A DNA stretch of 64,000 nt from NCBI GenBank assembly GCA_964580575.1, contig CAZOLJ010000006.1, positions 825 to 64,824 of the forward strand, in the 5' to 3' direction. Of the stretch, positions 1 through 64,000 are shown one piece after another. The translations under genes were made by a program, and so were the position numbers. Numbering within the stretch: the first letter of the stretch is position 1; every line of letters starts with the position of its first letter. This DNA is from an uncultured Desulfobacteraceae bacterium. GTDB taxonomy: Bacteria; Desulfobacterota; DSM-4660; Desulfatiglandales; HGW-15. The notes beneath the pieces were generated by a model, which made no database searches, was not told where the DNA came from, and worked only from the letters and a program-made list of their open reading frames with translations.

Positions 1-520
1 AGACAGCGCAATGATTATCGATGCCATGGACCTCCTCTATACGAAGCGGTTTGACGGATTCTGTCTTGTCTCCAGTGACAGCGACTTCACTCGCCTCGCC
101 TCTCGAATCAGAGAGGAAGGTCTGCTCGTCTATGGCTTTGGAGAAAAGAAGACTCCAAAAGCCTTTGTATCCGCGTGTGACAAATTCATTTTCACTGAAG
201 TTCTCAGGTTCGAAGAGGATGTGGGGTCAGCCGTGAAACCCAAAACCACCCATGAGCTGAAAAAAGACGGCAAACTGGTCGCTCTTCTCAGAAGCGCTGT
301 TGAAGCGGCCTCCGACGATACCGGGTGGGCTCATTTGGGTGCTGTGGGCAGTAATATCGTCAAACAATCCTCGGAGTTCGACCCTCGGAACTATGGCTTC
401 GGCAAGCTCGGGGAATTCATCGCCGCCACTGATCTATTCGAAGTGGATGAGAGAGTCCAACGGGACGGTCATTCCAAAGCAATCTACATTCGCGACAAGC
501 GCAAGAAACATAAGAAATAG
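1..520 (+). CDS. NYN-domain protein with C-terminal OST-HTH/LOTUS domain (5' end outside window)
   Basis: ORF open to the window edge. 'LVSSDSDFTRLASRIREEG..VYGFG' is typical of the NYN nuclease fold; the C-terminal 'GWAHLGAVGSNI..FDPRNYGFGKL' is LOTUS-like. Confidence 0.7.
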   Translation, partial: DSAMIIDAMDLLYTKRFDGFCLVSSDSDFTRLASRIREEGLLVYGFGEKKTPKAFVSACDKFIFTEVLRFEEDVGSAVKPKTTHELKKDGKLVALLRSAVEAASDDTGWAHLGAVGSNIVKQSSEFDPRNYGFGKLGEFIAATDLFEVDERVQRDGHSKAIYIRDKRKKHKK

Positions 521-620
521 ACCTACAACGTCGAGCTGCGGGCCAGACCCAGTGCACTGCGCTCGTCATCTCCATGGGCGCATCATGGGAGGAGTCGTTG
601 CGCGCACTCATCTTTTCTTG

Positions 621-673
621 TTGACAGGAGAGAAAAGTATATTTATTCTCTTTTGAAAATAATTCTTTATTTT
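621..673 (+). promoter_or_regulatory. Candidate sigma-70 promoter with Fur/PerR-box-like AT-rich motif upstream of the Fur-family gene
   Basis: TTGACA (621-626), 17 nt spacer, TATTCT (644-649). The motif AAAATAATTCTTTATTTT (656-673) shares ATTCTTTATT with the catalase upstream region. Confidence 0.35.
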
Positions 674-697
674 GCTCGCTGCGTTGATCCATAAGGA

Positions 698-1141
698 ATG
701 ACCCGACAACAATCCCGTTTCGACAAGATGCTGGAAGCGCTCAAGAGGCACGATTCCCGAATCACGCCTCAGCGTATGGCTGTGCTCAAGATCCTGGCCT
801 CCAGCGAGGGGCACCCGAGTGTTGAGAACATCTACGAGCAGGTGAAAAAGCGTTTTCCCACGACGAGCCTGGCCACGGTTTACAAGACCGTGACCCTTCT
901 CAAAGAACTGAACGAGGTGCTGGAAATTGGGTTTCCGGAGGGGAGCAATCGCTATGACGGCCATAGACCTTACCCTCATCCGCATCTCATCTGCACCAAA
1001 TGCAAAAAGATTATTGACCCGGATCTGGAGAGCCTCGAGGGCGTGACCCGCGAACTGGTTGCAGATACAGGTTTTCAGATCACCAGTCATCGTCTGGATT
1101 TTTTCGGGCTCTGCCCCGACTGTCAGGCAGGAGGGCATTGA
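698..1141 (+). CDS. Fur-family metalloregulator, PerR-like by context
   Basis: 147 aa with a winged-helix N-terminus, 'HPHLICTKCKK' and a C-terminal 'CPDC' (two CxxC pairs). It lies directly upstream of catalase and peroxidase genes. Confidence 0.85.
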   Translation: MTRQQSRFDKMLEALKRHDSRITPQRMAVLKILASSEGHPSVENIYEQVKKRFPTTSLATVYKTVTLLKELNEVLEIGFPEGSNRYDGHRPYPHPHLICTKCKKIIDPDLESLEGVTRELVADTGFQITSHRLDFFGLCPDCQAGGH

Positions 1142-1170
1142 GCAGCACCTATTTTTTTGGTCGAATTTGG

Positions 1171-1185
1171 AGAATCATTCTTTAT
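1171..1185 (+). promoter_or_regulatory. Candidate PerR/Fur operator upstream of catalase
   Basis: 11-bp palindrome AGAATcATTCT (1171-1181) followed by TTATT. It shares ATTCTTTATT with 663-672. Confidence 0.35.
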
Positions 1186-1281
1186 TAATATTGATACCAC
1201 GATTTGCAGTCCTTGGTCGCGATGCGGTTGAGCGACATCGCCTTATCAAGCAATCTTAAAAATTCAGAAAGGAGAAATGAA

Positions 1282-2730
1282 ATGGCAGAAAAGAAAAAAC
1301 TAACCACCAGGAACGGCGCCCCGGTCGTGGATAACCAAAACACCATGACCGCCGGACCCCGCGGCCCGGTATTGCTCCAAGATGTGTGGTACCTGGAGAA
1401 GCTCGCACACTTCGACCGGGAAGTGATCCCGGAGCGCCGCATGCACGCCAAAGGATCGGGCGCCTACGGTACCTTCACTGTCACCCACGACATCACTCGC
1501 TACACCCGGGCAAAAATCTTCTCTAAGATTGGGAAGAAAACCTATCTGTTCGTCCGCTTTTCCACGGTAGCCGGCGAACGCGGCGCCGCTGACGCTGAGC
1601 GGGATATCCGCGGCTTCGCGATGAAGTTCTATACCGAAGAAGGAAACTGGGACCTGGTGGGGAATAACACGCCGGTATTCTTCCTGCGCGACCCCCTCAA
1701 GTTCCCCGACCTGAACCACGCCGTGAAAAGGGATCCCCGCACCAACCTGCGCAGCGCCCTGAACAACTGGGACTTCTGGACTTCGCTCCCCGAAGCCCTG
1801 CACCAGGTCACCATCGTCATGAGCGACCGGGGCATTCCTGCCTCCTACCGCCACATGCACGGTTTCGGCAGCCACACCTTCAGCTTCATCAATGCCAAGA
1901 AGGAGCGCTGCTGGGTCAAGTTCCATTTCCGCACACAGCAGGGTATCAAGAATCTCACTGATGAAGAAGCCGAGAAAGCCATCGGCAAATGCCGGGAGAG
2001 CCACCAGCGTGACCTGTACGGGAGTATCGAAAAGGGCGATTTCCCCCGCTGGACCCTGTTTGTTCAGATCATGCCGGAAAGGGACGCGGCAAAATACCGA
2101 TTCCATCCCTTCGATCTCACCAAAGTATGGCTGAAAAAGGATTATCCGCTGATTGAAGTGGGGGTTCTCGAACTAAACCGCAACCCGGAGAACTATTTCG
2201 CCGAGGTGGAGCAGTCGGCCTTCAACCCGGCCAACGTGGTGCCCGGCATCGGTTTCTCCCCGGACAAGATGCTTCAGGGACGGCTGTTCTCCTATAGCGA
2301 CGCCCAGCGGTATCGTCTCGGAGTCAACCACCACCAGATCCCGGTCAATGCGCCCCGCTGCCCGTACCACAGCTTCCACCGCGACGGATCCATGCGCGTT
2401 GACGGCAATTACGGAAGTACCCTCGGCTATGAACCTAACAGTTTCGGTGAGTGGCAACAGCAGCCCGAGTTTGCCGAGCCGCCCCTGGCACTGGAGGGAG
2501 CTGCGGATCACTGGGACTTCCGCAAGGACGATGACGACTATTACACCCAGCCCGGTTTGCTGTTTCGCCTCATGAGCGCCAAGCAAAAGAAGGCCCTGTT
2601 CGAGAACACCGCCCGCTCCATTGCCGAGGCGACAGAGGAAATCAAGCTCCGCCATATTGGCAACTGCCTGAAGGCTGACCCCGCCTACGGCGAAGGCGTT
2701 CGCGCCGCGCTCAAGAGACTTGGCGGGTAG
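1282..2730 (+). CDS. katA: Monofunctional haem catalase
   Basis: Catalase signatures '[14 protein letters not shown]', 'RFSTV.GE.G' and 'R.FSY.D.QRYRLG'. ATG at 1282 follows RBS AGGAG (1270-1275); the longer track ORF from 1204 is probably upstream read-in. Confidence 0.95.
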
Positions 2731-2755
2731 GCCGCATCGTGATAGAGTCGCAGGA

Positions 2756-2805
2756 AATCCCCCCAACCCCCCCTTCAGTAAAGGGGGAGGAGGGGGGATT
2801 TTTTG
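2756..2805 (+). terminator. Rho-independent terminator after catalase
   Basis: C-rich arm AATCCCCCCAACCCCCCCTT pairs with G-rich arm AAGGGGGAGGAGGGGGGATT, followed by TTTTTT. Confidence 0.75.
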
Positions 2806-2878
2806 CAGGAGTTTCGTGTAGCACACTGACCAATTTGTTATCGCCTTTGTATTCGACCAAGGAAAGGAGGGGAGAACT

Positions 2879-3994
2879 TTGAACCGAACAGAGCGTTACA
2901 TCAAAGCATTGCTGATGACCGGAGCGGTCGCGGCGGCGCTGGTGACTTGTTTTGCTTTCGCCGGACCGCTAGGGCTGCCGCCGATGCCGGTTCCGGCCGA
3001 TAACCCCATCACGCCCGAAAAAGCGAAGCTTGGCGACAAGCTGTTTCATGACCAGCGCTTCAGCACCACAGGAGAGGTCAGTTGCTCCACCTGTCATGAC
3101 AAGGACAAGGGGTTTACCGATGAGCTTCCTGTGTCGGAGGGCATTAACAAGCTCAAGGGCACCCGAAACGCACCGACCGTCATCAATGCAGCCTATCTGG
3201 AAACCCAGTTCTGGGACGGTCGTGAGCCCACCCTCGAGTCCCAGTCGGCCCAGCCTTTTGTGAACCCCGTGGAAATGGGCCTCAAAGACCATGATCCCAT
3301 TCTCAAGATCGTACGAACCGATCCGGAATACCAGGCCCTCTTCAAGAAAGCTTTCGACAAAAGCGGGGACCAGATTACCATGGTGGAGGTAGAGAAGGCC
3401 CTGGCCACCTTTCAGAGAACCCTCATCGCAGGGAACAGCCCCTTTGATCGCTATTACTTCGGAGAAGACAAGAAAGCCATGAGCCCTGCCGCGGTTCGGG
3501 GGCTGGACATTTTTGTCGAGCAGGGAAGGTGTGTCTCGTGCCACGTGATCGAGCAAACCCAGGCGCTTTTCACCGACAACCGTTTTCACATGATCGGGGT
3601 GGCGGCCCACCGGATGCCCAAAGATCTGGACGAACTGTCGGCCGCGGTCGAGGATGTCAAGAAAAAGGGAACGGACATTGCGGTGCTTAGCGACGCAAAA
3701 ACCTCGTCCCTCGGTCGGTACGCGGTGACGCGTGATCTCACGGACATCGGCGCCTTCAAGACGCCCACGCTCCGCAACATCGATCTCACGGCCCCTTACA
3801 TGCATGACGGGAGCCTCAAGACCCTGAAGGAAGTGGTGCAGTTCTACAACAACGGGGGACGGGTGAAGGAGAGCGATCCCCTCCCTGATCTCTTGAGCGG
3901 CGGTATCCGGCCCCTCGACCTCACCGAAGAGCAGGAGAACGACCTGGTGGAATTCATGAAGGCCCTGACGAGCCCAGAATTTGTCCGCAAGTAA
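2879..3994 (+). CDS. ccpA: Di-haem cytochrome c peroxidase
   Basis: Signal peptide, two CxxCH sites (CSTCH, CVSCH) and 'FKTPTLRN...APYMHDG' typical of bacterial CCP/MauG. TTG start. Confidence 0.9.
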   Translation: MNRTERYIKALLMTGAVAAALVTCFAFAGPLGLPPMPVPADNPITPEKAKLGDKLFHDQRFSTTGEVSCSTCHDKDKGFTDELPVSEGINKLKGTRNAPTVINAAYLETQFWDGREPTLESQSAQPFVNPVEMGLKDHDPILKIVRTDPEYQALFKKAFDKSGDQITMVEVEKALATFQRTLIAGNSPFDRYYFGEDKKAMSPAAVRGLDIFVEQGRCVSCHVIEQTQALFTDNRFHMIGVAAHRMPKDLDELSAAVEDVKKKGTDIAVLSDAKTSSLGRYAVTRDLTDIGAFKTPTLRNIDLTAPYMHDGSLKTLKEVVQFYNNGGRVKESDPLPDLLSGGIRPLDLTEEQENDLVEFMKALTSPEFVRK

Positions 3995-4031
3995 CGCACA
4001 AGAGCGAAAGACGATCAAGGAGGTCAATGCG

Positions 4032-5105
4032 ATGGAATTGAACCGACGTGCATTTCTCAAGACAACCGGTGCAGCCTTGATGGCGACCGCGCTTCCCATG
4101 AGCCTGGTGAAGATCGCTTTCGGCGGCCAGAGTCCCAGCCAGGACTTCACTTTTGGATACCTTTCCGACGCCCACATCCAGCTCATCAAAGGGACCAAAT
4201 TCGTGCGCAACTGGGACAGGGGACTGATCCGGAGCGTCCAAGAAGCCAATCTCCTGACTCCGCGACCGGACTTTTTCATGTTCGGCGGGGACTTGGCCCA
4301 GCTCGGCATGAAAGAGGAACTGGACCACGGCCTGGAGATCATGTCCAAGCTCAGAGGCAAGGTTCACTATGTCATCGGCGAGCACGACTTCTACCTCGAT
4401 CTCGGGGAGTACTGGCAGAAGAAGATAGGGCCCCTGTGGTACAGCTTTGATCACAAGGGCGTTCATTTCGTGGTGCTCAACAGCATCCTCACCTATGACC
4501 GCTGGACCCACAAGAAATGGGAGAGTCCCATGGAGCGGATGCTGGCCATGGCGAGGCTTGACAACCCCGAGGGGTCGCCGTTCATGGTGGGTGAGCAGCA
4601 GCTCGGATGGTTGAAGAAGGACCTGGCCAAGGTAAACGAGAACACGCCCGTAGTGGTCTTCTCACACTCGCCGATTCAGAAGATCTACCAGGGGTGGAAC
4701 TTCTGGACCGAAGATGCGGAAAAAGTGCAGGCCCTGCTGAAACCCTTCAAGAAGGTGACGGTGATCTACGGCCATGTGCACCAGATCCAGTACAATCAGA
4801 TCGGCAACATCAGCTTTCACGCGGTGATGGCCACAGCCTGGCCCTGGCCCTATCCCCAGTCCTACACCCAGGTGGCCAGTCGTCTTCCCAATCTGACCGC
4901 GCCCATGAACCGCGCCGATCCCTTCTTTGAAAGGGATGCCACGGGCTGGCAGTTCATCGATCTGAAGAAAGGCAACGTGGACATGCACTACCAGTTGCCC
5001 GACAACGAGAACCGAAGGGTTGGCTTCAGCGCCAAAACCGGTTCTCCGCAAGATGCGAAGTACCAGGCGCCCGGTAGCCGGATTCCGCCTCAAACCCACT
5101 TCTAG
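4032..5105 (+). CDS. Tat-exported metallophosphoesterase (calcineurin-like)
   Basis: ATG at 4032 after RBS AAGGAGG. Twin-arginine leader 'NRRAFLKTTGA'. Motifs 'SDAHI', 'GGDL', 'GEHD' and 'GHVH'. Confidence 0.8.
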   Translation: MELNRRAFLKTTGAALMATALPMSLVKIAFGGQSPSQDFTFGYLSDAHIQLIKGTKFVRNWDRGLIRSVQEANLLTPRPDFFMFGGDLAQLGMKEELDHGLEIMSKLRGKVHYVIGEHDFYLDLGEYWQKKIGPLWYSFDHKGVHFVVLNSILTYDRWTHKKWESPMERMLAMARLDNPEGSPFMVGEQQLGWLKKDLAKVNENTPVVVFSHSPIQKIYQGWNFWTEDAEKVQALLKPFKKVTVIYGHVHQIQYNQIGNISFHAVMATAWPWPYPQSYTQVASRLPNLTAPMNRADPFFERDATGWQFIDLKKGNVDMHYQLPDNENRRVGFSAKTGSPQDAKYQAPGSRIPPQTHF

Positions 5106-5125
5106 GCGTTGCAAGGAGGTATTCC

Positions 5126-5548
5126 ATGGGGAAGAAGAAAAGGTCCCTCACCTTGGCTATGGCGGGGGCATGTGTATCCATTGTCCTGATGATGTGTTTT
5201 CCGATTCAGGCGGACGAGTTCACCAAGAAAGATCTGGAGCGATGGCAGAAGGAGTTCATGACCGTTGTGGCGGAGGGCGACAAGCTCTTTCACAGCTCCA
5301 GTCTGGGGAAGAACAAAGTGTCCTGCGACCAGTGCCATCCGAACGGGGCCAACACGCACCCGGAGACTTATCCCAAGTTCCAGAAGCAGACCGGCAAAGT
5401 GATTTCGCTCTTCGAGATGGTCAACTGGTGTCTCCGGAACCCCTTGGAGGGGGAGTCCCTGGCTGCCGATGACCCGAAGATGGTCGCCCTTCTTGCCTAC
5501 ATCACCTATGAGCGGCGGGGTGTGCCTCTCGCACCGGGGAAGCACTGA
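5126..5548 (+). CDS. Periplasmic mono-haem c-type cytochrome
   Basis: Signal peptide and a single CDQCH haem-binding site; 140 aa. Confidence 0.75.
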   Translation: MGKKKRSLTLAMAGACVSIVLMMCFPIQADEFTKKDLERWQKEFMTVVAEGDKLFHSSSLGKNKVSCDQCHPNGANTHPETYPKFQKQTGKVISLFEMVNWCLRNPLEGESLAADDPKMVALLAYITYERRGVPLAPGKH

Positions 5549-5566
5549 TCTTCGCAGTAAAGAGAG

Positions 5567-5652
5567 AATCAGGAACACCTTAAGCTTTTGGGTACTGGAA
5601 CCGCCAACCTGGCATGAGGGTTGCCTTCATGGCGGGAAATTCCTGATTTTTT
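5567..5652 (+). terminator. Large nested stem-loop plus U-tract between the cytochrome c and peroxiredoxin genes (terminator or attenuator-like)
   Basis: Outer stem AATCAGGAA (5567-5575) with TTCCTGATT (5640-5648). Inner stem CCGCCA (5601-5606) with TGGCGG (5630-5635). T-run at 5647-5652. Confidence 0.45.
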
Positions 5653-5771
5653 GAAGAGGAGGTGAAAGGATGAAAGAACTCAAAGTCGGATGTGGCAAGC
5701 CGACCGGTTCGACGGTCGGCGGCTCTTCAGAGGAGAAGAAGACAGCGGTAGAAGAGAAAAAGGAGGTCGCC

Positions 5772-6383
5772 ATGGTAGTAGTGAGAGTTGGGGGCAAGGC
5801 GCCGGATTTTGAAGCTCCGGCTTATCAGAATGGGCAGTTCGGACAGATAAAGCTTTCGGACTATCTTGGGAAATGGGTAGCCTTGTGCTTTTATCCGGGA
5901 GATTTCACTTTTGTCTGAGCAACGGAATTGGCGGCAGTTGCCTCCAAATACAATGACTTTCAGGCCCTGGGCACGGAGATTCTCTCCGTGAGTGTGGACA
6001 GCCACTTCGTACACAAGATGTGGCAGGATAACGAGCTTTCCAAGATGGTCAAAGGCGGCGTGCCCTTCCCCATGCTGTCGGACCAGACCGGTAGAATCGG
6101 CACCGTGTACGGCGTTTATAACCAAGATGCAGGCGTCGAAATGAGAGGACGATTCCTCATTGATCCTGACGGCGTGGTGCAGGCCATCGAAATCCTGACC
6201 CCGCCGGTGGGCCGCAATGTACAAGAAATGCTCCGGCAGATCCAGGCCTTTCAGCATGTCCGAAACAGCAAGGGCACGGAAGCCACCCCATCGGGCTGGC
6301 AACCGGGAAGACCCGTTCTCAAACCGGGTCCGGATCTGGTCGGCAAAGTCTGGGAAGTGTGGAAAGTGGAAAACGCCTTTTAG
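5772..6383 (+). CDS. Peroxiredoxin (AhpC/Prx family) with selenocysteine at the peroxidatic position (UGA 5916-5918 recoded)
   Basis: Track ORFs 5670-5918 and 5928-6383 share a frame and are separated only by TGA. The joined sequence reads '[17 protein letters not shown]..', where the Prx consensus is FTFVCPTE. ATG at 5772 follows RBS AGGAGG. Hairpin at 5928-5947. Confidence 0.8.
5928..5947 (+). promoter_or_regulatory. Candidate bacterial SECIS hairpin for the Prx UGA
   Basis: TTGGCGGC-AGTT-GCCTCCAA forms an 8-bp stem with one mismatch, starting 9 nt after the UGA. Confidence 0.4.
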
Positions 6384-6491
6384 CACGCCGATTCAGCCCC
6401 AAGCGGGAAATACGATTGATCAAAAAGTCCAAACCGGTTGTTCCTGGGGCGGGGCCCATGGCGCCGCCCCTCTATTTTTTTGGATTTCAGA

Positions 6492-6920
6492 ATGCTCAGC
6501 TTTCTTGTTGGGATCGGGATTCTTACCGCCATCGTGCTTCTGTGGTTTTTGATCACCTACTGGCTGAACCCCCACGTGGAGTCTCCGGATGGAAAAGCGC
6601 GCATCACCGGATCGTGCGGAGATACCATGGAGATTTCTTTGAAGTTCCGCAACGAAAGGGTGACTGAAGCCGCCTATTGGACAAACGGCTGCGCTTACAG
6701 CTTGAATTGCATCTGTGCCGCTGCAGACCTGGCCAAAGGGAAGACTCCCGATGAGATCCTGGTGATCGATCCTGAACTCATCCAGCAGTCGGTAGGCGGT
6801 CTCCCTCAGGACCAGATGCATTGCGCCAGGTTGAGCGTGGAGACGCTCCACACCGCTTTGGAGGACTACATGCAAAACACGAGGGGAAGTGGGAAAAGGG
6901 CGAACGCCGGCAAGGCCTAG
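6492..6920 (+). CDS. Membrane-anchored NifU/IscU N-terminal-domain-like protein
   Basis: N-terminal TM helix, then 'GSCGDTMEISL...NGCAYS...HCARLSVETLHTALEDY', the three-Cys IscU-like pattern. Paralogue at 34758-35201. Start uncertain (6438 or 6492). Confidence 0.65.
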   Translation: MLSFLVGIGILTAIVLLWFLITYWLNPHVESPDGKARITGSCGDTMEISLKFRNERVTEAAYWTNGCAYSLNCICAAADLAKGKTPDEILVIDPELIQQSVGGLPQDQMHCARLSVETLHTALEDYMQNTRGSGKRANAGKA

Positions 6921-6921
6921 A

Positions 6922-8289
6922 TCATGACAGAACCTGTTTTTCGGGAGGCTCGATATTGAGACGCTTCATTTTGCGCCACAGGGTGGTCGGGTGGATGCCC
7001 ATTTCCGCAGCCGTGGCAGTTCTGTTCCACTGATTGCGTTTGAGGGCCTCTCGAATGTAACTTCTTTCCATCTCGCCCAAGGAGGACGGCCTAGTTTCCG
7101 GGGGTCTGTGCAACCTGCTCTCCTCCGAGTTCCTGAAAAAATCCGGCAGGTGTTCCACACCGATCGTGCCGTTCTTGCAAACGACCGTGGCGTACTCGAT
7201 GATGTTTTCCAGCTCCCGAACGTTCCCGGGAAAATCATGGGACATGAGGATGGGGAATGCTTCGGGGGAGAGGCCCTGGATCTCCTTGCCGCTCAGGCGG
7301 CAGAATTTCCGTATGAAGTGTTCCACCAGGATGGGGATGTCTTCTCTCCTGTCGCGCAGAGGAGGAAGAACGAGCTTGACCACGTTGATGCGATAGTAGA
7401 GGTCCTGTCTGAACTTTCCTTCTTCCACCAGGCTCTGGAGGTTTTTGTTTGTGGCGGCAACGATCCGGACATCCGTTTTCAGAGACTTCGTGCTTCCAAG
7501 AGGCTCATAGGTCTTGTCCTGGAGCACCCGGAGGAGACGGACCTGCATGGCAGGAGAAATGTCGCCGATTTCATCCAGGAAGAGGGTTCCGCCGTCGGCC
7601 ACAGCCAGTCGCCCGGGCTTGTCTTTGAACGCTGTACTGTGGGCGCCCTTCTCATAGCCGAAAAGCTCTGATTCCAAAAGCGCGTCAGGCAGAGACCCGC
7701 AGTTGATCGTGATCAGAGGCCCGGTCTTCCTCGGACTCAAGGCGTGAATCGCCTTGGCGAACAGCTCCTTGCCTGTGCCGCTTTCGCCTTCCAGAAGAAT
7801 TGTGGCGTCGCTTTCAGAGACCTGCTCCAGAATCCCGAAAAGACGCCTCATCTCTTTATTCTTGCTGGTGATGTCCTGAAACGAGTGGCGTTTTGTAAGC
7901 TCTTTACGGAGTTCCTCCACCACACTCAAGTCTCGAAAGGTCTCCACCCCCCCGATGACGTGATCCTGCTCATCCCTTAGAAGGGCCGTGGAAATGCTGA
8001 CAGGGAGTCTTTCCCCGTGAAGATTGACAATGTAGATGGACTGGTTCACCGCGGGCTGGCCCGTCTTCATAGTATGCTTAAGAGCGCACCGCTTTTCGCA
8101 AATGCTGGCCCTAAAGACCTCCCAGCATTGGCGGCCAATGGCTTCTTCTTTCTTGATGCCAGTAATCTTCTCAGCAGAGCGATTAAACGATGTGACTTTT
8201 AAATCGGAGTCCACCGTAAAAACGCCGTCTGCAATGCTGTCCAGAATGATCTTTGTCTGGTTTTCCGTTTGTCGACCCATGGGTTCCAA
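6922..8289 (-). CDS. Sigma-54-dependent transcriptional activator (PAS + AAA+ + Fis-type HTH, no receiver domain)
   Basis: 'GESGTGKE', 'ESELFGYEKGA' and 'GGTLFLDEIG' motifs and a C-terminal HTH. The N-terminal PAS carries a C-x8-C-x3-C motif. Confidence 0.9.
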   Translation of the reverse strand: MEPMGRQTENQTKIILDSIADGVFTVDSDLKVTSFNRSAEKITGIKKEEAIGRQCWEVFRASICEKRCALKHTMKTGQPAVNQSIYIVNLHGERLPVSISTALLRDEQDHVIGGVETFRDLSVVEELRKELTKRHSFQDITSKNKEMRRLFGILEQVSESDATILLEGESGTGKELFAKAIHALSPRKTGPLITINCGSLPDALLESELFGYEKGAHSTAFKDKPGRLAVADGGTLFLDEIGDISPAMQVRLLRVLQDKTYEPLGSTKSLKTDVRIVAATNKNLQSLVEEGKFRQDLYYRINVVKLVLPPLRDRREDIPILVEHFIRKFCRLSGKEIQGLSPEAFPILMSHDFPGNVRELENIIEYATVVCKNGTIGVEHLPDFFRNSEESRLHRPPETRPSSLGEMERSYIREALKRNQWNRTATAAEMGIHPTTLWRKMKRLNIEPPEKQVLS

Positions 8290-8629
8290 TAAAACCTCGT
8301 GTCCTCCTCAAAAAGGAGATTCATTCTAAATTCAAAAAAACAAATCCCTATTGATCTTTTACTTTCCTGCTGCTAGGGTACAAAAATTAAGCATATCCAA
8401 TTCTTGGATTCGCTTTTCCTGCCGGCTTTGGTATTACTGATGTCCCTTGCCGCCGGCAAAAAAACGTAAATAAATTGGATGGAGCTGATTTGCAAAGTCT
8501 GAGTGAAGGCGAAGGAGTCAATTAATCTGCCCTCGATCCCTGACGTTGCAGACCGCAAAAGCCCCTTAATTTTGAAAAACAACCAACATGTTGAGCTCAG
8601 TGCACTTCTGCAATAAACACTAATGCATG

Positions 8630-8647
8630 AATTGCTTATTTGCAATT
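8630..8647. promoter_or_regulatory. Inverted repeat, possible activator binding site (UAS)
   Basis: AATTGC-N6-GCAATT, a perfect 6-bp-arm palindrome about 100 bp upstream of the -24/-12 element at 8732. Confidence 0.3.
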
Positions 8648-8731
8648 TTTTTAAAGGAAGCTGAGGGTTTTAAATCTTCAAAAGGTAGGCTGCTCAAGGC
8701 TTACCAAGGAAGTTCGAAATACCGTTGTGCA

Positions 8732-8748
8732 TGGCATAGCCTGTGCAT
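8732..8748 (+). promoter_or_regulatory. Candidate sigma-54 (-24/-12) promoter for the metF-hdrA cluster
   Basis: TGGCAT-AGCCT-GTGCAT against consensus TGGCAC-N5-TTGCW, with correct GG/GC spacing. It lies 110 nt upstream of the 8859 start, divergent from the sigma-54 activator. Confidence 0.5.
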
Positions 8749-8858
8749 TGTAGTACCTTTTCAATTGGGCACCTACTCCGAGTAGGGTTATCTCGTTTTG
8801 TGCGATAAGGGAGCTTTCCACTCGGGATGTTTGAGGGGGAAAGGCGGAAAGGGGACTT

Positions 8859-9731
8859 ATGAGCTTTCAAAAGAGACTGTCGTCCGGTGAATTCGTGATT
8901 CTGGCCCAGATGAACACGCCCAAAGGCGTCAATATCTCCGAAATGGTCAACAACGCTCGTCGTATCAAAGAGCGCGTCCATGGGGTTGTCATCCCTGACA
9001 TGGACAACGGGGTCATGCGGATGAGTGCCATGGCCGGGGGAGCCCTCATGCGACAACAGGGGCTGGAACCCATCATGCACGTGTATGGCCGCGACAAGAA
9101 CAGGATGGCCCTCCAGGGAGATATTCTTGCAGCCTACGTGCTGGGCATCCAGACCCTGGTGGTCGTGAAGGGCGAAAACATGTCAGCCGGCGATCATGTC
9201 CAGGCCAAAACCGTAGACGATCTGGATGCGCTCAGCCTTCTGGAGGCTATCCGCTCCCTTAAGAAAGGCACAGACATGGCGGGTTTTGAACTCGACGGCA
9301 ACCCCGACTTCACGGTGGGCTGCACTCTGGGACCTTTTGTGGACGACCAAACGCTCGATCAGGAAATCGAGAAGGCGCAGATGAAGGTTGAAGCCGGCGC
9401 GCAATTCCTCCTGACTCCCGCCGTCTTCAACATCGATCGGTTCTCCTCCTTTCTGAATAAGGTAAAGGGGCTGGGAGTCCCCATTATCCCGACCGTATTC
9501 CTACTGAAGACGGTGGGCATTGCAAGGTACATGGCGACCTACGAGCCCGGCGCTTTCATTTCCGAGCCCCTGATCAAGCGCATGCGCCAGTCCAAAAATC
9601 GCGAAATGGAAGGCTTTATCATCGCAGGGGAAACCATTAAACAGCTCAAGGGTGTTGTGCAGGGGGTACAGATTGTCACCCTCGGATGGGAACACCGCCT
9701 GACGACGATACTGGACTACGCGGAACTCTAA
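8859..9731 (+). CDS. Methylenetetrahydrofolate reductase family protein (MetF paralogue)
   Basis: 290 aa. Sequence similarity to the MetF at 13985 in the 'RMSA/S..A...Q.GL.PI.H...RD.NR.ALQ.DILGA' block (seen in both ORFs). Confidence 0.8.
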   Translation: MSFQKRLSSGEFVILAQMNTPKGVNISEMVNNARRIKERVHGVVIPDMDNGVMRMSAMAGGALMRQQGLEPIMHVYGRDKNRMALQGDILAAYVLGIQTLVVVKGENMSAGDHVQAKTVDDLDALSLLEAIRSLKKGTDMAGFELDGNPDFTVGCTLGPFVDDQTLDQEIEKAQMKVEAGAQFLLTPAVFNIDRFSSFLNKVKGLGVPIIPTVFLLKTVGIARYMATYEPGAFISEPLIKRMRQSKNREMEGFIIAGETIKQLKGVVQGVQIVTLGWEHRLTTILDYAEL

Positions 9732-9803
9732 CCAGTGTCTCTTTCATTTCCTTTATCCCCATTCGTTGTTTGGGAGCGGCCATAGGCTTGCATTTGGATC
9801 GAT

Positions 9804-12800
9804 ATGAAAAACAATGAGATGATCAAGAACAGTAATAGAACCCTTGTGATCGGGGGCGGCGTAGGAGGAATCAAGACGGCGCTGGACCTTGCGGAGGCTG
9901 GCCGGGATGTCGTTCTCATCGACAAAGCCCCGGCGATCGGTGGTCTCATGACCCAATTGGACCGCACCTTCCCGACCAACAACTGTGACCTGTGCACCCT
10001 TTCTCCTCACCTGGCGGAAAGCGGCAGGCAGCTCCACATCGAGCTTCTCCCCTTGACTCAATTGGCCGCCGTGGAAGGGCAAGCCGGAGCGTTCAGGGTC
10101 ACCCTGAAGTCCGCTCCAAGGTTCCTTGACCTTTCGAAATGCACGGCTTGCGGGGAGTGCCTCAAAGAATGCCCCGAGTGTGTCCGCTTCACACCGGGCT
10201 TGGACCACCGGGCGCCCACCTGCATGCGCTATCCCAGAGCCACTCCCTATGCCTACTCCATTGACATCGAAAAGTGCACGGACCTGGACCGATTGGTTCA
10301 TGTCTGCCGAGCGGACGCGATCCTGCCCAAAGATTCGGAGACAATGCGGGAGATTACGGTGGGCTCGATCGTGCTCGCGGCCGGAGCCGGCGTGTTCGAT
10401 CCGGCAGCGCTGGAGGACTATGGGTACGGCACGCGGCCGAATGTGCTGACGGGCCTGGAATACGAGCGAATCCTCTCGGCTTCAGGGCCGACTTTGGGGC
10501 AATTGGTCCGGCCCTCGGACGGAAAACAACCCAAAAGGGTGGCCTGGATCCAGTGCGTGGGATCGCGAAGTGTGAAGGAAGGGTGTCTCCCCTATTGCTC
10601 CAGCGCCTGCTGCATGTATGCTCTGAAAGAGGCGATGGTGACCAAGGAGCGATTCCACGAAGACATAGAGACCGTGATCTTCTACATGGACATGCGCACG
10701 TCGGGGAAAGACTACGAGCTCTATTTGAACCGGGCTAAGGAACAGTTCGGCGTTCGCCTGGAACGAACCCGGCCTCACACCGTGGAGACCGTCCCCGGCT
10801 CCGATGACCTCTCCATCACCTATGTTTCTGCAGGTGCCAGCCTGCCCAAGAAGGAAGTTTTCGACATGGTGGTTCTTTCGACGGGATTTGTGATTCCCCC
10901 GGATGCGGTGGAACTGGCGGCCCGCCTGGGCATCAAGCTCAATGAACATGCTTTCGCTAAAACCGGAAGCTTCAGCCCTGTGGCGACCTCTCAACCGGGC
11001 ATCTACGTGGTCGGGCTCTCCGAAAGCCCCAAGGACATTCCCGAAACCATGGTGCAGGCAAGCGCCGCAGCGTGCATGGCCGCTCAGTACCTCACGAGCG
11101 CGGAGCCGACCGCCGAAGAAGAGGAAGAGGGGGACTTGCCGGCCGAGCGGGATGTGAGCTCTGAGGAGCCGAGGATCGGAGTCTTCATCTGCGACTGCGG
11201 GACCAACATCGGCGGTCTCCTGGACGTGTACCAGTTGGTGAAATATGCGGCTCGGCTGCCCCAGGTGGTTGTCTCTGAGATGACCGGGCGAGGATGTTCC
11301 AGGGAATCCCTGGAGGCGATTCAGCGTTCGATTCAGGAAAACTCTCTGAACCGCGTGGTGATTGGAGGATGCTCCCCAAGGACTCACGAAACCCTTTTTC
11401 AAGATACCGTGCGCACGGCCGGCCTCAACAAATACCTGGTCGAAATGGCTAACATCCGCGATCAGGACACCTGGGTGCACCTGGATCAGCCCGAGGAGGC
11501 CCTGAACAAGGGAAAAGACCTGACCCGTATGGCGGTGTCGGCGGTGGCCCTGGCCCACCCGCTCACGGAACACGTTCTCCCCATGAACAAGAACGCGCTG
11601 GTGGTGGGGGGAGGCGTTGCAGGAATGAACGCGGCCCTGGCCCTGGCCGACCAGGGCATGAGGGTCTACCTTGCGGAGAAAGCCGCAGCCCTTGGAGGCG
11701 TGGCCGTCGACATCCGCAGGACCCTGGAAGGAGAAGATGTTAAAGCCTATTTGACCAACCTCATCGATCGCACCCTGCACCACCCCAACATCCAGGTCCT
11801 GACGCGGTCCGTCATCGTGGATCACAGCGGCATGCCCGGCCTCTTTAAGACCGGCCTTCAGGTAGGTCCCCAGATGTTCTACCGGCAATTCACCCACGGC
11901 GTCACCATTCTGGCAACAGGCGCGGTGCCGAACCGGCCGCAGGAATACCTTCTGGACGACCACGACGCCGTTCTGACCCAGCTGGACCTGGACCGCCTCC
12001 TCGAAGAGCAGCCTGACAAAGCCAGGGGCTGGGAGAAGGTGGTCATGATCCAGTGCGTGGGCTCCCGGTGTCCTGAAAACCCCAACTGCTCGCGCATTTG
12101 TTGTCAGTCGGCCGTCAAGAACGCCTTGAGGCTGCTCGATCTCAACCCAGCCATTCAGATCTCCGTGCTCTACAGGGACATGCGGACCTACGGGTTCCAA
12201 GAAGACGCTTATCGAAAGGCCCGGGAGCGGGGTGTCCTTTTCTTCCGCTTCGAAGAGAAAGACAAACCCGTTGTCGAGGCGGACGGGGAAAGGGTAAAGG
12301 TCTCCTTTACGGATCCGATTCTAGAGAAAAAGATGACCGTATCCGCCGACAGCCTGGCCCTCAGCACCGGGCTCATTGCGGATGACGAAGGAACCGAAGA
12401 CCTGGCCATGGTGTTCCGCCTGGCCCGGACCCCGGACGGCTTTTTCCTGGAAGATCACGTCAAGCTCCGGCCTGTGGACCTGCCGGTTCCCGGGTTTTTT
12501 GTGGCCGGCACGGCCCATTCGCCCAAGACCATCCGGGAGAGCATTGCCCAGGCCCAGGCCGCGGCTGGCCGCGCGCAGACGCTTCTGGCGAGAAACGTGA
12601 TCAACCTGGGTGCGGCAGTCGCAAGGGTGGACGGCAAGAAATGCGCGGCCTGTCTCATTTGCGTCCGGGCCTGTCCGTTTGATGTTCCGTTTATCAACGC
12701 GGACGGCTATTCGGAAATCGATCCGGCCAAGTGCCACGGCTGCGGCGTGTGCGCTGCCGAATGCCCGGCCAAGGCCATCCAGCTCATGCAGTATGAAGAC

Positions 12801-12851
12801 GATCATCTCATGGCCAAACTCGACGGCCTGTTGGAAGGGGTGCTTCAGTGA
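9804..12851 (+). CDS. hdrA: Large HdrA-like flavoprotein (heterodisulfide reductase subunit A family, two FAD/Rossmann modules)
   Basis: 'VIGGGVGG' and 'VVGGGVAGM' dinucleotide folds, 'FPTNNCDLCTLSP', 'WIQCVGSR...YCSSACCMYA' and a C-terminal 2x[4Fe-4S] motif. Cys, not Sec, at the HdrA thiol position. Confidence 0.85.
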   Translation: MKNNEMIKNSNRTLVIGGGVGGIKTALDLAEAGRDVVLIDKAPAIGGLMTQLDRTFPTNNCDLCTLSPHLAESGRQLHIELLPLTQLAAVEGQAGAFRVTLKSAPRFLDLSKCTACGECLKECPECVRFTPGLDHRAPTCMRYPRATPYAYSIDIEKCTDLDRLVHVCRADAILPKDSETMREITVGSIVLAAGAGVFDPAALEDYGYGTRPNVLTGLEYERILSASGPTLGQLVRPSDGKQPKRVAWIQCVGSRSVKEGCLPYCSSACCMYALKEAMVTKERFHEDIETVIFYMDMRTSGKDYELYLNRAKEQFGVRLERTRPHTVETVPGSDDLSITYVSAGASLPKKEVFDMVVLSTGFVIPPDAVELAARLGIKLNEHAFAKTGSFSPVATSQPGIYVVGLSESPKDIPETMVQASAAACMAAQYLTSAEPTAEEEEEGDLPAERDVSSEEPRIGVFICDCGTNIGGLLDVYQLVKYAARLPQVVVSEMTGRGCSRESLEAIQRSIQENSLNRVVIGGCSPRTHETLFQDTVRTAGLNKYLVEMANIRDQDTWVHLDQPEEALNKGKDLTRMAVSAVALAHPLTEHVLPMNKNALVVGGGVAGMNAALALADQGMRVYLAEKAAALGGVAVDIRRTLEGEDVKAYLTNLIDRTLHHPNIQVLTRSVIVDHSGMPGLFKTGLQVGPQMFYRQFTHGVTILATGAVPNRPQEYLLDDHDAVLTQLDLDRLLEEQPDKARGWEKVVMIQCVGSRCPENPNCSRICCQSAVKNALRLLDLNPAIQISVLYRDMRTYGFQEDAYRKARERGVLFFRFEEKDKPVVEADGERVKVSFTDPILEKKMTVSADSLALSTGLIADDEGTEDLAMVFRLARTPDGFFLEDHVKLRPVDLPVPGFFVAGTAHSPKTIRESIAQAQAAAGRAQTLLARNVINLGAAVARVDGKKCAACLICVRACPFDVPFINADGYSEIDPAKCHGCGVCAAECPAKAIQLMQYEDDHLMAKLDGLLEGVLQ

Positions 12852-13291
12852 AATCCTTTGAACCCGTTATCGTGGCGTTCTGCTGCCATTACTGTGCCTA
12901 CACGGCGGCGGACATGGCAGGGAGTATGAGACGCTGCTATCCTCCTAACGTGCATATCCTCCGGGTCCCTTGCTCAGGGAAGGTGGACGCGATTCATATC
13001 ATGAAGGCTTTTCAAAAAGGCGCCGACGGCGTCTATGTGGCCGGTTGCCTGGAAGGGGACTGTCACTTCAAGGACGGGAACCTCAAGGCGGCCCGTCGGG
13101 TGGCCTATGTGAAGAAGCTCCTCGATGAGATCGGCGTGGGCGGGGAGCGACTTGAAATGATGACCCTGTCTGCGGGCATGGGCGAGCGTTTTGCGGTCAC
13201 GGCCTCCGAATTCACCGAGAAAATTCGGAGCCTGGGACCCAACCCGGTGAAAGGGGCGGCACAAGCCGGGCAAACGGCTGCGGCCGGTTGA
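12848..13291 (+). CDS. mvhD: MvhD-like protein (methyl-viologen-reducing hydrogenase delta subunit family), Cys form
   Basis: 'FCCHYCAY..AD.AG', 'RVPCSGKV' and 'GADGVYVAGCLEGDCHF'. GTG start overlaps the hdrA stop. Confidence 0.85.
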   Translation: MKSFEPVIVAFCCHYCAYTAADMAGSMRRCYPPNVHILRVPCSGKVDAIHIMKAFQKGADGVYVAGCLEGDCHFKDGNLKAARRVAYVKKLLDEIGVGGERLEMMTLSAGMGERFAVTASEFTEKIRSLGPNPVKGAAQAGQTAAAG

Positions 13292-13319
13292 TCGATGAGG
13301 TGAAGGAGAAGAGGAAACA

Positions 13320-13988
13320 ATGATCACTGCAGAGCGAAAACCGATTGAAGAAATCATGGAATTGATCCGGCCTTTCAACCGGATTCTTCTGGTGGGCTGC
13401 AACGAGTGTGTAACGGTTTGCGCTGCCGGAGGCCGCAAGGAGGTGGGCCTTTTGTCCTCCGCCCTTCAGATGGCTTGCATGAAGGAAGGCAAAGTCCTGG
13501 ATGTGAAGGAAATGACCCTGGAGCGGCAGTGCGACCCGGAATACGTTGAAGAGCTCGTGAGCGCGATCAACCAAGCGGATGCCGTGCTCTCCATGGCCTG
13601 TGGGTGCGGCGTTCAGGAAGTGGCGAGGCGCTTCAAGGAAAAACCGGTCCTTCCGGCCGTGAACACGAAATTCATGGGGGCTTCGGAGCGTCAGGGCGTG
13701 TGGGCCGAGCGATGCCAGGGATGTGGGGACTGTGTGCTCGGGCTGACCGGCGGGATCTGCCCTATCGCCCGGTGCTCCAAAAGGCTTCTCAATGGTCCCT
13801 GCGGAGGTTCGACGCGCGGGAAATGCGAAATCAACGCCGAGGTGGACTGTGCGTGGCAGTTGATCTGGGACCGGCTGAAAGCCCTTGGACTGGAAAAACG
13901 TTATGAGGACATCATGCCGGCAAAAGACTGGCGCACCAGCCGGGACGGCGGTCCCAGGCGAATCATCAGAGAGGATCTCGCATCATGA
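13320..13988 (+). CDS. metV: MetV-like Cys-rich small subunit of methylene-THF reductase
   Basis: Cys-rich 222 aa ('GCNECV', 'CQGCGDCVL..GICP.ARC.K...NGPCGG'). It lies immediately upstream of metF and overlaps it. Confidence 0.75.
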   Translation: MITAERKPIEEIMELIRPFNRILLVGCNECVTVCAAGGRKEVGLLSSALQMACMKEGKVLDVKEMTLERQCDPEYVEELVSAINQADAVLSMACGCGVQEVARRFKEKPVLPAVNTKFMGASERQGVWAERCQGCGDCVLGLTGGICPIARCSKRLLNGPCGGSTRGKCEINAEVDCAWQLIWDRLKALGLEKRYEDIMPAKDWRTSRDGGPRRIIREDLAS

Positions 13989-14908
13989 AAACGGAAAGCG
14001 TACTGGAAAGAATTCTGGCCGCCGGGCATCTGGCGGTGACTTCCGAGTGCGGCCCCCCCCGGGGCGCGGTGCCTGAAAAAGTCAGGGAAAAGGCCGAAAA
14101 ACTCAGGAGCTATGTGGATGCCATCAACGTGACGGACAACCAGACGGCCATGGTCCGCATGTCCAGTTTTGCCGCCTGTCTCATCATTCGACAGATGGGC
14201 CTGCATCCCATTCTACAAATGGTGACCAGGGATCGGAATCGACTGGCCATGCAAAGCGATATTCTCGGCGCCTACTCGCACGGAATCAACACCATGCTCT
14301 GCCTTTCCGGGGATCATCCCTGCTTCGGAGACCACCCCATGGCGGCGAATGTGTATGACCTGGACTCAATCCAGTTTATCCAGATGGTGAAAAACATGCG
14401 GGACAACGGAAAGTTCCAGGGAGGCGATGAGATCCTCAACCCTCCCAAGATGTTCATCGGCGCAGCCGCCAACCCCTTTGCCGACCCCTTTGAACTGCGC
14501 GTAGCCCGTTTGGCCAAGAAAGTCAAGGCCGGCGCGGACTTCATCCAGACCCAATGCATCTACGATCTGCCAAGGTTCGAGAAATGGATGGAGGGGGTTC
14601 GGGATCGAGGCCTTCATGAAAAGGTCGCCATTCTCGCGGGAGTGACGCCTTTCAAGTCCGTGGGCATGGCCAAATACATGAAAAACAAGGTCCCTGGCAT
14701 GAGCGTCCCGGACGAGATGATCAAGCGCCTATCCGGAGTCCCAAAGGACAAACAGGCCGAAGAGGGTCTCAACATTTGCGTGGAGACCATGCAACGCCTC
14801 AAAGAGGTGAAAGGCGTAGCCGGTTTCCACATCATGGCGATCGAATGGGAAGAAAAAGTGCCGGAGATCGTGAAAAAGGCGGGACTTCATCCGCGGCCGG
14901 GGGTGTGA
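13985..14908 (+). CDS. metF: Methylenetetrahydrofolate reductase
   Basis: 307 aa MTHFR fold motifs ('INVTDN', 'RDRNR.A.QSD.LGA', 'GADFIQTQ'), translationally coupled to metV. Confidence 0.85.
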   Translation: MKTESVLERILAAGHLAVTSECGPPRGAVPEKVREKAEKLRSYVDAINVTDNQTAMVRMSSFAACLIIRQMGLHPILQMVTRDRNRLAMQSDILGAYSHGINTMLCLSGDHPCFGDHPMAANVYDLDSIQFIQMVKNMRDNGKFQGGDEILNPPKMFIGAAANPFADPFELRVARLAKKVKAGADFIQTQCIYDLPRFEKWMEGVRDRGLHEKVAILAGVTPFKSVGMAKYMKNKVPGMSVPDEMIKRLSGVPKDKQAEEGLNICVETMQRLKEVKGVAGFHIMAIEWEEKVPEIVKKAGLHPRPGV

Positions 14909-15003
14909 GCACGAACAGAACGCAGTCGCCGAATTCCTTTTCATCGGAACGGGGAGCGGCGAAGAGAGAGGCAATGGGAGCAATCAAACAAGGAGGCAAA
15001 TCA

Positions 15004-15390
15004 ATGGACGATAAGAAACTTATCCTCGTGGTGGACGACGATCCGGATCTCGTGGAAGCCATCTCCATGAAGCTCGCGAGCGAGAACTATCGCGTGGCCA
15101 AGGCCTACGATGGAATCCAGGCCTGGGACAGGATCAGGGAGGAAAGGCCGCACCTGATCATCCTGGACGTGATGATGCCGAACAAAAACGGATACCAGGT
15201 CTGCAAGGAGCTGAAAAACGATCCCCAGTACAAGAACATCACCGTCGTCCTGCTGACGGCAGTGGGCGAGGCCGTGACCTCCACCAACTACACCCATATG
15301 GACGGAAAGACCGCCCTGGCTGATGAGTTTATTCCGAAACCAATCGACCTGGACAGCCTGATGGAGATCGTGAAAGACTACACCCGTTAA
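15004..15390 (+). CDS. Single-domain response regulator (CheY-like receiver)
   Basis: 'LVVDDDPD...ILDVMMP...K' receiver pattern. ATG at 15004 after RBS AGGAGG. Confidence 0.85.
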   Translation: MDDKKLILVVDDDPDLVEAISMKLASENYRVAKAYDGIQAWDRIREERPHLIILDVMMPNKNGYQVCKELKNDPQYKNITVVLLTAVGEAVTSTNYTHMDGKTALADEFIPKPIDLDSLMEIVKDYTR

Positions 15391-15399
15391 GAGGCAGCT

Positions 15400-15897
15400 G
15401 TGGTAGAGCACAAGGACTGTTCCACAACGGAAAAGTTCGCCATGGATGGGTTGAGGGTGAGCGGCAACCTGGCCCTCATGGAGGTCGCGGATCGATCTTA
15501 TGCAGGAAAGCGCCTCTCTCGTATGCTCGGTGAACTGGCTAAAGCAGGCGTCAACATGAACCTGTTCATCGGCGGGGAGACGCAGGAAGAGATCCGGTTC
15601 GTCTGCTGTGTGGCCGCTTCTGACGGAGCACAGATCAAAGCGCTGATGGACCCCAACCCTGAACTCAGGACAGGGGTGGAGCTCTCCGCGGCGGTGGATC
15701 TCCTGGCCCTTTTTCCGCACTGCTTTGATTTGAAGATGTTGGGTCTGGGAATCACCGCTTTGGCCAGAGCGGGGATTCCTTTGCACGGCTTCTGCTCTTC
15801 CTTGTCCGCGATCACGTTCATCACCGACCATACCGATTTGGATCAGGCCATTGCCGCGCTGAAGGGATGTTTCGAGCTTGGAGTAGAGACATCCTGA
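15400..15897 (+). CDS. Hypothetical protein, possibly ACT-like ligand-binding domains
   Basis: Codon-consistent ORF in an operon position. Weak resemblance to the tandem ACT repeats of aspartate-kinase C-termini; not secure. Confidence 0.35.
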   Translation: MVEHKDCSTTEKFAMDGLRVSGNLALMEVADRSYAGKRLSRMLGELAKAGVNMNLFIGGETQEEIRFVCCVAASDGAQIKALMDPNPELRTGVELSAAVDLLALFPHCFDLKMLGLGITALARAGIPLHGFCSSLSAITFITDHTDLDQAIAALKGCFELGVETS

Positions 15898-15928
15898 TCT
15901 CACTATAAACAGATGTTCCCTCGCCTTT

Positions 15929-16468
15929 TTGGATGATGCTTTGGAGACAAAGGCTGCATACCGGGAATCCCGGATCAAGACCTATGGCTTTCAGAGGATG
16001 GCGGGGCTTTCCCTGCTGAGGATGACGGTCCATAGCGAGAATATGGAGTCCCTGGGAGAAGCCTTTTGCCGTTTGGGAGAGACAGGCGCGGATTTCCTCC
16101 TGGTTTTCTCCCAGCGTCGCGGCCAGGCTTTGGAGGTCTGCCTCGTTGTGACGGCACAGTGGGCCAGATTGATTGAAGACCGTGTGGAGGAGTTCCTGCC
16201 AGGCACGGACAAGGCGGTCTGGCTCGGCGTGCCGGCGGAAATGGTGTTTTTCCAGGGCCCTCATTTCGGAGATCGTTACGGCATCCTGGAGGCTGCGGTG
16301 AGGGGATTGGCTGCAAGGAGGGTCAAGATGACGGCTGCCGCTTGCTCCGGATCCTGCATTTACATTGTGCTACCCGAGGGGAAATCAGAGGAAGCGGTTG
16401 CTGCTCTTTCAGAGGTGTTCGAAATACCCCGGGCTTCCACTCTAAAACAATCAACGACTTGCGGGTGA
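15929..16468 (+). CDS. Hypothetical protein, possibly ACT-like ligand-binding domains
   Basis: As for 15400-15897 ('FFQGPHFGDRYGI' resembles aspartate-kinase ACT regions). Start uncertain. Confidence 0.35.
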   Translation: MDDALETKAAYRESRIKTYGFQRMAGLSLLRMTVHSENMESLGEAFCRLGETGADFLLVFSQRRGQALEVCLVVTAQWARLIEDRVEEFLPGTDKAVWLGVPAEMVFFQGPHFGDRYGILEAAVRGLAARRVKMTAAACSGSCIYIVLPEGKSEEAVAALSEVFEIPRASTLKQSTTCG

Positions 16469-16474
16469 GAGCCG

Positions 16475-18025
16475 ATGATCGAAAAGGCCGTTGAGGCGGA
16501 GGATTGGCGGTTGAGGGTCTTTGACTCTCTTTCCTTTCCAACCCTCATCCTGAGACCGGACAAGGTCATTGTCACGGCCAATGAGAAGCTCTTGGACAAA
16601 TTCGGTGTCCGCATGGAAGACATCGTCGGCAAGACTTGTCACGAGGTCTTCTACAATTCGAAAGAACCCTGCTCCGCGTATCTTTGCCCCCTTCCTGGAG
16701 TCCTGGCCATAGGCGAAGGACATTCCATCCTGCGAGAGGTTACCCTCAGCACCGGCGAAAAGGCATGGGAGGACAGAGTCTTCTCTCCCATCAAGGACGA
16801 TGCCGGTAACATCATCTACATCATGGAGAGCCTCCGGGACGTGACCAGGATCAAGACCCTCGAGAGGACGCTCGAAGAGACCAGGGAATTCCTGGAAAAG
16901 GTCATCCAGAGTTCAGCGAGCGCTATTGTTGCAGCGGATATGGACGGAAATATCCTGATCATGAATCGAGCGGCTGAAACTCTCTTCGGATTTTCCGTCA
17001 GAGAAGCGAAAGGGAAAAAAAGTGTGATCGATCTGTACCCTCCCGGTAAGGCCAAAGAGCTTATGCGGGAGATGCGAAAGGGAAAGAGGGGTGGAAAAGG
17101 CAAACTCCCTCTCACGAAGGTCAACATTCTGAATATCAAAGGGGAAGTGATCCCTGTGGAAGTTACGGCATCCATCATTTACGAACAAAAAAAGGAAGTG
17201 GCCACCATGGGGATTTACAATGACCTCAGGGACAAACTCGCCGTAGAAAAAGCGCTAAAAGACACTCAGGCCCAGCTCTCCCAGTCGGAGAAAATGGCTT
17301 CCCTGGGCCAGTTGGCGGCAGGGGTGGCCCATGAAGTCAACAATCCCCTCACGGGAATCCTTCTCTATGCGAGCATGGCTCTGGAGCAAATGAATAAGGA
17401 TGATCCTATGCGGGAACACCTGGGATACATCGTGGAAGACGTCAATCGATGCAAAGGCATTGTGAAAAACCTGCTCGCCTACAGCAGACGATCGACAACC
17501 ACTAAAGAAATCATCCCGCTCAATGATCTGGTCCATCAGAGCCTGAACCTCATCCGCGACCAGAAGCTCTTTGGGAACATCGTGGTCGTCAAGGAACTGT
17601 CAGAAGAAATGATGATGGTTCACGCGGACAAAAACCAACTCGCCCAGGTGCTCATTAATCTCATCTTGAATGCCTGTGCAGCCATGAGCGGAGAGGGCGT
17701 GTTGACGTTTCGGACTTACCGGGACAAGCCGAACAAGCTGGCCTACCTGGAGGTTAAGGACAACGGTTGCGGCATCGCCGAAGAAAACCTGGCGAAGATA
17801 TTCGACCCTTTTTTTACCACCAAAGAACCGGGGAAGGGCACAGGGTTAGGGTTGAGCACTTCTCTCGGCATCATCCAGGAGAGCGGAGGCCGTCTTTCCG
17901 TCAGGGAAACGGGTCCCCAGGGGACCACGTTTGTTGTGGAACTGCCTCTTTTCGTTCCGGAAGAAGGCTCTGAAGACTTATTGCCACCGGATGGTTTGAA
18001 CGGCGAAAGGACTACCTACACATGA
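16475..18025 (+). CDS. PAS-PAS sensor histidine kinase
   Basis: HisKA H-box 'GVAHEVNNPL', N/G boxes 'DNGCGI' and 'GTGLGL'. The first PAS has 'CHEVF..(x10)C..(x4)CP'. Confidence 0.85.
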   Translation: MIEKAVEAEDWRLRVFDSLSFPTLILRPDKVIVTANEKLLDKFGVRMEDIVGKTCHEVFYNSKEPCSAYLCPLPGVLAIGEGHSILREVTLSTGEKAWEDRVFSPIKDDAGNIIYIMESLRDVTRIKTLERTLEETREFLEKVIQSSASAIVAADMDGNILIMNRAAETLFGFSVREAKGKKSVIDLYPPGKAKELMREMRKGKRGGKGKLPLTKVNILNIKGEVIPVEVTASIIYEQKKEVATMGIYNDLRDKLAVEKALKDTQAQLSQSEKMASLGQLAAGVAHEVNNPLTGILLYASMALEQMNKDDPMREHLGYIVEDVNRCKGIVKNLLAYSRRSTTTKEIIPLNDLVHQSLNLIRDQKLFGNIVVVKELSEEMMMVHADKNQLAQVLINLILNACAAMSGEGVLTFRTYRDKPNKLAYLEVKDNGCGIAEENLAKIFDPFFTTKEPGKGTGLGLSTSLGIIQESGGRLSVRETGPQGTTFVVELPLFVPEEGSEDLLPPDGLNGERTTYT

Positions 18026-19497
18026 AAGACGATACAAAATCCAAAACAGCCTATCGCGCCCGGGTTCTGGTTGTGGACGACGAGAAACGAATCCGAGACG
18101 GCTGCAACAGCATCCTTAACGCAGCAGGGTTCGAGGTTGGGCTGGCGGAGAACGGCTACGCAGGGCTGAAAAAGATCGGGGAAGAGCACTTTGACATCAT
18201 CCTGCTGGACTTGATGATGCCGGGTTTGCGGGGGATTGATTTGCTGGAACATGTGAAGGCTCGGCACCCCGATACGCTTGTCATCGTGATCACCGGCTAC
18301 GCCACGCTGGAGCACGCTGTGGAGGCCATGAAAAAGGGCGCTTTTGACTTTATTTCAAAGCCCTTTTCCCCGGAGGATTTGCGGACGGTGATTGGACGGG
18401 CCATCGAGTACATCCGAAGCCTCGAGGATATCGCCCACGAGAAATCGCGCATGGGCACGCTGATCAACCACCTCTTAGACGGGGTCATGGCCACAGACGG
18501 CGAGAAACAGGTGGCGCTGGCGAACCCGGCGTTTCTCAAGCTCACGGGGTATCGAGGGGAGAGCCCCATCGGCTTGCCGGTCAATAAACTGATCCAAAAC
18601 GAAAAACTGCTCCAGTTGATTGATGAAGCGCTCTCCATGCCTGCTGATCAGTTTACTGAACTGACGGACGAGTTTGATCAGGGGGCTCTCGCTGAAAACA
18701 AGGAGACTGTTCTGGCGGTGCGATGCGTGCCTTTCAGGGACAGACTTCACCGGAACCTGGGGACCGTGACGGTCGTCCATGATATCACCGCTCTGAAAAA
18801 GATGGACAAAATCAAATCGGATTTCGTTTCCATGGTGGCCCACGAGATCAAAAGCCCCATGAATTCGGTCCTGGCGCTTGTCAAAGTCGTTCAAGATCGT
18901 TTGGCGGGAGAGGTCACAGAGAAGCAGCAGGAGATCCTGGGCAGGGTGTCGGAAAAAATCAAGGGTCTTTCAGATCTCGCAGCCGATCTTCTGGATCTTT
19001 CCAGAATAGAATCCGGGTTGATCACGCTCGAAAAGGAAAGACTCCAGATTGCCTCTCTGCTCAACGAGCAGGTGGCTTTTCATCAGACCCGGGCCCAGGG
19101 CAAGCGCATTCAACTGAACCTGGAGTCTCTTTCGGAACTTGCCCCCATCCTGGCGAACAAAAGGGCCATCGAGGAGGTTTTCGCGAACCTACTGACCAAC
19201 GCCATCAAGTACACGCCGGAGGACGGGACGGTAAGCGTATCCGCTTTCGCTGAAAAGGACTATGTCCACATTGCGGTGAAGGACACGGGATTCGGCATTT
19301 CTCAGGAAAACCTGGGCAGGATCTTCGAACGCTTTTATCGGGTGAAGGACGACAAGACCCGAATGATTTCAGGAACAGGGCTCGGCCTGGCCATCGTGAA
19401 AAGCATTGTGGAGGCCCACAATGGGAGAATCGAAGCGGAAAGCGAACCGGACCGCGGTTCCACCTTCCACGTCTTTCTGCCCATCATGCAAAGTTAG
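18022..19497 (+). CDS. Hybrid receiver-PAS-histidine kinase
   Basis: N-terminal 'VLVVDDE...LLDLMMP' receiver, H-box 'MVAHEIKSP', 'DTGFGI' and 'GTGLGL'. Confidence 0.85.
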   Translation: MKDDTKSKTAYRARVLVVDDEKRIRDGCNSILNAAGFEVGLAENGYAGLKKIGEEHFDIILLDLMMPGLRGIDLLEHVKARHPDTLVIVITGYATLEHAVEAMKKGAFDFISKPFSPEDLRTVIGRAIEYIRSLEDIAHEKSRMGTLINHLLDGVMATDGEKQVALANPAFLKLTGYRGESPIGLPVNKLIQNEKLLQLIDEALSMPADQFTELTDEFDQGALAENKETVLAVRCVPFRDRLHRNLGTVTVVHDITALKKMDKIKSDFVSMVAHEIKSPMNSVLALVKVVQDRLAGEVTEKQQEILGRVSEKIKGLSDLAADLLDLSRIESGLITLEKERLQIASLLNEQVAFHQTRAQGKRIQLNLESLSELAPILANKRAIEEVFANLLTNAIKYTPEDGTVSVSAFAEKDYVHIAVKDTGFGISQENLGRIFERFYRVKDDKTRMISGTGLGLAIVKSIVEAHNGRIEAESEPDRGSTFHVFLPIMQS

Positions 19498-19505
19498 AGG
19501 CCAGG

Positions 19506-20282
19506 CTATTTCCCTTTCCACTGAGGCGCCCGTTTGTTCAGAAACGCGTCCACCCCCTCTTTCGCATCCTCCGTCATGCACAGAGCGGCAAAGACCTCAT
19601 TGGTGTAAGCGAGGGCTTTCCCAAATTCCAGGTCGGCCATGCCATAAAAAGCCTCTTTGCCCATTTGAAGGGCAAGAGGGCTCTTCTCCGCCAGCCTGTT
19701 CGCGAGCGCCATAGTCTCCTCTTCGAGTTTGTCCAGAGGGACCACCCTGTTCACCAGACCCCAACGCTCCGCCTCTCTCGCGTCGATCATTTCTCCGGTC
19801 ATCACCATCTCCAGGCATCGCTTCCTGCTTAGAGAGCGGGACATGGGAACGGCCGGACCCATACAGAAGAGCCCCACATTGACGGCGGTTGCCCCGAGCT
19901 TGGTCCCTTCTGCCACAATGGCGAGGTCGCAGGCTGCAATGAGCCCTACCCCGTTAGCCACCGCATAGCCGTGGGCCGAGGCGATCACCGGTTTTTTCAC
20001 GGAGGCGATGACGTGAAGGGCCTGCTCCATCCGGCTGATCCATTCGCGGTATCCCTGAAGGGTCTTCCCATGAAACTCAGAGATATCAATACCGGTGCAA
20101 AACGCTTTGCCTGCACCCCTGATGACGAAGACACGGACGGTCTTGTCCACCTCCAGTTCAATAAGGGCCTTGCAGAGTTCATCCGCAAGAGCGGTGTTGA
20201 AGGTGTTGAACTGATTCGGGCGATTGAGGGTGATCAGCCCTACATGATCTTTCCGTTCTACGATGATGCTCTCATACGGCAT
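19506..20282 (-). CDS. Enoyl-CoA hydratase/isomerase (crotonase) family protein
   Basis: 'ITLNRP...NT', 'GAGKAFCTGIDI' and 'A..HGYA.GG/NG' oxyanion-hole motifs. ATG at 20282 after RBS GGAGGAGG. Confidence 0.85.
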   Translation of the reverse strand: MPYESIIVERKDHVGLITLNRPNQFNTFNTALADELCKALIELEVDKTVRVFVIRGAGKAFCTGIDISEFHGKTLQGYREWISRMEQALHVIASVKKPVIASAHGYAVANGVGLIAACDLAIVAEGTKLGATAVNVGLFCMGPAVPMSRSLSRKRCLEMVMTGEMIDAREAERWGLVNRVVPLDKLEEETMALANRLAEKSPLALQMGKEAFYGMADLEFGKALAYTNEVFAALCMTEDAKEGVDAFLNKRAPQWKGK

Positions 20283-20330
20283 GGTGGACCTCCTCCAAAA
20301 TGGCATTAGGAATAAAAGGGATTCCCCGTG

Positions 20331-20726
20331 TCAACTTGCTGTGATGATGAATTCAGGCGGGTGGATAATGTGTTTCTTGACGCTGCAAAGGTCCATGACC
20401 CTCGTCACTGCCTTCTTGTACCGATCTGGAAAGTCGGCGGGCACCTTTAGATCGATGTGTAGTTTCTCTATCCTCTGTTTCTTCTCGTCCCAATCATAGC
20501 TCAGGGTCAGCCCCATGCCCTCGGAAGGGATCTCGCGCGCCTGGCAGAATTCCAGAGCATAAATCCCTGCACAGGTCGCGATCGATGCGAGAAAGATCTG
20601 AAAAGGCTCGGGAGCGGTCTCCCCTCCACCATTGACTAACGACTGATCCGTATGAACAACGAAATCTCCAACTTGGGCATCTATCTTTTTCCCGCCAGGG
20701 AAAGAAACTGTGATTTCCTTCAACAT
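20331..20726 (-). CDS. OsmC/Ohr-family protein
   Basis: About 130 aa with 'PEP.Q.FLAS.A.C' and a second conserved Cys near the C-terminus. ATG at 20726 after RBS AGGAGG. Confidence 0.8.
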   Translation of the reverse strand: MLKEITVSFPGGKKIDAQVGDFVVHTDQSLVNGGGETAPEPFQIFLASIATCAGIYALEFCQAREIPSEGMGLTLSYDWDEKKQRIEKLHIDLKVPADFPDRYKKAVTRVMDLCSVKKHIIHPPEFIITAS

Positions 20727-20989
20727 AGGCCTCCTTTGAGATCCTTTCTCAAGGGGCAACTCCGTCGGGCTAAAGCAAGGTCGGCCCCAAGAATTTCGTT
20801 TTCCTGAAAACTTATATGATGGGCCTTCCCATCTGTAAATAGGGAATCAATAGAGCGTTATCGTTTTGGCCCTGTGAGGCTCCTTTCCACATCTTGTCCT
20901 CAGGGCGCAGGAGCGTGGCCTATAGACGTTTTTCTCTTCCCCTGCTATAAAAGAAATGGTCCTTAGCGACCTCAACGGGGAGCGAAACC

Positions 20990-21481
20990 ATGCGGGAAAA
21001 GAACGGGGAACATCCTTGGGGTGATATGGGGCAATTAATTTTGTTCCTTTGCTTTATGGTCGTCTGGGTTGGTGACTCCTTTTTCCTGGGGGGATCCACG
21101 TTTCTTTCCGCTTCTGTCCCGCTCAGCGCCCGACTCCTTATTATGATCCTTGCCCTGGGAACAGCTGTTTGGCTGGCCAAAACAGGCCACGTGGTCGCGA
21201 GACATGAGCATCGTCCTGCAGGGGTTCTATCTTCCGGCGCTTTCCGGTACGTGAGGCATCCTTTGTATTTGGCGAGCCTCCTATTCTATTTCGGGCTCGC
21301 GGTTTCCACTGCTTGTCTCTTTTGTTTCGGCCTGCTGTTGGTCATCTTCTTCTTTTATAATTACATTGCAAGCTACGAAGAAAAGTTACTGGGGATGAAG
21401 CACCGTGAGAATTACCTTTCTTACCAAGAAAACACGGGAAAGTGGATACCGAACCTCAAGTCGATTAAAGACAGAACATAA
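20990..21481 (+). CDS. Isoprenylcysteine carboxyl methyltransferase (ICMT)-family membrane protein
   Basis: Multi-TM protein with 'G.FRYVRHP.YL' and a C-terminal 'EE..L' motif. Confidence 0.7.
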   Translation: MREKNGEHPWGDMGQLILFLCFMVVWVGDSFFLGGSTFLSASVPLSARLLIMILALGTAVWLAKTGHVVARHEHRPAGVLSSGAFRYVRHPLYLASLLFYFGLAVSTACLFCFGLLLVIFFFYNYIASYEEKLLGMKHRENYLSYQENTGKWIPNLKSIKDRT

Positions 21482-21497
21482 GGAGGTCTGCAGCAGC

Positions 21498-21880
21498 ATG
21501 CAGAAGCTAGAAAAACTCATCGAGCGCATCATACGGCGGGTCAACATCAACCTGAGAGGCCAGGAGTTCGATGCGAGCCCTTTCCTGAAACCCTGCGTAC
21601 CCCTGAAAAAGCTGTCCGAGTTTTACGCCTTTTACGGGATCACCGGCCACCATCCCCTGCATTTCCACTTCACCGGCTCCAACCTCGCCGGCAGCTATTT
21701 TCTGGGCAAGTGCCAGGTTGACGGATCGATCACATACTGGAAGCCAACGGCGCCTATTTCGACGGCAGAAAAAACAAAGGTCACGCCCAGAAGGGCCAGA
21801 ACATCGCTTTCAACATCATCCAACCCTACTCCATAGGCACGCAAAAGGGCATCTATCCCACCATCCACATCGAACCCTGA
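21498..21880 (+). pseudogene. Possible frameshifted or truncated gene abutting a palindromic repeat
   Basis: A good N-terminus (RBS AAGGAGG, 'MQKLEKLIERI...GSYFLGKCQVDGS') degrades to implausible sequence after about 21735. A protein-like reading ('LEANGAYFDGRKNKGHAQKGQNIAFNIIQPYSIGTQKGIY..') continues in a different forward reading frame (shifted 2 nt) to TGA at 21878. Confidence 0.35.
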
Positions 21881-21887
21881 TAACCTA

Positions 21888-22040
21888 GCAGGCTGCTGAA
21901 AAACGCCCATCTGCGGCGTTACCCTCATCCCTCGTCACTGCGACGTACTGGACTGTACGTCTCATCCCTCGGGATTTCGGGTGCCTTGCATCTGGCCGTT
22001 TTTGAGCAGCCTGCGTAGCCGGTGTTTTTCAGCAACCTGC
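21888..22040. repeat. MITE/REP-like palindromic element
   Basis: 27-nt imperfect inverted arms (21888-21914 and 21988-22014, 23/27 complementary). A third arm copy at about 22021-22040. Internal palindrome GACGTAC-N6-GTACGTC. Direct repeat CTCATCCCTCG x2. Confidence 0.5.
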
Positions 22041-22224
22041 CAGTGTCGTGTCTTGGCTATCCCCTGTGGTCGAAATGAAAGATTAACTCCCAGGCGCTCT
22101 TTACGAAGCCGTGAACCTTGAACCGTGCACCGTGCTTCTTTCTTTTTATGAGCCTATGCTCAAAATATTTCTTGACAGGCGTCTTTGCTGTTTTATATTA
22201 TGAGCGTAAGCTCATAATAGGAGG

Positions 22225-22569
22225 TTGGCCGTGCCCAGGCCGAGAAAGCTGAGATGGGTTCAAGGGCGTCCGGTGGTTGCCGCCTTTGTTCCAAACCAGA
22301 TGCCTCCATGGGGAAGAGAGGAAGCGGTTCTTCCCGTGGAAGGGCTGGAGGCGATCCGGCTCGTGGATTACCAGGGCTTGGACCAGGAAGCGGCAGCCGC
22401 CATGATGAACGTGTCCCGTCAGACCTTGGGCCGGATTCTGGCCGATGCGAGGGCCGTCGTGGCCGACGCTCTCATTATGGGCAAGATCCTTCGAATCGAG
22501 GGAGGTCACTTTGAATTGCCTCCTCGAGGAAGAGGGCGACGTGGCCGCGGTTGGCGCGGCGGATTCTAG
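22225..22569 (+). CDS. DUF134-family putative DNA-binding protein
   Basis: 'PRPRK.R.V...P....F.P' N-terminus, 'E..EA.RL.D..GL.QEEAA..M.VSR.T' HTH-like core and an R/G-rich tail. Start TTG 22225 or GTG 22231 after RBS AGGAGG. Confidence 0.75.
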   Translation: MAVPRPRKLRWVQGRPVVAAFVPNQMPPWGREEAVLPVEGLEAIRLVDYQGLDQEAAAAMMNVSRQTLGRILADARAVVADALIMGKILRIEGGHFELPPRGRGRRGRGWRGGF

Positions 22570-22588
22570 AGAAAGGGAGGTGTTTCTT

Positions 22589-22978
22589 ATGCCAGGATTT
22601 GATGGAACAGGACCCATGGGTGCCGGTCCTATGACCGGAGGAGCGCGAGGATTCTGCAACCCCGGCGGTGCGGGCTATGGGCGTGGCGGTCGATTCGGCT
22701 ACGGATTTGGCTATGGTCAAGGCATGGGCCGGGGCCTAGGGGCCAGACGAGGTTTCGGTCCGGGCCGTGGTATGGGCCGCGGGTATGGAAGAGGCTTCGG
22801 AGGCCGAGCATTTTATCCTGCATGGGGTGGAGGATATGTCCCGGCTTACGGGCCTTACCCCATGAACCCGCAGGATGAGGCCGGCATGCTGAGGGATGAG
22901 GCTGAGGCCATGAAACAGGAGCTTGAGGCCATCCAGAAGCGGCTGCAGGAGCTGGAAGCCAAGCCCCAGTCTTCCTAA
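22589..22978 (+). CDS. DUF5320-family Gly/Arg-rich protein with C-terminal coiled coil
   Basis: 'MPGFDGTGPMGAGPMTGGARGFC' N-terminus, GRG repeats and 'EAEAMKQELEAIQKRLQELE'. ATG at 22589 after RBS AGGGAGG. Confidence 0.7.
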   Translation: MPGFDGTGPMGAGPMTGGARGFCNPGGAGYGRGGRFGYGFGYGQGMGRGLGARRGFGPGRGMGRGYGRGFGGRAFYPAWGGGYVPAYGPYPMNPQDEAGMLRDEAEAMKQELEAIQKRLQELEAKPQSS

Positions 22979-23148
22979 AGAAGTGGAGGCTGGAGCACGG
23001 TTTCGTATCCCCCTCCTGTCACTCCCCTCCTCGGTCCTCCGTGCCGGCAGCGGCGGGAATGCGCAGCACGGGCGCCAAAGGAGGGGAGCTATAGTTGTCG
23101 GAGAAATGGTCACGGGTGAGGAGTGGGCCGGCGCAGAGCCTTTACGCT

Positions 23149-24294
23149 TTATGAAAGAGCGGCATTCTGAGGGAAGAATACAGGAAGGACGACGGTGAAA
23201 TTTGATCCCGTCCCTAGCTCACTCTCTACCATTACCCTGCCGCCATGGGCTTCCACAATCGCTTTGACGGCTGCCAGGCCCAGACCAAATCCCTTGACTT
23301 GTTCGCCGGCTTTTCCTCGATGGAAGGCGTCGAAAATATAGGGAAGCTCATCGGCGGGAATGCCCATCCCTTGATCCTTGACCGAGACGCGTATCCCGCT
23401 TGCATCCGTCGCGGTGGAAACGGTGATGTTGTCCCCCTTTGACGAGAACTTAACGGCATTATCCAAAAGATTTGTAAAGACCCTTCGAAGCTGTCGTGGA
23501 TCTCCGTTGATGGGCGGCAAGGCGTTTTCATTTTCAAGCTTCAGGGTAAGGCCAGCGCCGGAGATCTTTGGCTGGTAGGCCTCGCACAACTCCATAAGCT
23601 CCTTGTCCAGGGAGGTGGCGCTCAAATTGAGCTTTAATTTGCCTGTCTGGAGACGGGCGAATCCCAGAAAATCCGAGATGAGCATCTCCAGCTTGCCTGA
23701 CTCATCTCTGATAATCTCGAGATACCTGTGCTCCTTCTGATCATCGACCGTATCTGCCTTGTGCAAGAGGCGGAGCACGAATCCGCCGATGATGGTGAGG
23801 GAGGACTTCATGTCGTGGGCGAAGGTGGAGATCAGGTTGTTCCTCTCCCGTTCCAGCGATTTCAAAGCAGAAATATCCTGGAACGATTCGACCCCTCCGA
23901 TGAGGTCCCCGTTTTCGTCAAACAAGGCGGCAACATTCATTCTCACGGGGATGGTCTCCCCTCGCTTGGTCCCGACTGTGGATTCCACCAGAGACAAGGG
24001 TTGCTGGCTGGTCAGGGCTGTTCTTAGGGGACAGTGGGTATCGCACATGCCCCCATGAAGGATTTCACCGCAGAAACTTCCGAGCGCCTCCTCGGCTCTA
24101 TAGCCCGTCAATCTTTCGGCCCACGGGTTAAAACCGGTGATTCTGAGATGTCTGTCAACAGTAATCACGCCGGAGGGCACGCTGTCCACAACGAACTTAT
24201 AGAAAGCAAGATCCTTGGTATGAGCCTGAGTCTTTTGTGCGCTCTTCGTTCCCATTTTATCCGATTGGGTGGGCGCCGATCTTTTCGTCTCCAT
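23149..24294 (-). CDS. PAS sensor histidine kinase
   Basis: H-box 'FAHDMKSSL', 'DQGMGI' and 'GFGLGL'. PAS with 'CGEIL..(x8)C(x3)CP'. ATG at 24294 after RBS GAGGAGGG. Confidence 0.85.
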   Translation of the reverse strand: METKRSAPTQSDKMGTKSAQKTQAHTKDLAFYKFVVDSVPSGVITVDRHLRITGFNPWAERLTGYRAEEALGSFCGEILHGGMCDTHCPLRTALTSQQPLSLVESTVGTKRGETIPVRMNVAALFDENGDLIGGVESFQDISALKSLERERNNLISTFAHDMKSSLTIIGGFVLRLLHKADTVDDQKEHRYLEIIRDESGKLEMLISDFLGFARLQTGKLKLNLSATSLDKELMELCEAYQPKISGAGLTLKLENENALPPINGDPRQLRRVFTNLLDNAVKFSSKGDNITVSTATDASGIRVSVKDQGMGIPADELPYIFDAFHRGKAGEQVKGFGLGLAAVKAIVEAHGGRVMVESELGTGSNFTVVLPVFFPQNAALS

Positions 24295-25585
24295 TGGACC
24301 CTCCTCGAAGCCTATCCCCCGGACGCTGAGTGACGGCCTGCATCGCCTCTTCAACGGCCGCTTCCAGCCGGAGTGCCGTCGTGAGGCTCGGTCGGATGCC
24401 GGCATTGGCCAGGACATAGCCGGGCCCCTTCCGCGACAGATCTTCCTTCATCACCACCTGGTCCACGTTCTGCCCGACCAGCCATTCAGCCACCCTTATG
24501 CCCTTTGCCACATCCACCGCGCGATGGGGGTTGTCCATCACCTCCCGCTTCTCTACCGCACCGTCCTGCAGGCGCACCGTCACAAAGGCAAAATAGGGAG
24601 AATCGCCGAAATGATCGCTGATCGTTCCATCCCGATCCCCCAGAGGGACGGCGATTCGTGCATGGGTCCGGGACTGAGGCTCGTAATGGATCATCACTTT
24701 TTCTACATGCGGGACCTTTCGGCGAATCTCCTCTTCCAGCATTTGGCTGATCTGGTGCGCTCTCTCAAGATCGCCCGTCCTGAAGATCATGCTTGTCTGA
24801 AGAAACCGAAAACGCCCTGCGTTTCTTCCTATGAGGGAGGTCACCTTGACCACCATGGGGTGACCCTCCAGGATCCTTTTGACCTGGTCCAGGGTCTCGA
24901 AATCCATGGAGGCATCCAGCAGTACCCGCATGCCGTCCACAAGGAGTTCCCACCCTGCCCAAGCGACGAAAATCAGGACCACCGCCGCGGCGATCTGATC
25001 AATGGAGATCCCCAAGAAGATGTAGTTCCAGTGGAAATAACCCGTCACCACAGAGGCGACCACCACGATGGAAGAGAGCACATCCACCTGCCGATGACGC
25101 GCTTCAGCCATGAGAAATGGCGATTCCGTTCGCCGGCCTATCCGCATCGCGTAGCGGCCAAAAAAATAGGTGGCCACTACTCCGGCGGATAGCAGCAAGA
25201 CGGTGTGGATCGATATGGCAGGGCTTGCTGATGCGGGACGGATCACCTGCAGGGCGATTTCATAACCGGCAAAAAAGATGAAAAATGCCATGACCACGGA
25301 AATAAAGTTTTCGATCTTGTAAAGGCCGAGCGGGAAGGAAGGTGTTTTGTGGGACGAGAGTCTAAGCCCTACATACAGGATCAATGAGGCTACGGCATCG
25401 GTTCCCGAATCAATGGCGCCGGCAGTGACCGCGAGGCTGCTGGAATAAACGGCGAGGATCCCTTTCATCGCCACAAGCCCGAGGTTTAACAAAAAGGCGT
25501 ACAGGGCGATTTTCTTAATCAGCGCCGTCTCTTGATCCACACTGTGTGGAGAGATCTGAGGGGAGCCTGTTTCGGGTTGACTCAT
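24257..25585 (-). CDS. Cation diffusion facilitator (CDF) transporter fused to a NifX/NifB-type (dinitrogenase FeMo-cofactor family) C-terminal domain
   Basis: Six-TM CDF core with the cytoplasmic CDF domain. The tail 'RIAVPLGDRDGTISDHFGDSPYFAFVTV..DG......NPH' is typical of the Nitro_FeMo-Co fold. Confidence 0.8.
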   Translation of the reverse strand: MSQPETGSPQISPHSVDQETALIKKIALYAFLLNLGLVAMKGILAVYSSSLAVTAGAIDSGTDAVASLILYVGLRLSSHKTPSFPLGLYKIENFISVVMAFFIFFAGYEIALQVIRPASASPAISIHTVLLLSAGVVATYFFGRYAMRIGRRTESPFLMAEARHRQVDVLSSIVVVASVVTGYFHWNYIFLGISIDQIAAAVVLIFVAWAGWELLVDGMRVLLDASMDFETLDQVKRILEGHPMVVKVTSLIGRNAGRFRFLQTSMIFRTGDLERAHQISQMLEEEIRRKVPHVEKVMIHYEPQSRTHARIAVPLGDRDGTISDHFGDSPYFAFVTVRLQDGAVEKREVMDNPHRAVDVAKGIRVAEWLVGQNVDQVVMKEDLSRKGPGYVLANAGIRPSLTTALRLEAAVEEAMQAVTQRPGDRLRGGSNGDEKIGAHPIG

Positions 25586-25718
25586 CGATTCGCTCCATTG
25601 TCGGCGGTAGCTGCAATGTGTTTCAGATGGCTTCTGTCGTTTCCTCGAACCCCTTTCTCTCAAACCAGCGGGAGAGTAACCATCCTCCGATGCCCGCACT
25701 TCCGAGGATTCCCAGGAA

Positions 25719-26251
25719 TCACATTTTCTTTAACATATCCTCTGCCGCTGTAACGAGGAGATTGTTTGCAGGGAAAAAGGACTGGTAAGGCTGGGCCGAA
25801 TAACTGAACCGGGTTAGATCCTCTAGCGTGAGACCGTACTGAATGGCCATGGTGATCAGATCAACCTTGTCGGTTACGGGATTGCCGCTTGCAACCTGTC
25901 CCCCGAGGATTCGCCCTTTTTGTTTGTCCCCGATCAGTTTCATTCGTACCTTTTTGGCTTCCGGCATGATCGGAAAGATCGTTGTGAGTTCCGAGTGGCC
26001 CATGATAATCTCGTATTTACCCCGGGCCGTTTTCTCTGTCAGGCCCGTGCCGCCCCGGCGTCTGTTACCAGAGCGTCTTTCTTGTGCGTCTTTTCAATAG
26101 GCAGTATCTTTTCGATCACGTAAGGCATGGCGCAGTAAATCAAGGAGTGGTCTTCCGGTCGAATCACTCCCACCTTCTCCTTGTGTCCAAGTTCTTTGGC
26201 AAGTGTGATGCCTGCGGGACCTCCCCCGATAATGAGCAAATCAAATTTCAT
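25719..26251 (-). pseudogene. Pyridine nucleotide-disulfide oxidoreductase (NADH oxidase/CoA-disulfide reductase type) with a large internal deletion
   Basis: The N-terminal 70 aa ('DLLIIGGGPAG...IYCAMPY') and the C-terminal ~105 aa ('TGLTEK...L.G.Q..G....DK.DL...AI..G.T..DL') lie in different frames, joined at about 26040-26070. Roughly 280 aa are missing. Confidence 0.6.
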
Positions 26252-26285
26252 AGATTCTACTCCTTTTGTGCCACATCGGTTGTTT

Positions 26286-26657
26286 TCAATGAATGAGTTT
26301 GTCAAGGGCATCTGAAAGCGCCGCTTCTGACTGAAGCCCCACGAAACGCAAGACCTCTTTGCCGTTTCGGAAAAGGATCAGGGTCGGAACGCCCCGGATG
26401 CCCAAGTTTATTGCCGCTTCGCGATTCTCATCGATATTCACGGCTGCGAAGGAAGCCCTTCCATCAAATTGGGCCGCCAGTCGTCGCATGATCGGCTCTT
26501 GCAGGCGACAGGGTGCGCACCAGGGGGCACCGAAGTCAATGAGAGCTACACCCTTCTGTTTCGTCCTTTCCAATTCCTCACCGGATTTTATCTCTTCTAC
26601 CTCCAAGGCGTTTCCCCTCCTTCTACGGAAATAGACGCCGGATTCCCTTTGCCCCAC
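26286..26657 (-). CDS. Thioredoxin
   Basis: 'DFGAPWCAPCR' (WCxPC) and 'GIRGVPTLILF'. The true start may be internal to the 123-aa ORF. Confidence 0.8.
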   Translation of the reverse strand: MGQRESGVYFRRRRGNALEVEEIKSGEELERTKQKGVALIDFGAPWCAPCRLQEPIMRRLAAQFDGRASFAAVNIDENREAAINLGIRGVPTLILFRNGKEVLRFVGLQSEAALSDALDKLIH

Positions 26658-26821
26658 GAAGACTTTAAAAGTTAAGGGAATTCAAATATTGTGCCACTTG
26701 CTGAATTAATGGTCTCTGACCGTCATCCATAATGTAGGAAGGATAACCGTATGAAATCGCGGCTAATAATCGATTAAGAAACAGAGCAATAGGGAAAGAC
26801 TACAGAAAAAAATCAAATACC

Positions 26822-26873
26822 TTGACAAACAGAAGTAACGTTACCTAAGTTATTTCTGTTTGTATGTAACGTT
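26822..26873 (+). promoter_or_regulatory. Candidate sigma-70 promoter overlapped by GTAACGTTAC palindrome
   Basis: TTGACA (26822-26827), 18 nt spacer, TAAGTT (26846-26851). 10-bp perfect palindrome GTAACGTTAC (26835-26844) in the spacer, and a second GTAACGTT at 26866-26873. Confidence 0.35.
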
Positions 26874-26955
26874 CCGGGAATCATCGAAATAGCTTGCCCA
26901 GCCCTGTCCGCCCAAAACTGAGCAGCATAGAATCACAAAAGGACCGATTTCCATC

Positions 26956-27808
26956 ATGCAAGAAGACAAAACAAGAAGCATATTGGACCCGAGTTTTTCC
27001 AGTCTGCTGCTGGAGTCTATGGCTGACGGCGTTTTTACCCTTGATGAAAAGGGGAGAATAACTTCGTGGAACGCTTCTATAGAAAGGATCACAGGGTATA
27101 CCGCCAATGAGGCCATAGGTCAGCCATGCGCGATGCTGAATTTCACGCAGTGTTTTCAAAAAAGCTGCCCCGGGGGTATCGGGGACTGCGGGATTCTTCA
27201 GCACGACCGGCTGGACGGGAGAGAATGCTTTCTGCGCCACAAACAGGGCCATGATGTGCCCGTAATAAAAAGCGCGAGACTGGTCAAGGACGAAAAGGGT
27301 ACCGTCAAGGGTGTCATCGAAACCGTGACCGATCTTTCGGAACTGGAAAAAGCGCGGCGCAAAGCGGAAGAAGCCAGCCGCCTTCTAGGTGAAATTCACA
27401 GGTTCGACAAAATCATCGGTAAAAGCCACGCCATGCAGCAGGTCTTCTCATCCATCAAAGCCGCCGCTGCAAGCGAAGCAACTATTCTTATCCAGGGTGA
27501 AAGCGGTACGGGTAAAGAACTGGTTGCACGCGCCATTCACCATCATAGCGCTCGAAAGATGATGCCCTTTGTAACGGTGAGCTGCAGCGCTCTTTCGGAA
27601 TCCCTGCTGGAAAGCGAACTCTTCGGCCACGTCAGAGGCGCCTTTACCGGGGCCATTCGGGATCGTGAGGGGCGCTTCGAGGAAGCCGACGGTGGGACTA
27701 TTTTTCTGGACGAGATCGGGGAAATCAGTCCTTTCATCCAGGTCAAGCTCCTTCGCGTGGTGCAGGAACACGAGATCGAGCGGGTTGGCGAATCAAAGAA
27801 ACGCAAAA
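26956..27808 (+). pseudogene. 3'-truncated sigma-54 activator (PAS plus partial AAA+)
   Basis: Normal through 'GESGTGKE...ESELFGH..GAFTGA...[11 protein letters not shown]...[10 protein letters not shown]', then runs into the antisense of the opposing gene. The rest of the AAA+ domain and the HTH are absent. Confidence 0.65.
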
Positions 27809-28231
27809 AGGCTTCTTCATTTCCAGATAGACCTTTTGCGTTAAAGGCTCATAGAGACACATGGGGTCGGAGGGCAAGCGATGGAGAGTGATTTTTTCCG
27901 GGGCGCTATAATCGACCGAGCACTCCATGAGGATTTGTCCTTCTTCCAAACGGGACTCTGCAGGGATCAGAATCTCCGAATCTGCGTCCACTTTGGTCTG
28001 GCAGGCAAGGACGTAGCCCTCGAGGATTTCTTCTTTGGAAAGCAGGCTGATCGAGTGCTTGTCTGCGTGGATCTTGCCGTTGGTGACCTTGACCCGGCAC
28101 TTTCCGCAAACGCCTTTCCCGCCGCAGAGGTTGTTGATGTGGACTTTCGCTTGTTGGGCTGCCTCCATGAGGGTCGTTTCCCCCTGAACATCCATCTCTT
28201 TTTCGTCCGGCAAGAATTTGACTTTGAACAT
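27809..28231 (-). pseudogene. 3'-truncated RACo-like (corrinoid activation type) 2Fe-2S ferredoxin-domain protein, N-terminal fragment only
   Basis: 'MFKVKFLPDEKEMDV..GETTLMEAA....V.INNLCGGKGVCGKCRVKV..G......LS.EE...GYVLACQT' plus a linker to 'KVYLEMKKP'. The ASKHA-type body expected in ~600-aa homologues is missing. Confidence 0.55.
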
Positions 28232-28379
28232 GTCTTAGACGGCTCCTTTCTGAAACTTCAGTGAGTCCATCGGGAATAAAATGCGTTTTATCTCTAACAT
28301 TTTTTCACGCCCTTGTCTGTCCTGCACTGCCGTCTCTCCGAGCTGAAAGCAAGGGCACCACCATAAGAAATATATCATA

Positions 28380-28395
28380 AGCAATCCCCATGCCG
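28380..28395 (-). promoter_or_regulatory. Weak candidate sigma-54 promoter upstream of the RACo-like fragment
   Basis: Minus strand reads CGGCAT-GGGGA-TTGCT with correct GG/GC spacing, about 150 nt upstream of the start at 28231. Confidence 0.3.
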
Positions 28396-28537
28396 CGGTT
28401 GCAGACATCCTCTCTCGTTGTAAAGGCTGAAAAAATATGGTATCCGTTGGCTACAGATAGACGCCCGAGACGCTGAAAAATAAAAAGTGCGATGGAGATT
28501 CCGACCATTTAAGAGCGGCCCGATCTAAACCTCTGCG

Positions 28538-28581
28538 CGTTACATGCCGCATCTGTAACGGGTTGTAGCGTTACGGTAACG
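28538..28581. promoter_or_regulatory. Cluster of GTAACG/CGTTAC half-sites (possible operator)
   Basis: CGTTACA-N9-TGTAACG (28538-28560) and CGTTAC-g-GTAACG (28569-28581). Same hexamer as at 26835-26873. Confidence 0.3.
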
Positions 28582-28805
28582 AAGTTCTTTGAAAAACAAG
28601 ATCTATCCACTTGGACCCCGGTTGACGTTTGCGAGGAACCAGGGGAACGGTTTGACTGGGCGTTGTTTCCATATGATCCTGCGGTTTTACGGTCCGGATC
28701 GATTTTTGCAGCGGAGTATCCTCGATGAACAAGGCTCTGATACAGATCAGAGCGGCGGTGTGTGAATTTGAGCTGACCCGACTTAAGGAAAAGGAGAATT
28801 TGAAA

Positions 28806-29456
28806 ATGGCACAGGAACTTATCTACACGGAGACAAGAAATCATTGGGACGATGACATGACTTGGATTCCGGGGGAATCAGGGAAAGGCGTGGACACTCA
28901 TGCTTTCACTTTACCCGCAGGGATGAAATTCGCGAGATATTCAATCGATGTCGATGTGGCATCCCTGGCAAGCTACTACAAAGTCGAGTCTGCACCCAAG
29001 GCTGGAGCAACCGGCAAACAGCAGATCCAAGTGAGGTGGTGGTACAATCCCTTTGGCAAGATTCGGTATACCCTGAATGTTTACGGGGGAGAGCCTGAAA
29101 CCGTCACGGTTTGGTACGGAGAGAACAACTGGGTCGGCAAAACCCTGAACACCCTGGAACAGGATCTGAATCTCAGAATGCCGGGGCGGGGCAGCGTCGC
29201 CAGGAAGCTGTTCAGCCGTATGATGCGCATGGCAGACAAAGACCTTCAGCGCAACTTTATCACCCACCCAAAGTCCGGCTCGGTCGCTGGGACGCAGGAC
29301 ACGGCTCTTGGGCTGATCGCAACTGTCAAGTATGGCGCCATGGGAGGCCTGATTTTATATGCTCTCGACAAGGGCTATGAGGTCATGGGGCAGTTCGATG
29401 CCGGGGGCGCGCTTCCTTTTGATGATGAACTGGCCATCTCCTTTACAAAGCGCTGA
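28806..29456 (+). CDS. Hypothetical protein (no family recognised)
   Basis: 216-aa ORF from ATG 28806 after RBS AAGGAG. Composition looks like a globular protein. No motif I can name. Confidence 0.5.
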   Translation: MAQELIYTETRNHWDDDMTWIPGESGKGVDTHAFTLPAGMKFARYSIDVDVASLASYYKVESAPKAGATGKQQIQVRWWYNPFGKIRYTLNVYGGEPETVTVWYGENNWVGKTLNTLEQDLNLRMPGRGSVARKLFSRMMRMADKDLQRNFITHPKSGSVAGTQDTALGLIATVKYGAMGGLILYALDKGYEVMGQFDAGGALPFDDELAISFTKR

Positions 29457-29493
29457 GGCGCTGTGGCTGAATTCGTGATTGAGCCTGGTCCTT

Positions 29494-29841
29494 CTAAAAG
29501 GTAATCACCTCAAAGCCTTGTTCCTGGTAGCGGGCCATGCTGGGATGGCCGCTCATGTCGTCCAAGAGTTTTAGCCCTTCCTGCTTGGCGGCATCCAGAG
29601 TGCCCATCTTGTTGGAGCAGGCCTTGCAGACCCCGTCAATGAGATCTTGTTCTTTCGCCTTCATGTATAAGGAAGCCATGGGGTTCCCCTGCTTGGCCAG
29701 GTCCGGAATCAGTTTCGTTGCAGACCCTTCTATCACGATTTTCACATCAGTCCCTTTGGCTTTCATGTCCAGGGCATTCAAGAGCACATGAATGAAACAC
29801 ATAAACTCGCCATTGAAGGCGAAAAGCACCGTTTTTCCCAT
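29494..29841 (-). CDS. DsrE/DsrF-like family protein
   Basis: About 115 aa: 'VKIV.EG.ATKLIP.L......', 'GVCKAC..K.G', 'LLDDM.GHPSMA....QGFEVITF'. ATG at 29841 after RBS AAGGAG. Confidence 0.6.
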   Translation of the reverse strand: MGKTVLFAFNGEFMCFIHVLLNALDMKAKGTDVKIVIEGSATKLIPDLAKQGNPMASLYMKAKEQDLIDGVCKACSNKMGTLDAAKQEGLKLLDDMSGHPSMARYQEQGFEVITF

Positions 29842-30010
29842 CGCCGACTCCTTCATTCTCCCCTCCGTTCTCCTCTCACTCCGCCAACACACCGGCCCTG
29901 TCCTCGATGGTCTGTTCCGTCTCCTCTTGGCATGTTACGAGCCTCCTTTCAATGAGAACTATCCCAAAGTTCTTTGTCCGTAAGCTTTTTGTTTTCTTGG
30001 GCTTGAGGGT

Positions 30011-30718
30011 CTATTCCTCCGCACCGAGCTTTATGAGGTTTGAAACCTTCTCTTCCAGGGTTTTGACCTCTTCGAAAATAATTTTGAGGTATTCTCTATT
30101 GGAATCAGTGTCGCTCGACTTTCCATGGAGCCTCCGGGCGACACCGCCTACGACGGTGAGTGAATTCCTGAGTTCATGGGCTATCCTGTTTGACATTTCG
30201 CCCACTGTGGCCAACCTTTCGGCCTCTATGAGGCACTTCGTCTTTTCTTCGAGCTCTGCCGTTCGTTCCCTGACCTTTTGTTCCAGACCTTGATTCAAGC
30301 TGTGGACCTCCGCGTAGAGTTTCGAAATCCTTATGGCAATACCGATCTGGTTGGAGATGACGTAAATCACGTCGTTGAAGCGCTCATGGAAGTAATTCTT
30401 CTTCTTGGAAGACGTCACCAGGACTCCGATCGTTTCTCCTTCAAGCTTGATAGGCGTGACTGCAAAAGACTTGATATTCTCGCAGACAATGCGATTCGTT
30501 GAGATGGGTTTGTCTATTTGGTCCGCATCATTGATGATGACAATTCTGCCCGTAAGAAAACAGTCTCCAGAATAGCTGTCAATGGTGGGTTCTCTCGTCG
30601 TTTGTTCTATGAACGCCTGGCTCAGCCCCTTGTGACTCTTGATTCTGAGCTTCCCGTCCGGGTCCAGCAGGCGAATGGAACAGGCGTCCAGTTTGAACTC
30701 CTCCACCAACAGATGCAC
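30011..30718 (-). CDS. GAF + HisKA (dimerisation/phosphoacceptor) protein lacking an ATPase domain
   Basis: GAF-like core, then 'ERLATVGEMSNRIAHELRNSL' H-box, then stop with no HATPase_c. The frame is open upstream to about 30895 with no in-frame ATG (GTG at 30718 is the first canonical start). Confidence 0.55.
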   Translation of the reverse strand: MHLLVEEFKLDACSIRLLDPDGKLRIKSHKGLSQAFIEQTTREPTIDSYSGDCFLTGRIVIINDADQIDKPISTNRIVCENIKSFAVTPIKLEGETIGVLVTSSKKKNYFHERFNDVIYVISNQIGIAIRISKLYAEVHSLNQGLEQKVRERTAELEEKTKCLIEAERLATVGEMSNRIAHELRNSLTVVGGVARRLHGKSSDTDSNREYLKIIFEEVKTLEEKVSNLIKLGAEE

Positions 30719-31032
30719 GATCGCGTCGAGAACAGGCTGCAGGTCCAGAAGAGACGAGAGAACCCTCGTGATTTCATGGAGGATTCTGATCTTCTGTTCA
30801 GCCTCTTTCAGTCGTCTGGAGATCGTATCGACGTCTTGAGTGATTTCCTCTTCTCCTTTTAATGAAAAGCGTTCGAAGGCGAGATCAGGTCAGCAACCCC
30901 GTGGACCGGCCTGCATCGAGGACTCGCTGCCCCTTTTCTACACGATCTCTCCTTGTTTTCTGTTTCGACAGAGACCCCTATGACCTTATCCCATAACCCT
31001 TTCAAAAGACAAAATGTTACGAACCGCATGAT

Positions 31033-31251
31033 CTATTCTCGCGTCATCGCGGCCCCACATTTGGGGCATCGCTGCTCATAGCAAGGCGTTCCCATTTGGT
31101 GGGGCGCTTTTTCCCCGCACTTGGGACAAACGCAGTTGCCGCCAGGGCCTGCCGCAAAACCTCCGCCCTGACGTCCACCGCGACCTCGTCCCATGCCTCT
31201 GCCTGTTCCGGGACCTTGTCCTCTTGGTCCTGTTCCGTCTCCTCGTGGCAT
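31033..31251 (-). CDS. DUF5320-like protein with C-terminal zinc ribbon
   Basis: 'MPRGDGTGPRGQGPGTGRGMGRGRGG' then 'CVCPKCG...CPKCG' (two CxxC pairs). RBS AAGGAGG 8 nt upstream. Confidence 0.6.
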   Translation of the reverse strand: MPRGDGTGPRGQGPGTGRGMGRGRGGRQGGGFAAGPGGNCVCPKCGEKAPHQMGTPCYEQRCPKCGAAMTRE

Positions 31252-31358
31252 AGTCATTACCTCCTTTGCTTTTCTTTTTTTGCGAGAGTCCCCATGATTG
31301 GGGACGTCACCCATCCATTTCAAAAGGTTAAAAGATTAATGCAGCGGCCGACATGGGG

Positions 31359-32084
31359 TTATCCCTTCACCATGGTGAGTTTCTTCGTCCCTTTGATTTG
31401 CCGGAAGTTGGCTCCTTGGCTGACACACCGGAGTGCCAGGTCCGCATCCATCACTCTTGTCCCTGAAAGGGCGTGCACGCCGTAATCAAAGAGCACAGGG
31501 GAAAGAGGCACCGTATCGCCCAGCATGATGATGAAAGCCTTGGGGTCGCAAAGTTCAAGCAGATGGGGCAAGGTGTGGTTGGTCAAGGAAGTCCCTGTGA
31601 TGGCCACCACATCCGCCTGGGGGATGAAACGATCGGCTTCGGTTTCATTGAAATCCCCTTCCCTCGGATTTTTCTCAATCACCCAGAGGGCCTGGGCCTT
31701 TTCGCGAACTCTGGGCAAGAAAGGAAAATGCCCTACAATGGCCACTCTTTTGCCTTCACCCTTGTCCAGAATAACCTCTGCAGCGTTGATCTCCGTGCAG
31801 GCTTCAAGATCCACTTCGAGGAGCGAATTAATGGTAGCCATGCCGATGGCCGCCTCGAGGAGGCTATCCGAGTAAACCATCAGGGCAAGATCCCTGGAGG
31901 GTTTATCCAGCAGAAACCCGGGCTCCTTTACCAGAGGGCCTTCTTGCTTGAGCGCATCGCGCGGCAGGGTTGCGGCAAGGCCGCAATACCTTGTGAGAAC
32001 CCCGGTGTGAAAAACCCCCTGGCGGATGTCTTTGACAGGGGCGTCGAAATTGAGAGTCGAAATAATGTGGTCAATGATTTTCAT
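31359..32084 (-). CDS. DUF4213/DUF364 Rossmann-like protein (putative metal-chelation-type fold)
   Basis: 'G.....G.A......EAAIGMATINS' N-domain, then 'KRVAIVGHFP......VIE.NP..GD........IP.ADVV.ITG.SL.N.T'. Confidence 0.65.
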   Translation of the reverse strand: MKIIDHIISTLNFDAPVKDIRQGVFHTGVLTRYCGLAATLPRDALKQEGPLVKEPGFLLDKPSRDLALMVYSDSLLEAAIGMATINSLLEVDLEACTEINAAEVILDKGEGKRVAIVGHFPFLPRVREKAQALWVIEKNPREGDFNETEADRFIPQADVVAITGTSLTNHTLPHLLELCDPKAFIIMLGDTVPLSPVLFDYGVHALSGTRVMDADLALRCVSQGANFRQIKGTKKLTMVKG

Positions 32085-32195
32085 GGCCTCTGTCCTTCAT
32101 GTCGTTTGATAAGTCCCTTGCCTTTCCGCACCGATTACTCTATAAAAATCTCCGGAACAAAAGTTTTCTTTCACATCCTTGGCGCTGCGTGTCCG

Positions 32196-33203
32196 ATGAG
32201 AATTGAAGAGATCATCAAAAAATCCCATAAGGGAGCTCCTTTTTCAAAAGACGAACTGGTGCAGATGCTCAGTTATCCTCCGGGTTCGACGGAGTCCTAT
32301 CTGCTGATGGCCGAAGCAAACCGGATTTCCAAAGATCTCACCGCTAACCAGGCGGAAATCCACGCGCAGTTCGCATTGAACCTAGCCCCTTGTTCGCGCA
32401 ACTGTGCCTTCTGTTCGTTTGCACAAAAGAACAAAATCTTTAAGAAAGAAAGGCGGATCTCCGTGGAACAGGCCGTCCATCTCGCAAAGCAGTTCGAAAA
32501 GGATGGAGCCAATGCAGTCTATGTGATGACCACCGCCACCTATCCCTTTGAGCTCTTCTTGGACATGTCCCGCGAAATTCGCCGCAGTCTTCAGCCGGAG
32601 ACCACTCTTGTCGCCAATATCGGTGATCAATCCCACGTAAACGCCCAAAAGGTTAAAGACGCAGGATATGAGGGTGTCTACCATGCCTTGCGCCTGCGGG
32701 AGGGGACAGACACCTCGATTTCGCCGAAAACCCGAGAACGAAGCATCCGCAACTTCCTGGATGCCGGTTTGGGTGTGGGAACCTGCGTTGAACCCATAGG
32801 CCCGGAACACAGCAACGAGGAGATTGCTGAAAGGGTGCTGTTTACAGGCTCCTTCAATCCCTCTTACAGCGGCGCGGCAAGGCGAATTCCCATTCCGGGG
32901 ACAGAACTGGCCAGGCTCGGGATGATCAGCGAACTTCGAATGGCTCAAATCGTCGCAGTCACCCGGCTGGGTGTCCCCAGAACGGTTATCGGGAACTGTA
33001 CTCACGAACCTTGCACTCTCGGAGCCATGGCCGGAGCGAACCTCTTCTGGGCTGAAATGGGAGCCAACCCGAGAGACACCGCGGAAAAAACCGAAGAAGG
33101 CCGGGGCGAAAGCGTGAAGAGCTGCAAGGATCTGTTCTGGGAGGCCGGCTGGTCTAAGTGGGATGGGCCTTCCCGGTATTATCCCCCGCCGGTGGCATCT
33201 TAA
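32196..33203 (+). CDS. Radical SAM protein, BioB/HydE/PylB-like
   Basis: 'CSRNCAFCSF' CX3CX2C cluster motif about 60 aa from the ATG at 32196. TIM-barrel-length body. The track ORF from 31473 is antisense read-in. Confidence 0.7.
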   Translation: MRIEEIIKKSHKGAPFSKDELVQMLSYPPGSTESYLLMAEANRISKDLTANQAEIHAQFALNLAPCSRNCAFCSFAQKNKIFKKERRISVEQAVHLAKQFEKDGANAVYVMTTATYPFELFLDMSREIRRSLQPETTLVANIGDQSHVNAQKVKDAGYEGVYHALRLREGTDTSISPKTRERSIRNFLDAGLGVGTCVEPIGPEHSNEEIAERVLFTGSFNPSYSGAARRIPIPGTELARLGMISELRMAQIVAVTRLGVPRTVIGNCTHEPCTLGAMAGANLFWAEMGANPRDTAEKTEEGRGESVKSCKDLFWEAGWSKWDGPSRYYPPPVAS

Positions 33204-33646
33204 TCGTAACTCGCCCGGGTCGCTTCATCCGCCATGGTCGGTGCGATCAGTGGCTTCCACGTTGAGTTCTCCCACGTCCCAAGACGGGTGTGCAGATCCA
33301 GATATTTCTTGGGTATGGGATGCGTGCCCACAACGACCCTGATCCCATAGCGTTTTTCAAGAAAGGCTTTGAAGATATCGATATGGGGACAGGGGGGATA
33401 GCCGACGACCATGCCGGTGGCCAGGTGAATCACTTGCGCGCCGTTCTTCACCATTTCTTCGCCCGCATATTCTATGTTGCCGCCAGGACAACCATCGCAA
33501 GTTGTAAGACCGACCAACTCCACTTCGGTGTCCGAGTATATACTGAAAGCCCCTTCCTTGTTCTTCATCGCTCGGAGACACTTCCCGCCCGCACAGCGAC
33601 GGTATCGGTCGCAGATGATGATTCCAATCTTGGTCTTTGAATTCAT
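33200..33646 (-). CDS. CGGC-domain-like Cys-rich protein
   Basis: 'IGIIICDRYRRCAGGKC', 'TTCDGCPGG', 'GYPPCPH'. ATG at 33646 after RBS AAGGAG. Confidence 0.55.
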   Translation of the reverse strand: MNSKTKIGIIICDRYRRCAGGKCLRAMKNKEGAFSIYSDTEVELVGLTTCDGCPGGNIEYAGEEMVKNGAQVIHLATGMVVGYPPCPHIDIFKAFLEKRYGIRVVVGTHPIPKKYLDLHTRLGTWENSTWKPLIAPTMADEATRASYD

Positions 33647-33795
33647 TTCAACTCCTTTCAATTCTTGGTGGATCCATGGTGACGGCAATCCGAACAGCCC
33701 ATACGTCTGACTTTTCCCTTGTTTGTCCTCTTCGCCACCGCCAGGCCAAGCGCAGACAGACCCTCCTGCCCTGTCTGACGATTTGACGAAGGACG

Positions 33796-34743
33796 CTATT
33801 GCAGAGGGCCCGCTTCGCTGTCGGCGACGTAGTAGAGCAGAGTGTTCCGCACTTGTGCCCGGATTCGTTTCTCCCTCAGGAGTTTCCCGAGATACTTGGA
33901 GACCTCGTTGGGGTGCATGTTGAAGGTCTCGGCAATCTCATGGTCGGTACACGGGCGCCGCTGCAACATGGAATAAATCTCTTCCTGCGCGGCGTACATC
34001 TCCACTCTCTGTTTCGCTTTAAAGTCTGCAATCACCTCCGCTTGAGGGGCAAAAAGAGAGCACAGGGACTCCAGGCGTTCTCTGGAAACGGGCACTGCAA
34101 AATCCTCGGAGGGAGGTCGTACCGCGGTATTGAGATGAATGCGGTGCGGCCCGATCTCTTTGGCCAAAGCCGCGATTTTCGCGACATCCGGAGGGAGTGA
34201 GTTCATGCCCGCAACCAGAAAAACCTCCAACCACAACTGTCCCTTGAAGTGGGCTCGAAATGCTTTCTGGCCTTCAACCACCTGATGGAAGGAAAGCTCC
34301 GGGTGGGGCCGGTTCATCCACCCAAAAGAGGCCTGGTCCCAAGCGCTCAGGGAAGTCTTGACGATATGGGCGTGAGAGGCGGCCTCTTGAACCTCCGGTA
34401 GATGAAGCAGGGTGCCATTGGTCAAAAGCACTGCCGGAATAGAGCTGTGCGATCGGACGAACCGGAGCACTTCCCCGAAACCCGAATGAAGGGTCGGCTC
34501 TCCTGAACCTGAAAGAGTGATGTAATCGGCCTTGCCGTTCTCTTTGATCCACGCCTCAAGCTCGGCGATCACTGCCTCCACAGGCACGTATTCCTCGCGC
34601 GCCAGGGTTTTATGGGTGGTCTGTCCAAGCTGGCAGAACACGCAGTCCAGGGTGCATGTCTTGCGAGGTGTAAGATCGACTCCCAGGGATCGTCCAAAAC
34701 GACGGGACGCCACAGGTCCGAAGAGATAACGGAACGTTTGCAT
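33796..34743 (-). CDS. Radical SAM protein with C-terminal winged-helix-like domain
   Basis: 'GPVASRRFGRSLGVDL.P.K.CTLDCVFCQ' (CX3CX2C) and 'SGSGEPTL'. The C-terminal ~70 aa is HTH-like. Confidence 0.75.
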   Translation of the reverse strand: MQTFRYLFGPVASRRFGRSLGVDLTPRKTCTLDCVFCQLGQTTHKTLAREEYVPVEAVIAELEAWIKENGKADYITLSGSGEPTLHSGFGEVLRFVRSHSSIPAVLLTNGTLLHLPEVQEAASHAHIVKTSLSAWDQASFGWMNRPHPELSFHQVVEGQKAFRAHFKGQLWLEVFLVAGMNSLPPDVAKIAALAKEIGPHRIHLNTAVRPPSEDFAVPVSRERLESLCSLFAPQAEVIADFKAKQRVEMYAAQEEIYSMLQRRPCTDHEIAETFNMHPNEVSKYLGKLLREKRIRAQVRNTLLYYVADSEAGPLQ

Positions 34744-34757
34744 AGGGGGTAAGTCCT

Positions 34758-35201
34758 CTACTCTTTCTTCCTGCGTTGTTTCCTCATGTAGTCATCAAGG
34801 GCTGCCTGAAGCGTATCCGCAGCGAGGAAGGCGCAGTGCCGATCTTCCTCAGGAAGGCCGCCCAGGGTTTCGAGAATGGTTTCGCCCGAAATCTCAGCCA
34901 CTTCATCCGGGGTTTTTCCGAGCGCAAGCTCAGCTGCAAAAGAACCGCAGACCATACTGGACCCGCAGCCGTCTGTCCGGAAGGTGGCTTCTTTGACTCT
35001 GTCCTGTTCAAACCTCAAGAAAATCTCCATCCTGTCCCCGCAAGAACCGGCGACATGGCCGTATCCATCGGGATTGTCCATGGCCCCCATGTACTGAGAT
35101 CTGAGCCATCTCTCAAAGGCCAGCTGCCCGTAGGCCTCCCTGGTCTCCTCATGAATCTGGTGCTGTATTTCCTGGATGAAATCGTCGATCGACTCGGTCA
35201 T
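34758..35201 (-). CDS. NifU/IscU N-terminal-domain-like Fe-S scaffold protein
   Basis: 'GSCGDRMEIFL....V.EA.F.TDGCGSS...........GKT..E.......L...GGLPE...HCA.LA..TL.AAL.DY'. Paralogue of 6492-6920. Confidence 0.7.
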   Translation of the reverse strand: MTESIDDFIQEIQHQIHEETREAYGQLAFERWLRSQYMGAMDNPDGYGHVAGSCGDRMEIFLRFEQDRVKEATFRTDGCGSSMVCGSFAAELALGKTPDEVAEISGETILETLGGLPEEDRHCAFLAADTLQAALDDYMRKQRRKKE

Positions 35202-35551
35202 GCCTTCTCCCCTCAATTCCCGTTTTCACACCGCTGATATCGGTCCCCAGGAGGATAGTGAAGCAAGGGGTATGCCATGGTGATGATTTAGTCCCATCGG
35301 AGATCCCAAAGGCTTGAGTTATCGGGTAGTTGGTATGGAAACCCCATCAGCGAATTTGTTCTCAAGCCGCTCGGGATCTATGCAGGTTTGCAATGGTTTG
35401 CGGCAGTCCTGCAAAACTGAAAACCGGCGGAAAGAAGCCCCTGTCCGCCAAGGTGAATCCAAGGCAGATCAGAGATGGCAGGACACTGATAATGCAGAAG
35501 TCCGAGCCCTCTCCAGGCCGAACACATTTTGTACAGAAAATCTTTAAGAAC

Positions 35552-35596
35552 TTGACAAAGTTTGGAGAGACACATAAAGTTAGTTTCAGCTAACTT
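35552..35596 (+). promoter_or_regulatory. Candidate sigma-70 promoter with overlapping palindromic operator upstream of dtxR-feoAB
   Basis: TTGACA (35552-35557), 17 nt spacer, TAAAGT (35575-35580). Palindrome AAGTTAG-N6-CTAACTT (35577-35596) contains the GTTAG/CTAAC half-sites of DtxR/IdeR-type boxes but with a wider spacer. Confidence 0.4.
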
Positions 35597-35599
35597 GAG

Positions 35600-36067
35600 A
35601 TGGAGAGTGCGATGAGTATGAATACAAAGCTCAGTTCACAGATGGAAGATTATCTGGAAGCCATCTACCATCTGTGCAGAGATGAGGGGGTTGCTCGAGT
35701 CAAAGCCATTGCAGATCGACTTGAAGTGTCGAATCCGAGCGTCGTCGGCGCGATTAGAAAACTCAAATACCGGAATCTCGTGATTCAGGAGCCTTACGGT
35801 TACGTTCGTCTCACTATGGAAGGTGAGGAAATCGCAGGCGCGATCACCCACAGACATGAGGTGTTAAGCGATTTCTTAAAAGATATTCTGGGATTGGACC
35901 ATGAGACGGCGTCAGTGGATGCCTGCAAGATTGAACATGCCGTAAGTCCCGAAACGGTAAGACGTCTGCGTGCGGTTGCGGAGTTTATCAAGCAAGAGCC
36001 TCAAATCAATGTGGACTGGGAAAAGGAGTTCAAGCGCTTTTACGGCGAGTACCTGAGGAGGCTCTAG
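35600..36067 (+). CDS. DtxR/MntR-family metal-dependent transcriptional regulator
   Basis: 'EDYLE.IY.L.......RV..IA..L.VS.PSV......L......V..EPYG...LT..G' and 'HRHEVL..FL...LG'. Confidence 0.85.
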   Translation: MESAMSMNTKLSSQMEDYLEAIYHLCRDEGVARVKAIADRLEVSNPSVVGAIRKLKYRNLVIQEPYGYVRLTMEGEEIAGAITHRHEVLSDFLKDILGLDHETASVDACKIEHAVSPETVRRLRAVAEFIKQEPQINVDWEKEFKRFYGEYLRRL

Positions 36068-36069
36068 AG

Positions 36070-36309
36070 TTGATCACGACGCTGGAAAAAGCCAAAGAGG
36101 GAATGTCTGCAGTGGTGAAGCAGATCCAGGGGGGCCACAAGATCCGCCAGAGGCTTGGCGGCCTGGGGATACACATAGACGACAGTCTGAAGGTGATCCG
36201 CACCGGGTTTCTGGGAGGACCTGTCTTGATTGAGATTCATGGGACTGAGGTTGGGATCGGTCACGGCATGGCTGAGAAGATCGAAGTGGAAGTAATGGAA
36301 GAAGAATGA
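36070..36309 (+). CDS. feoA: FeoA-family protein
   Basis: 79 aa SH3-like, 'L....G....V..I.GG...R.RL..LGI..G..L.V'. TTG start, immediately upstream of feoB. Confidence 0.8.
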   Translation: MITTLEKAKEGMSAVVKQIQGGHKIRQRLGGLGIHIDDSLKVIRTGFLGGPVLIEIHGTEVGIGHGMAEKIEVEVMEEE

Positions 36310-38228
36310 GAATCGCTCTTGTTGGACAACCGAATTGCGGAAAAAGCGCTCTCTTCAACAGCGTGGCCGGATACAAGACCATCGCCTCCAACTTTCCGGG
36401 CACCACAGTGGATTGTGTTACAAGCCCGGTCAAATTGAACGGGGACAGCTTCACGCTAGTCGATTTGCCTGGGATTTATTCTGTTTCCTCTTCAGAAAGA
36501 GAGGAGATCTTGGCTCGCCGGTACCTCATCAAGGAGAGACCGGACTTGGTGATCAATATCCTGGATGCGTCCGTGCTGTCCAGGAGCCTCGAACTGACCC
36601 TTGAGCTTCTGGAGCTCAATTTCCCTCTGGTCATCTGCCTGAATATGATCGACGAAGCAGAAAAGAAGGGCGTGGAGATCGACGTGGGCCACCTGTCCCA
36701 GGAGTTAGGAGTCCCTGTGATTCCCACCATCGCGATTCGAGGGCAAGGAGTTCCGGAGCTCTTCCAGTCAGCCCTGGAGACGGCGAAAAGAGGAACTGCA
36801 GGCACGATTCATTTTCTGTCCCTGGATGTGGAGCGCGTGATTTCGGAACTCGCGGATCTTCTTGGGGTTGCCACAGCAAGGAGGCTGGGAGTGCCCCAGA
36901 GGTTCCTGGCCATTCGGTTGCTTGAACAGGACGAGGAGTTCGAGCAAGCCGTGCGAGTAATCAACCCCGGTATCATGGGCGACGTCGAACGCTTACGAAG
37001 CATGCTATCCGAGTGCCACGGAAGGCCTTCGGACATGGTGGTGTCGTCGGAACGGCATTCCCTGGCCATGAACCTTTTTGAGCACGTGGCCAAAGTCAAA
37101 CCACGAGGTGCAAAGCCTTTCAGGGAGCAAATCGACAAATACCTCATGCATCCTTACCTGGGGTATGCGCTTCTAGGGGCAATCCTCTTCTCCTTTTTCT
37201 GGATGGTTTTCAGTCTTGGCAAGCACATCGAAGAACCGATCCTCTCCTTGTTTGAGCAATTCGCAGCTTACCTGGGGGTGCACCTCAGCAAGGAGTCCCT
37301 TCTGTTCACCGTCCTCAATGGGTTGATCCAGGGCTTTTCGGGGGGCATTGGAATCGTCTTGCCTTACCTGATCCCCTTTCTCTTTGGACTTTCCCTGCTG
37401 GAAGACATTGGATACCTTCCAAGGGCCGCTTTCCTCATGGATTCCATTATGCACAGCATCGGGCTCCACGGGAAATCCATCATTCCCTTTGTACTGAGCT
37501 ACGGCTGCAATGTTCCTGCGATCATGGGCGTGAGAATCATGGAAAGGGCCAGGGACCGTTTTATCACTGCCGTTCTCGTCACCCTCATTCCCTGCGCTGC
37601 GCGGACGACCGTCATCTTCGCCCTGGTGGCTTTTTATCTCGGACCTCTTAAGGCGCTCTTGCTTTATGTTCTCAACGTCGTGGTCATCGCAGCGTCAGGC
37701 AAGATCCTTTCACGCTTCATGCCCGAGGTCTCCCCAGGGATGATCCTCGAAATGCCGAGCTACAGGTTACCGCAGTTCTCAGCCGTGATGCGGAAGGTTT
37801 GGTTCCGCCTCCGGGAATTTATCCTGATCGCCTGGCCTATTCTGATTGCGGGAAGCGTCATTCTCAGTCTCCTAGAGTACTTCCAGCTCGCTGAGCGCAT
37901 CAACGGGGTCCTCTCTTTTTTCACCAGCGGGCTGCTGGGCCTTCCTTCGGCAGTGGGCATCACCCTTATCTTCGGCATTTTGAGAAAGGAGCTGGCGATT
38001 ATCATGCTTGTCCAGGCTCTTGGAACAAGCACCTTTTCCTCCGTCATGACAGAGGAACAAATGATGGTTTTCACGGTCTTCAGTCTATTCTACATCCCCT
38101 GTCTTGCAACACTGGGCATGTTGCGCTCCACCATCGGTAACCGGGGCATGCTTTTTACCCTGTTTTTTACCACCGCCATCGGCACCCTGATGGCCCTCGG
38201 CTTCCGGGCTCTTTACTGGGCCTCCTGA
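36306..38228 (+). CDS. feoB: Ferrous iron transporter FeoB
   Basis: N-terminal G-domain 'ALVGQPNCGKSALFN', 'DLPG.YS' and 'NM.DEA', followed by a polytopic membrane domain; 640 aa. Confidence 0.95.
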   Translation: MRIALVGQPNCGKSALFNSVAGYKTIASNFPGTTVDCVTSPVKLNGDSFTLVDLPGIYSVSSSEREEILARRYLIKERPDLVINILDASVLSRSLELTLELLELNFPLVICLNMIDEAEKKGVEIDVGHLSQELGVPVIPTIAIRGQGVPELFQSALETAKRGTAGTIHFLSLDVERVISELADLLGVATARRLGVPQRFLAIRLLEQDEEFEQAVRVINPGIMGDVERLRSMLSECHGRPSDMVVSSERHSLAMNLFEHVAKVKPRGAKPFREQIDKYLMHPYLGYALLGAILFSFFWMVFSLGKHIEEPILSLFEQFAAYLGVHLSKESLLFTVLNGLIQGFSGGIGIVLPYLIPFLFGLSLLEDIGYLPRAAFLMDSIMHSIGLHGKSIIPFVLSYGCNVPAIMGVRIMERARDRFITAVLVTLIPCAARTTVIFALVAFYLGPLKALLLYVLNVVVIAASGKILSRFMPEVSPGMILEMPSYRLPQFSAVMRKVWFRLREFILIAWPILIAGSVILSLLEYFQLAERINGVLSFFTSGLLGLPSAVGITLIFGILRKELAIIMLVQALGTSTFSSVMTEEQMMVFTVFSLFYIPCLATLGMLRSTIGNRGMLFTLFFTTAIGTLMALGFRALYWAS

Positions 38229-38236
38229 GAAACAGA

Positions 38237-38256
38237 AAGGCCCCTTTCGGGGCCTT
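38237..38256. terminator. Hairpin terminator shared by convergent feoB and the hdrD-like gene
   Basis: AAGGCCCC-TTTC-GGGGCCTT, a perfect 8-bp stem between convergent stops. Weak T-runs on both sides. Confidence 0.65.
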
Positions 38257-38290
38257 ATGCTTCTTTGGAATTTGAAGAGAAGTCTTGCGG

Positions 38291-39604
38291 CTATTCTTCT
38301 TCCTCCTCTTCCCCCTCCTCGTCAAAAACGATCTCATCCCTTTCGTACTGGGCATCCCTCAGGGCATGAGCTTTTTCCACTTCCTCTTGGCTCCAGGGCT
38401 CCACGATGAGCGAGTCGGCCACGAGCTCCCACAGGTATTTGGTCTCGATGTCCAGGCCGAATTCCTTGGTTAGGCCTTTCATGATCTGGTCGCGACAGTT
38501 GTGGCAGGGCGCAATGACCAGTTTCGCTCCTGTGTCCTTGATCTGTTGGGCCTTAACCCTTCCGTAGTAAATCCTCTCGTCCGAATAGGGCATGGCCCAT
38601 GCTCCGCCGCCGGCTCCGCAGCAGTAGTTGTTCATCCGGTTGGGGTCCATGTCGACAAAACGCTCGCAGCACTGCTGGGTGATCCACCTCGGCTCTTCAA
38701 AGTAGCCGTGACCGAAAGCTTTCTGACTCTTCCTGCCATAGTTGCAGGGATCATGCACGGTCGCGAGTTCCTCATGGATCGTTTTATCCAATTTGATTCT
38801 TCCCGTCTCGATGTATTCTTTGAGAAGATCGTGAACGGAGACGACCTTGTATTTCTTGAAAACTTCGGGATACCAGTTTTGCAGACCAAGCCTGGTCGCA
38901 TAGTAGGCGTGCCCTCACTCCGGCAAAAGGAGCGTCTTGCACTCCAGCCTTTCCATGTGTTCGACGATGCGGCCCACGAGCGTCTTCATGGACTCGTCAT
39001 CGCCCGAGAAGAGGCCCCAGTTCACTCCCTCCCAGTTGTAGGAGGGCACGGTCCAGTCCTCCTTGGCCGCATAAAAAATGCGCCACCAGAATTTCATGTC
39101 ATCGGGCTCGCCGAAAGGCTCCTTGGAATTGACGGTGATCAGCACATTGGCACCCTTTTTGTCCACAGGCACATAGAACCCTGGGAAACCATCCGCTTCA
39201 AGCTCTTTGCCCAGGTCGGCGAGAAGAAAAAGGAAATCCGCCTTGGGAATCCCAAGGTTGTTCCCCCTGTTCAGATCCATGACCACGCCCTTGTGGATAG
39301 GGCCGGGGACCTTGTCTCTCGCGCGAAGGGTCCTGGCCCTTCGCATCATCTTGAGGATTTCCACGCCCTGGGGACAGGCGTATTCGCAACGGCCGCACAG
39401 GGTGCAGATCCAGGGGAACCTCGAATCAATGAGCTCCTGGTCCAATCCCAGGGCAGCCATACGCACGGCCTTACGCGGGTCCATGTTGTCGACGCCGGTA
39501 ACCGGGCAACCGCTGGCGCAGGTGCCGCAGGTGAAACAGACATCCGCCCACTCGGGAGACACTCTCAGTTTGCTTTCTTTACGGTTAATCACAACGGGTT
39601 CCAT
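38291..39604 (-). CDS. HdrD/DsrK/GlpC-like Fe-S (CCG-domain) oxidoreductase with selenocysteine (UGA at 38915-38917 recoded)
   Basis: Track ORFs 38915-39604 and 38291-38791 are in one frame. Translating through gives '...KTLLLPE-U-GHAYYATRLGLQNWYPEVF...'. The N-terminus has 2x[4Fe-4S] (CxxCxxCxxxCP); the C-terminus has 'NYCCGAGGG' and 'PCHNC' (CCG domain). Hairpin GACCA-GGCU-UGGUC lies 17 nt after the UGA (plus coordinates 38884-38897). Acidic poly-E tail. Confidence 0.8.
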
Positions 39605-39701
39605 TCAGTTCCTCCTTTTCCTAATAACATCCCAGCCCTGCAAACACCCTACGCCTTCATTGCGCGGTGTCTCTTGAGGGCGCGGAGCAAAAAACAGCAT
39701 G

Positions 39702-40091
39702 CTAACGGCTCAGGAATTTCTTGATCTGCGCAAGAAGTTTTTCTTTGTCCACGGGTTTGTCAAAAAAGGCGTCAGGGCTGAAGTACTCGTCGTCCCTCTC
39801 CTTTTCATATCGGACCCCCAACTCGTCCGCCATGCCTGAAATCCCGATGACGGGGGTGTTCTTGAGATCAGGGTCTGTTTTGATCCGCTTGCAGACTTCA
39901 AAACCCGAATACAAGGTCTCCATCATCACATCGAGCAGGACGAGGTCCGGATGCTCTTTTTGAGCCAATTCGACACCCTTCTTCCCGTCTTGTGCGGTCA
40001 GTGTTGCGAAACCATTGCGTTTCAAAAATGTTTCGGTGGTGAAAAGGAAATCGGGGTTGTCATCGATGATTAAAATCTTTTTAGATCCCAT
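39702..40091 (-). CDS. Single-domain response regulator (receiver)
   Basis: 'ILIIDDNPD...LLDVMME...K' receiver; 129 aa. Confidence 0.85.
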   Translation of the reverse strand: MGSKKILIIDDNPDFLFTTETFLKRNGFATLTAQDGKKGVELAQKEHPDLVLLDVMMETLYSGFEVCKRIKTDPDLKNTPVIGISGMADELGVRYEKERDDEYFSPDAFFDKPVDKEKLLAQIKKFLSR

Positions 40092-40130
40092 ATTCCTTCC
40101 TCTCTTTTTTCGACACAGACGACCAACGTC

Positions 40131-40982
40131 CTAGTATTCGGAGGGCATTTGTTTGAGCTGCGCCAGAGAAAAGACCGGTCCGTCCTTGCACACGTACTGG
40201 TCTCCAATGTTGCAGCGACCGCAAATGCCGACGCCGCATTTCATGCGCATTTCCAGAGAGAGAATAATCCGCTCCGGGGGAAACCCCAGTTTCTCCAACA
40301 CGGGTTGAGTGAACTTGATCATGACCGGCGGTCCGCACACAATGGCAATGGCGTTTTCCGCGTTCTTAATTTTTCGCTCCGTAATGGTGGGCACAAATCC
40401 CACGTTGTATTTCCAATTCGGATCATTCGTGCTGTCCACGGTGATGTGCATGTGAATGTCGTCCCTCTGCTCCCAGACAGCGAGTTCCTCCTTGTAAAGG
40501 AGCATTCCCGGGCTTCGGGCTCCGTACACCACCATGATGTCCTTGAATCGCGACCGGTTGTCCGGATGAAGCATGTAGACAATGCTGGAGCGAAGGGTGG
40601 TGAAAGCGAAACCGCCGCCCACGATGACCACATTCCTTCCCTCCATCTCCTCCCAGGGGTACCAGTTTCCCAGAGGGCCACGGATCCCCATCACTTCGCC
40701 CTCTTTCATGTTGTGAAGGTAGGTGGTCACCTGGCCGACCTTGTTCACGGTAAAGGCGACAAATCCCTTTTCCGTCGGGGAGGAGGCGATGCCGATCGGG
40801 ATCTCCCCTTTCCCTGCGATGGAGAGCTCTGCAAACTGACCCGGAGTATAGGCGAACTTCCTTTCGTCCTCAGGATCAAGGAAAACGAACCTGAAAGTCT
40901 TCAGGTTCTTGTCTTCGGTCTCCGTGACGATCTTGTCGATTCGGACCGGGTAAGGAAGATAGGGATTTTGCATCAGACTCAT
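40131..40982 (-). CDS. FAD/NAD(P)-binding oxidoreductase with C-terminal 2Fe-2S (PyrK/AsrB/FlxA-like)
   Basis: Ferredoxin-reductase fold ('PGQF..L', 'GPLG', 'V.GGGFA') and C-terminal 'MKCGVGICGRCN'. The start may be the internal Met at 40973. Confidence 0.8.
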   Translation of the reverse strand: MSLMQNPYLPYPVRIDKIVTETEDKNLKTFRFVFLDPEDERKFAYTPGQFAELSIAGKGEIPIGIASSPTEKGFVAFTVNKVGQVTTYLHNMKEGEVMGIRGPLGNWYPWEEMEGRNVVIVGGGFAFTTLRSSIVYMLHPDNRSRFKDIMVVYGARSPGMLLYKEELAVWEQRDDIHMHITVDSTNDPNWKYNVGFVPTITERKIKNAENAIAIVCGPPVMIKFTQPVLEKLGFPPERIILSLEMRMKCGVGICGRCNIGDQYVCKDGPVFSLAQLKQMPSEY

Positions 40983-40996
40983 ACTCCTTCTTCAAT

Positions 40997-41100
40997 CTGG
41001 AGTGATGGAGTGATGGAGTAGTGGAGTGTTGGGTTGAACAATTCAAGAAACCATCGATGACCTTCCATCACTCCAGTGCTCCAATACTCCAGTGCTCCAT
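40997..41100. repeat. Intercistronic hairpin element A built from degenerate 8-nt tandem repeats (TGGAGYRN)
   Basis: Left arm 40997-41033 is CTGGAGTGATGGAGTGATGGAGTAGTGGAGTGTTGGG. Right arm 41065-41100 is CCATCACTCCAGTGCTCCAATACTCCAGTGCTCCAT (inverted copies). 31-nt spacer. Confidence 0.6.
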
Positions 41101-41102
41101 TC

Positions 41103-42140
41103 TTAGTATCCATTCATCAATTCAAACACTTTTCGAATATCGATGTTGACAGGACAAAACTGAACACATCGCCCGCACCCGACGCATGCCGGCCCGTTCC
41201 TATACTTGTCTGCGTAATACTTCAGCTTGTGCATAAACCGCTGCCGGACCCGTTGGAGCTTTTTGTCCCGGGGATTGTGGCCGGACCCGTGCAGGGTGAA
41301 GAGCGGAAACATGCAGGCGTCCCAATTCCGGATCCTGTCCCCTTCTTTTCGGTAGACTTCGTCCTGGATGTCAAAGCACCAGCAGGTGGGACAAAGAAAC
41401 GTGCAGGTTCCGCAGTTGATGCACGCAAAAGAGACCCTCTCCCAGAAAGGGGCATTGAAAAGCTCATTGACCACTTTTCCCCGAAGCTGCTCCGTGGGCA
41501 CCTTGGAGGAGATTTTTTTCTCCGCCGCTCGGGGAAGGCTTAACGCCTTCTTGAGGAGAGCATCGTCGGCCTCTGTTCCGAAATCGACCTTTTCCAGGAA
41601 AGCCTCGCCCTTGGGCGTGAGGCTTCTCACCAGGTAACGGTCGCCCAGGTCGACCATGAGCGCATCCAGGCCTTTCTCGCTGAAGGGGCCGTTTCCCACA
41701 GAGGTGCAAAAGCAGGAGGCACAGGGGTCGTTGCAGCTGAAGCCGACAAGGGTGGTGGACTCCATGCGGCGGACCCACCACGGGTCTTGGAACTGAGGAT
41801 TGTCGAAATTGATCCTCACCAATTCAAAAGCAAAAGCGTCACAAGGCCTTATTCCCACGATCACCTGGGGAGAGAAGTCCTTCGCCGCTTCCTTGACGAC
41901 GTGCGCGTCCTCTTTGCTCTCGTCCAGAGTGTACTCGAACATCCGCTCTGACTGCGGAAGGATAACCGACTTCGGGGAAAGCCTGGTGTTCTGGAACTCA
42001 AAATTGGGCTTTCGACCGTTTTCCAGAAGCCTGAAGTTGTGGAAGTCCCCTTCCTTCACGGGGACAAACACCTTGTAAGCGCTTTGCAACCCTCTCAGTG
42101 CCTCAGTCCACTTTTCCTTGCTAAATGACTTTTTAAGCAT
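41103..42140 (-). CDS. 4Fe-4S dicluster protein (AsrA/FlxB-like)
   Basis: 'CINCGTCTFLCPTCWC' and 'CVGCGRCVQFCPVNI'. ATG at 42140; the track ORF start at 42254 reads through repeat element B. Confidence 0.7.
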   Translation of the reverse strand: MLKKSFSKEKWTEALRGLQSAYKVFVPVKEGDFHNFRLLENGRKPNFEFQNTRLSPKSVILPQSERMFEYTLDESKEDAHVVKEAAKDFSPQVIVGIRPCDAFAFELVRINFDNPQFQDPWWVRRMESTTLVGFSCNDPCASCFCTSVGNGPFSEKGLDALMVDLGDRYLVRSLTPKGEAFLEKVDFGTEADDALLKKALSLPRAAEKKISSKVPTEQLRGKVVNELFNAPFWERVSFACINCGTCTFLCPTCWCFDIQDEVYRKEGDRIRNWDACMFPLFTLHGSGHNPRDKKLQRVRQRFMHKLKYYADKYRNGPACVGCGRCVQFCPVNIDIRKVFELMNGY

Positions 42141-42152
42141 AACGCGAATCCT

Positions 42153-42254
42153 TAGGAGTATTGAATGCTGGAGTATTGGAGTCCTGGAGTGCTGGAGTAG
42201 TGGTGGAATAAAGAAAAAGAGAATATCCAGTACTCCAAGACTCCAGCAATCCAA
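42153..42254. repeat. Intercistronic hairpin element B (TGGAGYRN tandem repeats plus inverted copies)
   Basis: Left 42153-42206: TAGGAGTATTGAATGCTGGAGTATTGGAGTCCTGGAGTGCTGGAGTAGTGGTGG. Right 42227-42257: CCAGTACTCCAAGACTCCAGCAATCCAATCA. Confidence 0.6.
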
Positions 42255-43205
42255 TCATTTGACAAAGTCGTTATAGTCGTCCACTCGGTAAACATCCAGA
42301 GGCGGCCGCTGATCCATGCGGGTTCCGGCCTCCCAGCCGAAGAGCTCAAAAGCATCCTTGTTCAGCTTTTTGGTGAACGGCCTCATGGAGATCCCCACGG
42401 GGCAAACCCGTTCGCAAGCCCCGCAGTCCGTGCACCTTCCGGCACAATGGTAGGCTCGCAAAAAATGAAAGGTCATGGTGTCTACAGGGTCCGTGCTCTT
42501 CCCCACCCACTGGGGCCGCGACTCATCAACAAAGCAGGTCGGACAGTAGCAGAGAGGGCAGGCGTTCCGGCACGCGTAGCATCTGAGGCAGGATGAAATG
42601 AGCTGAGTGAAAAACTTCCGTTTTTCCTCGGGGCTCTTTCTCTCCAACACGTCAACGTCTTTGAAGGCGTTGACGCCCTCTTGTTCCGGCACCGGGTCGG
42701 CGACCATCTCGTCGTATTCCACAGGGTTCCGATGAAGGCAAGTGGAGCAATTGGTCCTCAAGAAATCTTTTTTCTTGAAGGTCTCCTGAAAACCGTTTCC
42801 GCTCACCGTGAAGGAGTCCTTGCTTTCAGTGACCTCCAAAATTTCTTTATTCCCCATCGTCCTCTTCACGGCTCGGTGGTCGATCATGCCGGTGCAGGGA
42901 ACGCCCACGATGTAAAGCTGTTCCCGCTTAATCTGGTTTTCGATGATGTGGGTCACGATGCTTCTGGAATTGCATCCATTGGCCACAATTCCGACGCGGT
43001 CGGTGCGCTTAGTCAGATAATTGCAGAGGTTCAGACCACAGTGGCTGTCCCAGTGAAGCAGGTCCACCTCCGCAGGATGCTTGATCAGCACCGGTTCATT
43101 CATCATGGGCACTGAGCCCTTCTGGTAGCCGATGAAAACGTCGACGGTTCCCTTCTCCAGGAGCTTTCGAGCGATGTCTCTGATTTTCTGAGTATACTCA
43201 AGCAT
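42255..43205 (-). CDS. FrhB/FdhB-N-terminal-like Fe-S protein (FlxC-like)
   Basis: 'CLRCYACRNACPLCYCPTCF' and 'CTDCGACERVCPVGI' with an N-terminal FrhB-like region. ATG overlaps the mvhD stop (TGATG). Confidence 0.7.
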   Translation of the reverse strand: MLEYTQKIRDIARKLLEKGTVDVFIGYQKGSVPMMNEPVLIKHPAEVDLLHWDSHCGLNLCNYLTKRTDRVGIVANGCNSRSIVTHIIENQIKREQLYIVGVPCTGMIDHRAVKRTMGNKEILEVTESKDSFTVSGNGFQETFKKKDFLRTNCSTCLHRNPVEYDEMVADPVPEQEGVNAFKDVDVLERKSPEEKRKFFTQLISSCLRCYACRNACPLCYCPTCFVDESRPQWVGKSTDPVDTMTFHFLRAYHCAGRCTDCGACERVCPVGISMRPFTKKLNKDAFELFGWEAGTRMDQRPPLDVYRVDDYNDFVK

Positions 43206-43636
43206 CAAACCACCTCAGCTCTTTTCTTAACAAGATAAGTTGCCTGACCGGTCTCCTTAACCGCCTTGATGACTTCGGTGGCAACCTCCACGAACTTCGT
43301 TGCTTCGGCAGAGGAAATCCACGAAAAGTGCAGCCTTCCCGGTTCCATCCCCACATGCTCGATCAGATTCTTGAACAGAGCGAACTTGCGTCTTGCGAAG
43401 TAATTACCTTCCAGGTAATGGCAGTCGCCCGGGTGTCACCCGGAAACCCAGACGCCGTCGGCGCCGTGCCGGAAGGCGGCGAGGATGAATTTGGGGCTCA
43501 CCCGGGCAGAGCAGGGCACCCGAATGACCCGGATATTGGATGGGTACTGGAAGCGGCTGACCCCTGCCAGGTCTGCCGCGCCATAGCTGCACCAGTTGCA
43601 CAAGAATGCAGTTATCTTAGGTTGCCAATCGTTCAT
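43205..43636 (-). CDS. mvhD: MvhD/FlxD-like protein with selenocysteine (UGA at 43436-43438 recoded)
   Basis: The track ORF ends at '...[10 protein letters not shown]'. Read-through gives '[23 protein letters not shown]...' to TGA at 43205. The Cys paralogue at 12848 has 'GVYVAGCLEGDCHF'. Hairpin AUUACCU-GGA-AGGUAAU lies 16 nt after the UGA (plus 43403-43419). Confidence 0.8.
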
Positions 43637-43654
43637 AGATAGCTCCTCAGCTCA

Positions 43655-43749
43655 AGAGTGACAAGTGACGAGTGACAAGTGACAAGTGACAAGCAACGAA
43701 GGCCAAAATCAAGATCCACAGACTCTCGTGACTTGTGACTTGTCACTCT
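43655..43749. repeat. Intercistronic hairpin element C built from 7-nt tandem repeats (GTGACRA)
   Basis: Left 43655-43694: AGAGTGACAAGTGACGAGTGACAAGTGACAAGTGACAAGC. Right 43725-43749: CTCGTGACTTGTGACTTGTCACTCT. The outer 12 bp (43655-43666 with 43738-43749) are perfectly complementary. Confidence 0.6.
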
Positions 43750-43753
43750 CTTC

Positions 43754-46700
43754 TCACATTTCATTGATCATGGCCATGATCTGCCCTTCCTCAAATCCCT
43801 TGAGGTTGAGCGCTCCCGAGCGGCAGGACGCCACGCACAGCCCACAGCCCTTGCAGAGCACCGGATTGACCTCCGCCTTTCCCGTGAAAGGGCCCTTCTG
43901 GATAAAGGAGGTCGCCGAATAAGGGCAGATCTCCACACAGACCCCGCAGCTGCTGCAGACGACAGGGGTCGCATAGGCGACCATACCGCTCACCGCGATG
44001 GTCTTTCTGGCCAGCAGGGTGACCGCTCTGGAGGCGGCCGCCTGGGCCTGGGCCACCGACTCATCAATGGGCTTCGGATAGTGGGCCATACCGCAAAGGA
44101 AGACGCCGTCCGTGGCAAACTGGGACGGACCGAGCTTGGCATGAGCCTCCACAAAAAAGCCGTCCTCGCTCAAAGGAACCTTGAAAAACTGGGCAAGCTT
44201 TTCGTCCTTGTAGGGAACAATGGCAGAGGCCAGGGCAAGCAAATCCGCCTTGATCAGGATGGGCCGTTGGAGGACGTGATCCATCACCTCGATCTCAAGG
44301 CCCTCTTTGCCGGCAGAGACTTTCGGTTTCTGTGAAATGGAGAACCGAATGAAGAGGATCCCCGCTTCTCGCGCCTCCCTGTAAAGGAGTTCCCGCTCCC
44401 CGTAGGTTCGGATATCCCGGTTGAGAATGTAAACATCCATGGCTGGGTTCAGTTCTTTGAGGTGGAGGGCGCTCTCGATGGAGTGGGTGCAGCAGACCCT
44501 CGAACAATAAGGCCTTTGGGGTTCGCGCGAACCCACGCATTGGATGAACACGGCTGTTTGAATCTTCTTGATCGACGGATCGCGATCGATGAACCTGCGG
44601 TCGAGCTCCTGGTGAGTCACCACGAGGGGGTGCTTCCCGTAAAGGTATTCCTCGGGCTTGTATTCATAGCATCCCGTGGCGAGCACGGCGATTCCATGTT
44701 CAAGGGTCCCCTGGAGGGTGCTGGACTGAAACGTGGTCTTGAAGCTTCCCACAAAACCTTCGACCTGGGTCAACTCGGCTCCGAGGTGGACCCGGATGTT
44801 TTTATCCCCTTGGACCGATTGCACAAGGCCCCCAAGATTTTTCTGGATATCTTCCCCCTGCCATGTCCTGTAAAGGTTCAGAGCCTGACCGCCCAGTACG
44901 GGAGCTTTCTCGACGATGTCCACCTCATAGCCCTGGTCGCTTAGGGTTTTTGCCGCCACCATACCGGAGATGCCGCCGCCGATCACGAGGGCCCGCTGGT
45001 TGATATCCAGCACGGCCTCTGGGAGGGATTCCATAAGAGCGACCTTGGCCACGGCCATGCGCACGAGGTCCTTGGCTTTGTCCGTCGCCTCCTGAGGATT
45101 GTCTTTGTGAACCCAGGAGTCCTGGTTGCGGATGTTGGTCATCTCGAAGAGATATTTGTTGAGGCCTGCGGTGACCAACGTCTCCTGGAACAGGGCTTCG
45201 TGGGTCTTGGGCGTGCATGCGGCCACCACGATCCGGTTGAGGGTGTTCGCCTTGATCACCTGGGCCATGGTGTCCTGAGTGTCCTGCGAGCAGGAGTAGA
45301 GGTTATCCGCCACGTACTCAACGTAGGGGAGGGTCTTCGCGTAGTCACGCACCGCCGGGACATTCACCACGCTGCCGATGTTGATGCCGCAATTGCAGAC
45401 AAACACTCCGATGCGAGGCCGCTCCCCCCGAATGTCCTTCTGCTCGGGCACTTCTTTCGCCTTGGTCAAGGTATTGCGAGCGCCGCTCAAAAGGGCTCCT
45501 GCCCGGGCAGCGGCCGAACTCGCTTCGATTACGGACTGGGGGATGTCCTTGGGCCCCTGGAAAGCGCCGCACACATAGATGCCTTCCCTGGATGTGGCCA
45601 CCGGAGCGAAGGAACTTGTCCTGCAGAACTGCGACCCTGTGAGGTCGATGCCGAGCTTGTCGGCCAATTCCATGACCTGCGGGGAGGTCTCGAGCCCCAC
45701 GGAGAGGACGACCATGTCAAAAGCCTCCTGGCGAAATTCACCGTCTTCAGTGGCATACTTGACACTGAGATCCTCGGTCAGCGGCATGGCCTCAACGGAG
45801 TGAACGCGGGACCGGATGAACCGAACCCCGTGTTTTTCCCGAGCGGCGTCGTAGTACCTTTCGAACTCCTTCCCGTGGGTCCGCATGTCCATATAGAAGA
45901 TGGCGCAATCGAGATTAGATCCTGAATGCTCCTTGGCGATCACCGCCTCTTTGATGGCATACATGCAGCAGACAGAGGAGCAGTAGGGATGGTCGCATTG
46001 GTGCATGTCCCTGGACCCGACGCACTGGAGCCAAGCGATCTTCTTGGGTTCCTTGTGATCGGACATGCGGGCGAGATGCCCCAGGGTAGGACCGGACGCT
46101 GAAAGGATCCTCTCGAACTCCATGGAAGTGACCACGTTCGGGAGCTTGGCGTAGCTGTAAGTATCGTACTTGGAGGGGTCAAAGGGTTGAAAACCTGGTG
46201 CAAGGATGATCGCTCCCACATCCAGTTCAATGATTTCATCCTTTTGAGAATGATCGATCGCCCCGACACCGCAAAATTCCGCACAGATCTTGCAGCCGCC
46301 GGTCTTGAAATGGATGCACATGCTCCTGTCTATGGCCGGCGTGTTGGGAATAGCCTGAGCGTAGGGAACGTAGATAGGCTTCCGGCCCTTGAGGCCCATA
46401 TCGTATTCGGAAGGAATGGGCTTCACCGAATGTTTGGTGATGTCTTCCAGTCTGATGTGCCCGGTCGGACAGACCGATGCACAGGCCCCGCACCCCATGC
46501 AGAATTCGGTCTGGATGTGAAACGGCGTATCGACCTTCATCTCGGTGCCGCGACCGGTCAGGCTGATGGCGGCATTTCCCATCCTCTCGCAGATCCTGGT
46601 GCAAAGTCCGCAAAGGATACAATCATCGTTCTCTTTCTTGAATCGGGGTTCTTCAAGGTCGTATTTTTTTGCCAGTTCCCTTAGAACGGGGACCTCCGGG

Positions 46701-46987
46701 CAACGGGCCAGAAGCAGCTCCACGAGCAACTTTCGACCCTTGTGAACGGCCTCCGTGTCCGTCTTGACCTCCATGCCTTCCCATATGGGGTAATTGCAGG
46801 ACGTGACAAAACGGGTCCGCCGTCCGTCGAAGACCTCCACAGTGCATAACCGGCACATTCCTGCAGGCTCCAGGGCCTTGTGGTGGCACAAAGTCGGGAT
46901 CTCGATCCCATATTTTTGTGCAATCTGGAGGATGTATTGTCCCTCTTCTCCTTGGACCGTTTTTCCGTTCATCTTGAAAGTAATCAT
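43754..46987 (-). CDS. Fusion protein: NuoG-N-terminal-like (2Fe-2S plus Fe-S) and HdrA-like flavoprotein lacking the first HdrA N-terminal module
   Basis: N-terminal 'MITFKMNGK......CHH....P.G.CR.C.VEV' (Fer2_4/NuoG type). Then HdrA body 'FERILSASGPTLGH...WLQCVGSRD...YCSSVCCMYAIKEA', a second Rossmann 'VIGGGISGM' and C-terminal 2x[4Fe-4S]. Confidence 0.85.
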   Translation of the reverse strand: MITFKMNGKTVQGEEGQYILQIAQKYGIEIPTLCHHKALEPAGMCRLCTVEVFDGRRTRFVTSCNYPIWEGMEVKTDTEAVHKGRKLLVELLLARCPEVPVLRELAKKYDLEEPRFKKENDDCILCGLCTRICERMGNAAISLTGRGTEMKVDTPFHIQTEFCMGCGACASVCPTGHIRLEDITKHSVKPIPSEYDMGLKGRKPIYVPYAQAIPNTPAIDRSMCIHFKTGGCKICAEFCGVGAIDHSQKDEIIELDVGAIILAPGFQPFDPSKYDTYSYAKLPNVVTSMEFERILSASGPTLGHLARMSDHKEPKKIAWLQCVGSRDMHQCDHPYCSSVCCMYAIKEAVIAKEHSGSNLDCAIFYMDMRTHGKEFERYYDAAREKHGVRFIRSRVHSVEAMPLTEDLSVKYATEDGEFRQEAFDMVVLSVGLETSPQVMELADKLGIDLTGSQFCRTSSFAPVATSREGIYVCGAFQGPKDIPQSVIEASSAAARAGALLSGARNTLTKAKEVPEQKDIRGERPRIGVFVCNCGINIGSVVNVPAVRDYAKTLPYVEYVADNLYSCSQDTQDTMAQVIKANTLNRIVVAACTPKTHEALFQETLVTAGLNKYLFEMTNIRNQDSWVHKDNPQEATDKAKDLVRMAVAKVALMESLPEAVLDINQRALVIGGGISGMVAAKTLSDQGYEVDIVEKAPVLGGQALNLYRTWQGEDIQKNLGGLVQSVQGDKNIRVHLGAELTQVEGFVGSFKTTFQSSTLQGTLEHGIAVLATGCYEYKPEEYLYGKHPLVVTHQELDRRFIDRDPSIKKIQTAVFIQCVGSREPQRPYCSRVCCTHSIESALHLKELNPAMDVYILNRDIRTYGERELLYREAREAGILFIRFSISQKPKVSAGKEGLEIEVMDHVLQRPILIKADLLALASAIVPYKDEKLAQFFKVPLSEDGFFVEAHAKLGPSQFATDGVFLCGMAHYPKPIDESVAQAQAAASRAVTLLARKTIAVSGMVAYATPVVCSSCGVCVEICPYSATSFIQKGPFTGKAEVNPVLCKGCGLCVASCRSGALNLKGFEEGQIMAMINEM

Positions 46988-47009
46988 CGGTCAAATCCTT
47001 TTTTCCGCA

Positions 47010-48911
47010 CTATCCCACGACAATGGCATCGAACTTACAGGCGTCGTAGCAGATCCCGCACTTGACGCACTTTCCTTGGTCCAGTTGATGAACCTTTTTC
47101 TTGTCCCCCGCGATGGCTTCCTGGGGACACTTGAGAGCACACACGTGACACCCTGTGCAGGCCTGCTCGTCCACCTCATAGTGAAAGAGGGGTTTGCAGA
47201 CCCCAGCAAAGCATTTTTTGTCCTTAATGTGGGCCTCGTACTCATCACGAAAGTAGAGAATGGTGGTGAGAACCGGATTGGGAGCCGAGGTGCCCAGCCC
47301 GCAGAGGGAAAACTTCTGGATCATGCTCCCCAACTCTTCGAGCAGCTCGATGTCGCCTTCTTTACCCCTGCCCTCACAGATGCCCGTGAGCACATCGAGC
47401 ATTTGCTTGATTCCCTCCCGACAAGGGGTGCACTGGCCGCAGGATTCGCCGTTGAGAAAGTCAAGAAAGTAACGGGCCAGATCCACCATGCAAGTGTCCT
47501 GATCCATGACGATCATGCCGCCGGAGCCCATCATGGAACCTACCTTGGTCAGTTCATCAAAATCGACTTGAAGATCCAGGAACGCCTCCGGGATACAGCC
47601 CCCAGAAGGCCCTCCGGTCTGAACAGCCTTGAATTTTCGCTTTTTGGGAATCCCCCCTCCCATGTCGAAAATGATCTCCCGCAGAGGAGTGCCCATCGGC
47701 ACTTCAACCAGGCCGGTATTCTTCACTTTTCCAACGAGGCTGAACACCTTGGTGCCTTTGCTGTATTTCGTTCCCATGCCGGCGTACCATTCGGCCCCTT
47801 TGAGCATGATGACGGGAACGTTTGCGTAGGTTTCGACGTTGTTGAGATTGGAGGGACCGTCCCTGAATCCCTTTTCCACCGTGTGAACATACTTGGCCCT
47901 CGGTCTCCCAACCTTCCCCTGCAGCGAGGCCATGAGGGCTGTGGATTCTCCGCAAACGAATGCGCCAGCCCCGGTGGAGATCTTGATGCTGAAGCTGAAC
48001 CCGGAACCTGCGATGTTGTCCCCGAGCAACCCGAGATCCTCCGCTTGCCGGATGGCGTTGACGAGACGCTTCACCGCCAGTGGATACTCATTGCGCACAT
48101 AGATGTAGCCCTGAGCCGATCCAATGGCGTAGGCCGCTATCAGCATTCCTTCCAGGACGCTGTGGGGATCTCCCTCCAGCACACTCCTGTCCATATAAGC
48201 CCCTGGGTCGCCCTCATCGGCATTACAGATGACATACCGCTCTCCGCGGTGTTTGCGACAGCTCTCCCATTTTATTCCCGTAGGAAATCCGCCGCCGCCC
48301 CGACCCCTCAGACCGGACTTCTTGATGCTTGTGATGATATCCTCAGGTTTCATTTCAGCGAGGACACGGGTGAAAGCGAAATAGCCTCCTCTCCCAATAT
48401 ATTCCTGGACGCTCTGAGGATCGATGTAGCCGCAATTGCGCAAGGCGACCTTGACTTGCCGAGAATAAAACGGGATTTCTTCCAAGAAGGGGATCGCTTT
48501 GAGGGGTTTCACCTTTTCGAGGGGGTTCCGGATGTCTTCCTCAAGGACGGATCGGGGGTCTCGCATCTGGCCAAGGATCAACTTCTTGCTGAACTTCTCT
48601 TCCGTGTAGTCTTGAACAACATCCAAGACCCTATCCTCGGTCACCCGTTTGTACACGACCCTCGGTCGCCCCTTTGCCACTATCTCCACCAGAGGCTCTT
48701 CTTCGCAAAAGCCGAGACAACCGGTTTGCCGAACTTGAAAAGAGTGAGCTTCAGGATACTCTTTCAGCGCTTTTTCGAAGGTCGCTTTGGCTCCGGCAGC
48801 GATCCCGCAGGACGCCATTCCCACATTGAGCATCATGGTCTCTGGGTAGTAGAGTTTCTGACTATACTCTGAAGTGATCTTTTCCAGATCTTTCACCGAG
48901 TGGATTTTCAT
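47010..48911 (-). CDS. NuoF/HydB-like NADH-binding FMN Fe-S flavoprotein
   Basis: 'GRGGGGFPTG.KW' (FMN), 'CNADEGDPGA', 'ESCGQCTPCREG' and C-terminal 2x[4Fe-4S] ferredoxin motifs; 633 aa. Confidence 0.9.
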   Translation of the reverse strand: MKIHSVKDLEKITSEYSQKLYYPETMMLNVGMASCGIAAGAKATFEKALKEYPEAHSFQVRQTGCLGFCEEEPLVEIVAKGRPRVVYKRVTEDRVLDVVQDYTEEKFSKKLILGQMRDPRSVLEEDIRNPLEKVKPLKAIPFLEEIPFYSRQVKVALRNCGYIDPQSVQEYIGRGGYFAFTRVLAEMKPEDIITSIKKSGLRGRGGGGFPTGIKWESCRKHRGERYVICNADEGDPGAYMDRSVLEGDPHSVLEGMLIAAYAIGSAQGYIYVRNEYPLAVKRLVNAIRQAEDLGLLGDNIAGSGFSFSIKISTGAGAFVCGESTALMASLQGKVGRPRAKYVHTVEKGFRDGPSNLNNVETYANVPVIMLKGAEWYAGMGTKYSKGTKVFSLVGKVKNTGLVEVPMGTPLREIIFDMGGGIPKKRKFKAVQTGGPSGGCIPEAFLDLQVDFDELTKVGSMMGSGGMIVMDQDTCMVDLARYFLDFLNGESCGQCTPCREGIKQMLDVLTGICEGRGKEGDIELLEELGSMIQKFSLCGLGTSAPNPVLTTILYFRDEYEAHIKDKKCFAGVCKPLFHYEVDEQACTGCHVCALKCPQEAIAGDKKKVHQLDQGKCVKCGICYDACKFDAIVVG

Positions 48912-48932
48912 GTTTCAGCCTCTTGTTGGATC

Positions 48933-49430
48933 CTATTCGTATCCGCCCAGGATTTTCGTGGCTTCATCAGGGGACAGCCGGGCGTGAACAGCCTCATTAA
49001 TTTTGACTACAGGTCCGAGACTGCAGCAGCCGATGCAGCGCACGGATTCAAGGGTGAAGCGTCCGTCTCCCGTGGTCTGCCCATCATGGATATGCAACTG
49101 TTCTTGTATCTGCTCATGAACCCGCTTGGCCCCTCTGACATGGCACGCTGTCCCCAGGCAAACCGTAATCAGATTGCGTCCGCGCGGCTCCAGGCTGAAG
49201 GTAGCGTAGAACGTCGCAATTCCATAGATCTGACTCAGGGGAACACCGACTTTTTCCGCAAGATAGGTGAGGCTTGGTCTAGGGAGGTAATTGTAGCGCC
49301 TCTGTATGGCCTGAAGCATCATGATCAGATTTTCTTTGTCATTGCCAAATTGGGATTCGATCAAATTGTCCAGTTCAAAGTAATCCAATTCATCGGCAGA
49401 AGCAGTCTGCACCGGACGCACCTCATTCAT
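48933..49430 (-). CDS. NuoE/HoxE-like 2Fe-2S thioredoxin-fold subunit
   Basis: 'VCLGTACHVRGA' and 'CIGCCSLGPV'; 165 aa. Confidence 0.9.
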   Translation of the reverse strand: MNEVRPVQTASADELDYFELDNLIESQFGNDKENLIMMLQAIQRRYNYLPRPSLTYLAEKVGVPLSQIYGIATFYATFSLEPRGRNLITVCLGTACHVRGAKRVHEQIQEQLHIHDGQTTGDGRFTLESVRCIGCCSLGPVVKINEAVHARLSPDEATKILGGYE

Positions 49431-49454
49431 TCCCCAGTCCTCCTCTCCTGCAAT

Positions 49455-49868
49455 CTACGCCCTGGTTGTCTGATCCGTACGGGGAACACCAACCGCTTGA
49501 TTGACGACAGGGCAGTTTTCAACGCACACGCCGCAGCCTGTGCACAGATCCATGTTGATGCTCCGGGCCCGTTTTCTTATTTTCACTTTGAAATCTCCAG
49601 GGCTTCCTTCTACGGACTCAAGATCAGAGTAAGTGATGAGCTCGATATTAAGATGCCGGCCGACCTCGACCAGTTTGGGGGAGATGATTCACATGGCGCA
49701 GTCGTTGGTGGGAAAGGTCTTGTCCAATTGAGCCATGGCCCCGCCGATGGCAGGGGATTTCTCAAGAAGGTAGACATAATACCCGGAATCCGCCAAATCA
49801 AGGGCGGACTGCATCCCTGCGATACCCCCGCCCACAACCAGAACCGATCCTTTCACGCTGCTGGACAT
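49455..49868 (-). CDS. Stand-alone HdrA N-terminal module with selenocysteine (UGA at 49689-49691 recoded)
   Basis: '[47 protein letters not shown]...' continues to '[12 protein letters not shown]' and TAG at 49455. It aligns to residues ~10-120 of the HdrA at 9804 ('FPTNNCDLCTLSP'). Hairpin CUGGUCG-AGGU-CGGCCGG lies 15 nt after the UGA (plus 49656-49673). Confidence 0.75.
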
Positions 49869-50168
49869 ATCCTTATTCTCCTTGGATTCCAAACAATAAT
49901 CAGAGTTCCGAGCCTTTCCGGTGTGAAGAACACAATTCGCCTCCCCGACCTGAGCCATCACGACATGTGAATTTCAGGCCTACCAAAACCCTGGACACCC
50001 TAGAGTGATGCCGGATCAATACTCATGAGTGACAAAAGGCCAGGCTTAATGAGGAAGACATTTAAAGTGTATAGGAACCAGATACACTATGAGATGAACA
50101 TAGCCATGACCGAGGGAATCTGTCAATGGTTTTTTGTTCTCACTATGGGGAAAAAAGGCATGGAACCC

Positions 50169-50198
50169 CCCCCGGCTTCTGCTTCAGGAAGCCGGGGG
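50169..50198 (-). terminator. Stem-loop after the dual-receiver gene (possible terminator)
   Basis: CCCCCGGCTTC-N8-GAAGCCGGGGG, an 11-bp perfect stem just after the stop. The T-run on the transcribed strand is about 12 nt away, so this is not a textbook intrinsic terminator. Confidence 0.4.
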
Positions 50199-50209
50199 AG
50201 TGGAGGTAT

Positions 50210-51886
50210 CTAGGCCGCCAAGCGAATGGCGTTCTCGGTCACCTTTCTGATCTCATCGGGAGTAAAGGGCTTTGGTAGATAGTCGACCGCCCCCAGCCGG
50301 GCGCTTTCCTTGGCTGTTTCGATACTGGCATAGCCGGTGATGATGATGACGAGCGTCTCCGGGCTTTTCTCACGGATGGCATGAAGGAGTTCCAGTCCCT
50401 GCACACCGGGGATTTTGAGATCGAGCAGGATGAGTTTGTAGGCCTTCTCCTCGATTTTCTGCAGTGCTTCTTCTTTGGTCATCGCCTGATCGACGGAGAA
50501 TCCTTTCTTTGACAAGATCTTGCGGATATTGTTGTTCACCGCCGCTTCGTCATCAATCACCAGAACGTCTTGCTCGTTTGCTTTCCTGGGCAATTCATGG
50601 ACCACGGCCTTGCGGGGGGCTTCTTTCTTCAGGAGGCCGGAAACCCTTTGCTTCAACTCCTCGTAGGGCATGAGAGAGACCCCCTCATGTTCGAGGTATT
50701 TCACGAAATCCGGTCCGGTCAGCGCAACCACCTCTTCGTGGCTGAAGGGCATGTCCGGGCCCACCCATTTCCTCACATCCGGAACTTCTCCTTTTGTCCC
50801 CGCCGTCTTCTTCCCTTTCATTTGGGGGCACAGGTTGCTCTTGAGGCCTGCCTTGCAGGTGTTCCCGATCTTTTTGTAGATGTCACAGATTTTCACGCCG
50901 ACTTTGCAATAGTGCTCCAGAGTCTCAGGAGACGGGGCACTAAGGGACGGCATGTCCGAAGGGCCGAGGGTGTCTGCATAGGATTCGCCTGCTTGCATCG
51001 CCACTTCGTCTCTTGCAAAAGGAATATCCACGTCAATGACCTGTTTCCTTTTAGCCATCACGGCCGTCATCTTCTTCTTGAGTTCTTCATAGGGCACAAA
51101 GGCAATGCCGTCGCTCTGAAGATTCATGAGGTACTCAGGTCCGGTGATTGAAGCGATCTCCTCGTAGCTGAAAGGCTGATCAATGCCGACAAGCTTCTTG
51201 GGGTCTAAAGCCTTTTCACTCTTCCCTTCTTTTTTCGCCTTCGTCCCTTTTTTGGCCTGTGGGCACGCCTCGGTCTTGAGACCTGCTTTGCAGGTGTTCC
51301 CAAGCTTCTTGAAAATGTCGCACACCTTTTGCCCTACCTTGCAATAGTACTCCAGGGTCTCGATCGATGGCATCTCCACAACAGGCATATCCGAGGGGCC
51401 CAGCGTATCCGCGTATCCTTCCCCCGCGACCTTTGCCACTTCTTGCCTGTCAAAGGGGATGTCGAGATCAATGACTTTGATCGCCTTTCTCTCCTTTTCA
51501 GAGACCGGCGCCTCGCGCAATTCCCCTGAAAGAGCCTTTTCCACCGTATCCCTTACTTCTTTCGGGGTGAAAGGCTTGGGAATGTAATCCAGAGCACCGA
51601 GCCGGATAGCTTTCATGGCGGTATCGGTAGAGGCATAAGCCGTCATAATGATCACTTTGGTGAGGGGCCACTGCTCTTTCACGAGCTTCAAGAGCTCCAG
51701 CCCGTTCTTTTCAGGCATCACAATGTCGGAGATCAGCAGGGAATAAGAATCCTTGGCCATCTTCTCAAGGGCCTCCTGGGCGCTCAAGGCCTGAGTCACT
51801 TCATAATTCTTTTTTGCCAGGATTTTGTGCACATTCTCACAGATTCCTTTTTCATCGTCCACGACCAGAATCTTCTTTGTCTCCAT
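50210..51886 (-). CDS. Dual-receiver response regulator with a duplicated central four-Cys domain (REC - X - X - REC)
   Basis: N- and C-terminal CheY-like receivers ('ILVVDDE...SDIVMP', 'VLVIDDE...LLDLKIP'). Between them are two ~135-aa repeats, each with 'IDxDIPF...YADTLGPSDMP...ETLE.YCKVG.K.CDI.KK.GNTCKAGLK...CPQ' (C-x6-C-x9-C-x8-C). Confidence 0.8.
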   Translation of the reverse strand: METKKILVVDDEKGICENVHKILAKKNYEVTQALSAQEALEKMAKDSYSLLISDIVMPEKNGLELLKLVKEQWPLTKVIIMTAYASTDTAMKAIRLGALDYIPKPFTPKEVRDTVEKALSGELREAPVSEKERKAIKVIDLDIPFDRQEVAKVAGEGYADTLGPSDMPVVEMPSIETLEYYCKVGQKVCDIFKKLGNTCKAGLKTEACPQAKKGTKAKKEGKSEKALDPKKLVGIDQPFSYEEIASITGPEYLMNLQSDGIAFVPYEELKKKMTAVMAKRKQVIDVDIPFARDEVAMQAGESYADTLGPSDMPSLSAPSPETLEHYCKVGVKICDIYKKIGNTCKAGLKSNLCPQMKGKKTAGTKGEVPDVRKWVGPDMPFSHEEVVALTGPDFVKYLEHEGVSLMPYEELKQRVSGLLKKEAPRKAVVHELPRKANEQDVLVIDDEAAVNNNIRKILSKKGFSVDQAMTKEEALQKIEEKAYKLILLDLKIPGVQGLELLHAIREKSPETLVIIITGYASIETAKESARLGAVDYLPKPFTPDEIRKVTENAIRLAA

Positions 51887-51955
51887 GTCTTCTTCCCCTT
51901 TTATGATCAGAGTTTTAAAACTTTCACCCATGGTAAACAGTCTGCCTTTACACGA

Positions 51956-51971
51956 AGCATATGTCGTGCCA
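51956..51971 (-). promoter_or_regulatory. Candidate sigma-54 promoter upstream of the dual-receiver gene
   Basis: Minus strand reads TGGCAC-GACAT-ATGCT (perfect -24, one mismatch at -12), about 70 nt upstream of the ATG at 51886 and directly downstream of an NtrC-family gene. Confidence 0.55.
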
Positions 51972-52297
51972 GGTCTTTGTGCTGCATATAACCAATTGAT
52001 AATAGGCCACTTTGTTTAATAATCCCTTTTGAGAACCTTGTCGGTGTATAGAATAAATATTCAGGCTGAAAAGGTAGAGTGCGAAAGGTACGAATGGTTT
52101 GTCATCTTTCGAGTGAGCAGGGAGAAGCGTTCTTCCATAAACATTCCAAGAAATTGGCTTGACTCCGTAGGAACATAAGCGTGGAGGGGAAAGACTGGAA
52201 AACCAAAATGAGAATCTCTAAAATGATGTATATGTTCGCTATACAGGGTATGATTTCTTCAAAAGGATCCTGCTCTGAGAAAAACTCTCGTGCTCTT

Positions 52298-53716
52298 CTA
52301 TCTGGATGAGGCTGGCCGAGTTGGAAGGGAAATACCGTGCTTCTTCATCAGATTTTGGAAATTCGGCCGCTGCAGTCCCACTTTTTTTGCAGCCCGGGTG
52401 ACATTCCAGTCGTTTTGCATCAGGGCCTGGATAATGAAGTTCCTCTCTACCTCTCTCACGGCATTTTCTCTTATCTCTTTTTTGACTCTTTTGAGAGCTT
52501 CGTTGTTTTCCGGTACTTGGACAACCAGCCCTCCAAGATCGTCCAAGGCAGGTAGTTCCCTGGGGGTGATTTCTTTCCCTTCACAGAGAATCACTGCGCG
52601 CTCAATGACATTCTTGAGCTGCCGCACATTGCCGGGCCAATCGTAAGTCGTCAGTCTGACCGAAGCCTCCTTGGTAAGACCGCTGATGTGCTTGCCGGTC
52701 AGGTCGCTGAACTGCCTCAGAAAGTGATAAGAGATCGGGAGAATGTCGCTTTTCCGGTCCCTGAGGGGTGGAGTAAAAATAGGATACACGAAAATGCGGT
52801 AGTAGAAGTCCTGCCGGAAGGACCCTTCTTTGACCATCTCCATGAGATCTCTGTTGGTCGCCAGGATGAGGCGCACGTCCACTTTTTGGGTCGATGTGGT
52901 GCCTAGGGCAAGGTATTCCCGGGTTTCCAGAAAGCGGAGGAGCATAGCCTGGACCTCCGGACTGATGTTGCTGATTTCGTCCAGAAAGACGGTGCCCCCG
53001 TCCGCCGAATGAAAGATGCCTTCCTTATTCTTGTAAGCCCCCGTGAAGGCGCCTTTGGCATAGCCGAACAGCTCGCTTTCCAGAAGGTTCCCGGACAAGG
53101 TGCCGCAATCAACGGCAAAGAAAACCTTTTCGCTTCGACGGCTGTTCGCATGGATGGCCCGGGCGATCAATTCTTTGCCCGTGCCGCTCTCCCCACAAAT
53201 GAGAACGGTTGAATCCGTGGGAGCCACTTTGGCGATCATCTTGATGACCGCCTGATTCTTCGGGCTTTCCCCGATGAGCCGGTGGGAGATAGTCCTTGAT
53301 TCCCCCTCCTGCAGACTCATTTGCCGATTCTGTGCGCGGATCTCCCAGTCCGAAAGGGCGCGTCGAACAATAGCCCGTAATTCCTCGGGCGTAAACGGTT
53401 TGGGAAGGTAGTCATAGGCCCCTGTTCTCATGACCTCCACGGCGGACGAGACCGTGGCATAGCCGGTAATCACGATCACCATGGAGTCGGGATAGGATTC
53501 TTTTACGCGCCTCAGAACCTCCAGCCCCCCCATGCTGCTCATTTTCAGATCCGTGATGATGACCTCAAAGGGTTTCTGTTCCATCCTCTTCAGCGCATCG
53601 TATCCGTTGAGCACGTAATCGACTTGAAGGCCCTCCTTGGAGAGTATCTTGACACAGCTCTGGCAAATCCCCAGCTCATCATCCACCACAAGGACTCGTC
53701 TGCTCTGATCAGGCAT
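52298..53716 (-). CDS. NtrC-family sigma-54-dependent response regulator (REC + AAA+ + HTH)
   Basis: 'VLVVDDE...ITDLKM', 'GESGTGKE', 'ESELFGYAKGAFTGA', 'GGTVFLDEI' and a C-terminal Fis-type HTH. ATG overlaps the upstream kinase stop (ATGCCTGA). Confidence 0.9.
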   Translation of the reverse strand: MPDQSRRVLVVDDELGICQSCVKILSKEGLQVDYVLNGYDALKRMEQKPFEVIITDLKMSSMGGLEVLRRVKESYPDSMVIVITGYATVSSAVEVMRTGAYDYLPKPFTPEELRAIVRRALSDWEIRAQNRQMSLQEGESRTISHRLIGESPKNQAVIKMIAKVAPTDSTVLICGESGTGKELIARAIHANSRRSEKVFFAVDCGTLSGNLLESELFGYAKGAFTGAYKNKEGIFHSADGGTVFLDEISNISPEVQAMLLRFLETREYLALGTTSTQKVDVRLILATNRDLMEMVKEGSFRQDFYYRIFVYPIFTPPLRDRKSDILPISYHFLRQFSDLTGKHISGLTKEASVRLTTYDWPGNVRQLKNVIERAVILCEGKEITPRELPALDDLGGLVVQVPENNEALKRVKKEIRENAVREVERNFIIQALMQNDWNVTRAAKKVGLQRPNFQNLMKKHGISLPTRPASSR

Positions 53717-55157
53717 TCTGCTCTCCTCTGGGGATGGGGAGATGAATCCTGAACGTCGTTCCTTCACCTACCTTGCTCTCCACGTCTATGGAACCGTCAT
53801 GTTGCTCAATGATTCCGTGCGTAATGGCAAGACCAAGGCCTGTCCCGGTCTCCTTGGATGTGAAGAAGGGATCGAAGATCCTGTCCAAAGCCCGCTCCGG
53901 TATGCCGCCGCCCGTGTCGCTGACCGTGATTTCTACCACCTGTTTTTCGGGAACCAGACGGCTGGCAAAGCGAATCTTTCCTCCAGGATCGGTCGCGTCG
54001 ATGCCGTTGATGGCGAGATTGATGAGGCATTGCTGGATCTGATCCTTGTCGATGTCCACCAAAGGCAGTGGCTCAGAGAGAACGGCCTCAAAAGCGACGT
54101 CCTTGAAAGCGGCTTGCTTTCTGGTGAGGGCCATGGAGTCACGAACAACCTGGTTGATGTCATGACGCGCCTTTGCCGGTTTGCTCTGACGCGCAAAATC
54201 GAGGAGGCTGGTCACGATTTTGCGACACCGCAGAGTCTCATTGGCAATCGTCTCAAGCTCGCGATAGTTGGGATCTTCAATGTCCATTTCCTCCTGAATC
54301 AGCAGGGCCGTGGTGAGAATAGTGGTCAGAGGGTTATTGATCTCATGGGCCACGCCTGCGGCCAATTGGCCCACGGAGGCGAGTTTCTGCTGCTCCACGA
54401 GTTTCTTTTGAAGGAGAATGTCCCTGGTAATGTCCTTTGAAATCTCTATGACACCCTGCACCGCATGGTCGCTGAAGATAGGATAACAGGAAATCGAATA
54501 GTAGCGTGGGTTGTCTTCTTTGTCCCGATGGACGTGAGTGGCTTGTGAGGCTCTGCCGGTGCCGAGGCATTCTATGAGAGGGCAGGGGTGTTCTTTCCCA
54601 TCGCAGGGTTTATTCCGGTCGTGGGAAAGCTCGTAACAGTGCATGCCCAAGGCGGAAGCCCTGTTTAGCCCCATCTTCTTGAGCAATGTGTCATTGATGT
54701 CGAGAATGCCGTAGTCCCTTCCGATGAGCATCACGTCTTCGTGAAAAAAAGCATTGATGACCGCCTCGTACAGAGTCGTCATTCTCGCAAGCTCCTGTCG
54801 GGTCCTGTCCAGGACTCTGTCCCCGGCAACAAGCTCGCCCAAGAGTTCCGCCGCTCCATCGTCAAGAAAAATAACCTGTTTCCCTTTTTCTTGAAGCACC
54901 GTCTTGGATACACCCGTATCGTCGGTCAGGCTGACCACCAGGTCAATGTCCTTTCGCTGGAGTACCTTGTGCAGATCCCGCGTCACGGATACGCTCCGGT
55001 CCCCTGCATGGGTCACGGCCGATGCCTCTTCTCCCGAGTCTACGATCGCGACGATGGCGGGATCAAGTGTCTCGAAAACGCGTTTTTGAAAGCGATCCAG
55101 AAAATCCATGCATTTCTGCCCGCTACCAATCACGACAATCTTCAGCTTCTTCCTCAC
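53709..55157 (-). CDS. Sensor histidine kinase (N-terminal Rossmann-like or unknown domain + PAS + HisKA/HATPase)
   Basis: H-box 'GVAHEINNPL', 'DTGGGI' and 'GTGLGL'. PAS with 'CYEL..(x10)C(x6)CP'. Confidence 0.85.
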   Translation of the reverse strand: MRKKLKIVVIGSGQKCMDFLDRFQKRVFETLDPAIVAIVDSGEEASAVTHAGDRSVSVTRDLHKVLQRKDIDLVVSLTDDTGVSKTVLQEKGKQVIFLDDGAAELLGELVAGDRVLDRTRQELARMTTLYEAVINAFFHEDVMLIGRDYGILDINDTLLKKMGLNRASALGMHCYELSHDRNKPCDGKEHPCPLIECLGTGRASQATHVHRDKEDNPRYYSISCYPIFSDHAVQGVIEISKDITRDILLQKKLVEQQKLASVGQLAAGVAHEINNPLTTILTTALLIQEEMDIEDPNYRELETIANETLRCRKIVTSLLDFARQSKPAKARHDINQVVRDSMALTRKQAAFKDVAFEAVLSEPLPLVDIDKDQIQQCLINLAINGIDATDPGGKIRFASRLVPEKQVVEITVSDTGGGIPERALDRIFDPFFTSKETGTGLGLAITHGIIEQHDGSIDVESKVGEGTTFRIHLPIPRGEQNA

Positions 55158-55364
55158 CCTTTTTGTGGCTCCTTAAAGGTCCCTGTTAAGCGAATACGCA
55201 TCTCCGAGAGCGCGCTGAGAAGCCCCTTTGTACAGGCCCCTCTACAAAATCATGGTAGGCCAGTGAGGATCTAAAATCAAGAAGGAACAGGCTCGGGAGG
55301 TTGGGAAGGCTCCGGATGGTCTCGGGGCCTGGCGAAGGACCACAGAGGCCCTCCGAGGGCGTCC

Positions 55365-56441
55365 TCATCCGGAGATCTGCGAGGTGAACGGCAAAATGAT
55401 TCTGAAAGTGCTTCCTTTGCCGGGGCTGCTGAGGACCTCGATTCTGCCGTCGTGCTCCTTCACGATTTCATGAACTACCATCAGTCCGAGGCCGGTGCCG
55501 TCCGTTCCCTTTGTGGAGAAGAAGTGGGTGAAGATTTTCTCAGAGGTGGCGTGGTCCATCCCAATCCCGTCATCCTCCACCTCGATGACGAAATGACGGC
55601 GGTCATAGAAATCGGCTTTCACAGCGATGGCGTGAGAGTCTTTTCCTTTATCCCTGCGGCACGCTTCCATGGCATTGGAAAGAAGATTGATCAACATCCG
55701 GCGCATGGCGCCGGGATCCATATGAACCACAGGAAGACGAGGGTTCGTGTTCGCTCTCAGTTTGCACTCGATCGACTGAGCTTTTTCGTAAAAGAATGCG
55801 ATGGACTCCATGAGCATTTTATCAAGGGCAATCGCCTCATAGACAGGCTTCCTTTTCTTGGTGGAATACAGGATATTCTGGACCAGGCCGGAAATCTCCT
55901 GGATGTTTTTTTTGACCACAGACCATCCTTTTTTCATCAGTTCCTGATCTTGGTCCTTCAGCGCTTCATCCACCACATAGGCGCCTCCTTGGAGACCCTC
56001 CAAAATGTTCTTGATATCATGGGAAAGGATCGCCACAGACTGACCGAGGAGAGTGAGTCCCTTCTGGGTCTCTTTCACCTTGCTGATGTTGGACGACAGC
56101 TCCAGAACCGCAACGACATTGCCCAGGGCATCCGTAATGGGGGAAGAGTAAATCACCACGTGGACGGGGCCGCTGCCCCCCAGTTGCACGACCTCTTCGC
56201 TGACGTGGGCCTTCTTGTCCTGAAAGGTCTCCCAGACAGGGCAGGAAGAGCATCGGGCGGAACTCCTTAAATAGACTTCATGGCACTTCTTGCCGATCGC
56301 ATCGCCGAAGTCATTTCGGAAGGTCTGGTTGGTTTGCAGGATGGTGAAAGATCGGTCTTGAATGGAGACATAGCAAGGAAGCAGATCGACAATCGCCTTG
56401 TACCCAAGGTCAATGAGGGTGGGATGAGTTTTTTCTTCCAT
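55365..56441 (-). CDS. PAS sensor histidine kinase
   Basis: 'LSHDIKN' H-box, 'DDGIGM' and 'GTGLGL'. PAS with 'CHEVY..(x10)C(x2)CP'. Confidence 0.85.
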   Translation of the reverse strand: MEEKTHPTLIDLGYKAIVDLLPCYVSIQDRSFTILQTNQTFRNDFGDAIGKKCHEVYLRSSARCSSCPVWETFQDKKAHVSEEVVQLGGSGPVHVVIYSSPITDALGNVVAVLELSSNISKVKETQKGLTLLGQSVAILSHDIKNILEGLQGGAYVVDEALKDQDQELMKKGWSVVKKNIQEISGLVQNILYSTKKRKPVYEAIALDKMLMESIAFFYEKAQSIECKLRANTNPRLPVVHMDPGAMRRMLINLLSNAMEACRRDKGKDSHAIAVKADFYDRRHFVIEVEDDGIGMDHATSEKIFTHFFSTKGTDGTGLGLMVVHEIVKEHDGRIEVLSSPGKGSTFRIILPFTSQISG

Positions 56442-56488
56442 GGTCCTGAACTCTCCGGCTGGTGCGAACCCTCAAGGTCCGGTTGGCC

Positions 56489-56881
56489 TTATTTCAGGCA
56501 GTTCCGAACGGCATCCAGGATTTCATCAGGCTCAGGCGGCTTCTCGATGTAAGCTGCAGGTTCAGGGATTTTCTCTCCCTTGTATTCATCCAGCACTTTC
56601 TGGGAATGAAAAAAGGTTTTTTTGGACAGCGCTGACAACATGATCACAGGAATATCCTTCAGTTCAGGGTCGTTCCTTAACTCGCGATAGAGGTTGATCC
56701 CGCTCTCTTTGGGCATCATGATGTCCAGGATAATGAGAGCCGGCCTGCTCTTGCGGGCCACCTCCAGCCCCTGGAAACCGTCCTGAGCCGTGAGAGGCTT
56801 AAAGCCGTTGGTTTCCAGCAGGGTGGTGATAAAGGTTCTCATGTCCAATTCGTCGTCAACTACAAGGACTTTCTTCGCCAT
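56489..56881 (-). CDS. Single-domain response regulator
   Basis: 'VLVVDDE...ILDIMMP...K'. ATG at 56881 after RBS GGAGGG. Confidence 0.85.
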   Translation of the reverse strand: MAKKVLVVDDELDMRTFITTLLETNGFKPLTAQDGFQGLEVARKSRPALIILDIMMPKESGINLYRELRNDPELKDIPVIMLSALSKKTFFHSQKVLDEYKGEKIPEPAAYIEKPPEPDEILDAVRNCLK

Positions 56882-57022
56882 CTGCGTTTCCCTCCATGAA
56901 ATCATGTTGCTTCGCTCGATGATTTCATCATGCGCGACTACGTCGCTTGTTAATTTGGATAAACGCCTGTGCCTTTGTGAAGCGGCGCAGCCGCGTTTCA
57001 TGAAATCGCGTGAGCGATTTTA

Positions 57023-57526
57023 TCAATACATGCTTCCAGGCAGAGTGAATTGTTTTGCCGGATTGCGAATTGCGATGACATGGCAATGGGCGTATTTGGA
57101 TACATTGGCCACCGTGCTTCCGTGAATCATGCGATCCTGTTCCGCCTTGCCTAGGGCCCCCATGACGATCACATCAATGGCGTTTTTCTTCGCATAACGG
57201 ATGATTTCCACATCGGGCGACCCGCTCTTGACGACGAACAAGTAGTTCTTGAAATCCCCGAGCTTCTTCTCGTACTCCTCCTTGAGCGCCTCCCTGGCCC
57301 GCTTCTCCAAGTCTTCGTCATAGAAGGCCTCACCGCCGGGAGACCCTGAAGGAACATGTTCGTCAACCACATTCCTCAGATAGGAATAGGAAGAGTGGGG
57401 GACATGAAAAATGTGGAGCTTTGCACCATGCTTCTTCGCAAGGTCGAAGGCGTGAAGGAAGGCGATGTTGGCGTCCTCTGAAAAATCCGTGCAGAAAAGG
57501 ATGTTCTTATATTCTATCATGATCAA
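57023..57526 (-). CDS. Universal stress protein (UspA family)
   Basis: 'ILFCTDFSE.A..A...A..LA...GA.L...HV' and 'VMGA.G......GS.A..V......CHV..I'. Confidence 0.85.
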   Translation of the reverse strand: MIMIEYKNILFCTDFSEDANIAFLHAFDLAKKHGAKLHIFHVPHSSYSYLRNVVDEHVPSGSPGGEAFYDEDLEKRAREALKEEYEKKLGDFKNYLFVVKSGSPDVEIIRYAKKNAIDVIVMGALGKAEQDRMIHGSTVANVSKYAHCHVIAIRNPAKQFTLPGSMY

Positions 57527-57550
57527 CCCCTCTCAAAAGAAATGATGTTT

Positions 57551-58696
57551 TCATGCGGATGGCTTCTTTTCGGGAAGCCTCACCCTGAAGACCGTGCCGC
57601 TCCCTTTCTCGGACGAGAGATCCATGACCCCTCCGTGCTCGTCAACGATCTTCTTGGCGATCATCAAACCAAGACCCGTGCCCCTCGAGCCCTTTGTGCT
57701 GAAAAAAATCTGAAAAACCTTCTTTCTCGTCTCTTCATCCATGCCGCAGCCATTGTCAATCACCTGATATTCCACGGCCCACCCCTGAGGCTTCGACGTG
57801 CGAAGGGACACCTCGCATGTTCTTGCAGCGCAGGAAATGTCTGTGCATGCATCAATCGCGTTGGTCAACAGATTGAGGAGAACCCGGTGAATCCCTTCGC
57901 GGTCAAACCACACGTGTGGCAAACCCAGAGCTGGAGCAATCTTCAGGGCTAGCCCTAACTCTGTGGCCCGGGGAAGCATCAGATCATAAACCTCCTTGGC
58001 AGGGCCATTAGGATCGCACAGCTCATACTCGGGCTCCCTCTCCTTGGCGTAGTTCAGGAGATCCACCGCCATGCCTTTGATCTTCTGAACGTTTCCCTTG
58101 ATCATTTGCCAGCCTTGGCTCAGATAGGTTCTGTTCTCCAGGTCAATGCCTTTTTCAAGGACGTACATCCCGCCTGTCAGGCCGGCCGTGATATTCTTGA
58201 TGGCGTGGGCCAGCGCTGCCACGGTCTGGCCCACAGCCGCAAGCCTTTCCGCTTCCACAAGCTTCCGGCTCTTCTCCTCAACCAGCTTCTCCAGGTTTTC
58301 CGTGTACTCCCTGAGCGTCTTTTTGTAGGAAATCCTCTCCAGGGCCCTTCGGAGGGCAATGTCGAGCGTTTCATCGTGGATGGGCTTTGTGATGAAATCA
58401 GACGCATCGTACTTGAGACTCTGTATGGCAAGCTCCATTTCGCCGTGGCCCGTGATCATGATCACTTCGGTGTTGGGGCTTTCTTCCTTAACGCGCTTGA
58501 GCAGTTCGATCCCATCCATCCCGGGCATCTTGATGTCGGTGAGGATGACCTCGGGATCCGCTTCATGGAAAACCCGAAGCGCCTCTTCACCGTTTTGAGC
58601 GGTCAGTACCCGGTAGCCTCGGTCGGCCAGAGAGATGCCCAGGACTTTGAGAATGCCCGGTTCGTCATCAACAAGGAGCACTTGTTTTTCCATCAA
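57551..58696 (-). CDS. Hybrid receiver-histidine kinase
   Basis: N-terminal 'VLLVDDEP...LTDIKMPGMDG', then H-box 'LAHAIKN', 'DNGCGM' and 'GTGLGL'. Confidence 0.85.
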   Translation of the reverse strand: MMEKQVLLVDDEPGILKVLGISLADRGYRVLTAQNGEEALRVFHEADPEVILTDIKMPGMDGIELLKRVKEESPNTEVIMITGHGEMELAIQSLKYDASDFITKPIHDETLDIALRRALERISYKKTLREYTENLEKLVEEKSRKLVEAERLAAVGQTVAALAHAIKNITAGLTGGMYVLEKGIDLENRTYLSQGWQMIKGNVQKIKGMAVDLLNYAKEREPEYELCDPNGPAKEVYDLMLPRATELGLALKIAPALGLPHVWFDREGIHRVLLNLLTNAIDACTDISCAARTCEVSLRTSKPQGWAVEYQVIDNGCGMDEETRKKVFQIFFSTKGSRGTGLGLMIAKKIVDEHGGVMDLSSEKGSGTVFRVRLPEKKPSA

Positions 58697-60180
58697 GCCT
58701 CGTTAATCCGGGGAAACCTGATGATAAAGGTCGCCCCTTCCCCTTCGTTGCTTTCCACATGGATGGTGCCGTCATAATCCTGCACAATGCCATAGCTGAT
58801 GGAAAGACCGAGTCCTGTTCCCTTGCCCACCTTTTTGGTCGTGAAGAAAGGTTCGAATATTCTGTGGAGAATGGCTTCAGGAATTCCTGTTCCGGTATCG
58901 CTCACTTCAATGGTGACCATCGCATCTTCGGCCTTGGTTCTCAAGGTGATGCGTTTTGCTTCTTCTTTGTGGTCGCCTTGCTCCCATTTCTTCTCGATCG
59001 CATCTCGGGCGTTGATCAGAAGGTTAACGAAAACCTGCTCCAGCCGATTAGGATCGGCCAGAATCGGGGGAAGATCCTCACAAAAACCCTCCACCACCTC
59101 GATTTCTCGCAACTTCAATTGCTGCTTGAAAAAGTCAACCGCCCGTCTGAGGACATCGTTGACCTGAACCTTTTCTCTTGCCACGTCTGATTTTCGGCCG
59201 AAGTCTCTCATGTGGCCGATGATTTTCGAGGCCCTGTCCACATGGGTGTCAATCTCTTCGGCCATGGTTCCGAGAATGCCTGCCTTGATCTGCTCCCCGC
59301 CGCCGGCCTTCCTTCGCAAGAAACTGCTCGCTGTCTTGATGACGGAAAGAGGCTGATTGAGTTCGTGGGCGATGCCTGTCGCCATTTCCCCAAGAGTGGT
59401 CATTTTGCCGGCCTGGATCAACTGCTGCTCGGCCATCAAGCGCACCGTGATGTCACTGGTGGTGACAAGAAAGACCTTCCAGCCATTGAATTCAGAGGAA
59501 GAAATGTGAATGCTCACATAGATGACCTTCCCGTCCTTGCGCACCTGTCTCGCCCGGTCGATGATGTTTGTGGATTTGAGACTGACCTCATAGCTCTTCC
59601 GATCATTGCCCTCAAATAGATCAAGGAAGGAGGTCATATAAATCTCGTCTTTGGAGAACCCATAGACAGCGGCGACGCTTTCATTACAGTCGAGAATCTT
59701 GAGGTTCTGCGCGTTCAAAACAAAAACCGGATTGGGAATCGTGTTGAAGATGATGCGGTATTTTTCTTCCGACTTCCTGGCCTCTTTTTCCAGCAATCTC
59801 AGATGGGTCAAGTCCAAACTCATTTCCATGACCGCGGTGACTTCCCCTTTTGAATTCTTGATGGGTGAGGTCTTCACCAGCCAGTAGGTCTCGGTGCCGT
59901 CCTTGGTCACGGCCTGTTCTTCGCTCACATGGGGTCGTCCGTCTTCAAAGGTCTTGAGGACAGGGCAGTCAGGGCATTTTTCAGAACGGCCTTTGTAAGC
60001 CTTGAAGCAGAAATCTCCCGGTTCCGGAGAGAACATCTTTTCGAACTCCCGGTTGTATCGCAGGAGCTTCAGATCCCGATCCTGGACAGTAATGTAGCAG
60101 GGAGACTCCTCAAAGAGCGTCTGGTATTCGTTCTGGTGGCGATTGGATGGTTCTTGTTTAGCCTTGATCAAAGGGTCCAT
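58693..60180 (-). CDS. PAS-PAS sensor histidine kinase
   Basis: H-box '[10 protein letters not shown]', 'DTGTGI' and 'GTGLGL'. The first PAS has 'CFKAY..(x10)C(x2)CP'. Confidence 0.85.
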
Positions 60181-60245
60181 CGAATTGATCGCATCCTTTT
60201 TTTCGATTCCGCTCTCCCCTGGGGTAACGCTCTCCGGTCGCCGGC

Positions 60246-61529
60246 CTACTCCTCCTCTTCTTCCTCCTTGGGAATCATGTGTTCCGGGATCTCCATGTGC
60301 TCGGCGATCACTTCCTTGAAGTGGACGGCCTTGATGTCGAGCTTGTGCTCCTTGGCCAGGTCCCGGATCTGGTCGATGCAGTTGTGGCAGGGCACCAGAA
60401 CGATCTTGGCGCCTGTTTCGCGGATCTGCTCGGCCTTGATCTTTCCCGAAGCCAGGCGGTACTTTTTCATTTCACCGCCCATGGGCATGGCCCCGCCGCC
60501 GCCCCCGCAACAGTAGTTGTAGTTGCCCTGGTACTTCATGGGGCGGAAATCCTCCGACACCATTTCAGCCAGATGCCGGTTTTTCTCTGCGAGTCCTCCG
60601 CTCCGGATGACATTGCAGGGGTCCTGGACCGTGGTGGGCACTTTGATCTTCTCTTTGAGCTTGATCCGGCCGTCCCTGAGGTAATCGTGGAAGAGTTCCA
60701 CCGAGTGAATCACTTCCTGCTTTGGCTCGTATCCCAACCAGGTGGGCGCTTCGTACCGAAGCGCACGATACGCGTGTCCTCACTCGGTTATGGCGACTTG
60801 TTTCACCTCCAGTTCCTCGGCGCGCTTGAAGGTGTTTTCAACGATCATGCGAGCGGTAGGCGCATCATTGATGAACATGGCCAGGTTCGTACCGTCCCAT
60901 CCTTTCTCGCTCGGGACAGTCCAGTCCTCCCCGGCGACCGTAAAGATTTTGGCCACCTCCATGATGTCCTGAGGGTAGAACTTGGGCTCCCTGGCATTCA
61001 CCGTGTACATGATTTTGGCGCCCTTCTTGTCGATGGGGATCTTGACGCCCACGACTTCCGCCGCGGCCTCCTCCTCGCACCACTGGATGGTCTCGACCCA
61101 GTCTTCCTTGGACACGGCCATCTGATTGCCGGTGAGCTTGTAGTTTTCGACGGCTTTCTTGAGACCTTCAGGCGCGATTCCCAAGGAGGTCAGCAGGCCC
61201 CGGAGGGTGGAGATGAGAAAGCCGATGTCAATGCCGAAGGGACAGTAGAGGGTGCAGCGCCTGCACATGTTGCACTCATAGTAAATGGTTTTGTAGATCT
61301 CCTGGAGGTACTCCTTGTCCACCCGGCCTTTTTTCTTGAGCAGGTCTCTCAAGAATCTCACTTTGTAGGCGGGGATCATTTTGGGATCTTTCCCGCTCGC
61401 CAGATAGAAGTGGCAGGTGTCGGCGCACATGCTGCAGTGGGTGCAGGTTTCAATCCACGTCTTCAAACGGGCACCCAATCGGGGTTTGAGGAAATCCATG
61501 ATCGCTTTCGGGTTCACGTCTTCAGTCAT
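60246..61529 (-). CDS. DsrK/HdrD-like Fe-S (CCG-domain) protein with selenocysteine (UGA at 60780-60782 recoded)
   Basis: Track ORFs 60780-61529 and 60246-60737 are in frame. Read-through gives '...KQVAITE-U-GHAYRALRYEAPTWLGYEPK...'. 'CTHCSMCADTC' and 'CNMCRRCTLYCP' are N-terminal; 'NYCCGGGGG' and 'PCHNC' are C-terminal. Perfect 8-bp hairpin GCGCUUCG-GUA-CGAAGCGC lies 15 nt after the UGA (plus 60746-60764). Poly-E tail, as in 38291-39604. Confidence 0.8.
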
Positions 61530-61575
61530 AGGGCAACTCCTTTAGCCAGGAAAATCTCTTTCAAAACCCACCAGG

Positions 61576-62241
61576 CTATATTGAGTATCCTCTTCTTCCG
61601 AATTCGATGCCGCTGGCTGCCCGGGAGAAGAAGAAAAGCACGGAGTGGGAGAGTCTTGTAAAAGGGATCAGGATGAGCATGAGCTCTGCAGAGAGAACAT
61701 GGAAGAGCCTCATGTTGTCACCGAGAAACTTGATGCTGTCCAAGGTGCCGTGAGTGAGGAAATAACCGGTCAGAAAGGGGAGAACCGTCACCACGATGAG
61801 GAGGTAATCGCCAGCCGTGGTGAGGAGGCGGAGATCAGGCAACAGTGCCCTTCTCAGGATGAAAAAAATAGCGATCGCAAGAAGGAGCAGCGTCATCCAG
61901 TCCGCCCATTTGTCGGGGATAGAGGACCAGGACCACCCGAAGCGTGACTCCTCCCACAGCGAGACGTGGCCTGCCAGCCAGATGGGCACCACAATGAGGC
62001 AGATGTGAAAGAGGTAGACACAGATAATGAAAACAGGGTTTTTTTTCACCGTCACATTGAGGGGCAGCAGCCACCGGCCCAAGGTGGCGAGAATGTATTT
62101 CACGCTGAAATAATTGTAGAGGGGCTTATCCTTTGTCCTGGCGACAAAGATGAACTGGGCCATGCGGATCAGCGTTCCGATGATGAAAACAAGAAAAGCG
62201 ATCCACAGTAGGGGTCCTTCGGCAAATGAGCTAAAGTCCAT
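61576..62241 (-). CDS. DsrM/HmeC/NarI-like membrane cytochrome b-type subunit
   Basis: Five or six predicted TM helices with conserved His residues ('FHICLI', 'GHVSLW', 'FHVLS', 'LSH'). Immediately upstream of the DsrK-like gene. Confidence 0.7.
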   Translation of the reverse strand: MDFSSFAEGPLLWIAFLVFIIGTLIRMAQFIFVARTKDKPLYNYFSVKYILATLGRWLLPLNVTVKKNPVFIICVYLFHICLIVVPIWLAGHVSLWEESRFGWSWSSIPDKWADWMTLLLLAIAIFFILRRALLPDLRLLTTAGDYLLIVVTVLPFLTGYFLTHGTLDSIKFLGDNMRLFHVLSAELMLILIPFTRLSHSVLFFFSRAASGIEFGRRGYSI

Positions 62242-62538
62242 AATCTTGTCACTCTCCTTCTTTCAATCGGCTTGTCGTTGCAATCTTTCCATTTCGTGGG
62301 AGCAAAAAACCCTTGGTTAGACGGGCAAGGGATAGGTAAAGCTCAACGACTAACAAACTTCATTACCAAAACGGTATATTTATATATCATTCCTAGGCGG
62401 AGTCAAACCAAAAAAGGGGGCAACGCTCTGGGAATGGCGAGGGAGCCAGGAGTCATCTTTCCAGGGGGTCGCAAGGGATGGGTTGCAGTGGGTGGAAGGA
62501 AATGGTAAAGCTCGAAGTGGAACAACCAACCGAGGAGG

Positions 62539-62943
62539 ATGGATATGAACAGACAGGAAGTGATGGAGCTCTTCAACAAAAGACCGCGAATCGGGGCCCT
62601 GAGCACCGCCAACCAAAAAGGAGAGGTGAACACGGCAGTGTTCGGGTCTCCTCAAATGATCGACGAGAACACCGTGATCATGGGGATCGGGAGGAACCGA
62701 ACCTTCCGCAATCTTCAGGAAAACCCCAAGGCGGTTTTCATCGTGGTGGAGCCGGGCAAAACGGTGATGGACTGGAAAGGCGCAAGGGTCTATCTCGAAG
62801 TGCTGGAGCTGGAGAGCGGCGGAGGCTTCTTTGAAGAGGTCAAGGCTGGGATCGCCAAGGCGGCAGGGAAGCAGGCCGCGGACATGATCCACGCTGCGGT
62901 TCGCTTCAAGATCACGGAAGTCCGGCCCATCGTGGAGTTCTAA
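62539..62943 (+). CDS. Pyridoxamine 5'-phosphate oxidase-like FMN-binding split-barrel protein
   Basis: 134 aa, 'IGALSTAN..G..N.AVF......DE.T......R..T..NL..NP.AVF.V'. Confidence 0.7.
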   Translation: MDMNRQEVMELFNKRPRIGALSTANQKGEVNTAVFGSPQMIDENTVIMGIGRNRTFRNLQENPKAVFIVVEPGKTVMDWKGARVYLEVLELESGGGFFEEVKAGIAKAAGKQAADMIHAAVRFKITEVRPIVEF

Positions 62944-62982
62944 AAAACTCTCGCGGAGCACGCGGAGAGACAAGAGGAATTT

Positions 62983-63076
62983 GGGCACAAAGTCACAAAG
63001 GCACAGAGGCACAAAGCAGAGAGCTAACGGGATCCTGAATTGACTTTGTGCCTTTGCCGCTCTGTCGCTTTGTCCC
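62983..63076. repeat. Hairpin element D built from 8-nt tandem repeats (GNCACARA)
   Basis: Left 62983-63023: GGGCACAAAGTCACAAAGGCACAGAGGCACAAAGCAGAGAG. Right 63041-63076: TGACTTTGTGCCTTTGCCGCTCTGTCGCTTTGTCCC. 62984-62995 is the exact reverse complement of 63041-63052. Confidence 0.55.
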
Positions 63077-63229
63077 TGAAGCTGTTGGCTTCAGCCGACA
63101 GCGGTTGAGTCCGTGTTCATCGGTGTTCATCCGTGTCCTCTTTCTCCGAAAGAAGGCTTTGGTCTTCGGCTGCCTACCCTTCGACGTCGCTCAGGGCCTT
63201 CGGCTGCCTACTGCTTACTACTTACTTCT

Positions 63230-64000
63230 TCACTCTCCATTGGCGTCCGGGTAACGCTTGGCAATGGCCTTAAGCGTGTCCAGACAGTCGAAGAAAGCAT
63301 TGATCACCTCAGGGTCGAAACTTTTCCCGGAAAGGCGGCGCATCTCCTCCATCACCCTGTCTTCATCCCAGGGATCCTTGTATGACCTTCTGGAGCTCAG
63401 GGCGTCATAGACATCCGCAACAGAGACGATCCGGCCGTAGAGAGGAATCTCTTCTCCCCTCTTGGGAGGAACGGGATGGTGCGGCGCCTCATGTCCCGCC
63501 GGTGCTTCTGTCAAGAAGGGATCCAGATGGCCCGGGTAGCCGGTGCCGTCCCATTTCTCGTGATGGTTCAGAGCCACCTGGGCAGCCACTTCCTCGAAAT
63601 CCGACTGCATGTTCTTGAAGAGCCGGGCGCCGAGGTAAGTGTGGCTTTTCATGATTGCAAACTCTTCCGGAGACAGACGGTCCGCCTTCTTGAGGATGAG
63701 GTCACTGATCGCCACCTTGCCCACGTCATGAAGCATGGCGGCCATTCTCAAAGAGTCCTTTTTCCGTTCGATTTCTTCGTCAGGCAACCCTTTGGTTGCG
63801 GCCCATGTTTCATAGATTTCAACGGCGTACGCCCCCACCCTGTTGACGTGAGGTCCGGTCTCCTTGGGGTCCCGCAGCTCGGCCATGCTGATCATCCGCA
63901 GAATGATGTTACGGGTCATCTGGGCCCGGGCAAGGGCAAGGGCCGCGGTTGTGGCAAAGTGGCTGATGAGGGATTCATCGGAGGGAGAAAAAGGATTGAC
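63230..64000 (-). CDS. HD-GYP domain protein (cyclic-di-GMP phosphodiesterase family), 5' end outside window
   Basis: 'HV.RV..Y', 'AAMLHDVGKVAI', 'HHEKWDGTGYPG' and 'IVSVADVYDALSS.R.YK'. The frame is open to the window edge. Confidence 0.75.
   Translation of the reverse strand, partial: VNPFSPSDESLISHFATTAALALARAQMTRNIILRMISMAELRDPKETGPHVNRVGAYAVEIYETWAATKGLPDEEIERKKDSLRMAAMLHDVGKVAISDLILKKADRLSPEEFAIMKSHTYLGARLFKNMQSDFEEVAAQVALNHHEKWDGTGYPGHLDPFLTEAPAGHEAPHHPVPPKRGEEIPLYGRIVSVADVYDALSSRRSYKDPWDEDRVMEEMRRLSGKSFDPEVINAFFDCLDTLKAIAKRYPDANGE

What the first reader, a model, noticed from the sequence alone, without database searches (positions are those of the whole stretch)
38291..39604. HdrD/DsrK-like CCG-domain protein with Sec in a '..LLLPE-U-GHAY..' motif; paralogue at 60246-61529 has the same feature
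Both paralogues are split by the ORF track at TGA. Both read '(P/T)E-U-GHAY' at the junction, both have the same domain order (2x[4Fe-4S], Sec segment, CCG domain 'NYCCG.GGG...PCHNC') and both end in a poly-Glu tail. Both have hairpins at 15-17 nt (GACCA-GGCU-UGGUC; GCGCUUCG-GUA-CGAAGCGC). Conservation of the UGA in two diverged paralogues argues strongly against sequencing error. It places Sec near the presumed disulfide-reducing site.
Basis: partly seen in the sequence, partly recalled or inferred. Interest (0 to 1): 0.55.

Follow-up and report, generated by a model that had tools for sequence, protein, structure and literature searches.

The report
Two selenocysteine HdrD/DsrK-like iron-sulfur reductases
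Two genes for iron-sulfur disulfide reductases of the HdrD/DsrK type each carry an in-frame UGA that is almost certainly read as selenocysteine at the enzyme's catalytic cysteine; this selenoprotein family is already catalogued, so the finding is real but not new.

Summary
Minus-strand genes 38291-39604 and 60246-61529 each contain one in-frame TGA (38915-38917 and 60780-60782) in an E-U-G-H-A-Y motif. A hairpin follows each TGA, starting 15-17 nt downstream, with a G-first apical loop.

Full-length homologues have Cys at that column: 118 of 118 for gene 2 and 96 of 120 for gene 1. The same TGA, with long open frames on both sides, occurs in at least 116 GTDB species genomes, mostly Desulfobacterota. 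All 109 distinct Sec-form sequences keep the hairpin, and it shows covariation. The window also holds Sec-MvhD and Sec-peroxiredoxin genes.

The proteins have two ferredoxin-type [4Fe-4S] motifs, a degenerate N-terminal CCG domain and one complete CCG domain. The Sec is the only Cys retained from the lost second cluster site. It is equivalent to Cys329 in the GECGH motif of DsrK, which recent work proposes as a non-ligating catalytic residue.

This is the catalogued "Fe-S oxidoreductase-like (GlpC)" selenoprotein family, which has a UGH motif. Gene 1 sits in a NuoEF-HdrA-MvhD cluster. Gene 2 follows a TmcC/HmcE-like membrane anchor.

Verdict: a real, ordinary new member of a known kind. The link between UGH and DsrK Cys329 is the one modestly new point.

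The parts
38291..39604 (-). Gene 1: a soluble HdrD/DsrK-like Fe-S reductase of 437 codons, with Sec at codon 230 and a poly-Glu C-terminus.
   Evidence: Translation. Pfam Fer4_8 plus CCG. NCBIfam HmcF/TmcB/DsrK-like but below the curated cut-offs. A 96%-identical Sec orthologue with the same synteny occurs in MAG locus L103.
38915..38917 (-). In-frame TGA of gene 1, read as the Sec codon in the motif LLLPE-U-GHAY.
   Evidence: Cys occupies this column in 96 of 120 close full-length homologues.
38881..38899 (-). SECIS-like hairpin of gene 1: GC-GACCA [GGCU] UGGUC-U-GC, with a bulged U and a GG-first apical loop.
   Evidence: The 28-nt fold gives -9.3 kcal/mol, z -2.40. The same hairpin is present in all 109 distinct Sec-form sequences.
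39362..39547 (-). Gene 1 HdrC-like domain carrying two CX2CX2CX3C [4Fe-4S] motifs (C23/26/29/33 and C67/70/73/77).
   Evidence: Pfam Fer4_8, residues 20-81. The profile matches HdrC chains at E 1e-17 to 1e-18.
38903..39142 (-). Gene 1 degenerate N-terminal CCG-like domain. The Cys positions are now S160, N195, W196, U230 and A233, so only the U position is retained.
   Evidence: Alignment to the EtfD 9ojn CPHC motif. Column composition. The HdrB-like fold spans both halves in the model of the gene-2 orthologue.
38483..38761 (-). Gene 1 complete CCG domain (C287, C328, C329, C367, C370). [quoted passage not shown]
   Evidence: Pfam PF02754, residues 282-374. All five Cys are invariant in 120 of 120 homologues.
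60246..61529 (-). Gene 2: an HmcF/TmcB-like Fe-S reductase of 427 codons, with Sec at codon 250 and a poly-Glu C-terminus.
   Evidence: Translation. NCBIfam HmcF 449.7 bits and TmcB 432.8 bits, both below the cut-offs. Sec orthologues of 75-80% identity occur at L092, L048, L049 and L041.
60780..60782 (-). In-frame TGA of gene 2, read as the Sec codon in the motif AITE-U-GHAY.
   Evidence: Cys occupies this column in 118 of 118 full-length homologues. Two public entries (P0160, P0181) stop exactly here at 249 aa.
60746..60764 (-). SECIS-like hairpin of gene 2: GCGCUUCG [GUA] CGAAGCGC.
   Evidence: The 28-nt fold gives -12.5 kcal/mol, z -3.19, with 0 of 200 shuffles as good. Compensatory changes relative to the other subfamilies.
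60366..60632 (-). Gene 2 complete CCG domain (C305, C340, C341, C381, C384).
   Evidence: Pfam PF02754, residues 300-388. The Cys residues are invariant in 118 of 118 homologues.
61576..62241 (-). TmcC/HmcE-family membrane anchor directly upstream of gene 2. It is the likely quinone-side partner of gene 2.
   Evidence: NCBIfam TmcC 211.7 bits (cut-off 240) and HmcE 158.4 bits.
43205..43636 (-). Sec-containing MvhD/VhuD-like gene in the gene-1 cluster, with TGA at 43436-43438 ('VWVSG-U-HPGDCHY').
   Evidence: NCBIfam VhuD 125 bits and the HdrA2 C-terminal region. A hairpin with a GGA loop follows.
43754..49430 (-). Upstream part of the gene-1 cluster: a NuoE-like gene (48933-49430), a NuoF-like gene (47010-48911) and a 1077-aa fusion of a HoxU/NuoG N-terminus with HdrA (43754-46987).
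   Evidence: Pfam and NCBIfam.
39702..43208 (-). Genes between mvhD and gene 1: a 317-aa Fe-S protein, a HydB/AsrA-like gene, a HydG/AsrB-like FAD/NAD gene, and a stand-alone receiver-domain gene (39702-40091).
   Evidence: The gene order is identical in L103.

Best explanation
**What the genes are.** Both genes encode full-length selenoproteins. During translation the UGA is recoded to selenocysteine. A SECIS-type hairpin sits immediately downstream, with its apical loop 22-23 nt after the UGA and a G at the first loop position. In bacteria such a hairpin recruits SelB carrying Sec-tRNA(Sec).

**What the proteins look like.** They belong to the class of HdrD/DsrK/HmcF/TmcB-type reductases that have a single non-cubane cluster. 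An HdrC-like domain carries two cubane [4Fe-4S] clusters and feeds electrons to one non-cubane [4Fe-4S] cluster held by the C-terminal CCG domain. The N-terminal CCG domain has lost four of its five cluster ligands. The one it keeps, the Cys of the E-C-G-H motif (equivalent to DsrK Cys329), is Sec here.

**Inferred chemistry.** The selenolate acts as the non-ligating redox-active nucleophile beside the cluster. It accepts the substrate sulfur as a selenosulfide or perselenide adduct, and the non-cubane cluster then reduces that adduct in one-electron steps. The neighbouring His would serve as a proton relay.

**Inferred partners.** Gene 1 is the disulfide/persulfide-reducing module of a soluble, NADH-linked HdrA-MvhD (NuoEF) electron-bifurcating complex. 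Gene 2 pairs with a TmcC/HmcE-like membrane cytochrome b and links the quinone pool to a cytoplasmic thiol/disulfide or DsrC-like substrate.

**Shown versus inferred.** Shown here: the UGA, the Cys/Sec pairing, the hairpin with covariation, the domain architecture and the gene context. Inferred: actual Se incorporation, the chemistry at Sec, and the physiological substrates.
For: 1. **In-frame TGA.** Each gene has one in-frame TGA with 229/207 and 249/177 open codons on either side.
2. **Cys at the U column.**
   - 118 of 118 full-length gene-2 homologues have Cys in an invariant E-C-G-H-A motif.
   - 96 of 120 gene-1 homologues have Cys.
   - The preceding Glu was not part of the search pattern, yet it is present in nearly all of 121 TGC-form hits from metagenomes.
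3. **Spread of the Sec form.** They fall into several subfamilies, and one is a 96%-identical orthologue.
4. **SECIS hairpin.**
   - 109 of 109 distinct Sec-form sequences have a hairpin of at least 5 bp with G in the first two loop positions at columns 25-28. Only 44% of 115 TGC-form controls do, although the controls have higher GC. Mean dG is -10.5 versus -7.9 kcal/mol, Mann-Whitney p = 4.6e-11.
   - On 111 sequences, 85.7% of cells are paired versus 74.1% in shuffles (0 of 500 as high). 6 of 7 pairs change on both sides. The covariation score is 0.401 versus 0.193 (0 of 500). Slid registers give only 20-61% pairing.
5. **TGA is also an ordinary stop here.** For example, the TGA at 42255-42257 ends the 317-aa gene. 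The genetic code is therefore not reassigned globally.
6. **Other selenoprotein genes in the window.** Sec-MvhD and Sec-Prx are both present.
7. **Fold.** An AF2 model of an 80%-identical Cys orthologue has pLDDT 92.4. It matches EtfD (TMq 0.67) and full-length HdrB (TMt 0.60-0.65). The Cys sits at the N-terminus of a helix just after a beta-strand, mirroring C381 of the intact CCG domain.
8. **Literature.**
   - The family is listed with Sec motif UGH (PMC13188914; PMC1794560).
   - DsrK Cys329, in the GECGH motif, is conserved in HmcF and TmcB and proposed to be catalytic (PMC10861901).
   - Cryo-EM shows it as a non-ligating residue carrying a persulfide next to the single non-cubane cluster, with His331 as proton relay (bioRxiv 10.64898/2026.08.25.746951).
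Against: - The window contains no tRNA-Sec, and no selA/B/D was found among the ORFs scanned. The organism's Sec machinery is therefore inferred from its four Sec-type genes, not observed.
- Rfam reports no SECIS family in the window.
- RNAalifold returns no consensus structure on the mixed alignment, because the subfamilies use two stem registers.
- The 60-nt folds are only weakly better than shuffles, with z -1.1 and -1.9.
- 44% of the Cys-form controls also have a hairpin at the same place.
- In the gene-1 clade, 24 of 120 close homologues carry S, G, L, I, T, A, V or Y at the column. The codons are genuine (TCG, GGC, CTG, ATC). A thiol or selenol is therefore not indispensable in every member, which weakens the 'essential catalytic nucleophile' reading for gene 1.
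- No coordinates were available from the model, so the distance between Sec and the cluster ligands was not measured.
- Substrates are unknown, and neither protein reaches the NCBIfam cut-offs for HmcF, TmcB or DsrK.
Confidence: 0.88

Rival explanations
1. The TGAs are true stops. Each locus would then be a pseudogene, or a split gene making a separate ferredoxin-like N-terminal protein and a separate CCG protein.
For: ORF callers split both genes. Public databases hold 249-aa entries that end exactly at gene 2's TGA (P0160 and P0181). No Sec machinery is visible in the window.
Against: - The first possible start codon after the TGA is 41 codons downstream in gene 1 (TTG at 38791) and 14 codons downstream in gene 2 (TTG at 60737). 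Yet the intervening peptide (GHAYYATRLGL... and GHAYRALRYEAP...) is strongly conserved at the protein level in full-length homologues.
- The same TGA is kept in at least 116 species genomes, with both flanks open and conserved.
- A covarying hairpin follows the TGA in 109 of 109 Sec-form sequences.
Confidence: 0.04
2. The UGA is read through as a standard amino acid (Trp, Cys or Gly), either by near-cognate suppression or because the organism has reassigned the codon. Selenocysteine would not be involved.
For: Sequence alone cannot show what is inserted. No tRNA-Sec or sel genes lie in the window.
Against: - TGA ends ordinary genes in the same window, for example at 42255-42257 and 46991-46993. 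It is therefore not reassigned.
- All four internal TGAs fall at positions that align with catalytic or redox Cys residues in known selenoprotein families: Prx CP, MvhD and the UGH family.
- Each is followed by a SECIS-like hairpin with a G-first loop.
- The family is already catalogued as a selenoprotein.
Confidence: 0.04
3. Sec is inserted, but it works as a ligand of the non-cubane cluster's special iron, or as a structural residue, and not as a free nucleophile. Alternatively gene 1 is mainly a redox sensor or regulator and not an enzyme.
For: - PMC10861901 raised the possibility that the conserved Cys binds the cluster and produces the 'open' EPR-active state.
- The closest relatives of gene 1 carry an N-terminal HTH_17 DNA-binding domain.
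- Gene 1 follows a receiver-domain gene.
- 20% of the clade has lost the Cys.
Against: - The cryo-EM preprint describes Cys329 as non-ligating and persulfidated.
- Gene 1 itself lacks the HTH domain.
- Gene 1 and its HTH-fused relatives are embedded in hdrA-mvhD redox operons.
Confidence: 0.15

Closest known systems
'Fe-S oxidoreductase (GlpC)' / 'Fe-S oxidoreductase-like protein' bacterial selenoprotein family (Zhang et al. 2006, PMC1794560; 2026 review PMC13188914; Sec motif UGH)
   Same: - Both window genes show the same U-G-H motif, a single Sec, and an Fe-S/CCG oxidoreductase architecture.
- The taxonomic range is the same (Deltaproteobacteria/Desulfobacterota).
[quoted passage not shown]
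   Different: - In the gene-1 cluster, NuoE/NuoF and AsrAB/HydBG-like genes replace the hydrogenase subunits.
- Gene 1 lacks the N-terminal HTH domain of its closest relatives.
- Gene 2 belongs to a different clade (HmcF/TmcB-like, with a membrane anchor). I could not show that this clade was among the originally described members.
- The 'GlpC' label is only a COG-style name. True GlpC models score 22-44 bits against cut-offs of about 278-280.
[quoted passage not shown]
   Same: - Two cubane [4Fe-4S] motifs and exactly one complete CCG motif.
- One Cys retained from the lost second cluster site, within an E-C-G-H motif. Here it reads E-U-G-H.
- Gene 2 has a TmcC/HmcE-type membrane partner in hmcE-hmcF gene order.
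   Different: - Both window proteins fall below the NCBIfam equivalog cut-offs: HmcF 449.7/750, TmcB 432.8/735 and DsrK 192.5/400 for gene 2, and lower for gene 1.
- No periplasmic cytochrome c or DsrJOP/HmcABCD genes lie beside gene 2.
- The last Cys of the CCG motif is Cys here, whereas A. fulgidus DsrK has Asp500.
- Sec replaces Cys.
- Neither DsrK paper mentions selenocysteine.
HdrB/HdrC and HdrD of methanogen heterodisulfide reductase (PDB 5ODC, 7BKB)
   Same: - The HdrC-like ferredoxin domain matches at E 1e-17 to 1e-18.
- The HdrB-like two-lobed fold gives TMt 0.60-0.65 over about 290 columns.
- The CCG motif is shared.
   Different: HdrB and HdrD have two complete CCG motifs and two non-cubane clusters, which cleave the heterodisulfide homolytically. 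The window proteins have one cluster plus a selenol.
Sec-containing HdrD4 and HdrF2 of Desulfobacterium autotrophicum HRM2 (PMC2702500)
   Same: These are HdrD-type proteins with HdrC- and HdrB-like domains, annotated as selenoproteins in a Desulfobacteraceae genome that is rich in Sec-HdrA and Sec-MvhD.
   Different: I did not retrieve those sequences, so orthology and the position of Sec were not compared. HdrF2 also has fused transmembrane helices, which the window proteins lack.
Mycobacterium smegmatis EtfD (PDB 9OJN)
   Same: It is the best structural match (TMq 0.67, 380 columns) and the best sequence match (E 2e-20) in the PDB. Its 'VVTCPHCF' motif aligns with 'ITE-U-GHAY'.
   Different: EtfD is a 1042-aa membrane-fused protein and keeps the CxxC pair of its N-terminal CCG domain. 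It has no Sec.

Membership tests
Bacterial selenoprotein gene (UGA recoded to Sec) | An in-frame UGA with the conserved coding frame continuing on both sides. | tested here: met
   The peptide between the TGA and the next possible start codon is conserved in homologues.
Bacterial selenoprotein gene (UGA recoded to Sec) | Homologues carry Cys at the aligned position. | tested here: met
   Gene 2: 118 of 118 have Cys. Gene 1: 96 of 120 have Cys and the rest have S/G/L/I/T/A/V/Y.
Bacterial selenoprotein gene (UGA recoded to Sec) | [quoted passage not shown] The bSECISearch criteria are quoted from memory as a loop 16-37 nt from the UGA. | tested here: met
   The loop starts 22-23 nt after the UGA. 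109 of 109 Sec-form sequences have it against 44% of Cys-form controls. Covariation supports it. z is -2.4 and -3.2. Rfam found nothing.
Bacterial selenoprotein gene (UGA recoded to Sec) | selA, selB, selC and selD are present in the genome. | not testable with these tools
   The window has no tRNA and no sel genes among the scanned ORFs. Only 64 kb of the genome is available. Indirect support comes from two further Sec-type genes, MvhD and Prx.
Bacterial selenoprotein gene (UGA recoded to Sec) | Selenium is demonstrably incorporated into the protein. | not testable with these tools
   This needs 75Se labelling or mass spectrometry.
'Fe-S oxidoreductase-like (GlpC)' selenoprotein family | A single Sec in a U-G-H motif within an Fe-S oxidoreductase. 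| tested here: met
   Both genes read E-U-G-H-A-Y. The review table lists 'UGH, 1 Sec' for this family.
'Fe-S oxidoreductase-like (GlpC)' selenoprotein family | Operon association with hdrA and frhD/mvhD. | tested here: met
   Met for gene 1, which shares a cluster with an HdrA fusion and Sec-MvhD. Not met for gene 2, which follows a membrane anchor and precedes histidine-kinase genes.
DsrK/HmcF/TmcB class (HdrD-like, single non-cubane cluster) | Two CX2CX2CX3C motifs and exactly one complete CXnCCGXnCX2C motif. | tested here: met
   Pfam finds one CCG hit per protein. The five CCG Cys and eight ferredoxin Cys are invariant. The N-terminal CCG positions are S, N, W, U and A.
DsrK/HmcF/TmcB class (HdrD-like, single non-cubane cluster) | A conserved (T/G)ECGH motif holding the one Cys kept from the lost cluster site. 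| tested here: met
   The motifs are PE-U-GH (gene 1) and TE-U-GH (gene 2). The motif is defined in PMC10861901.
DsrK/HmcF/TmcB class (HdrD-like, single non-cubane cluster) | A membrane cytochrome b partner of the DsrM/HmcE/TmcC type. | tested here: met
   Met for gene 2: a TmcC/HmcE-like gene at 61576-62241 scores 211.7 bits, just under the cut-off of 240. Not met for gene 1, which has only soluble partners.
HmcF, TmcB or DsrK proper (NCBIfam equivalogs) | A score above the curated equivalog cut-off. | tested here: not met
   Gene 2 scores HmcF 449.7/750, TmcB 432.8/735 and DsrK 192.5/400. Gene 1 scores 213/750, 190/735 and 166/400.
HdrD/HdrB (canonical heterodisulfide reductase) | Two complete CCG motifs, giving two non-cubane clusters. 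| tested here: not met
   Only one CCG domain is found. Four of the five N-terminal ligand positions are not Cys.
GlpC (anaerobic glycerol-3-phosphate dehydrogenase subunit C) | A match to the GlpC equivalog models. | tested here: not met
   Scores are 22-44 bits against cut-offs of 278-280.

The most novel reading that the evidence does not exclude
The long-catalogued but functionally uncharacterised 'UGH' selenoprotein motif is the E-C-G-H motif of reductases in the DsrK family. [quoted passage not shown] The papers I could read do not appear to make this link. The two DsrK mechanism papers never mention selenocysteine, and the selenoproteome review calls the family's function uncharacterised.

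If the link is indeed unmade, three things follow:
- The natural Sec variants are independent evolutionary evidence that this residue is a redox-active nucleophile.
- They offer a built-in Se probe (77Se NMR/EPR, Se EXAFS, anomalous scattering) for the persulfide intermediate.
- Gene 2 represents a membrane-linked HmcEF/TmcBC-like Sec subfamily whose public entries are annotated as truncated 249-aa fragments.
Probability: 0.35. Interest if true: 0.45.

Novelty: new member of a known kind. Interest (0 to 1): 0.3.

Why it matters
**Annotation.** These genes are routinely split or truncated by gene callers. Entries P0160 and P0181 end at the TGA. Reading them correctly restores complete HdrD-like catalytic subunits in two energy-metabolism modules of an uncultured Desulfobacterota organism.

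**Mechanism.** Sec sits exactly at the residue now proposed to carry the sulfur intermediate in DsrK-type enzymes. Sec is normally selected only at catalytically redox-active positions or metal ligands. Its recurrence across several subfamilies therefore supports that proposal and offers a natural selenium handle for spectroscopy.

**Limits.** It does not change the known catalogue of selenoprotein families.

Tried and rejected
- **Rfam, gathering thresholds, whole window.** No SECIS or any other family was reported. The library is not informative for this kind of hairpin.
- **RNAalifold on the 111-sequence alignment.** It returned an empty consensus, because the subfamilies use two stem registers and tri-/tetraloops. 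I replaced it with explicit pair counting and per-sequence folding.
- **PDB sequence searches.** No DsrK, HmcF or TmcB structure is in the copy. Only EtfD, HdrB, HdrC and LutA-like chains came up. The mapping to DsrK Cys329 therefore rests on the motif described in the papers, not on my own structural superposition.
- **AF2 model.** It has high confidence (pLDDT 92.4), but coordinates are not exposed to scripts. The Sec-to-cluster-ligand distance could not be measured.
- **Are other Sec subfamilies true DsrK?** I tested whether the 'NTE-U-GHEF/GHSY/GHMF' and 'LLWPE-U-GHAYL' subfamilies are. None reaches the DsrK, HmcF or TmcB cut-offs.
- **Are the non-Cys residues one-step derivatives of TGA?** I tested this for the gene-1 clade. 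The codons are TCG, GGC, CTG and ATC, so they are not.
- **Whole-code reassignment of TGA.** Considered and rejected, because TGA terminates neighbouring genes.
Full report
**Observation.** On the minus strand, window:38291-39604 translates to 437 codons with one internal TGA at codon 230 ('...ECKTLLLPE*GHAYYATRLGLQNW...'). Window:60246-61529 translates to 427 codons with one internal TGA at codon 250 ('...KQVAITE*GHAYRALRYEAPTW...'). The TGAs are at 38915-38917 and 60780-60782. The ORF lister splits both genes. Each protein has a Fer4_8 dicluster domain and exactly one Pfam CCG domain. Both end in a poly-Glu tail, and they are 35% identical. The quoted hairpins exist, starting 17 and 15 nt after the UGA. 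As 28-nt windows they fold at -9.3 kcal/mol (z -2.40) and -12.5 kcal/mol (z -3.19). The 60-nt folds are weaker, at z -1.1 and -1.9.

**Is the UGA a Sec codon?** Five lines of evidence say yes.

1. *Cys/Sec pairing.* Among the 120 best full-length homologues of gene 2 (two further entries are truncated), 118 of 118 have Cys at the column, within an invariant E-C-G-H-A motif. That is as conserved as the five cysteines of the CCG motif. Among the 120 best homologues of gene 1, 96 have Cys.
116 of these have long open frames on both sides of the TGA. They fall into several subfamilies: LLLPE-U-GHAY, LLWPE-U-GHAYL, NTE-U-GHEF/GHSY/GHMF and ITE-U-GHAYRALR. They come almost entirely from Desulfobacterota, including isolates such as Desulfopila sp. 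IMCC35008, Desulfogranum marinum, Desulfonema magnum and Desulfacinum hydrothermale. One MAG locus, L103, encodes a 96%-identical orthologue of gene 1 with identical synteny. Gene 2 has Sec orthologues of 75-80% identity.
3. *SECIS.* All 109 distinct Sec-form sequences have a hairpin of at least 5 bp whose apical loop starts 22-23 nt after the UGA, with G in the first two loop positions. Only 44% of 115 TGC-form controls from metagenomes have one, even though the controls are more GC-rich. Mean dG is -10.5 versus -7.9 kcal/mol, p = 4.6e-11. On the ungapped 111-sequence alignment the stem (columns 20-26 paired with 30-36) is paired in 85.7% of cells, against 74.1% in shuffles. Six of seven pairs change on both sides, and the covariation score is twice the shuffled mean (0 of 500 shuffles as high). 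Slid registers drop to 20-61%. Gene-1-type sequences use a register shifted by one, with a bulged U.
4. *TGA still works as a stop.* It terminates neighbouring genes in the window, so the code is not reassigned.
5. *Other selenoprotein genes.* The window holds two further genes with TGA at the known Sec position of established selenoprotein families. One is an MvhD/VhuD-like gene ('VWVSG-U-HPGDCHY', 43205-43636). The other is a peroxiredoxin ('[14 protein letters not shown]', 5655-6383).

Against this, the window has no tRNA-Sec or sel genes, Rfam reports nothing, and RNAalifold gives no consensus on the mixed-register alignment.

**What the proteins are.** NCBIfam places both nearest to HmcF, TmcB and DsrK, but below every equivalog cut-off (gene 2: 449.7/750, 432.8/735, 192.5/400). 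A profile of the family matches HdrC chains (E about 1e-17), HdrB (E about 1e-4) and M. smegmatis EtfD (E 2e-20). An AlphaFold2 model of P0121, a Cys orthologue 80% identical to gene 2, has pLDDT 92.4 and pTM 0.90. Foldseek matches it to EtfD (9OJN, TMq 0.67) and to full-length HdrB (5ODC_B and 7BKB_B, TMt 0.60-0.65 over about 290 columns). The region around the Sec is therefore a second, degenerate CCG lobe. In that lobe the five ligand positions are S, N, W, U and A in gene 1. The U aligns with the first Cys of the CxxC pair, as in EtfD 'VVTCPHCF'. In the model the Cys sits at the N-terminus of a helix straight after a beta-strand, mirroring C381 of the intact CCG lobe.

**Mechanism.** Published work on DsrK supplies the framework. 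PMC10861901 notes that DsrK, HmcF and TmcB have only one CCG motif. [quoted passage not shown] It shows Cys329 as a non-ligating residue carrying a persulfide, and His331 as the likely proton relay. The window proteins read E-U-G-H, so the Sec is the counterpart of Cys329. I infer that the selenolate is the nucleophile that takes over the substrate sulfur, and that the non-cubane cluster then reduces the adduct. Neither DsrK paper mentions selenocysteine.

**Context.** Gene 1 is the last gene of a minus-strand cluster. In order, the cluster holds:
- a NuoE-like gene and a NuoF-like gene;
- a 1077-aa fusion of a HoxU/NuoG N-terminus with HdrA;
- Sec-MvhD;
- a 317-aa Fe-S protein;
- HydB/AsrA-like and HydG/AsrB-like genes;
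- a stand-alone receiver gene;
- gene 1.

This points to an NADH-linked, HdrA-based, probably electron-bifurcating complex in which gene 1 replaces HdrBC. From memory, not tested here, it also resembles the BamDEFGHI module of class II benzoyl-CoA reductase. Close relatives of gene 1 have an N-terminal HTH_17 domain and sit in hycI-[HTH-HdrD-like]-hdrA-mvhD-mvhG operons, which is the published 'glpC-hdrA-frhD-frhG-frhA' arrangement. Gene 2 directly follows a TmcC/HmcE-family membrane anchor (211.7 bits, cut-off 240). This resembles an hmcE-hmcF pair, a DsrMK-like quinone-linked module. Histidine-kinase and response-regulator genes lie downstream.

**Comparison with what is known.** 'Fe-S oxidoreductase (GlpC)' has been a listed bacterial selenoprotein family since the mid-2000s. 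It was reported with members in Syntrophobacter fumaroxidans, Desulfotalea psychrophila and Desulfovibrio vulgaris (PMC1794560). It was also found in Olavius symbionts (PMC1976440). A 2026 review lists it with Sec motif 'UGH' and one Sec, among families whose functions 'remain largely uncharacterized' (PMC13188914). The Db. autotrophicum genome paper reports Sec in HdrD4 and HdrF2. The finding is therefore a new member of a known kind. 'GlpC' is a misnomer, because true GlpC models score far below their cut-offs.

**Caveat.** In the gene-1 clade, 24 of 120 close homologues have Ser, Gly, Leu, Ile, Thr, Ala, Val or Tyr at the column. The codons are genuine (TCG, GGC, CTG, ATC), and these genes sit in the same operon type. 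The residue is thus dispensable, or the function has shifted, in part of that clade. In the gene-2 clade the Cys is invariant.

**Verdict.** The feature is a genuine but ordinary pair of selenoprotein genes from a known family. The explicit equivalence of the 'UGH' Sec with the catalytic Cys329 of DsrK-type enzymes is the only modestly new insight. Interest is 0.3.

Noticed in passing
window 5655-6383 (+), TGA at 5916-5918: A peroxiredoxin gene has an in-frame TGA at the peroxidatic Cys position ('[14 protein letters not shown]'). Both halves match AhpC-TSA. It lies next to a catalase (1204-2730) and a MauG/MbnH-like di-haem enzyme (2879-3994), forming an oxidative-stress cluster that includes a Sec-Prx.
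   Followed up: partly
window 43205-43636 (-) and 12848-13291 (+): The window holds a Sec/Cys pair of MvhD-like paralogues. One reads 'VWVSG-U-HPGDCHY' (TGA at 43436-43438) and follows the 1077-aa HdrA fusion. The other reads 'VYVAG-C-LEGDCHF' and follows a second HdrA-like gene (9804-12851, 1015 aa).
   Followed up: partly
P0001-P0108; loci L024, L240-L243: The closest relatives of gene 1 carry an N-terminal HTH_17 (excisionase/MerR-like) DNA-binding domain fused to the HdrD-like reductase. They sit in hycI-[HTH-HdrD-like]-hdrA-mvhD-mvhG operons. Sec forms of this fusion exist, for example in Desulfopila and Desulfotalea. A DNA-binding domain on a presumed catalytic subunit is unexplained.
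   Followed up: partly
window 39702-40091 (-): A stand-alone receiver-domain gene sits directly upstream of gene 1, which lacks the HTH domain of its relatives. The same arrangement occurs in L103. It may be a regulatory substitute for the HTH, but this was not tested.
   Followed up: no
alignment of P0001-P0120 at the U230 column; L240-L243: 24 of 120 close full-length homologues of gene 1 have S, G, L, I, T, A, V or Y at this column, not Cys, in an otherwise conserved 'LLLP(E/D)-x-GHAY' context. The codons checked are TCG, GGC, CTG and ATC. Seeing Sec, Cys and non-redox residues at one column of a single orthologous group is unusual for a selenoprotein.
   Followed up: yes
P0160, P0181 (public protein entries): Near-identical relatives of gene 2 (96% and 91% identity) are deposited as 249-aa proteins that end exactly at the TGA. 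The Sec gene is therefore annotated as truncated in public databases.
   Followed up: partly
loci L120-L239 (metagenome TGC-form controls): 44% of the Cys-form genes also show a hairpin at the same distance downstream of the Cys codon. It could be a remnant SECIS or a by-product of the conserved peptide. The Glu before the Cys is almost universal in these hits, although the search pattern did not require it.
   Followed up: no
window 52298-60180 (-) and 16475-19497 (+), 23149-24417 (-): The window has an unusually high density of PAS histidine kinases, receiver proteins and a sigma-54 activator, including a run immediately downstream of gene 2.
   Followed up: no
loci L048, L061, L111 (record titles): A few Sec-form hits come from MAGs labelled Acidobacteriota, Latescibacterota or Hyphomicrobiales. 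Their proteins are 54-83% identical to those from Desulfobacterota (L048 is 77% identical to gene 2; L061 and L111 are 83% and 54% identical to gene 1). This suggests binning contamination or lateral transfer.
   Followed up: no

Follow-up and report, generated by a model that had tools for sequence, protein, structure and literature searches.

Short tandem-repeat hairpins at the gene junctions of an Hdr/Flx operon and their probable relation to PF05635-carrying elements

Three gene junctions of a single Hdr/Flx operon each contain a long hairpin built from short tandem repeats, which raises the question of whether these hairpins are regulatory parts of the operon or copies of a dispersed element. 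Short tandem-repeat hairpins have been known for decades in cyanobacteria (STRR), in Geobacter, and in rRNA intervening sequences. The 64-kb stretch of DNA analyzed here (the window), together with its relatives, places such hairpins in energy-metabolism operons of the Thermodesulfobacteriota and, through those relatives, ties gene-less hairpins to elements that carry a PF05635 gene.

Architecture of the hairpins

The operon nuoEF-hdrA-mvhD-flxCBA, which hosts three spacer hairpins (A to C), is located on the minus strand, a correction to a preliminary description of this locus. Its terminator likely lies at 38237-38256. The genes and repeats are as follows, in window positions.

about 22100-22135: solo array, unpaired
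40131-46987, minus strand: host operon segment with the genes framing hairpins A to C
40131-40982, minus strand: flxA-like gene, FAD/NAD-binding
40997-41100, minus strand: hairpin A, arms 40997-41037 and 41064-41100, unit TGGAGYNN, flxB-like/flxA-like spacer
41103-42140, minus strand: flxB-like gene, Fer4_22
42153-42254, minus strand: hairpin B, arms 42163-42203 and 42226-42254, unit TGGAGYNN, flxC-like/flxB-like spacer
42255-43208, minus strand: flxC-like gene
43204-43636, minus strand: mvhD
43655-43749, minus strand: hairpin C, arms 43655-43699 (GTGACRA, 5.3 copies) and 43725-43749 (2.9 copies), hdrA-fusion/mvhD spacer
43754-46987, minus strand: hdrA fusion
62984-63076, no strand assigned: fourth hairpin, outside the operon in a convergent spacer, unit GGCACAAA, arms of 33 nt separated by 27 nt
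63110-63136, no strand assigned: solo array of TCCGTGTTCA, 2.7 copies, inverted partner not found
63204-63230, no strand assigned: solo array of CTGCTTA, 3.9 copies, the reverse complement of the GTAAGCA unit in locus L071

Each of the three operon spacers contains three to five tandem units of 7 to 8 nt, a centre of 23 to 45 nt, and then inverted units. Hairpins A, B, and C form one architectural family of tandem arrays paired with their own complement, as the preliminary description had proposed; in correction of that description, hairpin C is asymmetric, with 5.3 versus 2.9 copies. Hairpin A lies 2 nt past the stop codon of the flxB-like gene and 14 nt ahead of the flxA-like ATG. Tandem Repeats Finder places its period-8 arrays at 40998-41032 (4.4 copies, TGGAGTGA) and 41071-41099 (CTCCAGTG), and an inverted-repeat search returned arms of 35 nt that are 77% complementary and 32 nt apart. 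The predicted stem is broken by internal loops of 2 to 3 nt every 8 nt and excludes the AAGGAG ribosome-binding site. Hairpin B begins immediately 3' of the flxC-like stop codon and has a period-8 array at 42155-42203 (4.5 copies, CTGGAGTA), with arms of 26 to 29 nt, 83 to 88% complementary and 23 to 37 nt apart by the same two methods. The corresponding analysis of hairpin C gave period-7 arrays at 43657-43693 (5.3 copies, AGTGACA) and 43728-43747 (2.9 copies) and arms of 24 to 25 nt, 84 to 88% complementary and 31 to 45 nt apart. Several alternative pairing registers are available to each of the three hairpins, and the downstream ribosome-binding site of each stays unpaired. The mvhD and flxC-like genes overlap, and their junction is free of any element.

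On either strand, the window hairpins have predicted RNA folding energies between -37 and -51 kcal/mol. Strand preference by folding energy is inconsistent: the plus strand is favored for A and the minus strand for C, and for B the two are about equal. Single-fold shuffle z-scores are weak on the mRNA strand (A, -2.1; C, -1.7). Because shuffled sequence that is G-rich plus C-rich folds well too, a census of periodic hairpins was used in place of z-scores. The periodic-arm detector found four hairpins in the window versus none in 30 dinucleotide-preserving shuffles, which confirms that the architecture of hairpins A to C is genuine and non-random. In total, the 64 kb contain four hairpins with three different units, plus the solo arrays.

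The preliminary description had set these elements apart from CRISPR arrays and from simple terminators, and both distinctions are upheld. The units are 7 to 8 nt long and contiguous, whereas CRISPR has 24- to 48-nt repeats split by unique spacers, and none of 18 terminator-like sites between 38000 and 50000 coincides with A to C. A promoter reading of the three hairpins was rejected alongside the terminator reading. A search of the window against Rfam 15 at the gathering threshold returned no matches.

Turnover at orthologous junctions

The gene order hdrA-mvhD-flxC-flxB-flxA is kept in 80 related genomes, across which the three junctions vary from 4 to 671 nt and contain hairpins of differing units or nothing. 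The unit families at these junctions are TGGAGTNN, GTGACRA, GCATAGN, GTAAGCA, GTTGAGTN, GGCACRN, CTAAAGTGN, and GAAACTG. Most relatives are without the hairpins, with junctions down to 4 to 10 nt. Even the close relatives L005 to L009 have junction content unlike that of the window at the same junction, and relatives at about 90% protein identity show turnover of their hairpins. Orthologous copies of hairpin A were found at L005, L006, and L065 and of hairpin B at L005 and L006, and the unit of hairpin C also occurs at the hdrA/mvhD junction of L032. Hairpins A and B persist in the window, in L005 and L006, and in the distant L065, where the arms are more similar than the flanking genes. Unit copy number varies between close orthologues. 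L032 has two hairpin copies within one operon and a hairpin nested inside another element, and nested hairpins also occur at L126 and L143.

Among the three to four orthologous sequences available for each comparison, covariation was limited to double changes in one or two pairs, with invariant cores. Since compensatory changes are almost absent, these alignments do not establish that RNA pairing is under selection. Stem mismatches gave no excess of G.U-compatible over A.C-compatible changes on the mRNA strand. The comparison of junctions indicates that the hairpins do not belong to the Hdr/Flx operon as a conserved regulatory feature, and they are not specific to it. Their placement between cistrons, emphasized in the same description, is exact for A to C and is not defining, as co-directional, convergent, and divergent spacers carry the same hairpins. 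Within the same loci, hairpins occupy 16 of 126 spacers at the variable operon junctions versus 5 of 231 control spacers, a roughly 6-fold enrichment in a comparison that ignores shared ancestry.

Dispersal, polarity, and association with PF05635 genes

Arrays of TGGAGTNN were found in more than 120 unrelated metagenome contigs, of which about 50 are complete hairpins; their neighbouring genes have no relation to hdr and are arranged as ++, --, +-, and -+. In 1.14 Mb of sequence, all 31 periodic hairpins were intergenic. Polarity is fixed: the TGGAGT hairpins read [TGGAGT]n..[ACTCCA]n in 50/50 and 56/56 cases, and class-wide the 5' arm is always G-rich. This polarity is strand-independent because either strand of a hairpin gives the same reading, and for that reason a "TGGAG arm first" rule as an orientation relative to transcription was rejected.

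The long forms of the element hold, in the loop between arms of TGGAGTNN, CTAAAGTGN, or other units, a gene of family PF05635, the four-helix-bundle proteins of 23S rRNA intervening sequences. The preliminary description had made no connection to this family. Arms of CTAAAGTGN flank a PF05635 ORF at the same operon junctions in L021, L056, L063 (twice), L074, and L078, and intermediates of this family shrink to a gene-less hairpin of 104 nt in L038. Arms of TGGAGTNN flank PF05635 ORFs in L107, L145, L215, L217, L218, and L219, and other units do so in L114 and L180. Tandem arrays likewise surround PF05635 in nine of ten copies from cyanobacterial or other plasmids, and L209, an intervening sequence within an Azospirillum 23S rRNA gene, has the same build. 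The PF05635 clade associated with TGGAGT has 4568 homologues, among them more than 120 clusters at 83 to 96% identity. Each PF05635 clade pairs with its own unit, direct-repeat flanks were observed at L212 and L207, and the gene is co-oriented with its close flanking genes in 14 of the 16 loci that have called neighbours.

The window itself contains no PF05635 gene by tblastn, and the link for hairpins A to C therefore rests on the shared unit and build and on an inner boundary that is conserved, CTGGAGTGATGG / CCCAWCACTCCA. Loops of gene-less hairpins are heterogeneous; between gene-less and gene-bearing TGGAGT elements, the loops share nothing beyond the innermost degenerate units. No transposase was seen adjoining any copy, sites with and without an element had diverged too far for an alignment, and neither a mobility mechanism nor a target-site duplication was identified.

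Comparison with known systems

The preliminary statement that such elements have no assigned function was too strong, given that the architecture has been described in Geobacter metallireducens and as cyanobacterial STRR (PMC2700814, PMC2670836) and that RNase III cleaves heptamer-repeat hairpins in Coxiella and Haemophilus influenzae (PMC4990558, PMC12721329). Aklujkar et al. (2009) reported three classes (1-3) of paired sites in G. metallireducens, each with three to five tandem units of 7 to 9 nt (GTTGCTYN, TCTCCGTS[Y], and MTYCTGA), in opposite-strand pairs at variable distance, multicopy and intergenic, with one inside an operon (proB/proA); the authors read them as IHF/HU binding sites and did not note a PF05635 link (PMC2700814). 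STRR heptamers may form hairpins between the cistrons of the redox operon hupS/hupL, where a role in transcript stability or translational coupling was proposed (PMC2670836). As in both systems, the window elements have at least three tandem units of 7 to 9 nt per arm (2.9 to 5.3 copies) and an inverted second arm, and they are intergenic, multicopy, and of several unit families; the unit consensus is not shared. The window units TGGAGYNN, GTGACRA, and GGCACAAA differ from those of G. metallireducens, although a GTTGCAS-like unit in the hdrA/mvhD spacer of L005 resembles one of them. STRR elements come from a different phylum and other unit families than the 7- to 8-nt units here; in cyanobacteria, such arrays enclose PF05635 genes.

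In the 23S rRNA intervening sequences of Coxiella and Leptospira, terminal inverted repeats containing tandem heptamers form a long stem, and full-length forms have the S23p/PF05635 ORF in the loop; these sequences are regarded as selfish and are excised by RNase III (PMC4990558). In Coxiella, tandem GACAGAT heptamers of strain-variable copy number adjoin the S23p ORF, and RNase III cleaves at the first repeat (PMC4990558). This heptamer note was the only literature found that ties PF05635 genes to tandem-repeat arms. The window hairpins share the long terminal-inverted-repeat stem; they differ in lying in mRNA spacers rather than in a 23S rRNA helix and in having no loop ORF. In the H. influenzae hmw 5'-UTR, a transcribed (ATCTTTC)n array forms a long hairpin that is processed by RNase III, altering expression and repeat dynamics (PMC12721329). 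Unlike the window elements, it has a non-repeat G-rich right arm, lies in a 5'-UTR, is phase-variable, and does not belong to a dispersed family.

Other dispersed, co-transcribed intergenic palindromes, namely REP/BIME, ERIC, and Correia/NEMIS, can alter the stability of mRNA or serve as RNase III substrates. These are single-sequence elements with a fixed consensus and with associated RAYT or IS transposases. They differ from the window elements in being neither short-unit tandem arrays nor PF05635-linked.

Interpretation

Our preferred explanation, to which we assign a probability of about 0.6, is that hairpins A to C and the fourth hairpin are gene-less copies of widespread, intervening-sequence-like palindromes, the full-length forms of which carry PF05635, and that they are selfish or near-neutral, co-transcribed, and probably cut by RNase III. 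The arms of such an element would be inverted arrays of 7- to 9-nt tandem units, and a full-length copy would hold the PF05635 gene in its loop, organized like the 23S rRNA intervening sequences and the cyanobacterial STRR hairpins. Because spacers appear to acquire and lose the elements, alter their size, and exchange one for another over short evolutionary times, the elements behave as selfish or near-neutral DNA. As they lie inside a transcription unit, hairpins A to C should be co-transcribed and fold into imperfect double-stranded stems of 25 to 35 bp. RNase III probably cleaves these stems, as it does those of rRNA intervening sequences and of the H. influenzae hmw leader; cleavage would split the polycistronic mRNA at the junctions, and the stem remnants could alter the stability of the flanking segments. 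A purely selfish model leaves the roughly 6-fold enrichment at operon junctions unexplained.

That enrichment speaks in favor of hairpins selected by the host to set mRNA stability, processing, or translational coupling and thereby tune Hdr/Flx subunit ratios, as the preliminary description had suggested, although the test ignores shared ancestry. The persistence of A and B as far as L065, with arms that outmatch the flanking genes, and the unpaired downstream ribosome-binding sites point the same way, as do the roles proposed for the hupS-hupL STRR hairpins (PMC2670836). Between the 3' arm of the TGGAGT family (ACUCC) and the downstream ribosome-binding site (GGAGU) there is base complementarity, and the 5' arm is a possible decoy. 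Nevertheless, a regulatory role seems improbable to us when most relatives lack the hairpins, junctions can shrink to 4 to 10 nt, close relatives differ in unit family at the same junction, the hairpins recur in unrelated operons and where neighbouring genes converge or diverge, and neither G.U strand asymmetry nor covariation is seen. We hold a similarly low opinion of the proposal that the arrays act as DNA, binding a nucleoid or regulatory protein (IHF/HU) or a PF05635 pentamer, with hairpin potential as a by-product. Dozens of units would demand as many specificities, the helical repeat of DNA does not match an 8-nt spacing, and such arms work as RNA stems in rRNA intervening sequences (PMC4990558). 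Conserved unit cores with variable positions that are not complementary between arms, the fixed polarity, the solo arrays of the window, and the direct-repeat flanks at L212 and L207 would all suit protein binding, and Aklujkar et al. suggested binding of global regulators for such an architecture (PMC2700814); the pairing of each PF05635 clade with its own unit would too, but is equally expected from common descent.

Least probable of all is a mutational origin in which replication slippage makes the arrays and template switching the inverted arm (a quasi-palindrome), the product being neither mobile nor functional. Copy number does differ among close orthologues and among Coxiella strains (PMC4990558), loops are heterogeneous, and neither a mobility gene nor a target duplication was found. 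De novo origin predicts both polarities, however, and one is seen; the same unit family and polarity and a related PF05635 gene recur at non-homologous sites on unrelated contigs, hairpins are nested in L032, L126, and L143, and two copies occur per operon in L063 and L032.

The preferred explanation of gene-less palindromes can be extended, tentatively, to a single mobile class that would unite these hairpins, STRRs, the Geobacter paired sites, and rRNA intervening sequences, with an autonomous PF05635 form and abundant gene-less, non-autonomous derivatives. In this speculative extension, a PF05635 pentamer (Avd-related; diversity-generating retroelements) might recognize the units and drive spread or maintenance, host read-through would be needed, and the G-rich-first polarity would be functional.

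The hairpins also affect annotation and assembly. The spurious reading frames of the type WS.GV.E / ..YS.TP.LQ, correctly traced to them in the preliminary description, yield spurious "hypothetical proteins", and metagenome assemblies are probably fragmented by such hairpins. False N-terminal extensions arise as well: in the window, the ORF at 41103-42254 is a TTG-started extension created by the hairpin B region.

Tandem-repeat hairpins at the operon junctions

The minus-strand operon of the window starts with nuoE-like and nuoF-like genes, a 1077-aa HdrA fusion and MvhD, continues with a 317-aa FlxC-like, a 345-aa Fer4_22 FlxB-like and a 283-aa FAD/NAD-binding FlxA-like protein, and ends with a response regulator and HdrC-like and HdrB-like genes, past which a terminator-like hairpin lies at 38237-38256. 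The preliminary description had placed hairpins built from short tandem repeats at three junctions of this operon. This architecture was confirmed by the repeat arrays, by their inverted arms, and by a periodic-arm hairpin detector that returned four hairpins in the window versus none in 30 dinucleotide shuffles.

Tandem-repeat hairpins of the window
Hairpin A, 40997-41100, flxB-like/flxA-like spacer: 4.4 copies of TGGAGTGA opposite CTCCAGTG units
Hairpin B, 42153-42254, flxC-like/flxB-like spacer: 4.5 copies of CTGGAGTA opposite their own complement
Hairpin C, 43655-43749, hdrA-fusion/mvhD spacer: 5.3 copies of AGTGACA opposite 2.9 inverted copies
Fourth hairpin, 62984-63076, convergent intergenic spacer: same architecture, unit GGCACAAA, adjoining two unpaired arrays

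The arms of hairpins A to C are 24-35 nt long with 77-88% complementarity, their separation varies with register from 23 to 45 nt, and the predicted folds range from -37 to -51 kcal/mol. The proposal that such elements generate spurious ORFs was borne out: in the mechanical ORF list the flxB-like gene (41103-42254, minus strand) begins at a TTG on the far side of hairpin B, 38 codons ahead of its true ATG start at 42140. Such hairpins can add a false N-terminal extension to a gene or appear in annotation as short "hypothetical proteins".

Turnover and dispersal

The window is JGI metagenome contig Ga0207193_1000534 (3300020048), and FlxB-like homologues carry the labels Thermodesulfobacteriota or Deltaproteobacteria. 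A scan of species-representative genomes gave 80 loci, mainly from Desulfatiglandales/Desulfobacteraceae MAGs plus NaphS2 and N47, all of which keep the order hdrA-mvhD-flxC-flxB-flxA. The mvhD/flxC junction is 0-3 nt in every locus and the remaining three junctions span 4-671 nt. Many long junctions hold tandem-repeat hairpins whose units differ between loci (L-numbers denote related loci or contigs read for comparison): GCATAGN (L026), GTAAGCA (L071), GTTGAGTN (L021, L076), GGCACRN (L008, L032), GAAACTG (L083), TTAGCYG (L028) and CTAAAGTGN (L030, L037, L038, L066). The closest relatives, L005 and L006 (∼90% FlxB identity), have A and B, and their hdrA/mvhD junction sequence differs from that of the window. 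At 76-79% identity (L007-L009), the position of A holds a degenerate remnant, a GGCACRG hairpin or a long AAATCCGAAAT-type hairpin, and element A is near-identical in L065 (64% FlxB identity). The junction hairpins are therefore gained, lost and replaced, and are not a conserved feature of the operon. Paired copies within one operon suggest local copying in cis: L032 has a ∼100-nt GGCACRN hairpin with an identical loop in each of two junctions (4678-5019 and 6079-6229), and L063 has a PF05635 element in each of two (757-1274 and 3934-4604).

Across 1.14 Mb (window and genome loci), all 31 periodic hairpins detected fall between genes (crude coding fraction 0.86), and their flanking genes are co-directional, convergent or divergent. 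The variable junctions of this operon are enriched, with hairpins in 16/126 spacers of 50 nt or longer, compared with 5/231 other spacers (odds ratio 6.6, Fisher p = 2e-4, with crude gene calls and shared ancestry uncorrected). In metagenomes, TGGAGT arrays (three cores spaced 8 nt apart) were found in at least 120 contigs from many environments. Complete hairpins occur in ∼50 contigs among the matches listed, in contexts unrelated to hdr; among these matches 17 contexts are co-directional, six convergent and two divergent, which is near background. The placement between cistrons originally described is correct for hairpins A to C, but is not a defining property, since such hairpins also occur in convergent, divergent and non-hdr contexts.

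A PF05635 gene in the long forms

In several long operon junctions the hairpin arms have an ORF between them. Where the arms are CTAAAGTGN, the ORF is 120-124 aa long and occurs in L021, L056 and L074, twice in the L063 operon (at two junctions) and, frameshifted, in L078; L071 retains a remnant. The Pfam match of these ORFs is PF05635 (E ∼1e-20), the four-helix-bundle 23S rRNA intervening-sequence protein (S23p). The CTAAAGTGN forms make a size series, from ∼500 nt with the gene, through 100-200-nt loops retaining its first codons (L030, L066, L070, L037), to a 104-nt hairpin (L038). For the window's own unit family, TGGAGTNN arms surround PF05635 ORFs in L107 and L145 (E ∼3e-18) and in four loci fetched via the protein (L215, L217, L218, L219); the innermost units of these gene-bearing elements, CTGGAGTGATGG (5') and CCCAWCACTCCA (3'), match those of hairpin A. 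Other flanking units are GAACATC (L114) and GTGAGAA (L180, between moxR and DUF58 genes). The TGGAGT-associated PF05635 clade has 4568 homologues at E ≤ 1e-10, and its best 120 clusters, mostly located on single short contigs, are 83-96% identical to the query, as expected of a multicopy element.

Filamentous cyanobacteria are the classic home of the heptameric short tandemly repeated repetitive (STRR) elements, and in a plasmid tblastn search PF05635 genes were nearly confined to them. Nine of the ten regions read sit within tandem arrays. The arrays are inverted on both sides of PF05635 in L205, L206, L208, L210 and L213, direct in L207 and L212, and of a different unit on each side in L211; the reading of the tenth, L214, covers the downstream flank only. 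In L209 (Azospirillum lipoferum 4B plasmid AZO_p2, NC_016586.1, 13998-15130), inverted arrays of GGACRGA-type heptamers, GAGGACGGATGACAGAGGACGGAGGACAG ... CCGTCCTCTGTCTTCTGTCATCCGTCTTCTG, enclose an unannotated PF05635 ORF in an unannotated intervening sequence of the 23S rRNA gene; it is a textbook example of an intervening sequence whose arms are tandem repeats. The Coxiella intervening sequence likewise has tandem GACAGAT heptamers beside its S23p ORF, in copy numbers that differ among strains, and is cut by RNase III at the first repeat (PMC4990558). No statement that PF05635 genes are generally associated with tandem-repeat arms was found in the open-access literature searched, which is absence of evidence only.

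In L212 (Pseudanabaena galeata plasmid NZ_CP112875.1, 45871-47009), the PF05635 gene lies between cas6 and cas4, and its long arrays, direct rather than inverted, comprise ∼17 AAAGCTA upstream and ∼10 AAAGCCA downstream.

Arm polarity and level of action

Arm order is independent of strand because a hairpin is the same when read from either one. TGGAGT hairpins had the order [TGGAGT]n...[ACTCCA]n in 50/50 and 56/56 cases (two counts) and never the reverse. In 28/31 hairpins of all unit families in the first census (window and genome loci) and in 14/18 hairpins outside the TGGAG family from metagenome loci, G exceeds C in the 5' arm, whereas ordinary inverted repeats are unbiased (49:60 and 56:58). 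This fixed polarity counts against repeated de novo origin. In gene-bearing elements the purine-rich arm is upstream of the ORF, and the polarity may reflect some constraint, for example purine tracts that bind ribosomes for the loop gene or, alternatively, avoidance of an exposed C-rich arm ahead of its partner's transcription.

No RNA-specific signature emerged: folding energy showed no strand preference consistent across hairpins, and G.U-compatible mismatches were equally frequent on the sense and antisense strands. Stem mismatches fall mostly at the unit's variable positions, and the number of unit copies is the chief difference between orthologous hairpins, which show hardly any compensatory changes. 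The PF05635 gene nearly always has the orientation of its tight neighbours and so depends on read-through transcription. This co-orientation, together with the RNase III cleavage shown experimentally for repeat hairpins in two other systems (PMC4990558, PMC12721329), supports by analogy a possible role at the RNA level.

Taken together, the hairpins lack a gene and belong to a kind of element that is known but little understood, for which the lineage and operon are new. By analogy, their most likely effect on the operon would be RNase III processing or a changed stability of transcript segments. The regulatory roles first suggested for them agree with similar ones proposed by others for STRR hairpins (PMC2670836). 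The turnover and dispersal of the hairpins make regulation specific to this operon less likely.

Nested elements and neighbouring observations

Another inverted-repeat element, GCAGGCTGCTGAAAAACGCCCATCTGC ... GCATCTGGCCGTTTTTGAGCAGCCTGC, occurs at 21888-22014 of the window, in L032 (∼4680-4860) and in L010 (9823-9948). A GTGACRA tandem-repeat hairpin is nested within the L032 copy, which suggests insertion of hairpins into other palindromic elements. TGGAGT hairpins in L126 (3114-3355) and L143 (127-302) are also nested, with arrays of a second unit (TTGTGATT / AATCACAA type) in their loops. A solo array, GCCGTGAACCTTGAACCGTGCACCGTGC, at 22100-22135 of the window resembles the 3' arm of the L032 GGCACRN hairpin and has no partner arm. 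At 22141-22222, the palindrome TTATGAGC-N4-GCTCATAA occurs twice, either side of a promoter-like site (TTGACA-17-TATATT) that precedes a gene beginning near 22231; the pair looks like a putative repressor operator.

Within mvhD (43204-43636), an in-frame TGA at 43436-43438 (minus strand) occupies the position of the first Cys of the C..GDCHY motif of homologues. This codon probably encodes selenocysteine; with TGA read as Cys, the window MvhD matches PF02662 end to end, and an Rfam run on the window was negative, giving no SECIS match. The window also holds a second, diverged hdrA-mvhD pair at 9975-13237 (plus strand), 42% and 40% identical to the operon copies, and more hdrB/hdrC-like genes at 60294-61457.

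Follow-up and report, generated by a model that had tools for sequence, protein, structure and literature searches.

Known Sec-containing proteins of the MvhD family

FrhD, MvhD and VhuD have been catalogued as a selenoprotein family since 1997-2007, and a selenocysteine (Sec) form of MvhD is therefore not a new finding. Zhang and Gladyshev (2006) recorded 19 bacterial FrhD selenoproteins, eight of them in Syntrophobacter fumaroxidans, and conversions from Sec to Cys as well as from Cys to Sec were reported for bacterial FrhD (PMC1794560). Archaeal forms have two Sec residues, and a bacterial homologue has just one of these two (Zhang and Gladyshev 2007, PMC1976440). The two Sec residues of archaeal VhuD are described as "50 codons apart" (PMC4989117). 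Desulfobacterium autotrophicum HRM2 has four Sec-containing mvhD genes (mvhD1, mvhD2, mvhD3 and mvhD5) beside hdrA/hdrL (PMC2702500). In a 2026 review, the family appears with the motif CxxU and two Sec residues (PMC13188914).

We analyzed a 64,000-nucleotide stretch of DNA from an uncultured Desulfobacteraceae bacterium (the window), which holds a gene of this family interrupted by an in-frame UGA. The features of the gene are as follows.

43205-43636, minus strand: mvhD/flxD coding sequence of 143 codons, closed by a TGA stop and starting with the ATG at 43636-43634 (from translation and PF02662)
43436-43438, minus strand: in-frame UGA at codon 67, predicted Sec in place of the invariant Cys67 (from translation and alignments)
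43643-43646, minus strand: Shine-Dalgarno sequence GGAG, 6 nt before the mvhD ATG (read from the sequence)
43203-43207, minus strand: TGATG, overlap of the true mvhD TGA stop with the ATG of the next gene

VhuD of Methanococcales and Methanopyrus resembles the window MvhD in its family, in its gene order after hdrA and in the position of a Sec at alignment column 67. In contrast, archaeal VhuD has both Sec residues and a SECIS element in the 3'-UTR, whereas the window gene encodes Cys at column 16, a single predicted Sec and a bacterial SECIS-like element within the coding region. A hydrogenase (MvhA/G) is absent beside the window gene. The Sec-containing MvhD/FrhD proteins of Deltaproteobacteria (S. 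fumaroxidans, D. autotrophicum HRM2 and Olavius symbionts) are encoded directly after hdrA/hdrL, and the window gene is of the same kind.

A further relative is BamF, which belongs to the class II benzoyl-CoA reductase of Geobacter metallireducens. Like the window protein, BamF is a [2Fe-2S] adaptor of the MvhD type with a single Sec. BamF joins the NuoE/F/G-like BamGHI to an HdrA-like flavoprotein; the neighbors of the window mvhD encode NuoE, NuoF and a NuoG-HdrA fusion. This NuoEF-HdrA coupling resembles the BamGHI-BamE-BamF arrangement, in which the MvhD homologue connects an NADH/ferredoxin module with the bifurcating flavoprotein. The Sec of BamF (Sec19) is the non-ligand residue at column 16, in the CxxU motif, whereas the Sec of the window protein falls at column 67. 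BamF is also more than 100 residues longer than the window product, and no tungsten BamB/AOR gene was seen beside the window operon, unlike in the Bam system.

The MvhD proteins of Methanothermococcus thermolithotrophicus (5ODC) and Methanothermobacter marburgensis (9SW2, whose chain 9SW2_D we take to be the M. marburgensis MvhD) are about 50-55% identical to the window protein over 127 residues, with the same spacing of five cysteines, His68 and Asp71. Unlike the window protein, they are all-Cys proteins and belong to a [NiFe]-hydrogenase. FlxD of the Desulfovibrio vulgaris FlxABCD-HdrABC system is presumably MvhD-like as well and encoded beside Hdr genes and Flx genes that resemble sulfhydrogenase beta and gamma subunits. 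The D. vulgaris FlxD is presumably a Cys protein. Compared with that system, the window shows the opposite gene order and has an additional NuoEF/HdrL module.

Gene, reading frame and protein family

The plus-strand frame of 43205-43636 is meaningless, and the coding strand is the minus strand. Read from 43636 to 43205, the translation starts with MNDWQPK, ends with AEVV and contains a single internal stop over 143 residues. This stop is the TGA at 43436-43438, which appears as "tca" on the plus strand. With Cys substituted at codon 67, the protein matches the Pfam family PF02662 (FlpD, the delta subunit of methyl-viologen-reducing hydrogenase) over all 123 profile positions (1-123; protein residues 8-130; E 7.6e-53). 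It also matches the NCBIfam VhuD model NF045873 (E 1.9e-36). The true stop is the TGA at 43205-43207, and its overlap with the next ATG indicates that TGA acts as an ordinary stop here, where no SECIS element follows.

Searching the Protein Data Bank by sequence gave six MvhD-type chains. The best match was M. thermolithotrophicus MvhD (5ODC_D; E 1.4e-44, about 55% identity), and the other top matches were Methanospirillum hungatei 7BKB_F and 9SW2_D. The sixth-ranked chain, 9SFI_K, is presumably M. maripaludis VhuD. When five solved MvhD sequences were aligned with the window protein, the UGA was placed on Cys67 of the motif G-C67-H68-x-G-D71-C72-H, and the Protein Data Bank chains are gapless through this region. 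The first-pass annotation had left room for a UGA outside the conserved Cys column; since it falls on the invariant Cys67, that objection fails.

Sec and Cys forms among relatives

When GTDB was scanned with each species represented by one genome, 80 close relatives emerged that are 69-98% identical to the window protein. The motif-matching loci among them, together with six metagenome places that hold the exact N-terminal fragment, make up a set of 81 loci. Codon 67 is TGA in 61 of the 81 and TGC or TGT in the other 20. The TGA form is present in the cultured Desulfosarcina alkanivorans and D. widdelii, and the Cys form in the cultured Desulfatibacillum alkenivorans and Desulfacinum hydrothermale. 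On a neighbor-joining tree of 73 orthologues, Fitch parsimony requires at least five switches between Sec and Cys. The survey of Sec and Cys forms that had been suggested at the outset thus reveals an alternation across the lineage. With the full-length PF02662 match and the same TGA in these 61 loci, the initial assignment of an MvhD/FlxD-like subunit with a UGA at 43436-43438 stands, and the observation goes far beyond chance.

One base separates TGA from a Cys codon, and an error of sequencing or assembly in place of TGC or TGT could in principle produce such an interruption. This reading is refuted by the recurrence of the TGA across assemblies: it is found in 61 independent loci, and the exact 66-residue N-terminal fragment occurs in 102 blocks of public assemblies produced by several pipelines. 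We regard the chance of an error as negligible.

The reading frame beyond the UGA is also conserved. Among 54 Sec-form orthologues, residues 68-129 have a mean identity of 76% to the window protein and contain no further stop. This conservation bears on whether the TGA is a genuine stop that leaves a pseudogene or only a 66-residue fragment. Gene callers and GenBank do report the 66-residue product (MBW1723157.1 and others), and no other stop codon is used more often in the window than TGA. However, the frame remains open over the 76 codons beyond the TGA, with 76% conservation among the 54 genomes, sister lineages have Cys codons in place of the TGA, and the stop that truly ends mvhD shares bases with the ATG that follows. 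A fragment of 66 residues would furthermore lack C67 and C72, two of the four putative cluster cysteines, and the synonymous constraint on the hairpin described below is specific to Sec forms. A genuine stop is therefore very unlikely.

The family holds two Sec columns. A metagenome scan for CNW followed by UGA returned many forms with Sec at column 16. One locus (L117) has UGA at both columns 16 and 67, with CNW-U separated from G-U-H by exactly 50 codons, and its second UGA is followed by a hairpin identical to that of the window gene, AUUACCU-GGA-AGGUAAU. Of the five Cys columns of the family, 16 and 67 alone fit a spacing of 50 codons. The published archaeal spacing (PMC4989117) and this two-UGA locus together place the two archaeal Sec residues at columns 16 and 67. 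Given this spacing, the two-UGA locus and the catalogued family, Sec at column 67 is already established for the family, to which the window gene adds a further member. With M. thermolithotrophicus MvhD as the query, a protein search gave all-Cys archaeal forms and no archaeal Sec forms. Among the archaeal homologues from this search that matched the search motif, 106 of 109 have Cys at all five columns.

The Cys paralogue in the window

The first-pass annotation regarded a Cys-containing MvhD at 12848-13291 as a direct internal control for the Sec form. The paralogue does have Cys, reading GADGVYVAGCLEGDCHFKDGN, and matches PF02662 over its full length (E 9.2e-51). It is, however, only 40% identical to the protein of 43205-43636 and belongs to a separate operon, MetF-HdrA-MvhD-MetV-MetF. 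Because of this identity and the different operon, it is a distant paralogue and not an isofunctional Cys twin, which makes it a weak control. Nor does it represent a selenium-free backup for the mvhD at 43205-43636. The real controls are the Cys orthologues in other genomes.

A SECIS-like hairpin in the coding region

A bacterial SECIS directs Sec insertion at a UGA from within the coding region, and a candidate element follows the mvhD UGA.

43395-43428, minus strand: bacterial SECIS-like stem-loop (from folding and synonymous-site conservation)
43419-43403, minus strand: core 7-bp hairpin AUUACCU GGA AGGUAAU, with the loop at 43412-43410 and a lower stem GCGA/UCGC

The hairpin had been noticed early as a 7-bp stem 16 nt downstream of the UGA, and both the pairing and the spacing are exact: it starts 16 nt past the UGA, and its loop starts 23 nt past it. 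The fold energy is -9.1 kcal/mol for the 34-nt element and -15.1 kcal/mol for the 63 nt after the UGA. The published bSECIS model has a loop of 3-9 nt, an upper stem of 4-16 bp, a G in the first two loop positions, a distance of 16-37 nt from UGA to loop and a minimum free energy of -7.5 kcal/mol or below (PMC13188914). The mvhD element, with its GGA loop, G at loop positions 1 and 2, 7 bp, distance of 23 nt and -9.1 kcal/mol, lies within these limits of loop, stem, spacing and energy. Taken by itself, the 17-nt hairpin folds weakly (-4.5 kcal/mol), and the -7.5 threshold is passed only with the lower stem.

Comparison of Sec and Cys forms provides the main evidence for its function. Each of the 59 distinct Sec forms keeps all seven pairs, as against 2 of the 19 Cys forms. 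Codons +6 to +11 of the 59 Sec forms are always CAT TAC CTG GAA/GAG GGT AAT, so that the third-position entropy is 0 at five hairpin codons and 0.29 bits at codon +9; in the 19 Cys forms it is 0.95-1.8 bits over the same codons. The flanking codons (-20 to +5, and +12 onward) vary equally in the two groups. Leu75 (CUG) is fixed in the Sec forms, and most Cys forms have Ile there. Both hairpin-bearing Cys forms (L039 and L028) lie in or next to Sec clades, a placement that fits recent conversion from Sec to Cys with a fossil SECIS. As it does not vary among Sec forms and is degenerate among Cys forms, the hairpin behaves as a SECIS would. Its invariance also means that the support takes the form of synonymous-site constraint and not of compensatory covariation. 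Rfam gave nothing at the gathering threshold over the whole window and nothing at E <= 10 over 43150-43700; this null result is uninformative on SECIS status, because none of the Rfam families matched the element.

Other UGA-interrupted genes and the decoding of UGA

The window contains three further UGA-interrupted genes of Hdr type, with the UGA at known Sec positions and each followed by a hairpin. Two of them are in the same cluster as mvhD.

49455-49868, minus strand: HdrA N-terminal fragment with its own in-frame UGA at 49689-49691, motif FPTNDCAM-U (from translation and the HdrA2 model)
38291-39604, minus strand: HdrD/GlpC/HmcF-like CCG-domain protein with UGA at 38915-38917, motif LLLPE-U-GHAYY (from profile matches and hairpin folding)

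The HdrA fragment matches positions 137-257 of the NCBIfam HdrA2 model, with the hairpin downstream of its UGA. The third gene is a second HdrD/GlpC-like gene with UGA at 60780-60782, and the pair shares the motif PE/TE-U-GHAY. The FPTNDCAM-U motif was found upstream of mvhD in 11 related loci. Nine of these have Sec in both MvhD and HdrA, and two combine Cys-MvhD with Sec-HdrA; these loci are too few to establish a coupling, and the coupling is not strict.

An alternative genetic code in which TGA encodes Trp or Gly was considered and excluded, because TGA is the commonest ordinary stop in the window, where it ends 19 of the 35 long ORFs, mvhD included. A same-frame ORF pair at 19506-20759, also considered as a UGA read-through, is really two genes, OsmC-like and enoyl-CoA hydratase-like. 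The window contains no tRNA gene and thus no tRNA-Sec, and selA, selB and selD are not among its annotated ORFs. The source organism evidently uses Sec. The sequence evidence argues strongly that codon 67 of mvhD would be decoded as Sec, and the analysis confirms that 43205-43636 encodes an MvhD/FlxD protein with a UGA, predicted to be recoded as Sec, at one putative cluster-binding Cys position.

Position 67 and the [2Fe-2S] cluster

The role of residue 67 can be approached from an alignment of 14 sequences that covers the two paralogues of the window, the proteins of four solved structures, homologues from bacteria and archaea, and one two-UGA form. Its only invariant cysteines are C13, C16, C42, C67 and C72. 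All five columns are present in the window protein, with the UGA at column 67. A recent structural paper names Cys16 of MvhD as an additional, non-ligand cysteine (PMC13580544), and the corresponding non-ligand residue is Sec19 in BamF of the Geobacter benzoyl-CoA reductase, according to a 2026 preprint (bioRxiv 10.64898/2026.04.10.717634). With Cys16 reported as the one non-ligand Cys, the four cluster ligands would be C13, C42, C67 and C72. Residue 67 is thus a probable [2Fe-2S] ligand by elimination among the five invariant cysteines, which is consistent with the early proposal that this Cys belongs to the cluster-ligating motif.

Sec67 stands directly beside His68 and near Asp71. According to PMC13580544, these two residues lie at or close to an unidentified ligand that is bound by the HdrA Cys202/Cys205 pair. 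Structural papers from 2025-2026 call the electron step from the MvhD cluster to FAD unresolved, and the passages searched in recent structural papers contain no discussion of a Sec at column 67.

Two other roles for the residue were weighed. Sec67 could be inserted and yet remain a free, redox-active selenol that forms a selenenylsulfide with a partner Cys, with the [2Fe-2S] cluster held by other residues. Sec is usual at redox-active rather than structural sites, and the other Sec column of the family (column 16; Sec19 in BamF) is a non-ligand Cys position to which the BamF preprint ascribes probable thiol or selenol chemistry (bioRxiv 10.64898/2026.04.10.717634). His68 and Asp71, which adjoin residue 67, also touch the ligand on the HdrA Cys pair, as reported in PMC13580544. 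Against this, there are only five invariant cysteines, a [2Fe-2S] cluster needs four, and Cys16 is explicitly the extra one in that paper; if residue 67 were free as well, only three ligands would be left for the cluster. We therefore consider a free selenol at position 67 unlikely.

A more speculative role, to which we assign a decidedly low probability, is that of a hemilabile selenolate ligand. Sec67 of a docked MvhD, by His68 and Asp71, would face the Cys-x-x-Sec pair of the HdrA fragment encoded in the same operon. On leaving the iron, Sec67 would form an Se-S or Se-Se bridge with this pair and reduce the bifurcating FAD, so that two one-electron steps would be turned into a two-electron reduction of FAD.

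Operon context and proposed function

The minus-strand cluster begins with the Sec-containing HdrA N-terminal fragment and continues with NuoE-like, NuoF-like, HdrL-type and Sec-containing MvhD genes. These are followed by genes for a 4Fe-4S protein, a sulfhydrogenase-beta/AsrA-like protein, a gamma/AsrB-like protein, a response regulator and the Sec-containing HdrD. The genes around mvhD, assigned with Pfam and NCBIfam, are as follows.

48933-49430, minus strand: NuoE-like gene of an NADH module
47010-48911, minus strand: NuoF-like gene of an NADH module
43754-46987, minus strand: HdrL-type protein of 1077 residues, with a NuoG-like 2Fe-2S N-terminus, ferredoxin domains and an HdrA flavoprotein core
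42255-43205, minus strand: 4Fe-4S protein, downstream of mvhD
41103-42254, minus strand: sulfhydrogenase-beta/AsrA-like protein
40131-40982, minus strand: gamma/AsrB-like FAD/NAD protein

The HdrL-type protein matches the NCBIfam HdrA2 model (E 8.8e-232) in addition to its NuoG/HoxU N-terminus, and its gene ends 117 nt upstream of mvhD. The three genes downstream of mvhD (40131-43205) presumably form an FlxCBA-like set, named after the Desulfovibrio FlxABCD. The cluster contains no hydrogenase catalytic subunit. Its architecture is that of an Flx-like module together with a NuoEF-HdrA coupling.

From homology and gene order, MvhD is most likely an adaptor, as BamF is, that takes single electrons at its [2Fe-2S] cluster and passes them toward the FAD of an HdrA-type protein. 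In the proposed mechanism, the stem-loop in the coding region would serve as a bacterial SECIS and recruit SelB with Sec-tRNA(Sec), and the ribosome would insert Sec at codon 67 and then read 76 more codons to the TGA stop. Sec67 would replace one of the four putative [2Fe-2S] ligands (C13, C42, U67 and C72). MvhD would dock on the HdrA-type electron-bifurcating flavoprotein and pass single electrons toward FAD, in a complex with the HdrA N-terminal fragment, the NuoE/NuoF-like module, HdrL, the FlxCBA-like proteins and HdrD. We hold this explanation as a whole, a Sec-containing MvhD/FlxD with SECIS-driven decoding, Sec67 at a putative ligand position and a complex encoded by the operon, to be highly probable. 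The family assignment, the Cys/Sec column, the alternation of Sec and Cys across the lineage and the constraint on the SECIS are its observed parts; Sec insertion itself, ligation of iron by selenium and the electron path are the predicted parts of it.

Consequences for annotation

The window gene adds one more natural Sec at a putative Fe-S ligand position. Selenium at such a position, next to residues that face the HdrA Cys/Sec pair, poses a real question, and this question of the role of selenium predates the window gene and was not opened by it. The chief practical value of the analysis lies in annotation: public MAG annotation fails on this gene, which, like several hundred of its close relatives, has been deposited as a fragment of 66 residues. 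Gene callers based on stop codons would likewise split or truncate at least three neighboring UGA-containing Hdr genes. As a result of such truncated calls, Hdr/Flx bifurcation complexes would be under-called in metabolic reconstructions of sulfate-reducing or syntrophic Desulfobacterota. The exact fragment is deposited as "hydrogenase iron-sulfur subunit" under MBW1723157.1, MBW2130098.1 and NTV56902.1. It belongs to a cluster of 500 members, and 14 of the 15 members listed are 66 residues long.

UGA Codons in Other Heterodisulfide Reductase-Like Genes

In-frame UGA codons occur in further genes of the window, and two of these genes encode HdrD/GlpC-like proteins.

38291-39604, minus strand: HdrD/GlpC/HmcF-like gene with a CCG domain, TGA at 38915-38917
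60246-61529, minus strand: second HdrD/GlpC-like paralogue, TGA at 60780-60782

The first consists of two same-frame ORFs of 229 and 166 residues that together make up a single HdrD/GlpC/HmcF-like CCG-domain protein. The ORFs are linked through the in-frame UGA within the motif LLLPE-U-GHAYYATRLG, which is followed by a hairpin. This protein is probably a further selenoprotein, of a family that is already known. The same motif surrounds the UGA of the second gene (AITE-U-GHAYRALR), which ordinary ORF calling breaks into ORFs of 249 and 163 residues.

The other gene encodes only the FAD-binding N-terminal portion of HdrA.

49455-49868, minus strand: HdrA N-terminal fragment gene, in-frame TGA at 49689-49691

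Its UGA belongs to the CxxC/U pair of HdrA, within the sequence [14 protein letters not shown], and a hairpin is found about 15 nt 3' of the codon. NuoE- and NuoF-like genes intervene between this fragment gene and the remainder of HdrA, which is encoded by the 1077-residue gene. In solved complexes, the CxxC/U pair faces MvhD (PMC13580544).

Sec and Cys Forms of MvhD

Public annotation has ended mvhD at the UGA, as in the 66-residue GenBank entries MBW1723157.1, MBW2130098.1 and NTV56902.1. Among the members listed of a 500-member cluster at 90% identity, most are 66-residue MvhD fragments of this kind. The Cys paralogue is housed in a separate gene set.

8859-14908, plus strand: cluster of MetF-like, HdrA (1015 residues), MvhD, MetV and MetF genes

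We take its gene content to be that of an HdrA-coupled methylene-tetrahydrofolate reductase, an enzyme known from acetogens. Two Cys-form orthologues (loci L039 and L028; TGT/TGC) retain a complete 7-pair hairpin and are placed within or beside Sec clades. Their hairpins look like fossil SECIS elements left after a recent Sec-to-Cys conversion. Another homologue, L117, carries two in-frame UGAs.

Metagenome contig Ga0194113_10090625: L117 MvhD homologue, TGA at 2162 and 2315

These UGAs occupy columns 16 and 67, with 50 codons between them. The second is followed by a hairpin identical to that of mvhD in the window, and the first has its own predicted stem-loop 3' of the codon.

Repeats in the hdrL-mvhD Spacer

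The spacer between mvhD and the upstream HdrL/HdrA-type gene is repetitive.

43640-43750: hdrL-mvhD spacer, 117 nt, with the heptamer GTGACAA five times in tandem, plus copies in inverted orientation

A 12-mer is present here in 5 copies (0.27 expected) and nowhere else in the window. The heptamers and their inverted copies could form a long hairpin of -43.9 kcal/mol, with a z-score of only -1.9.
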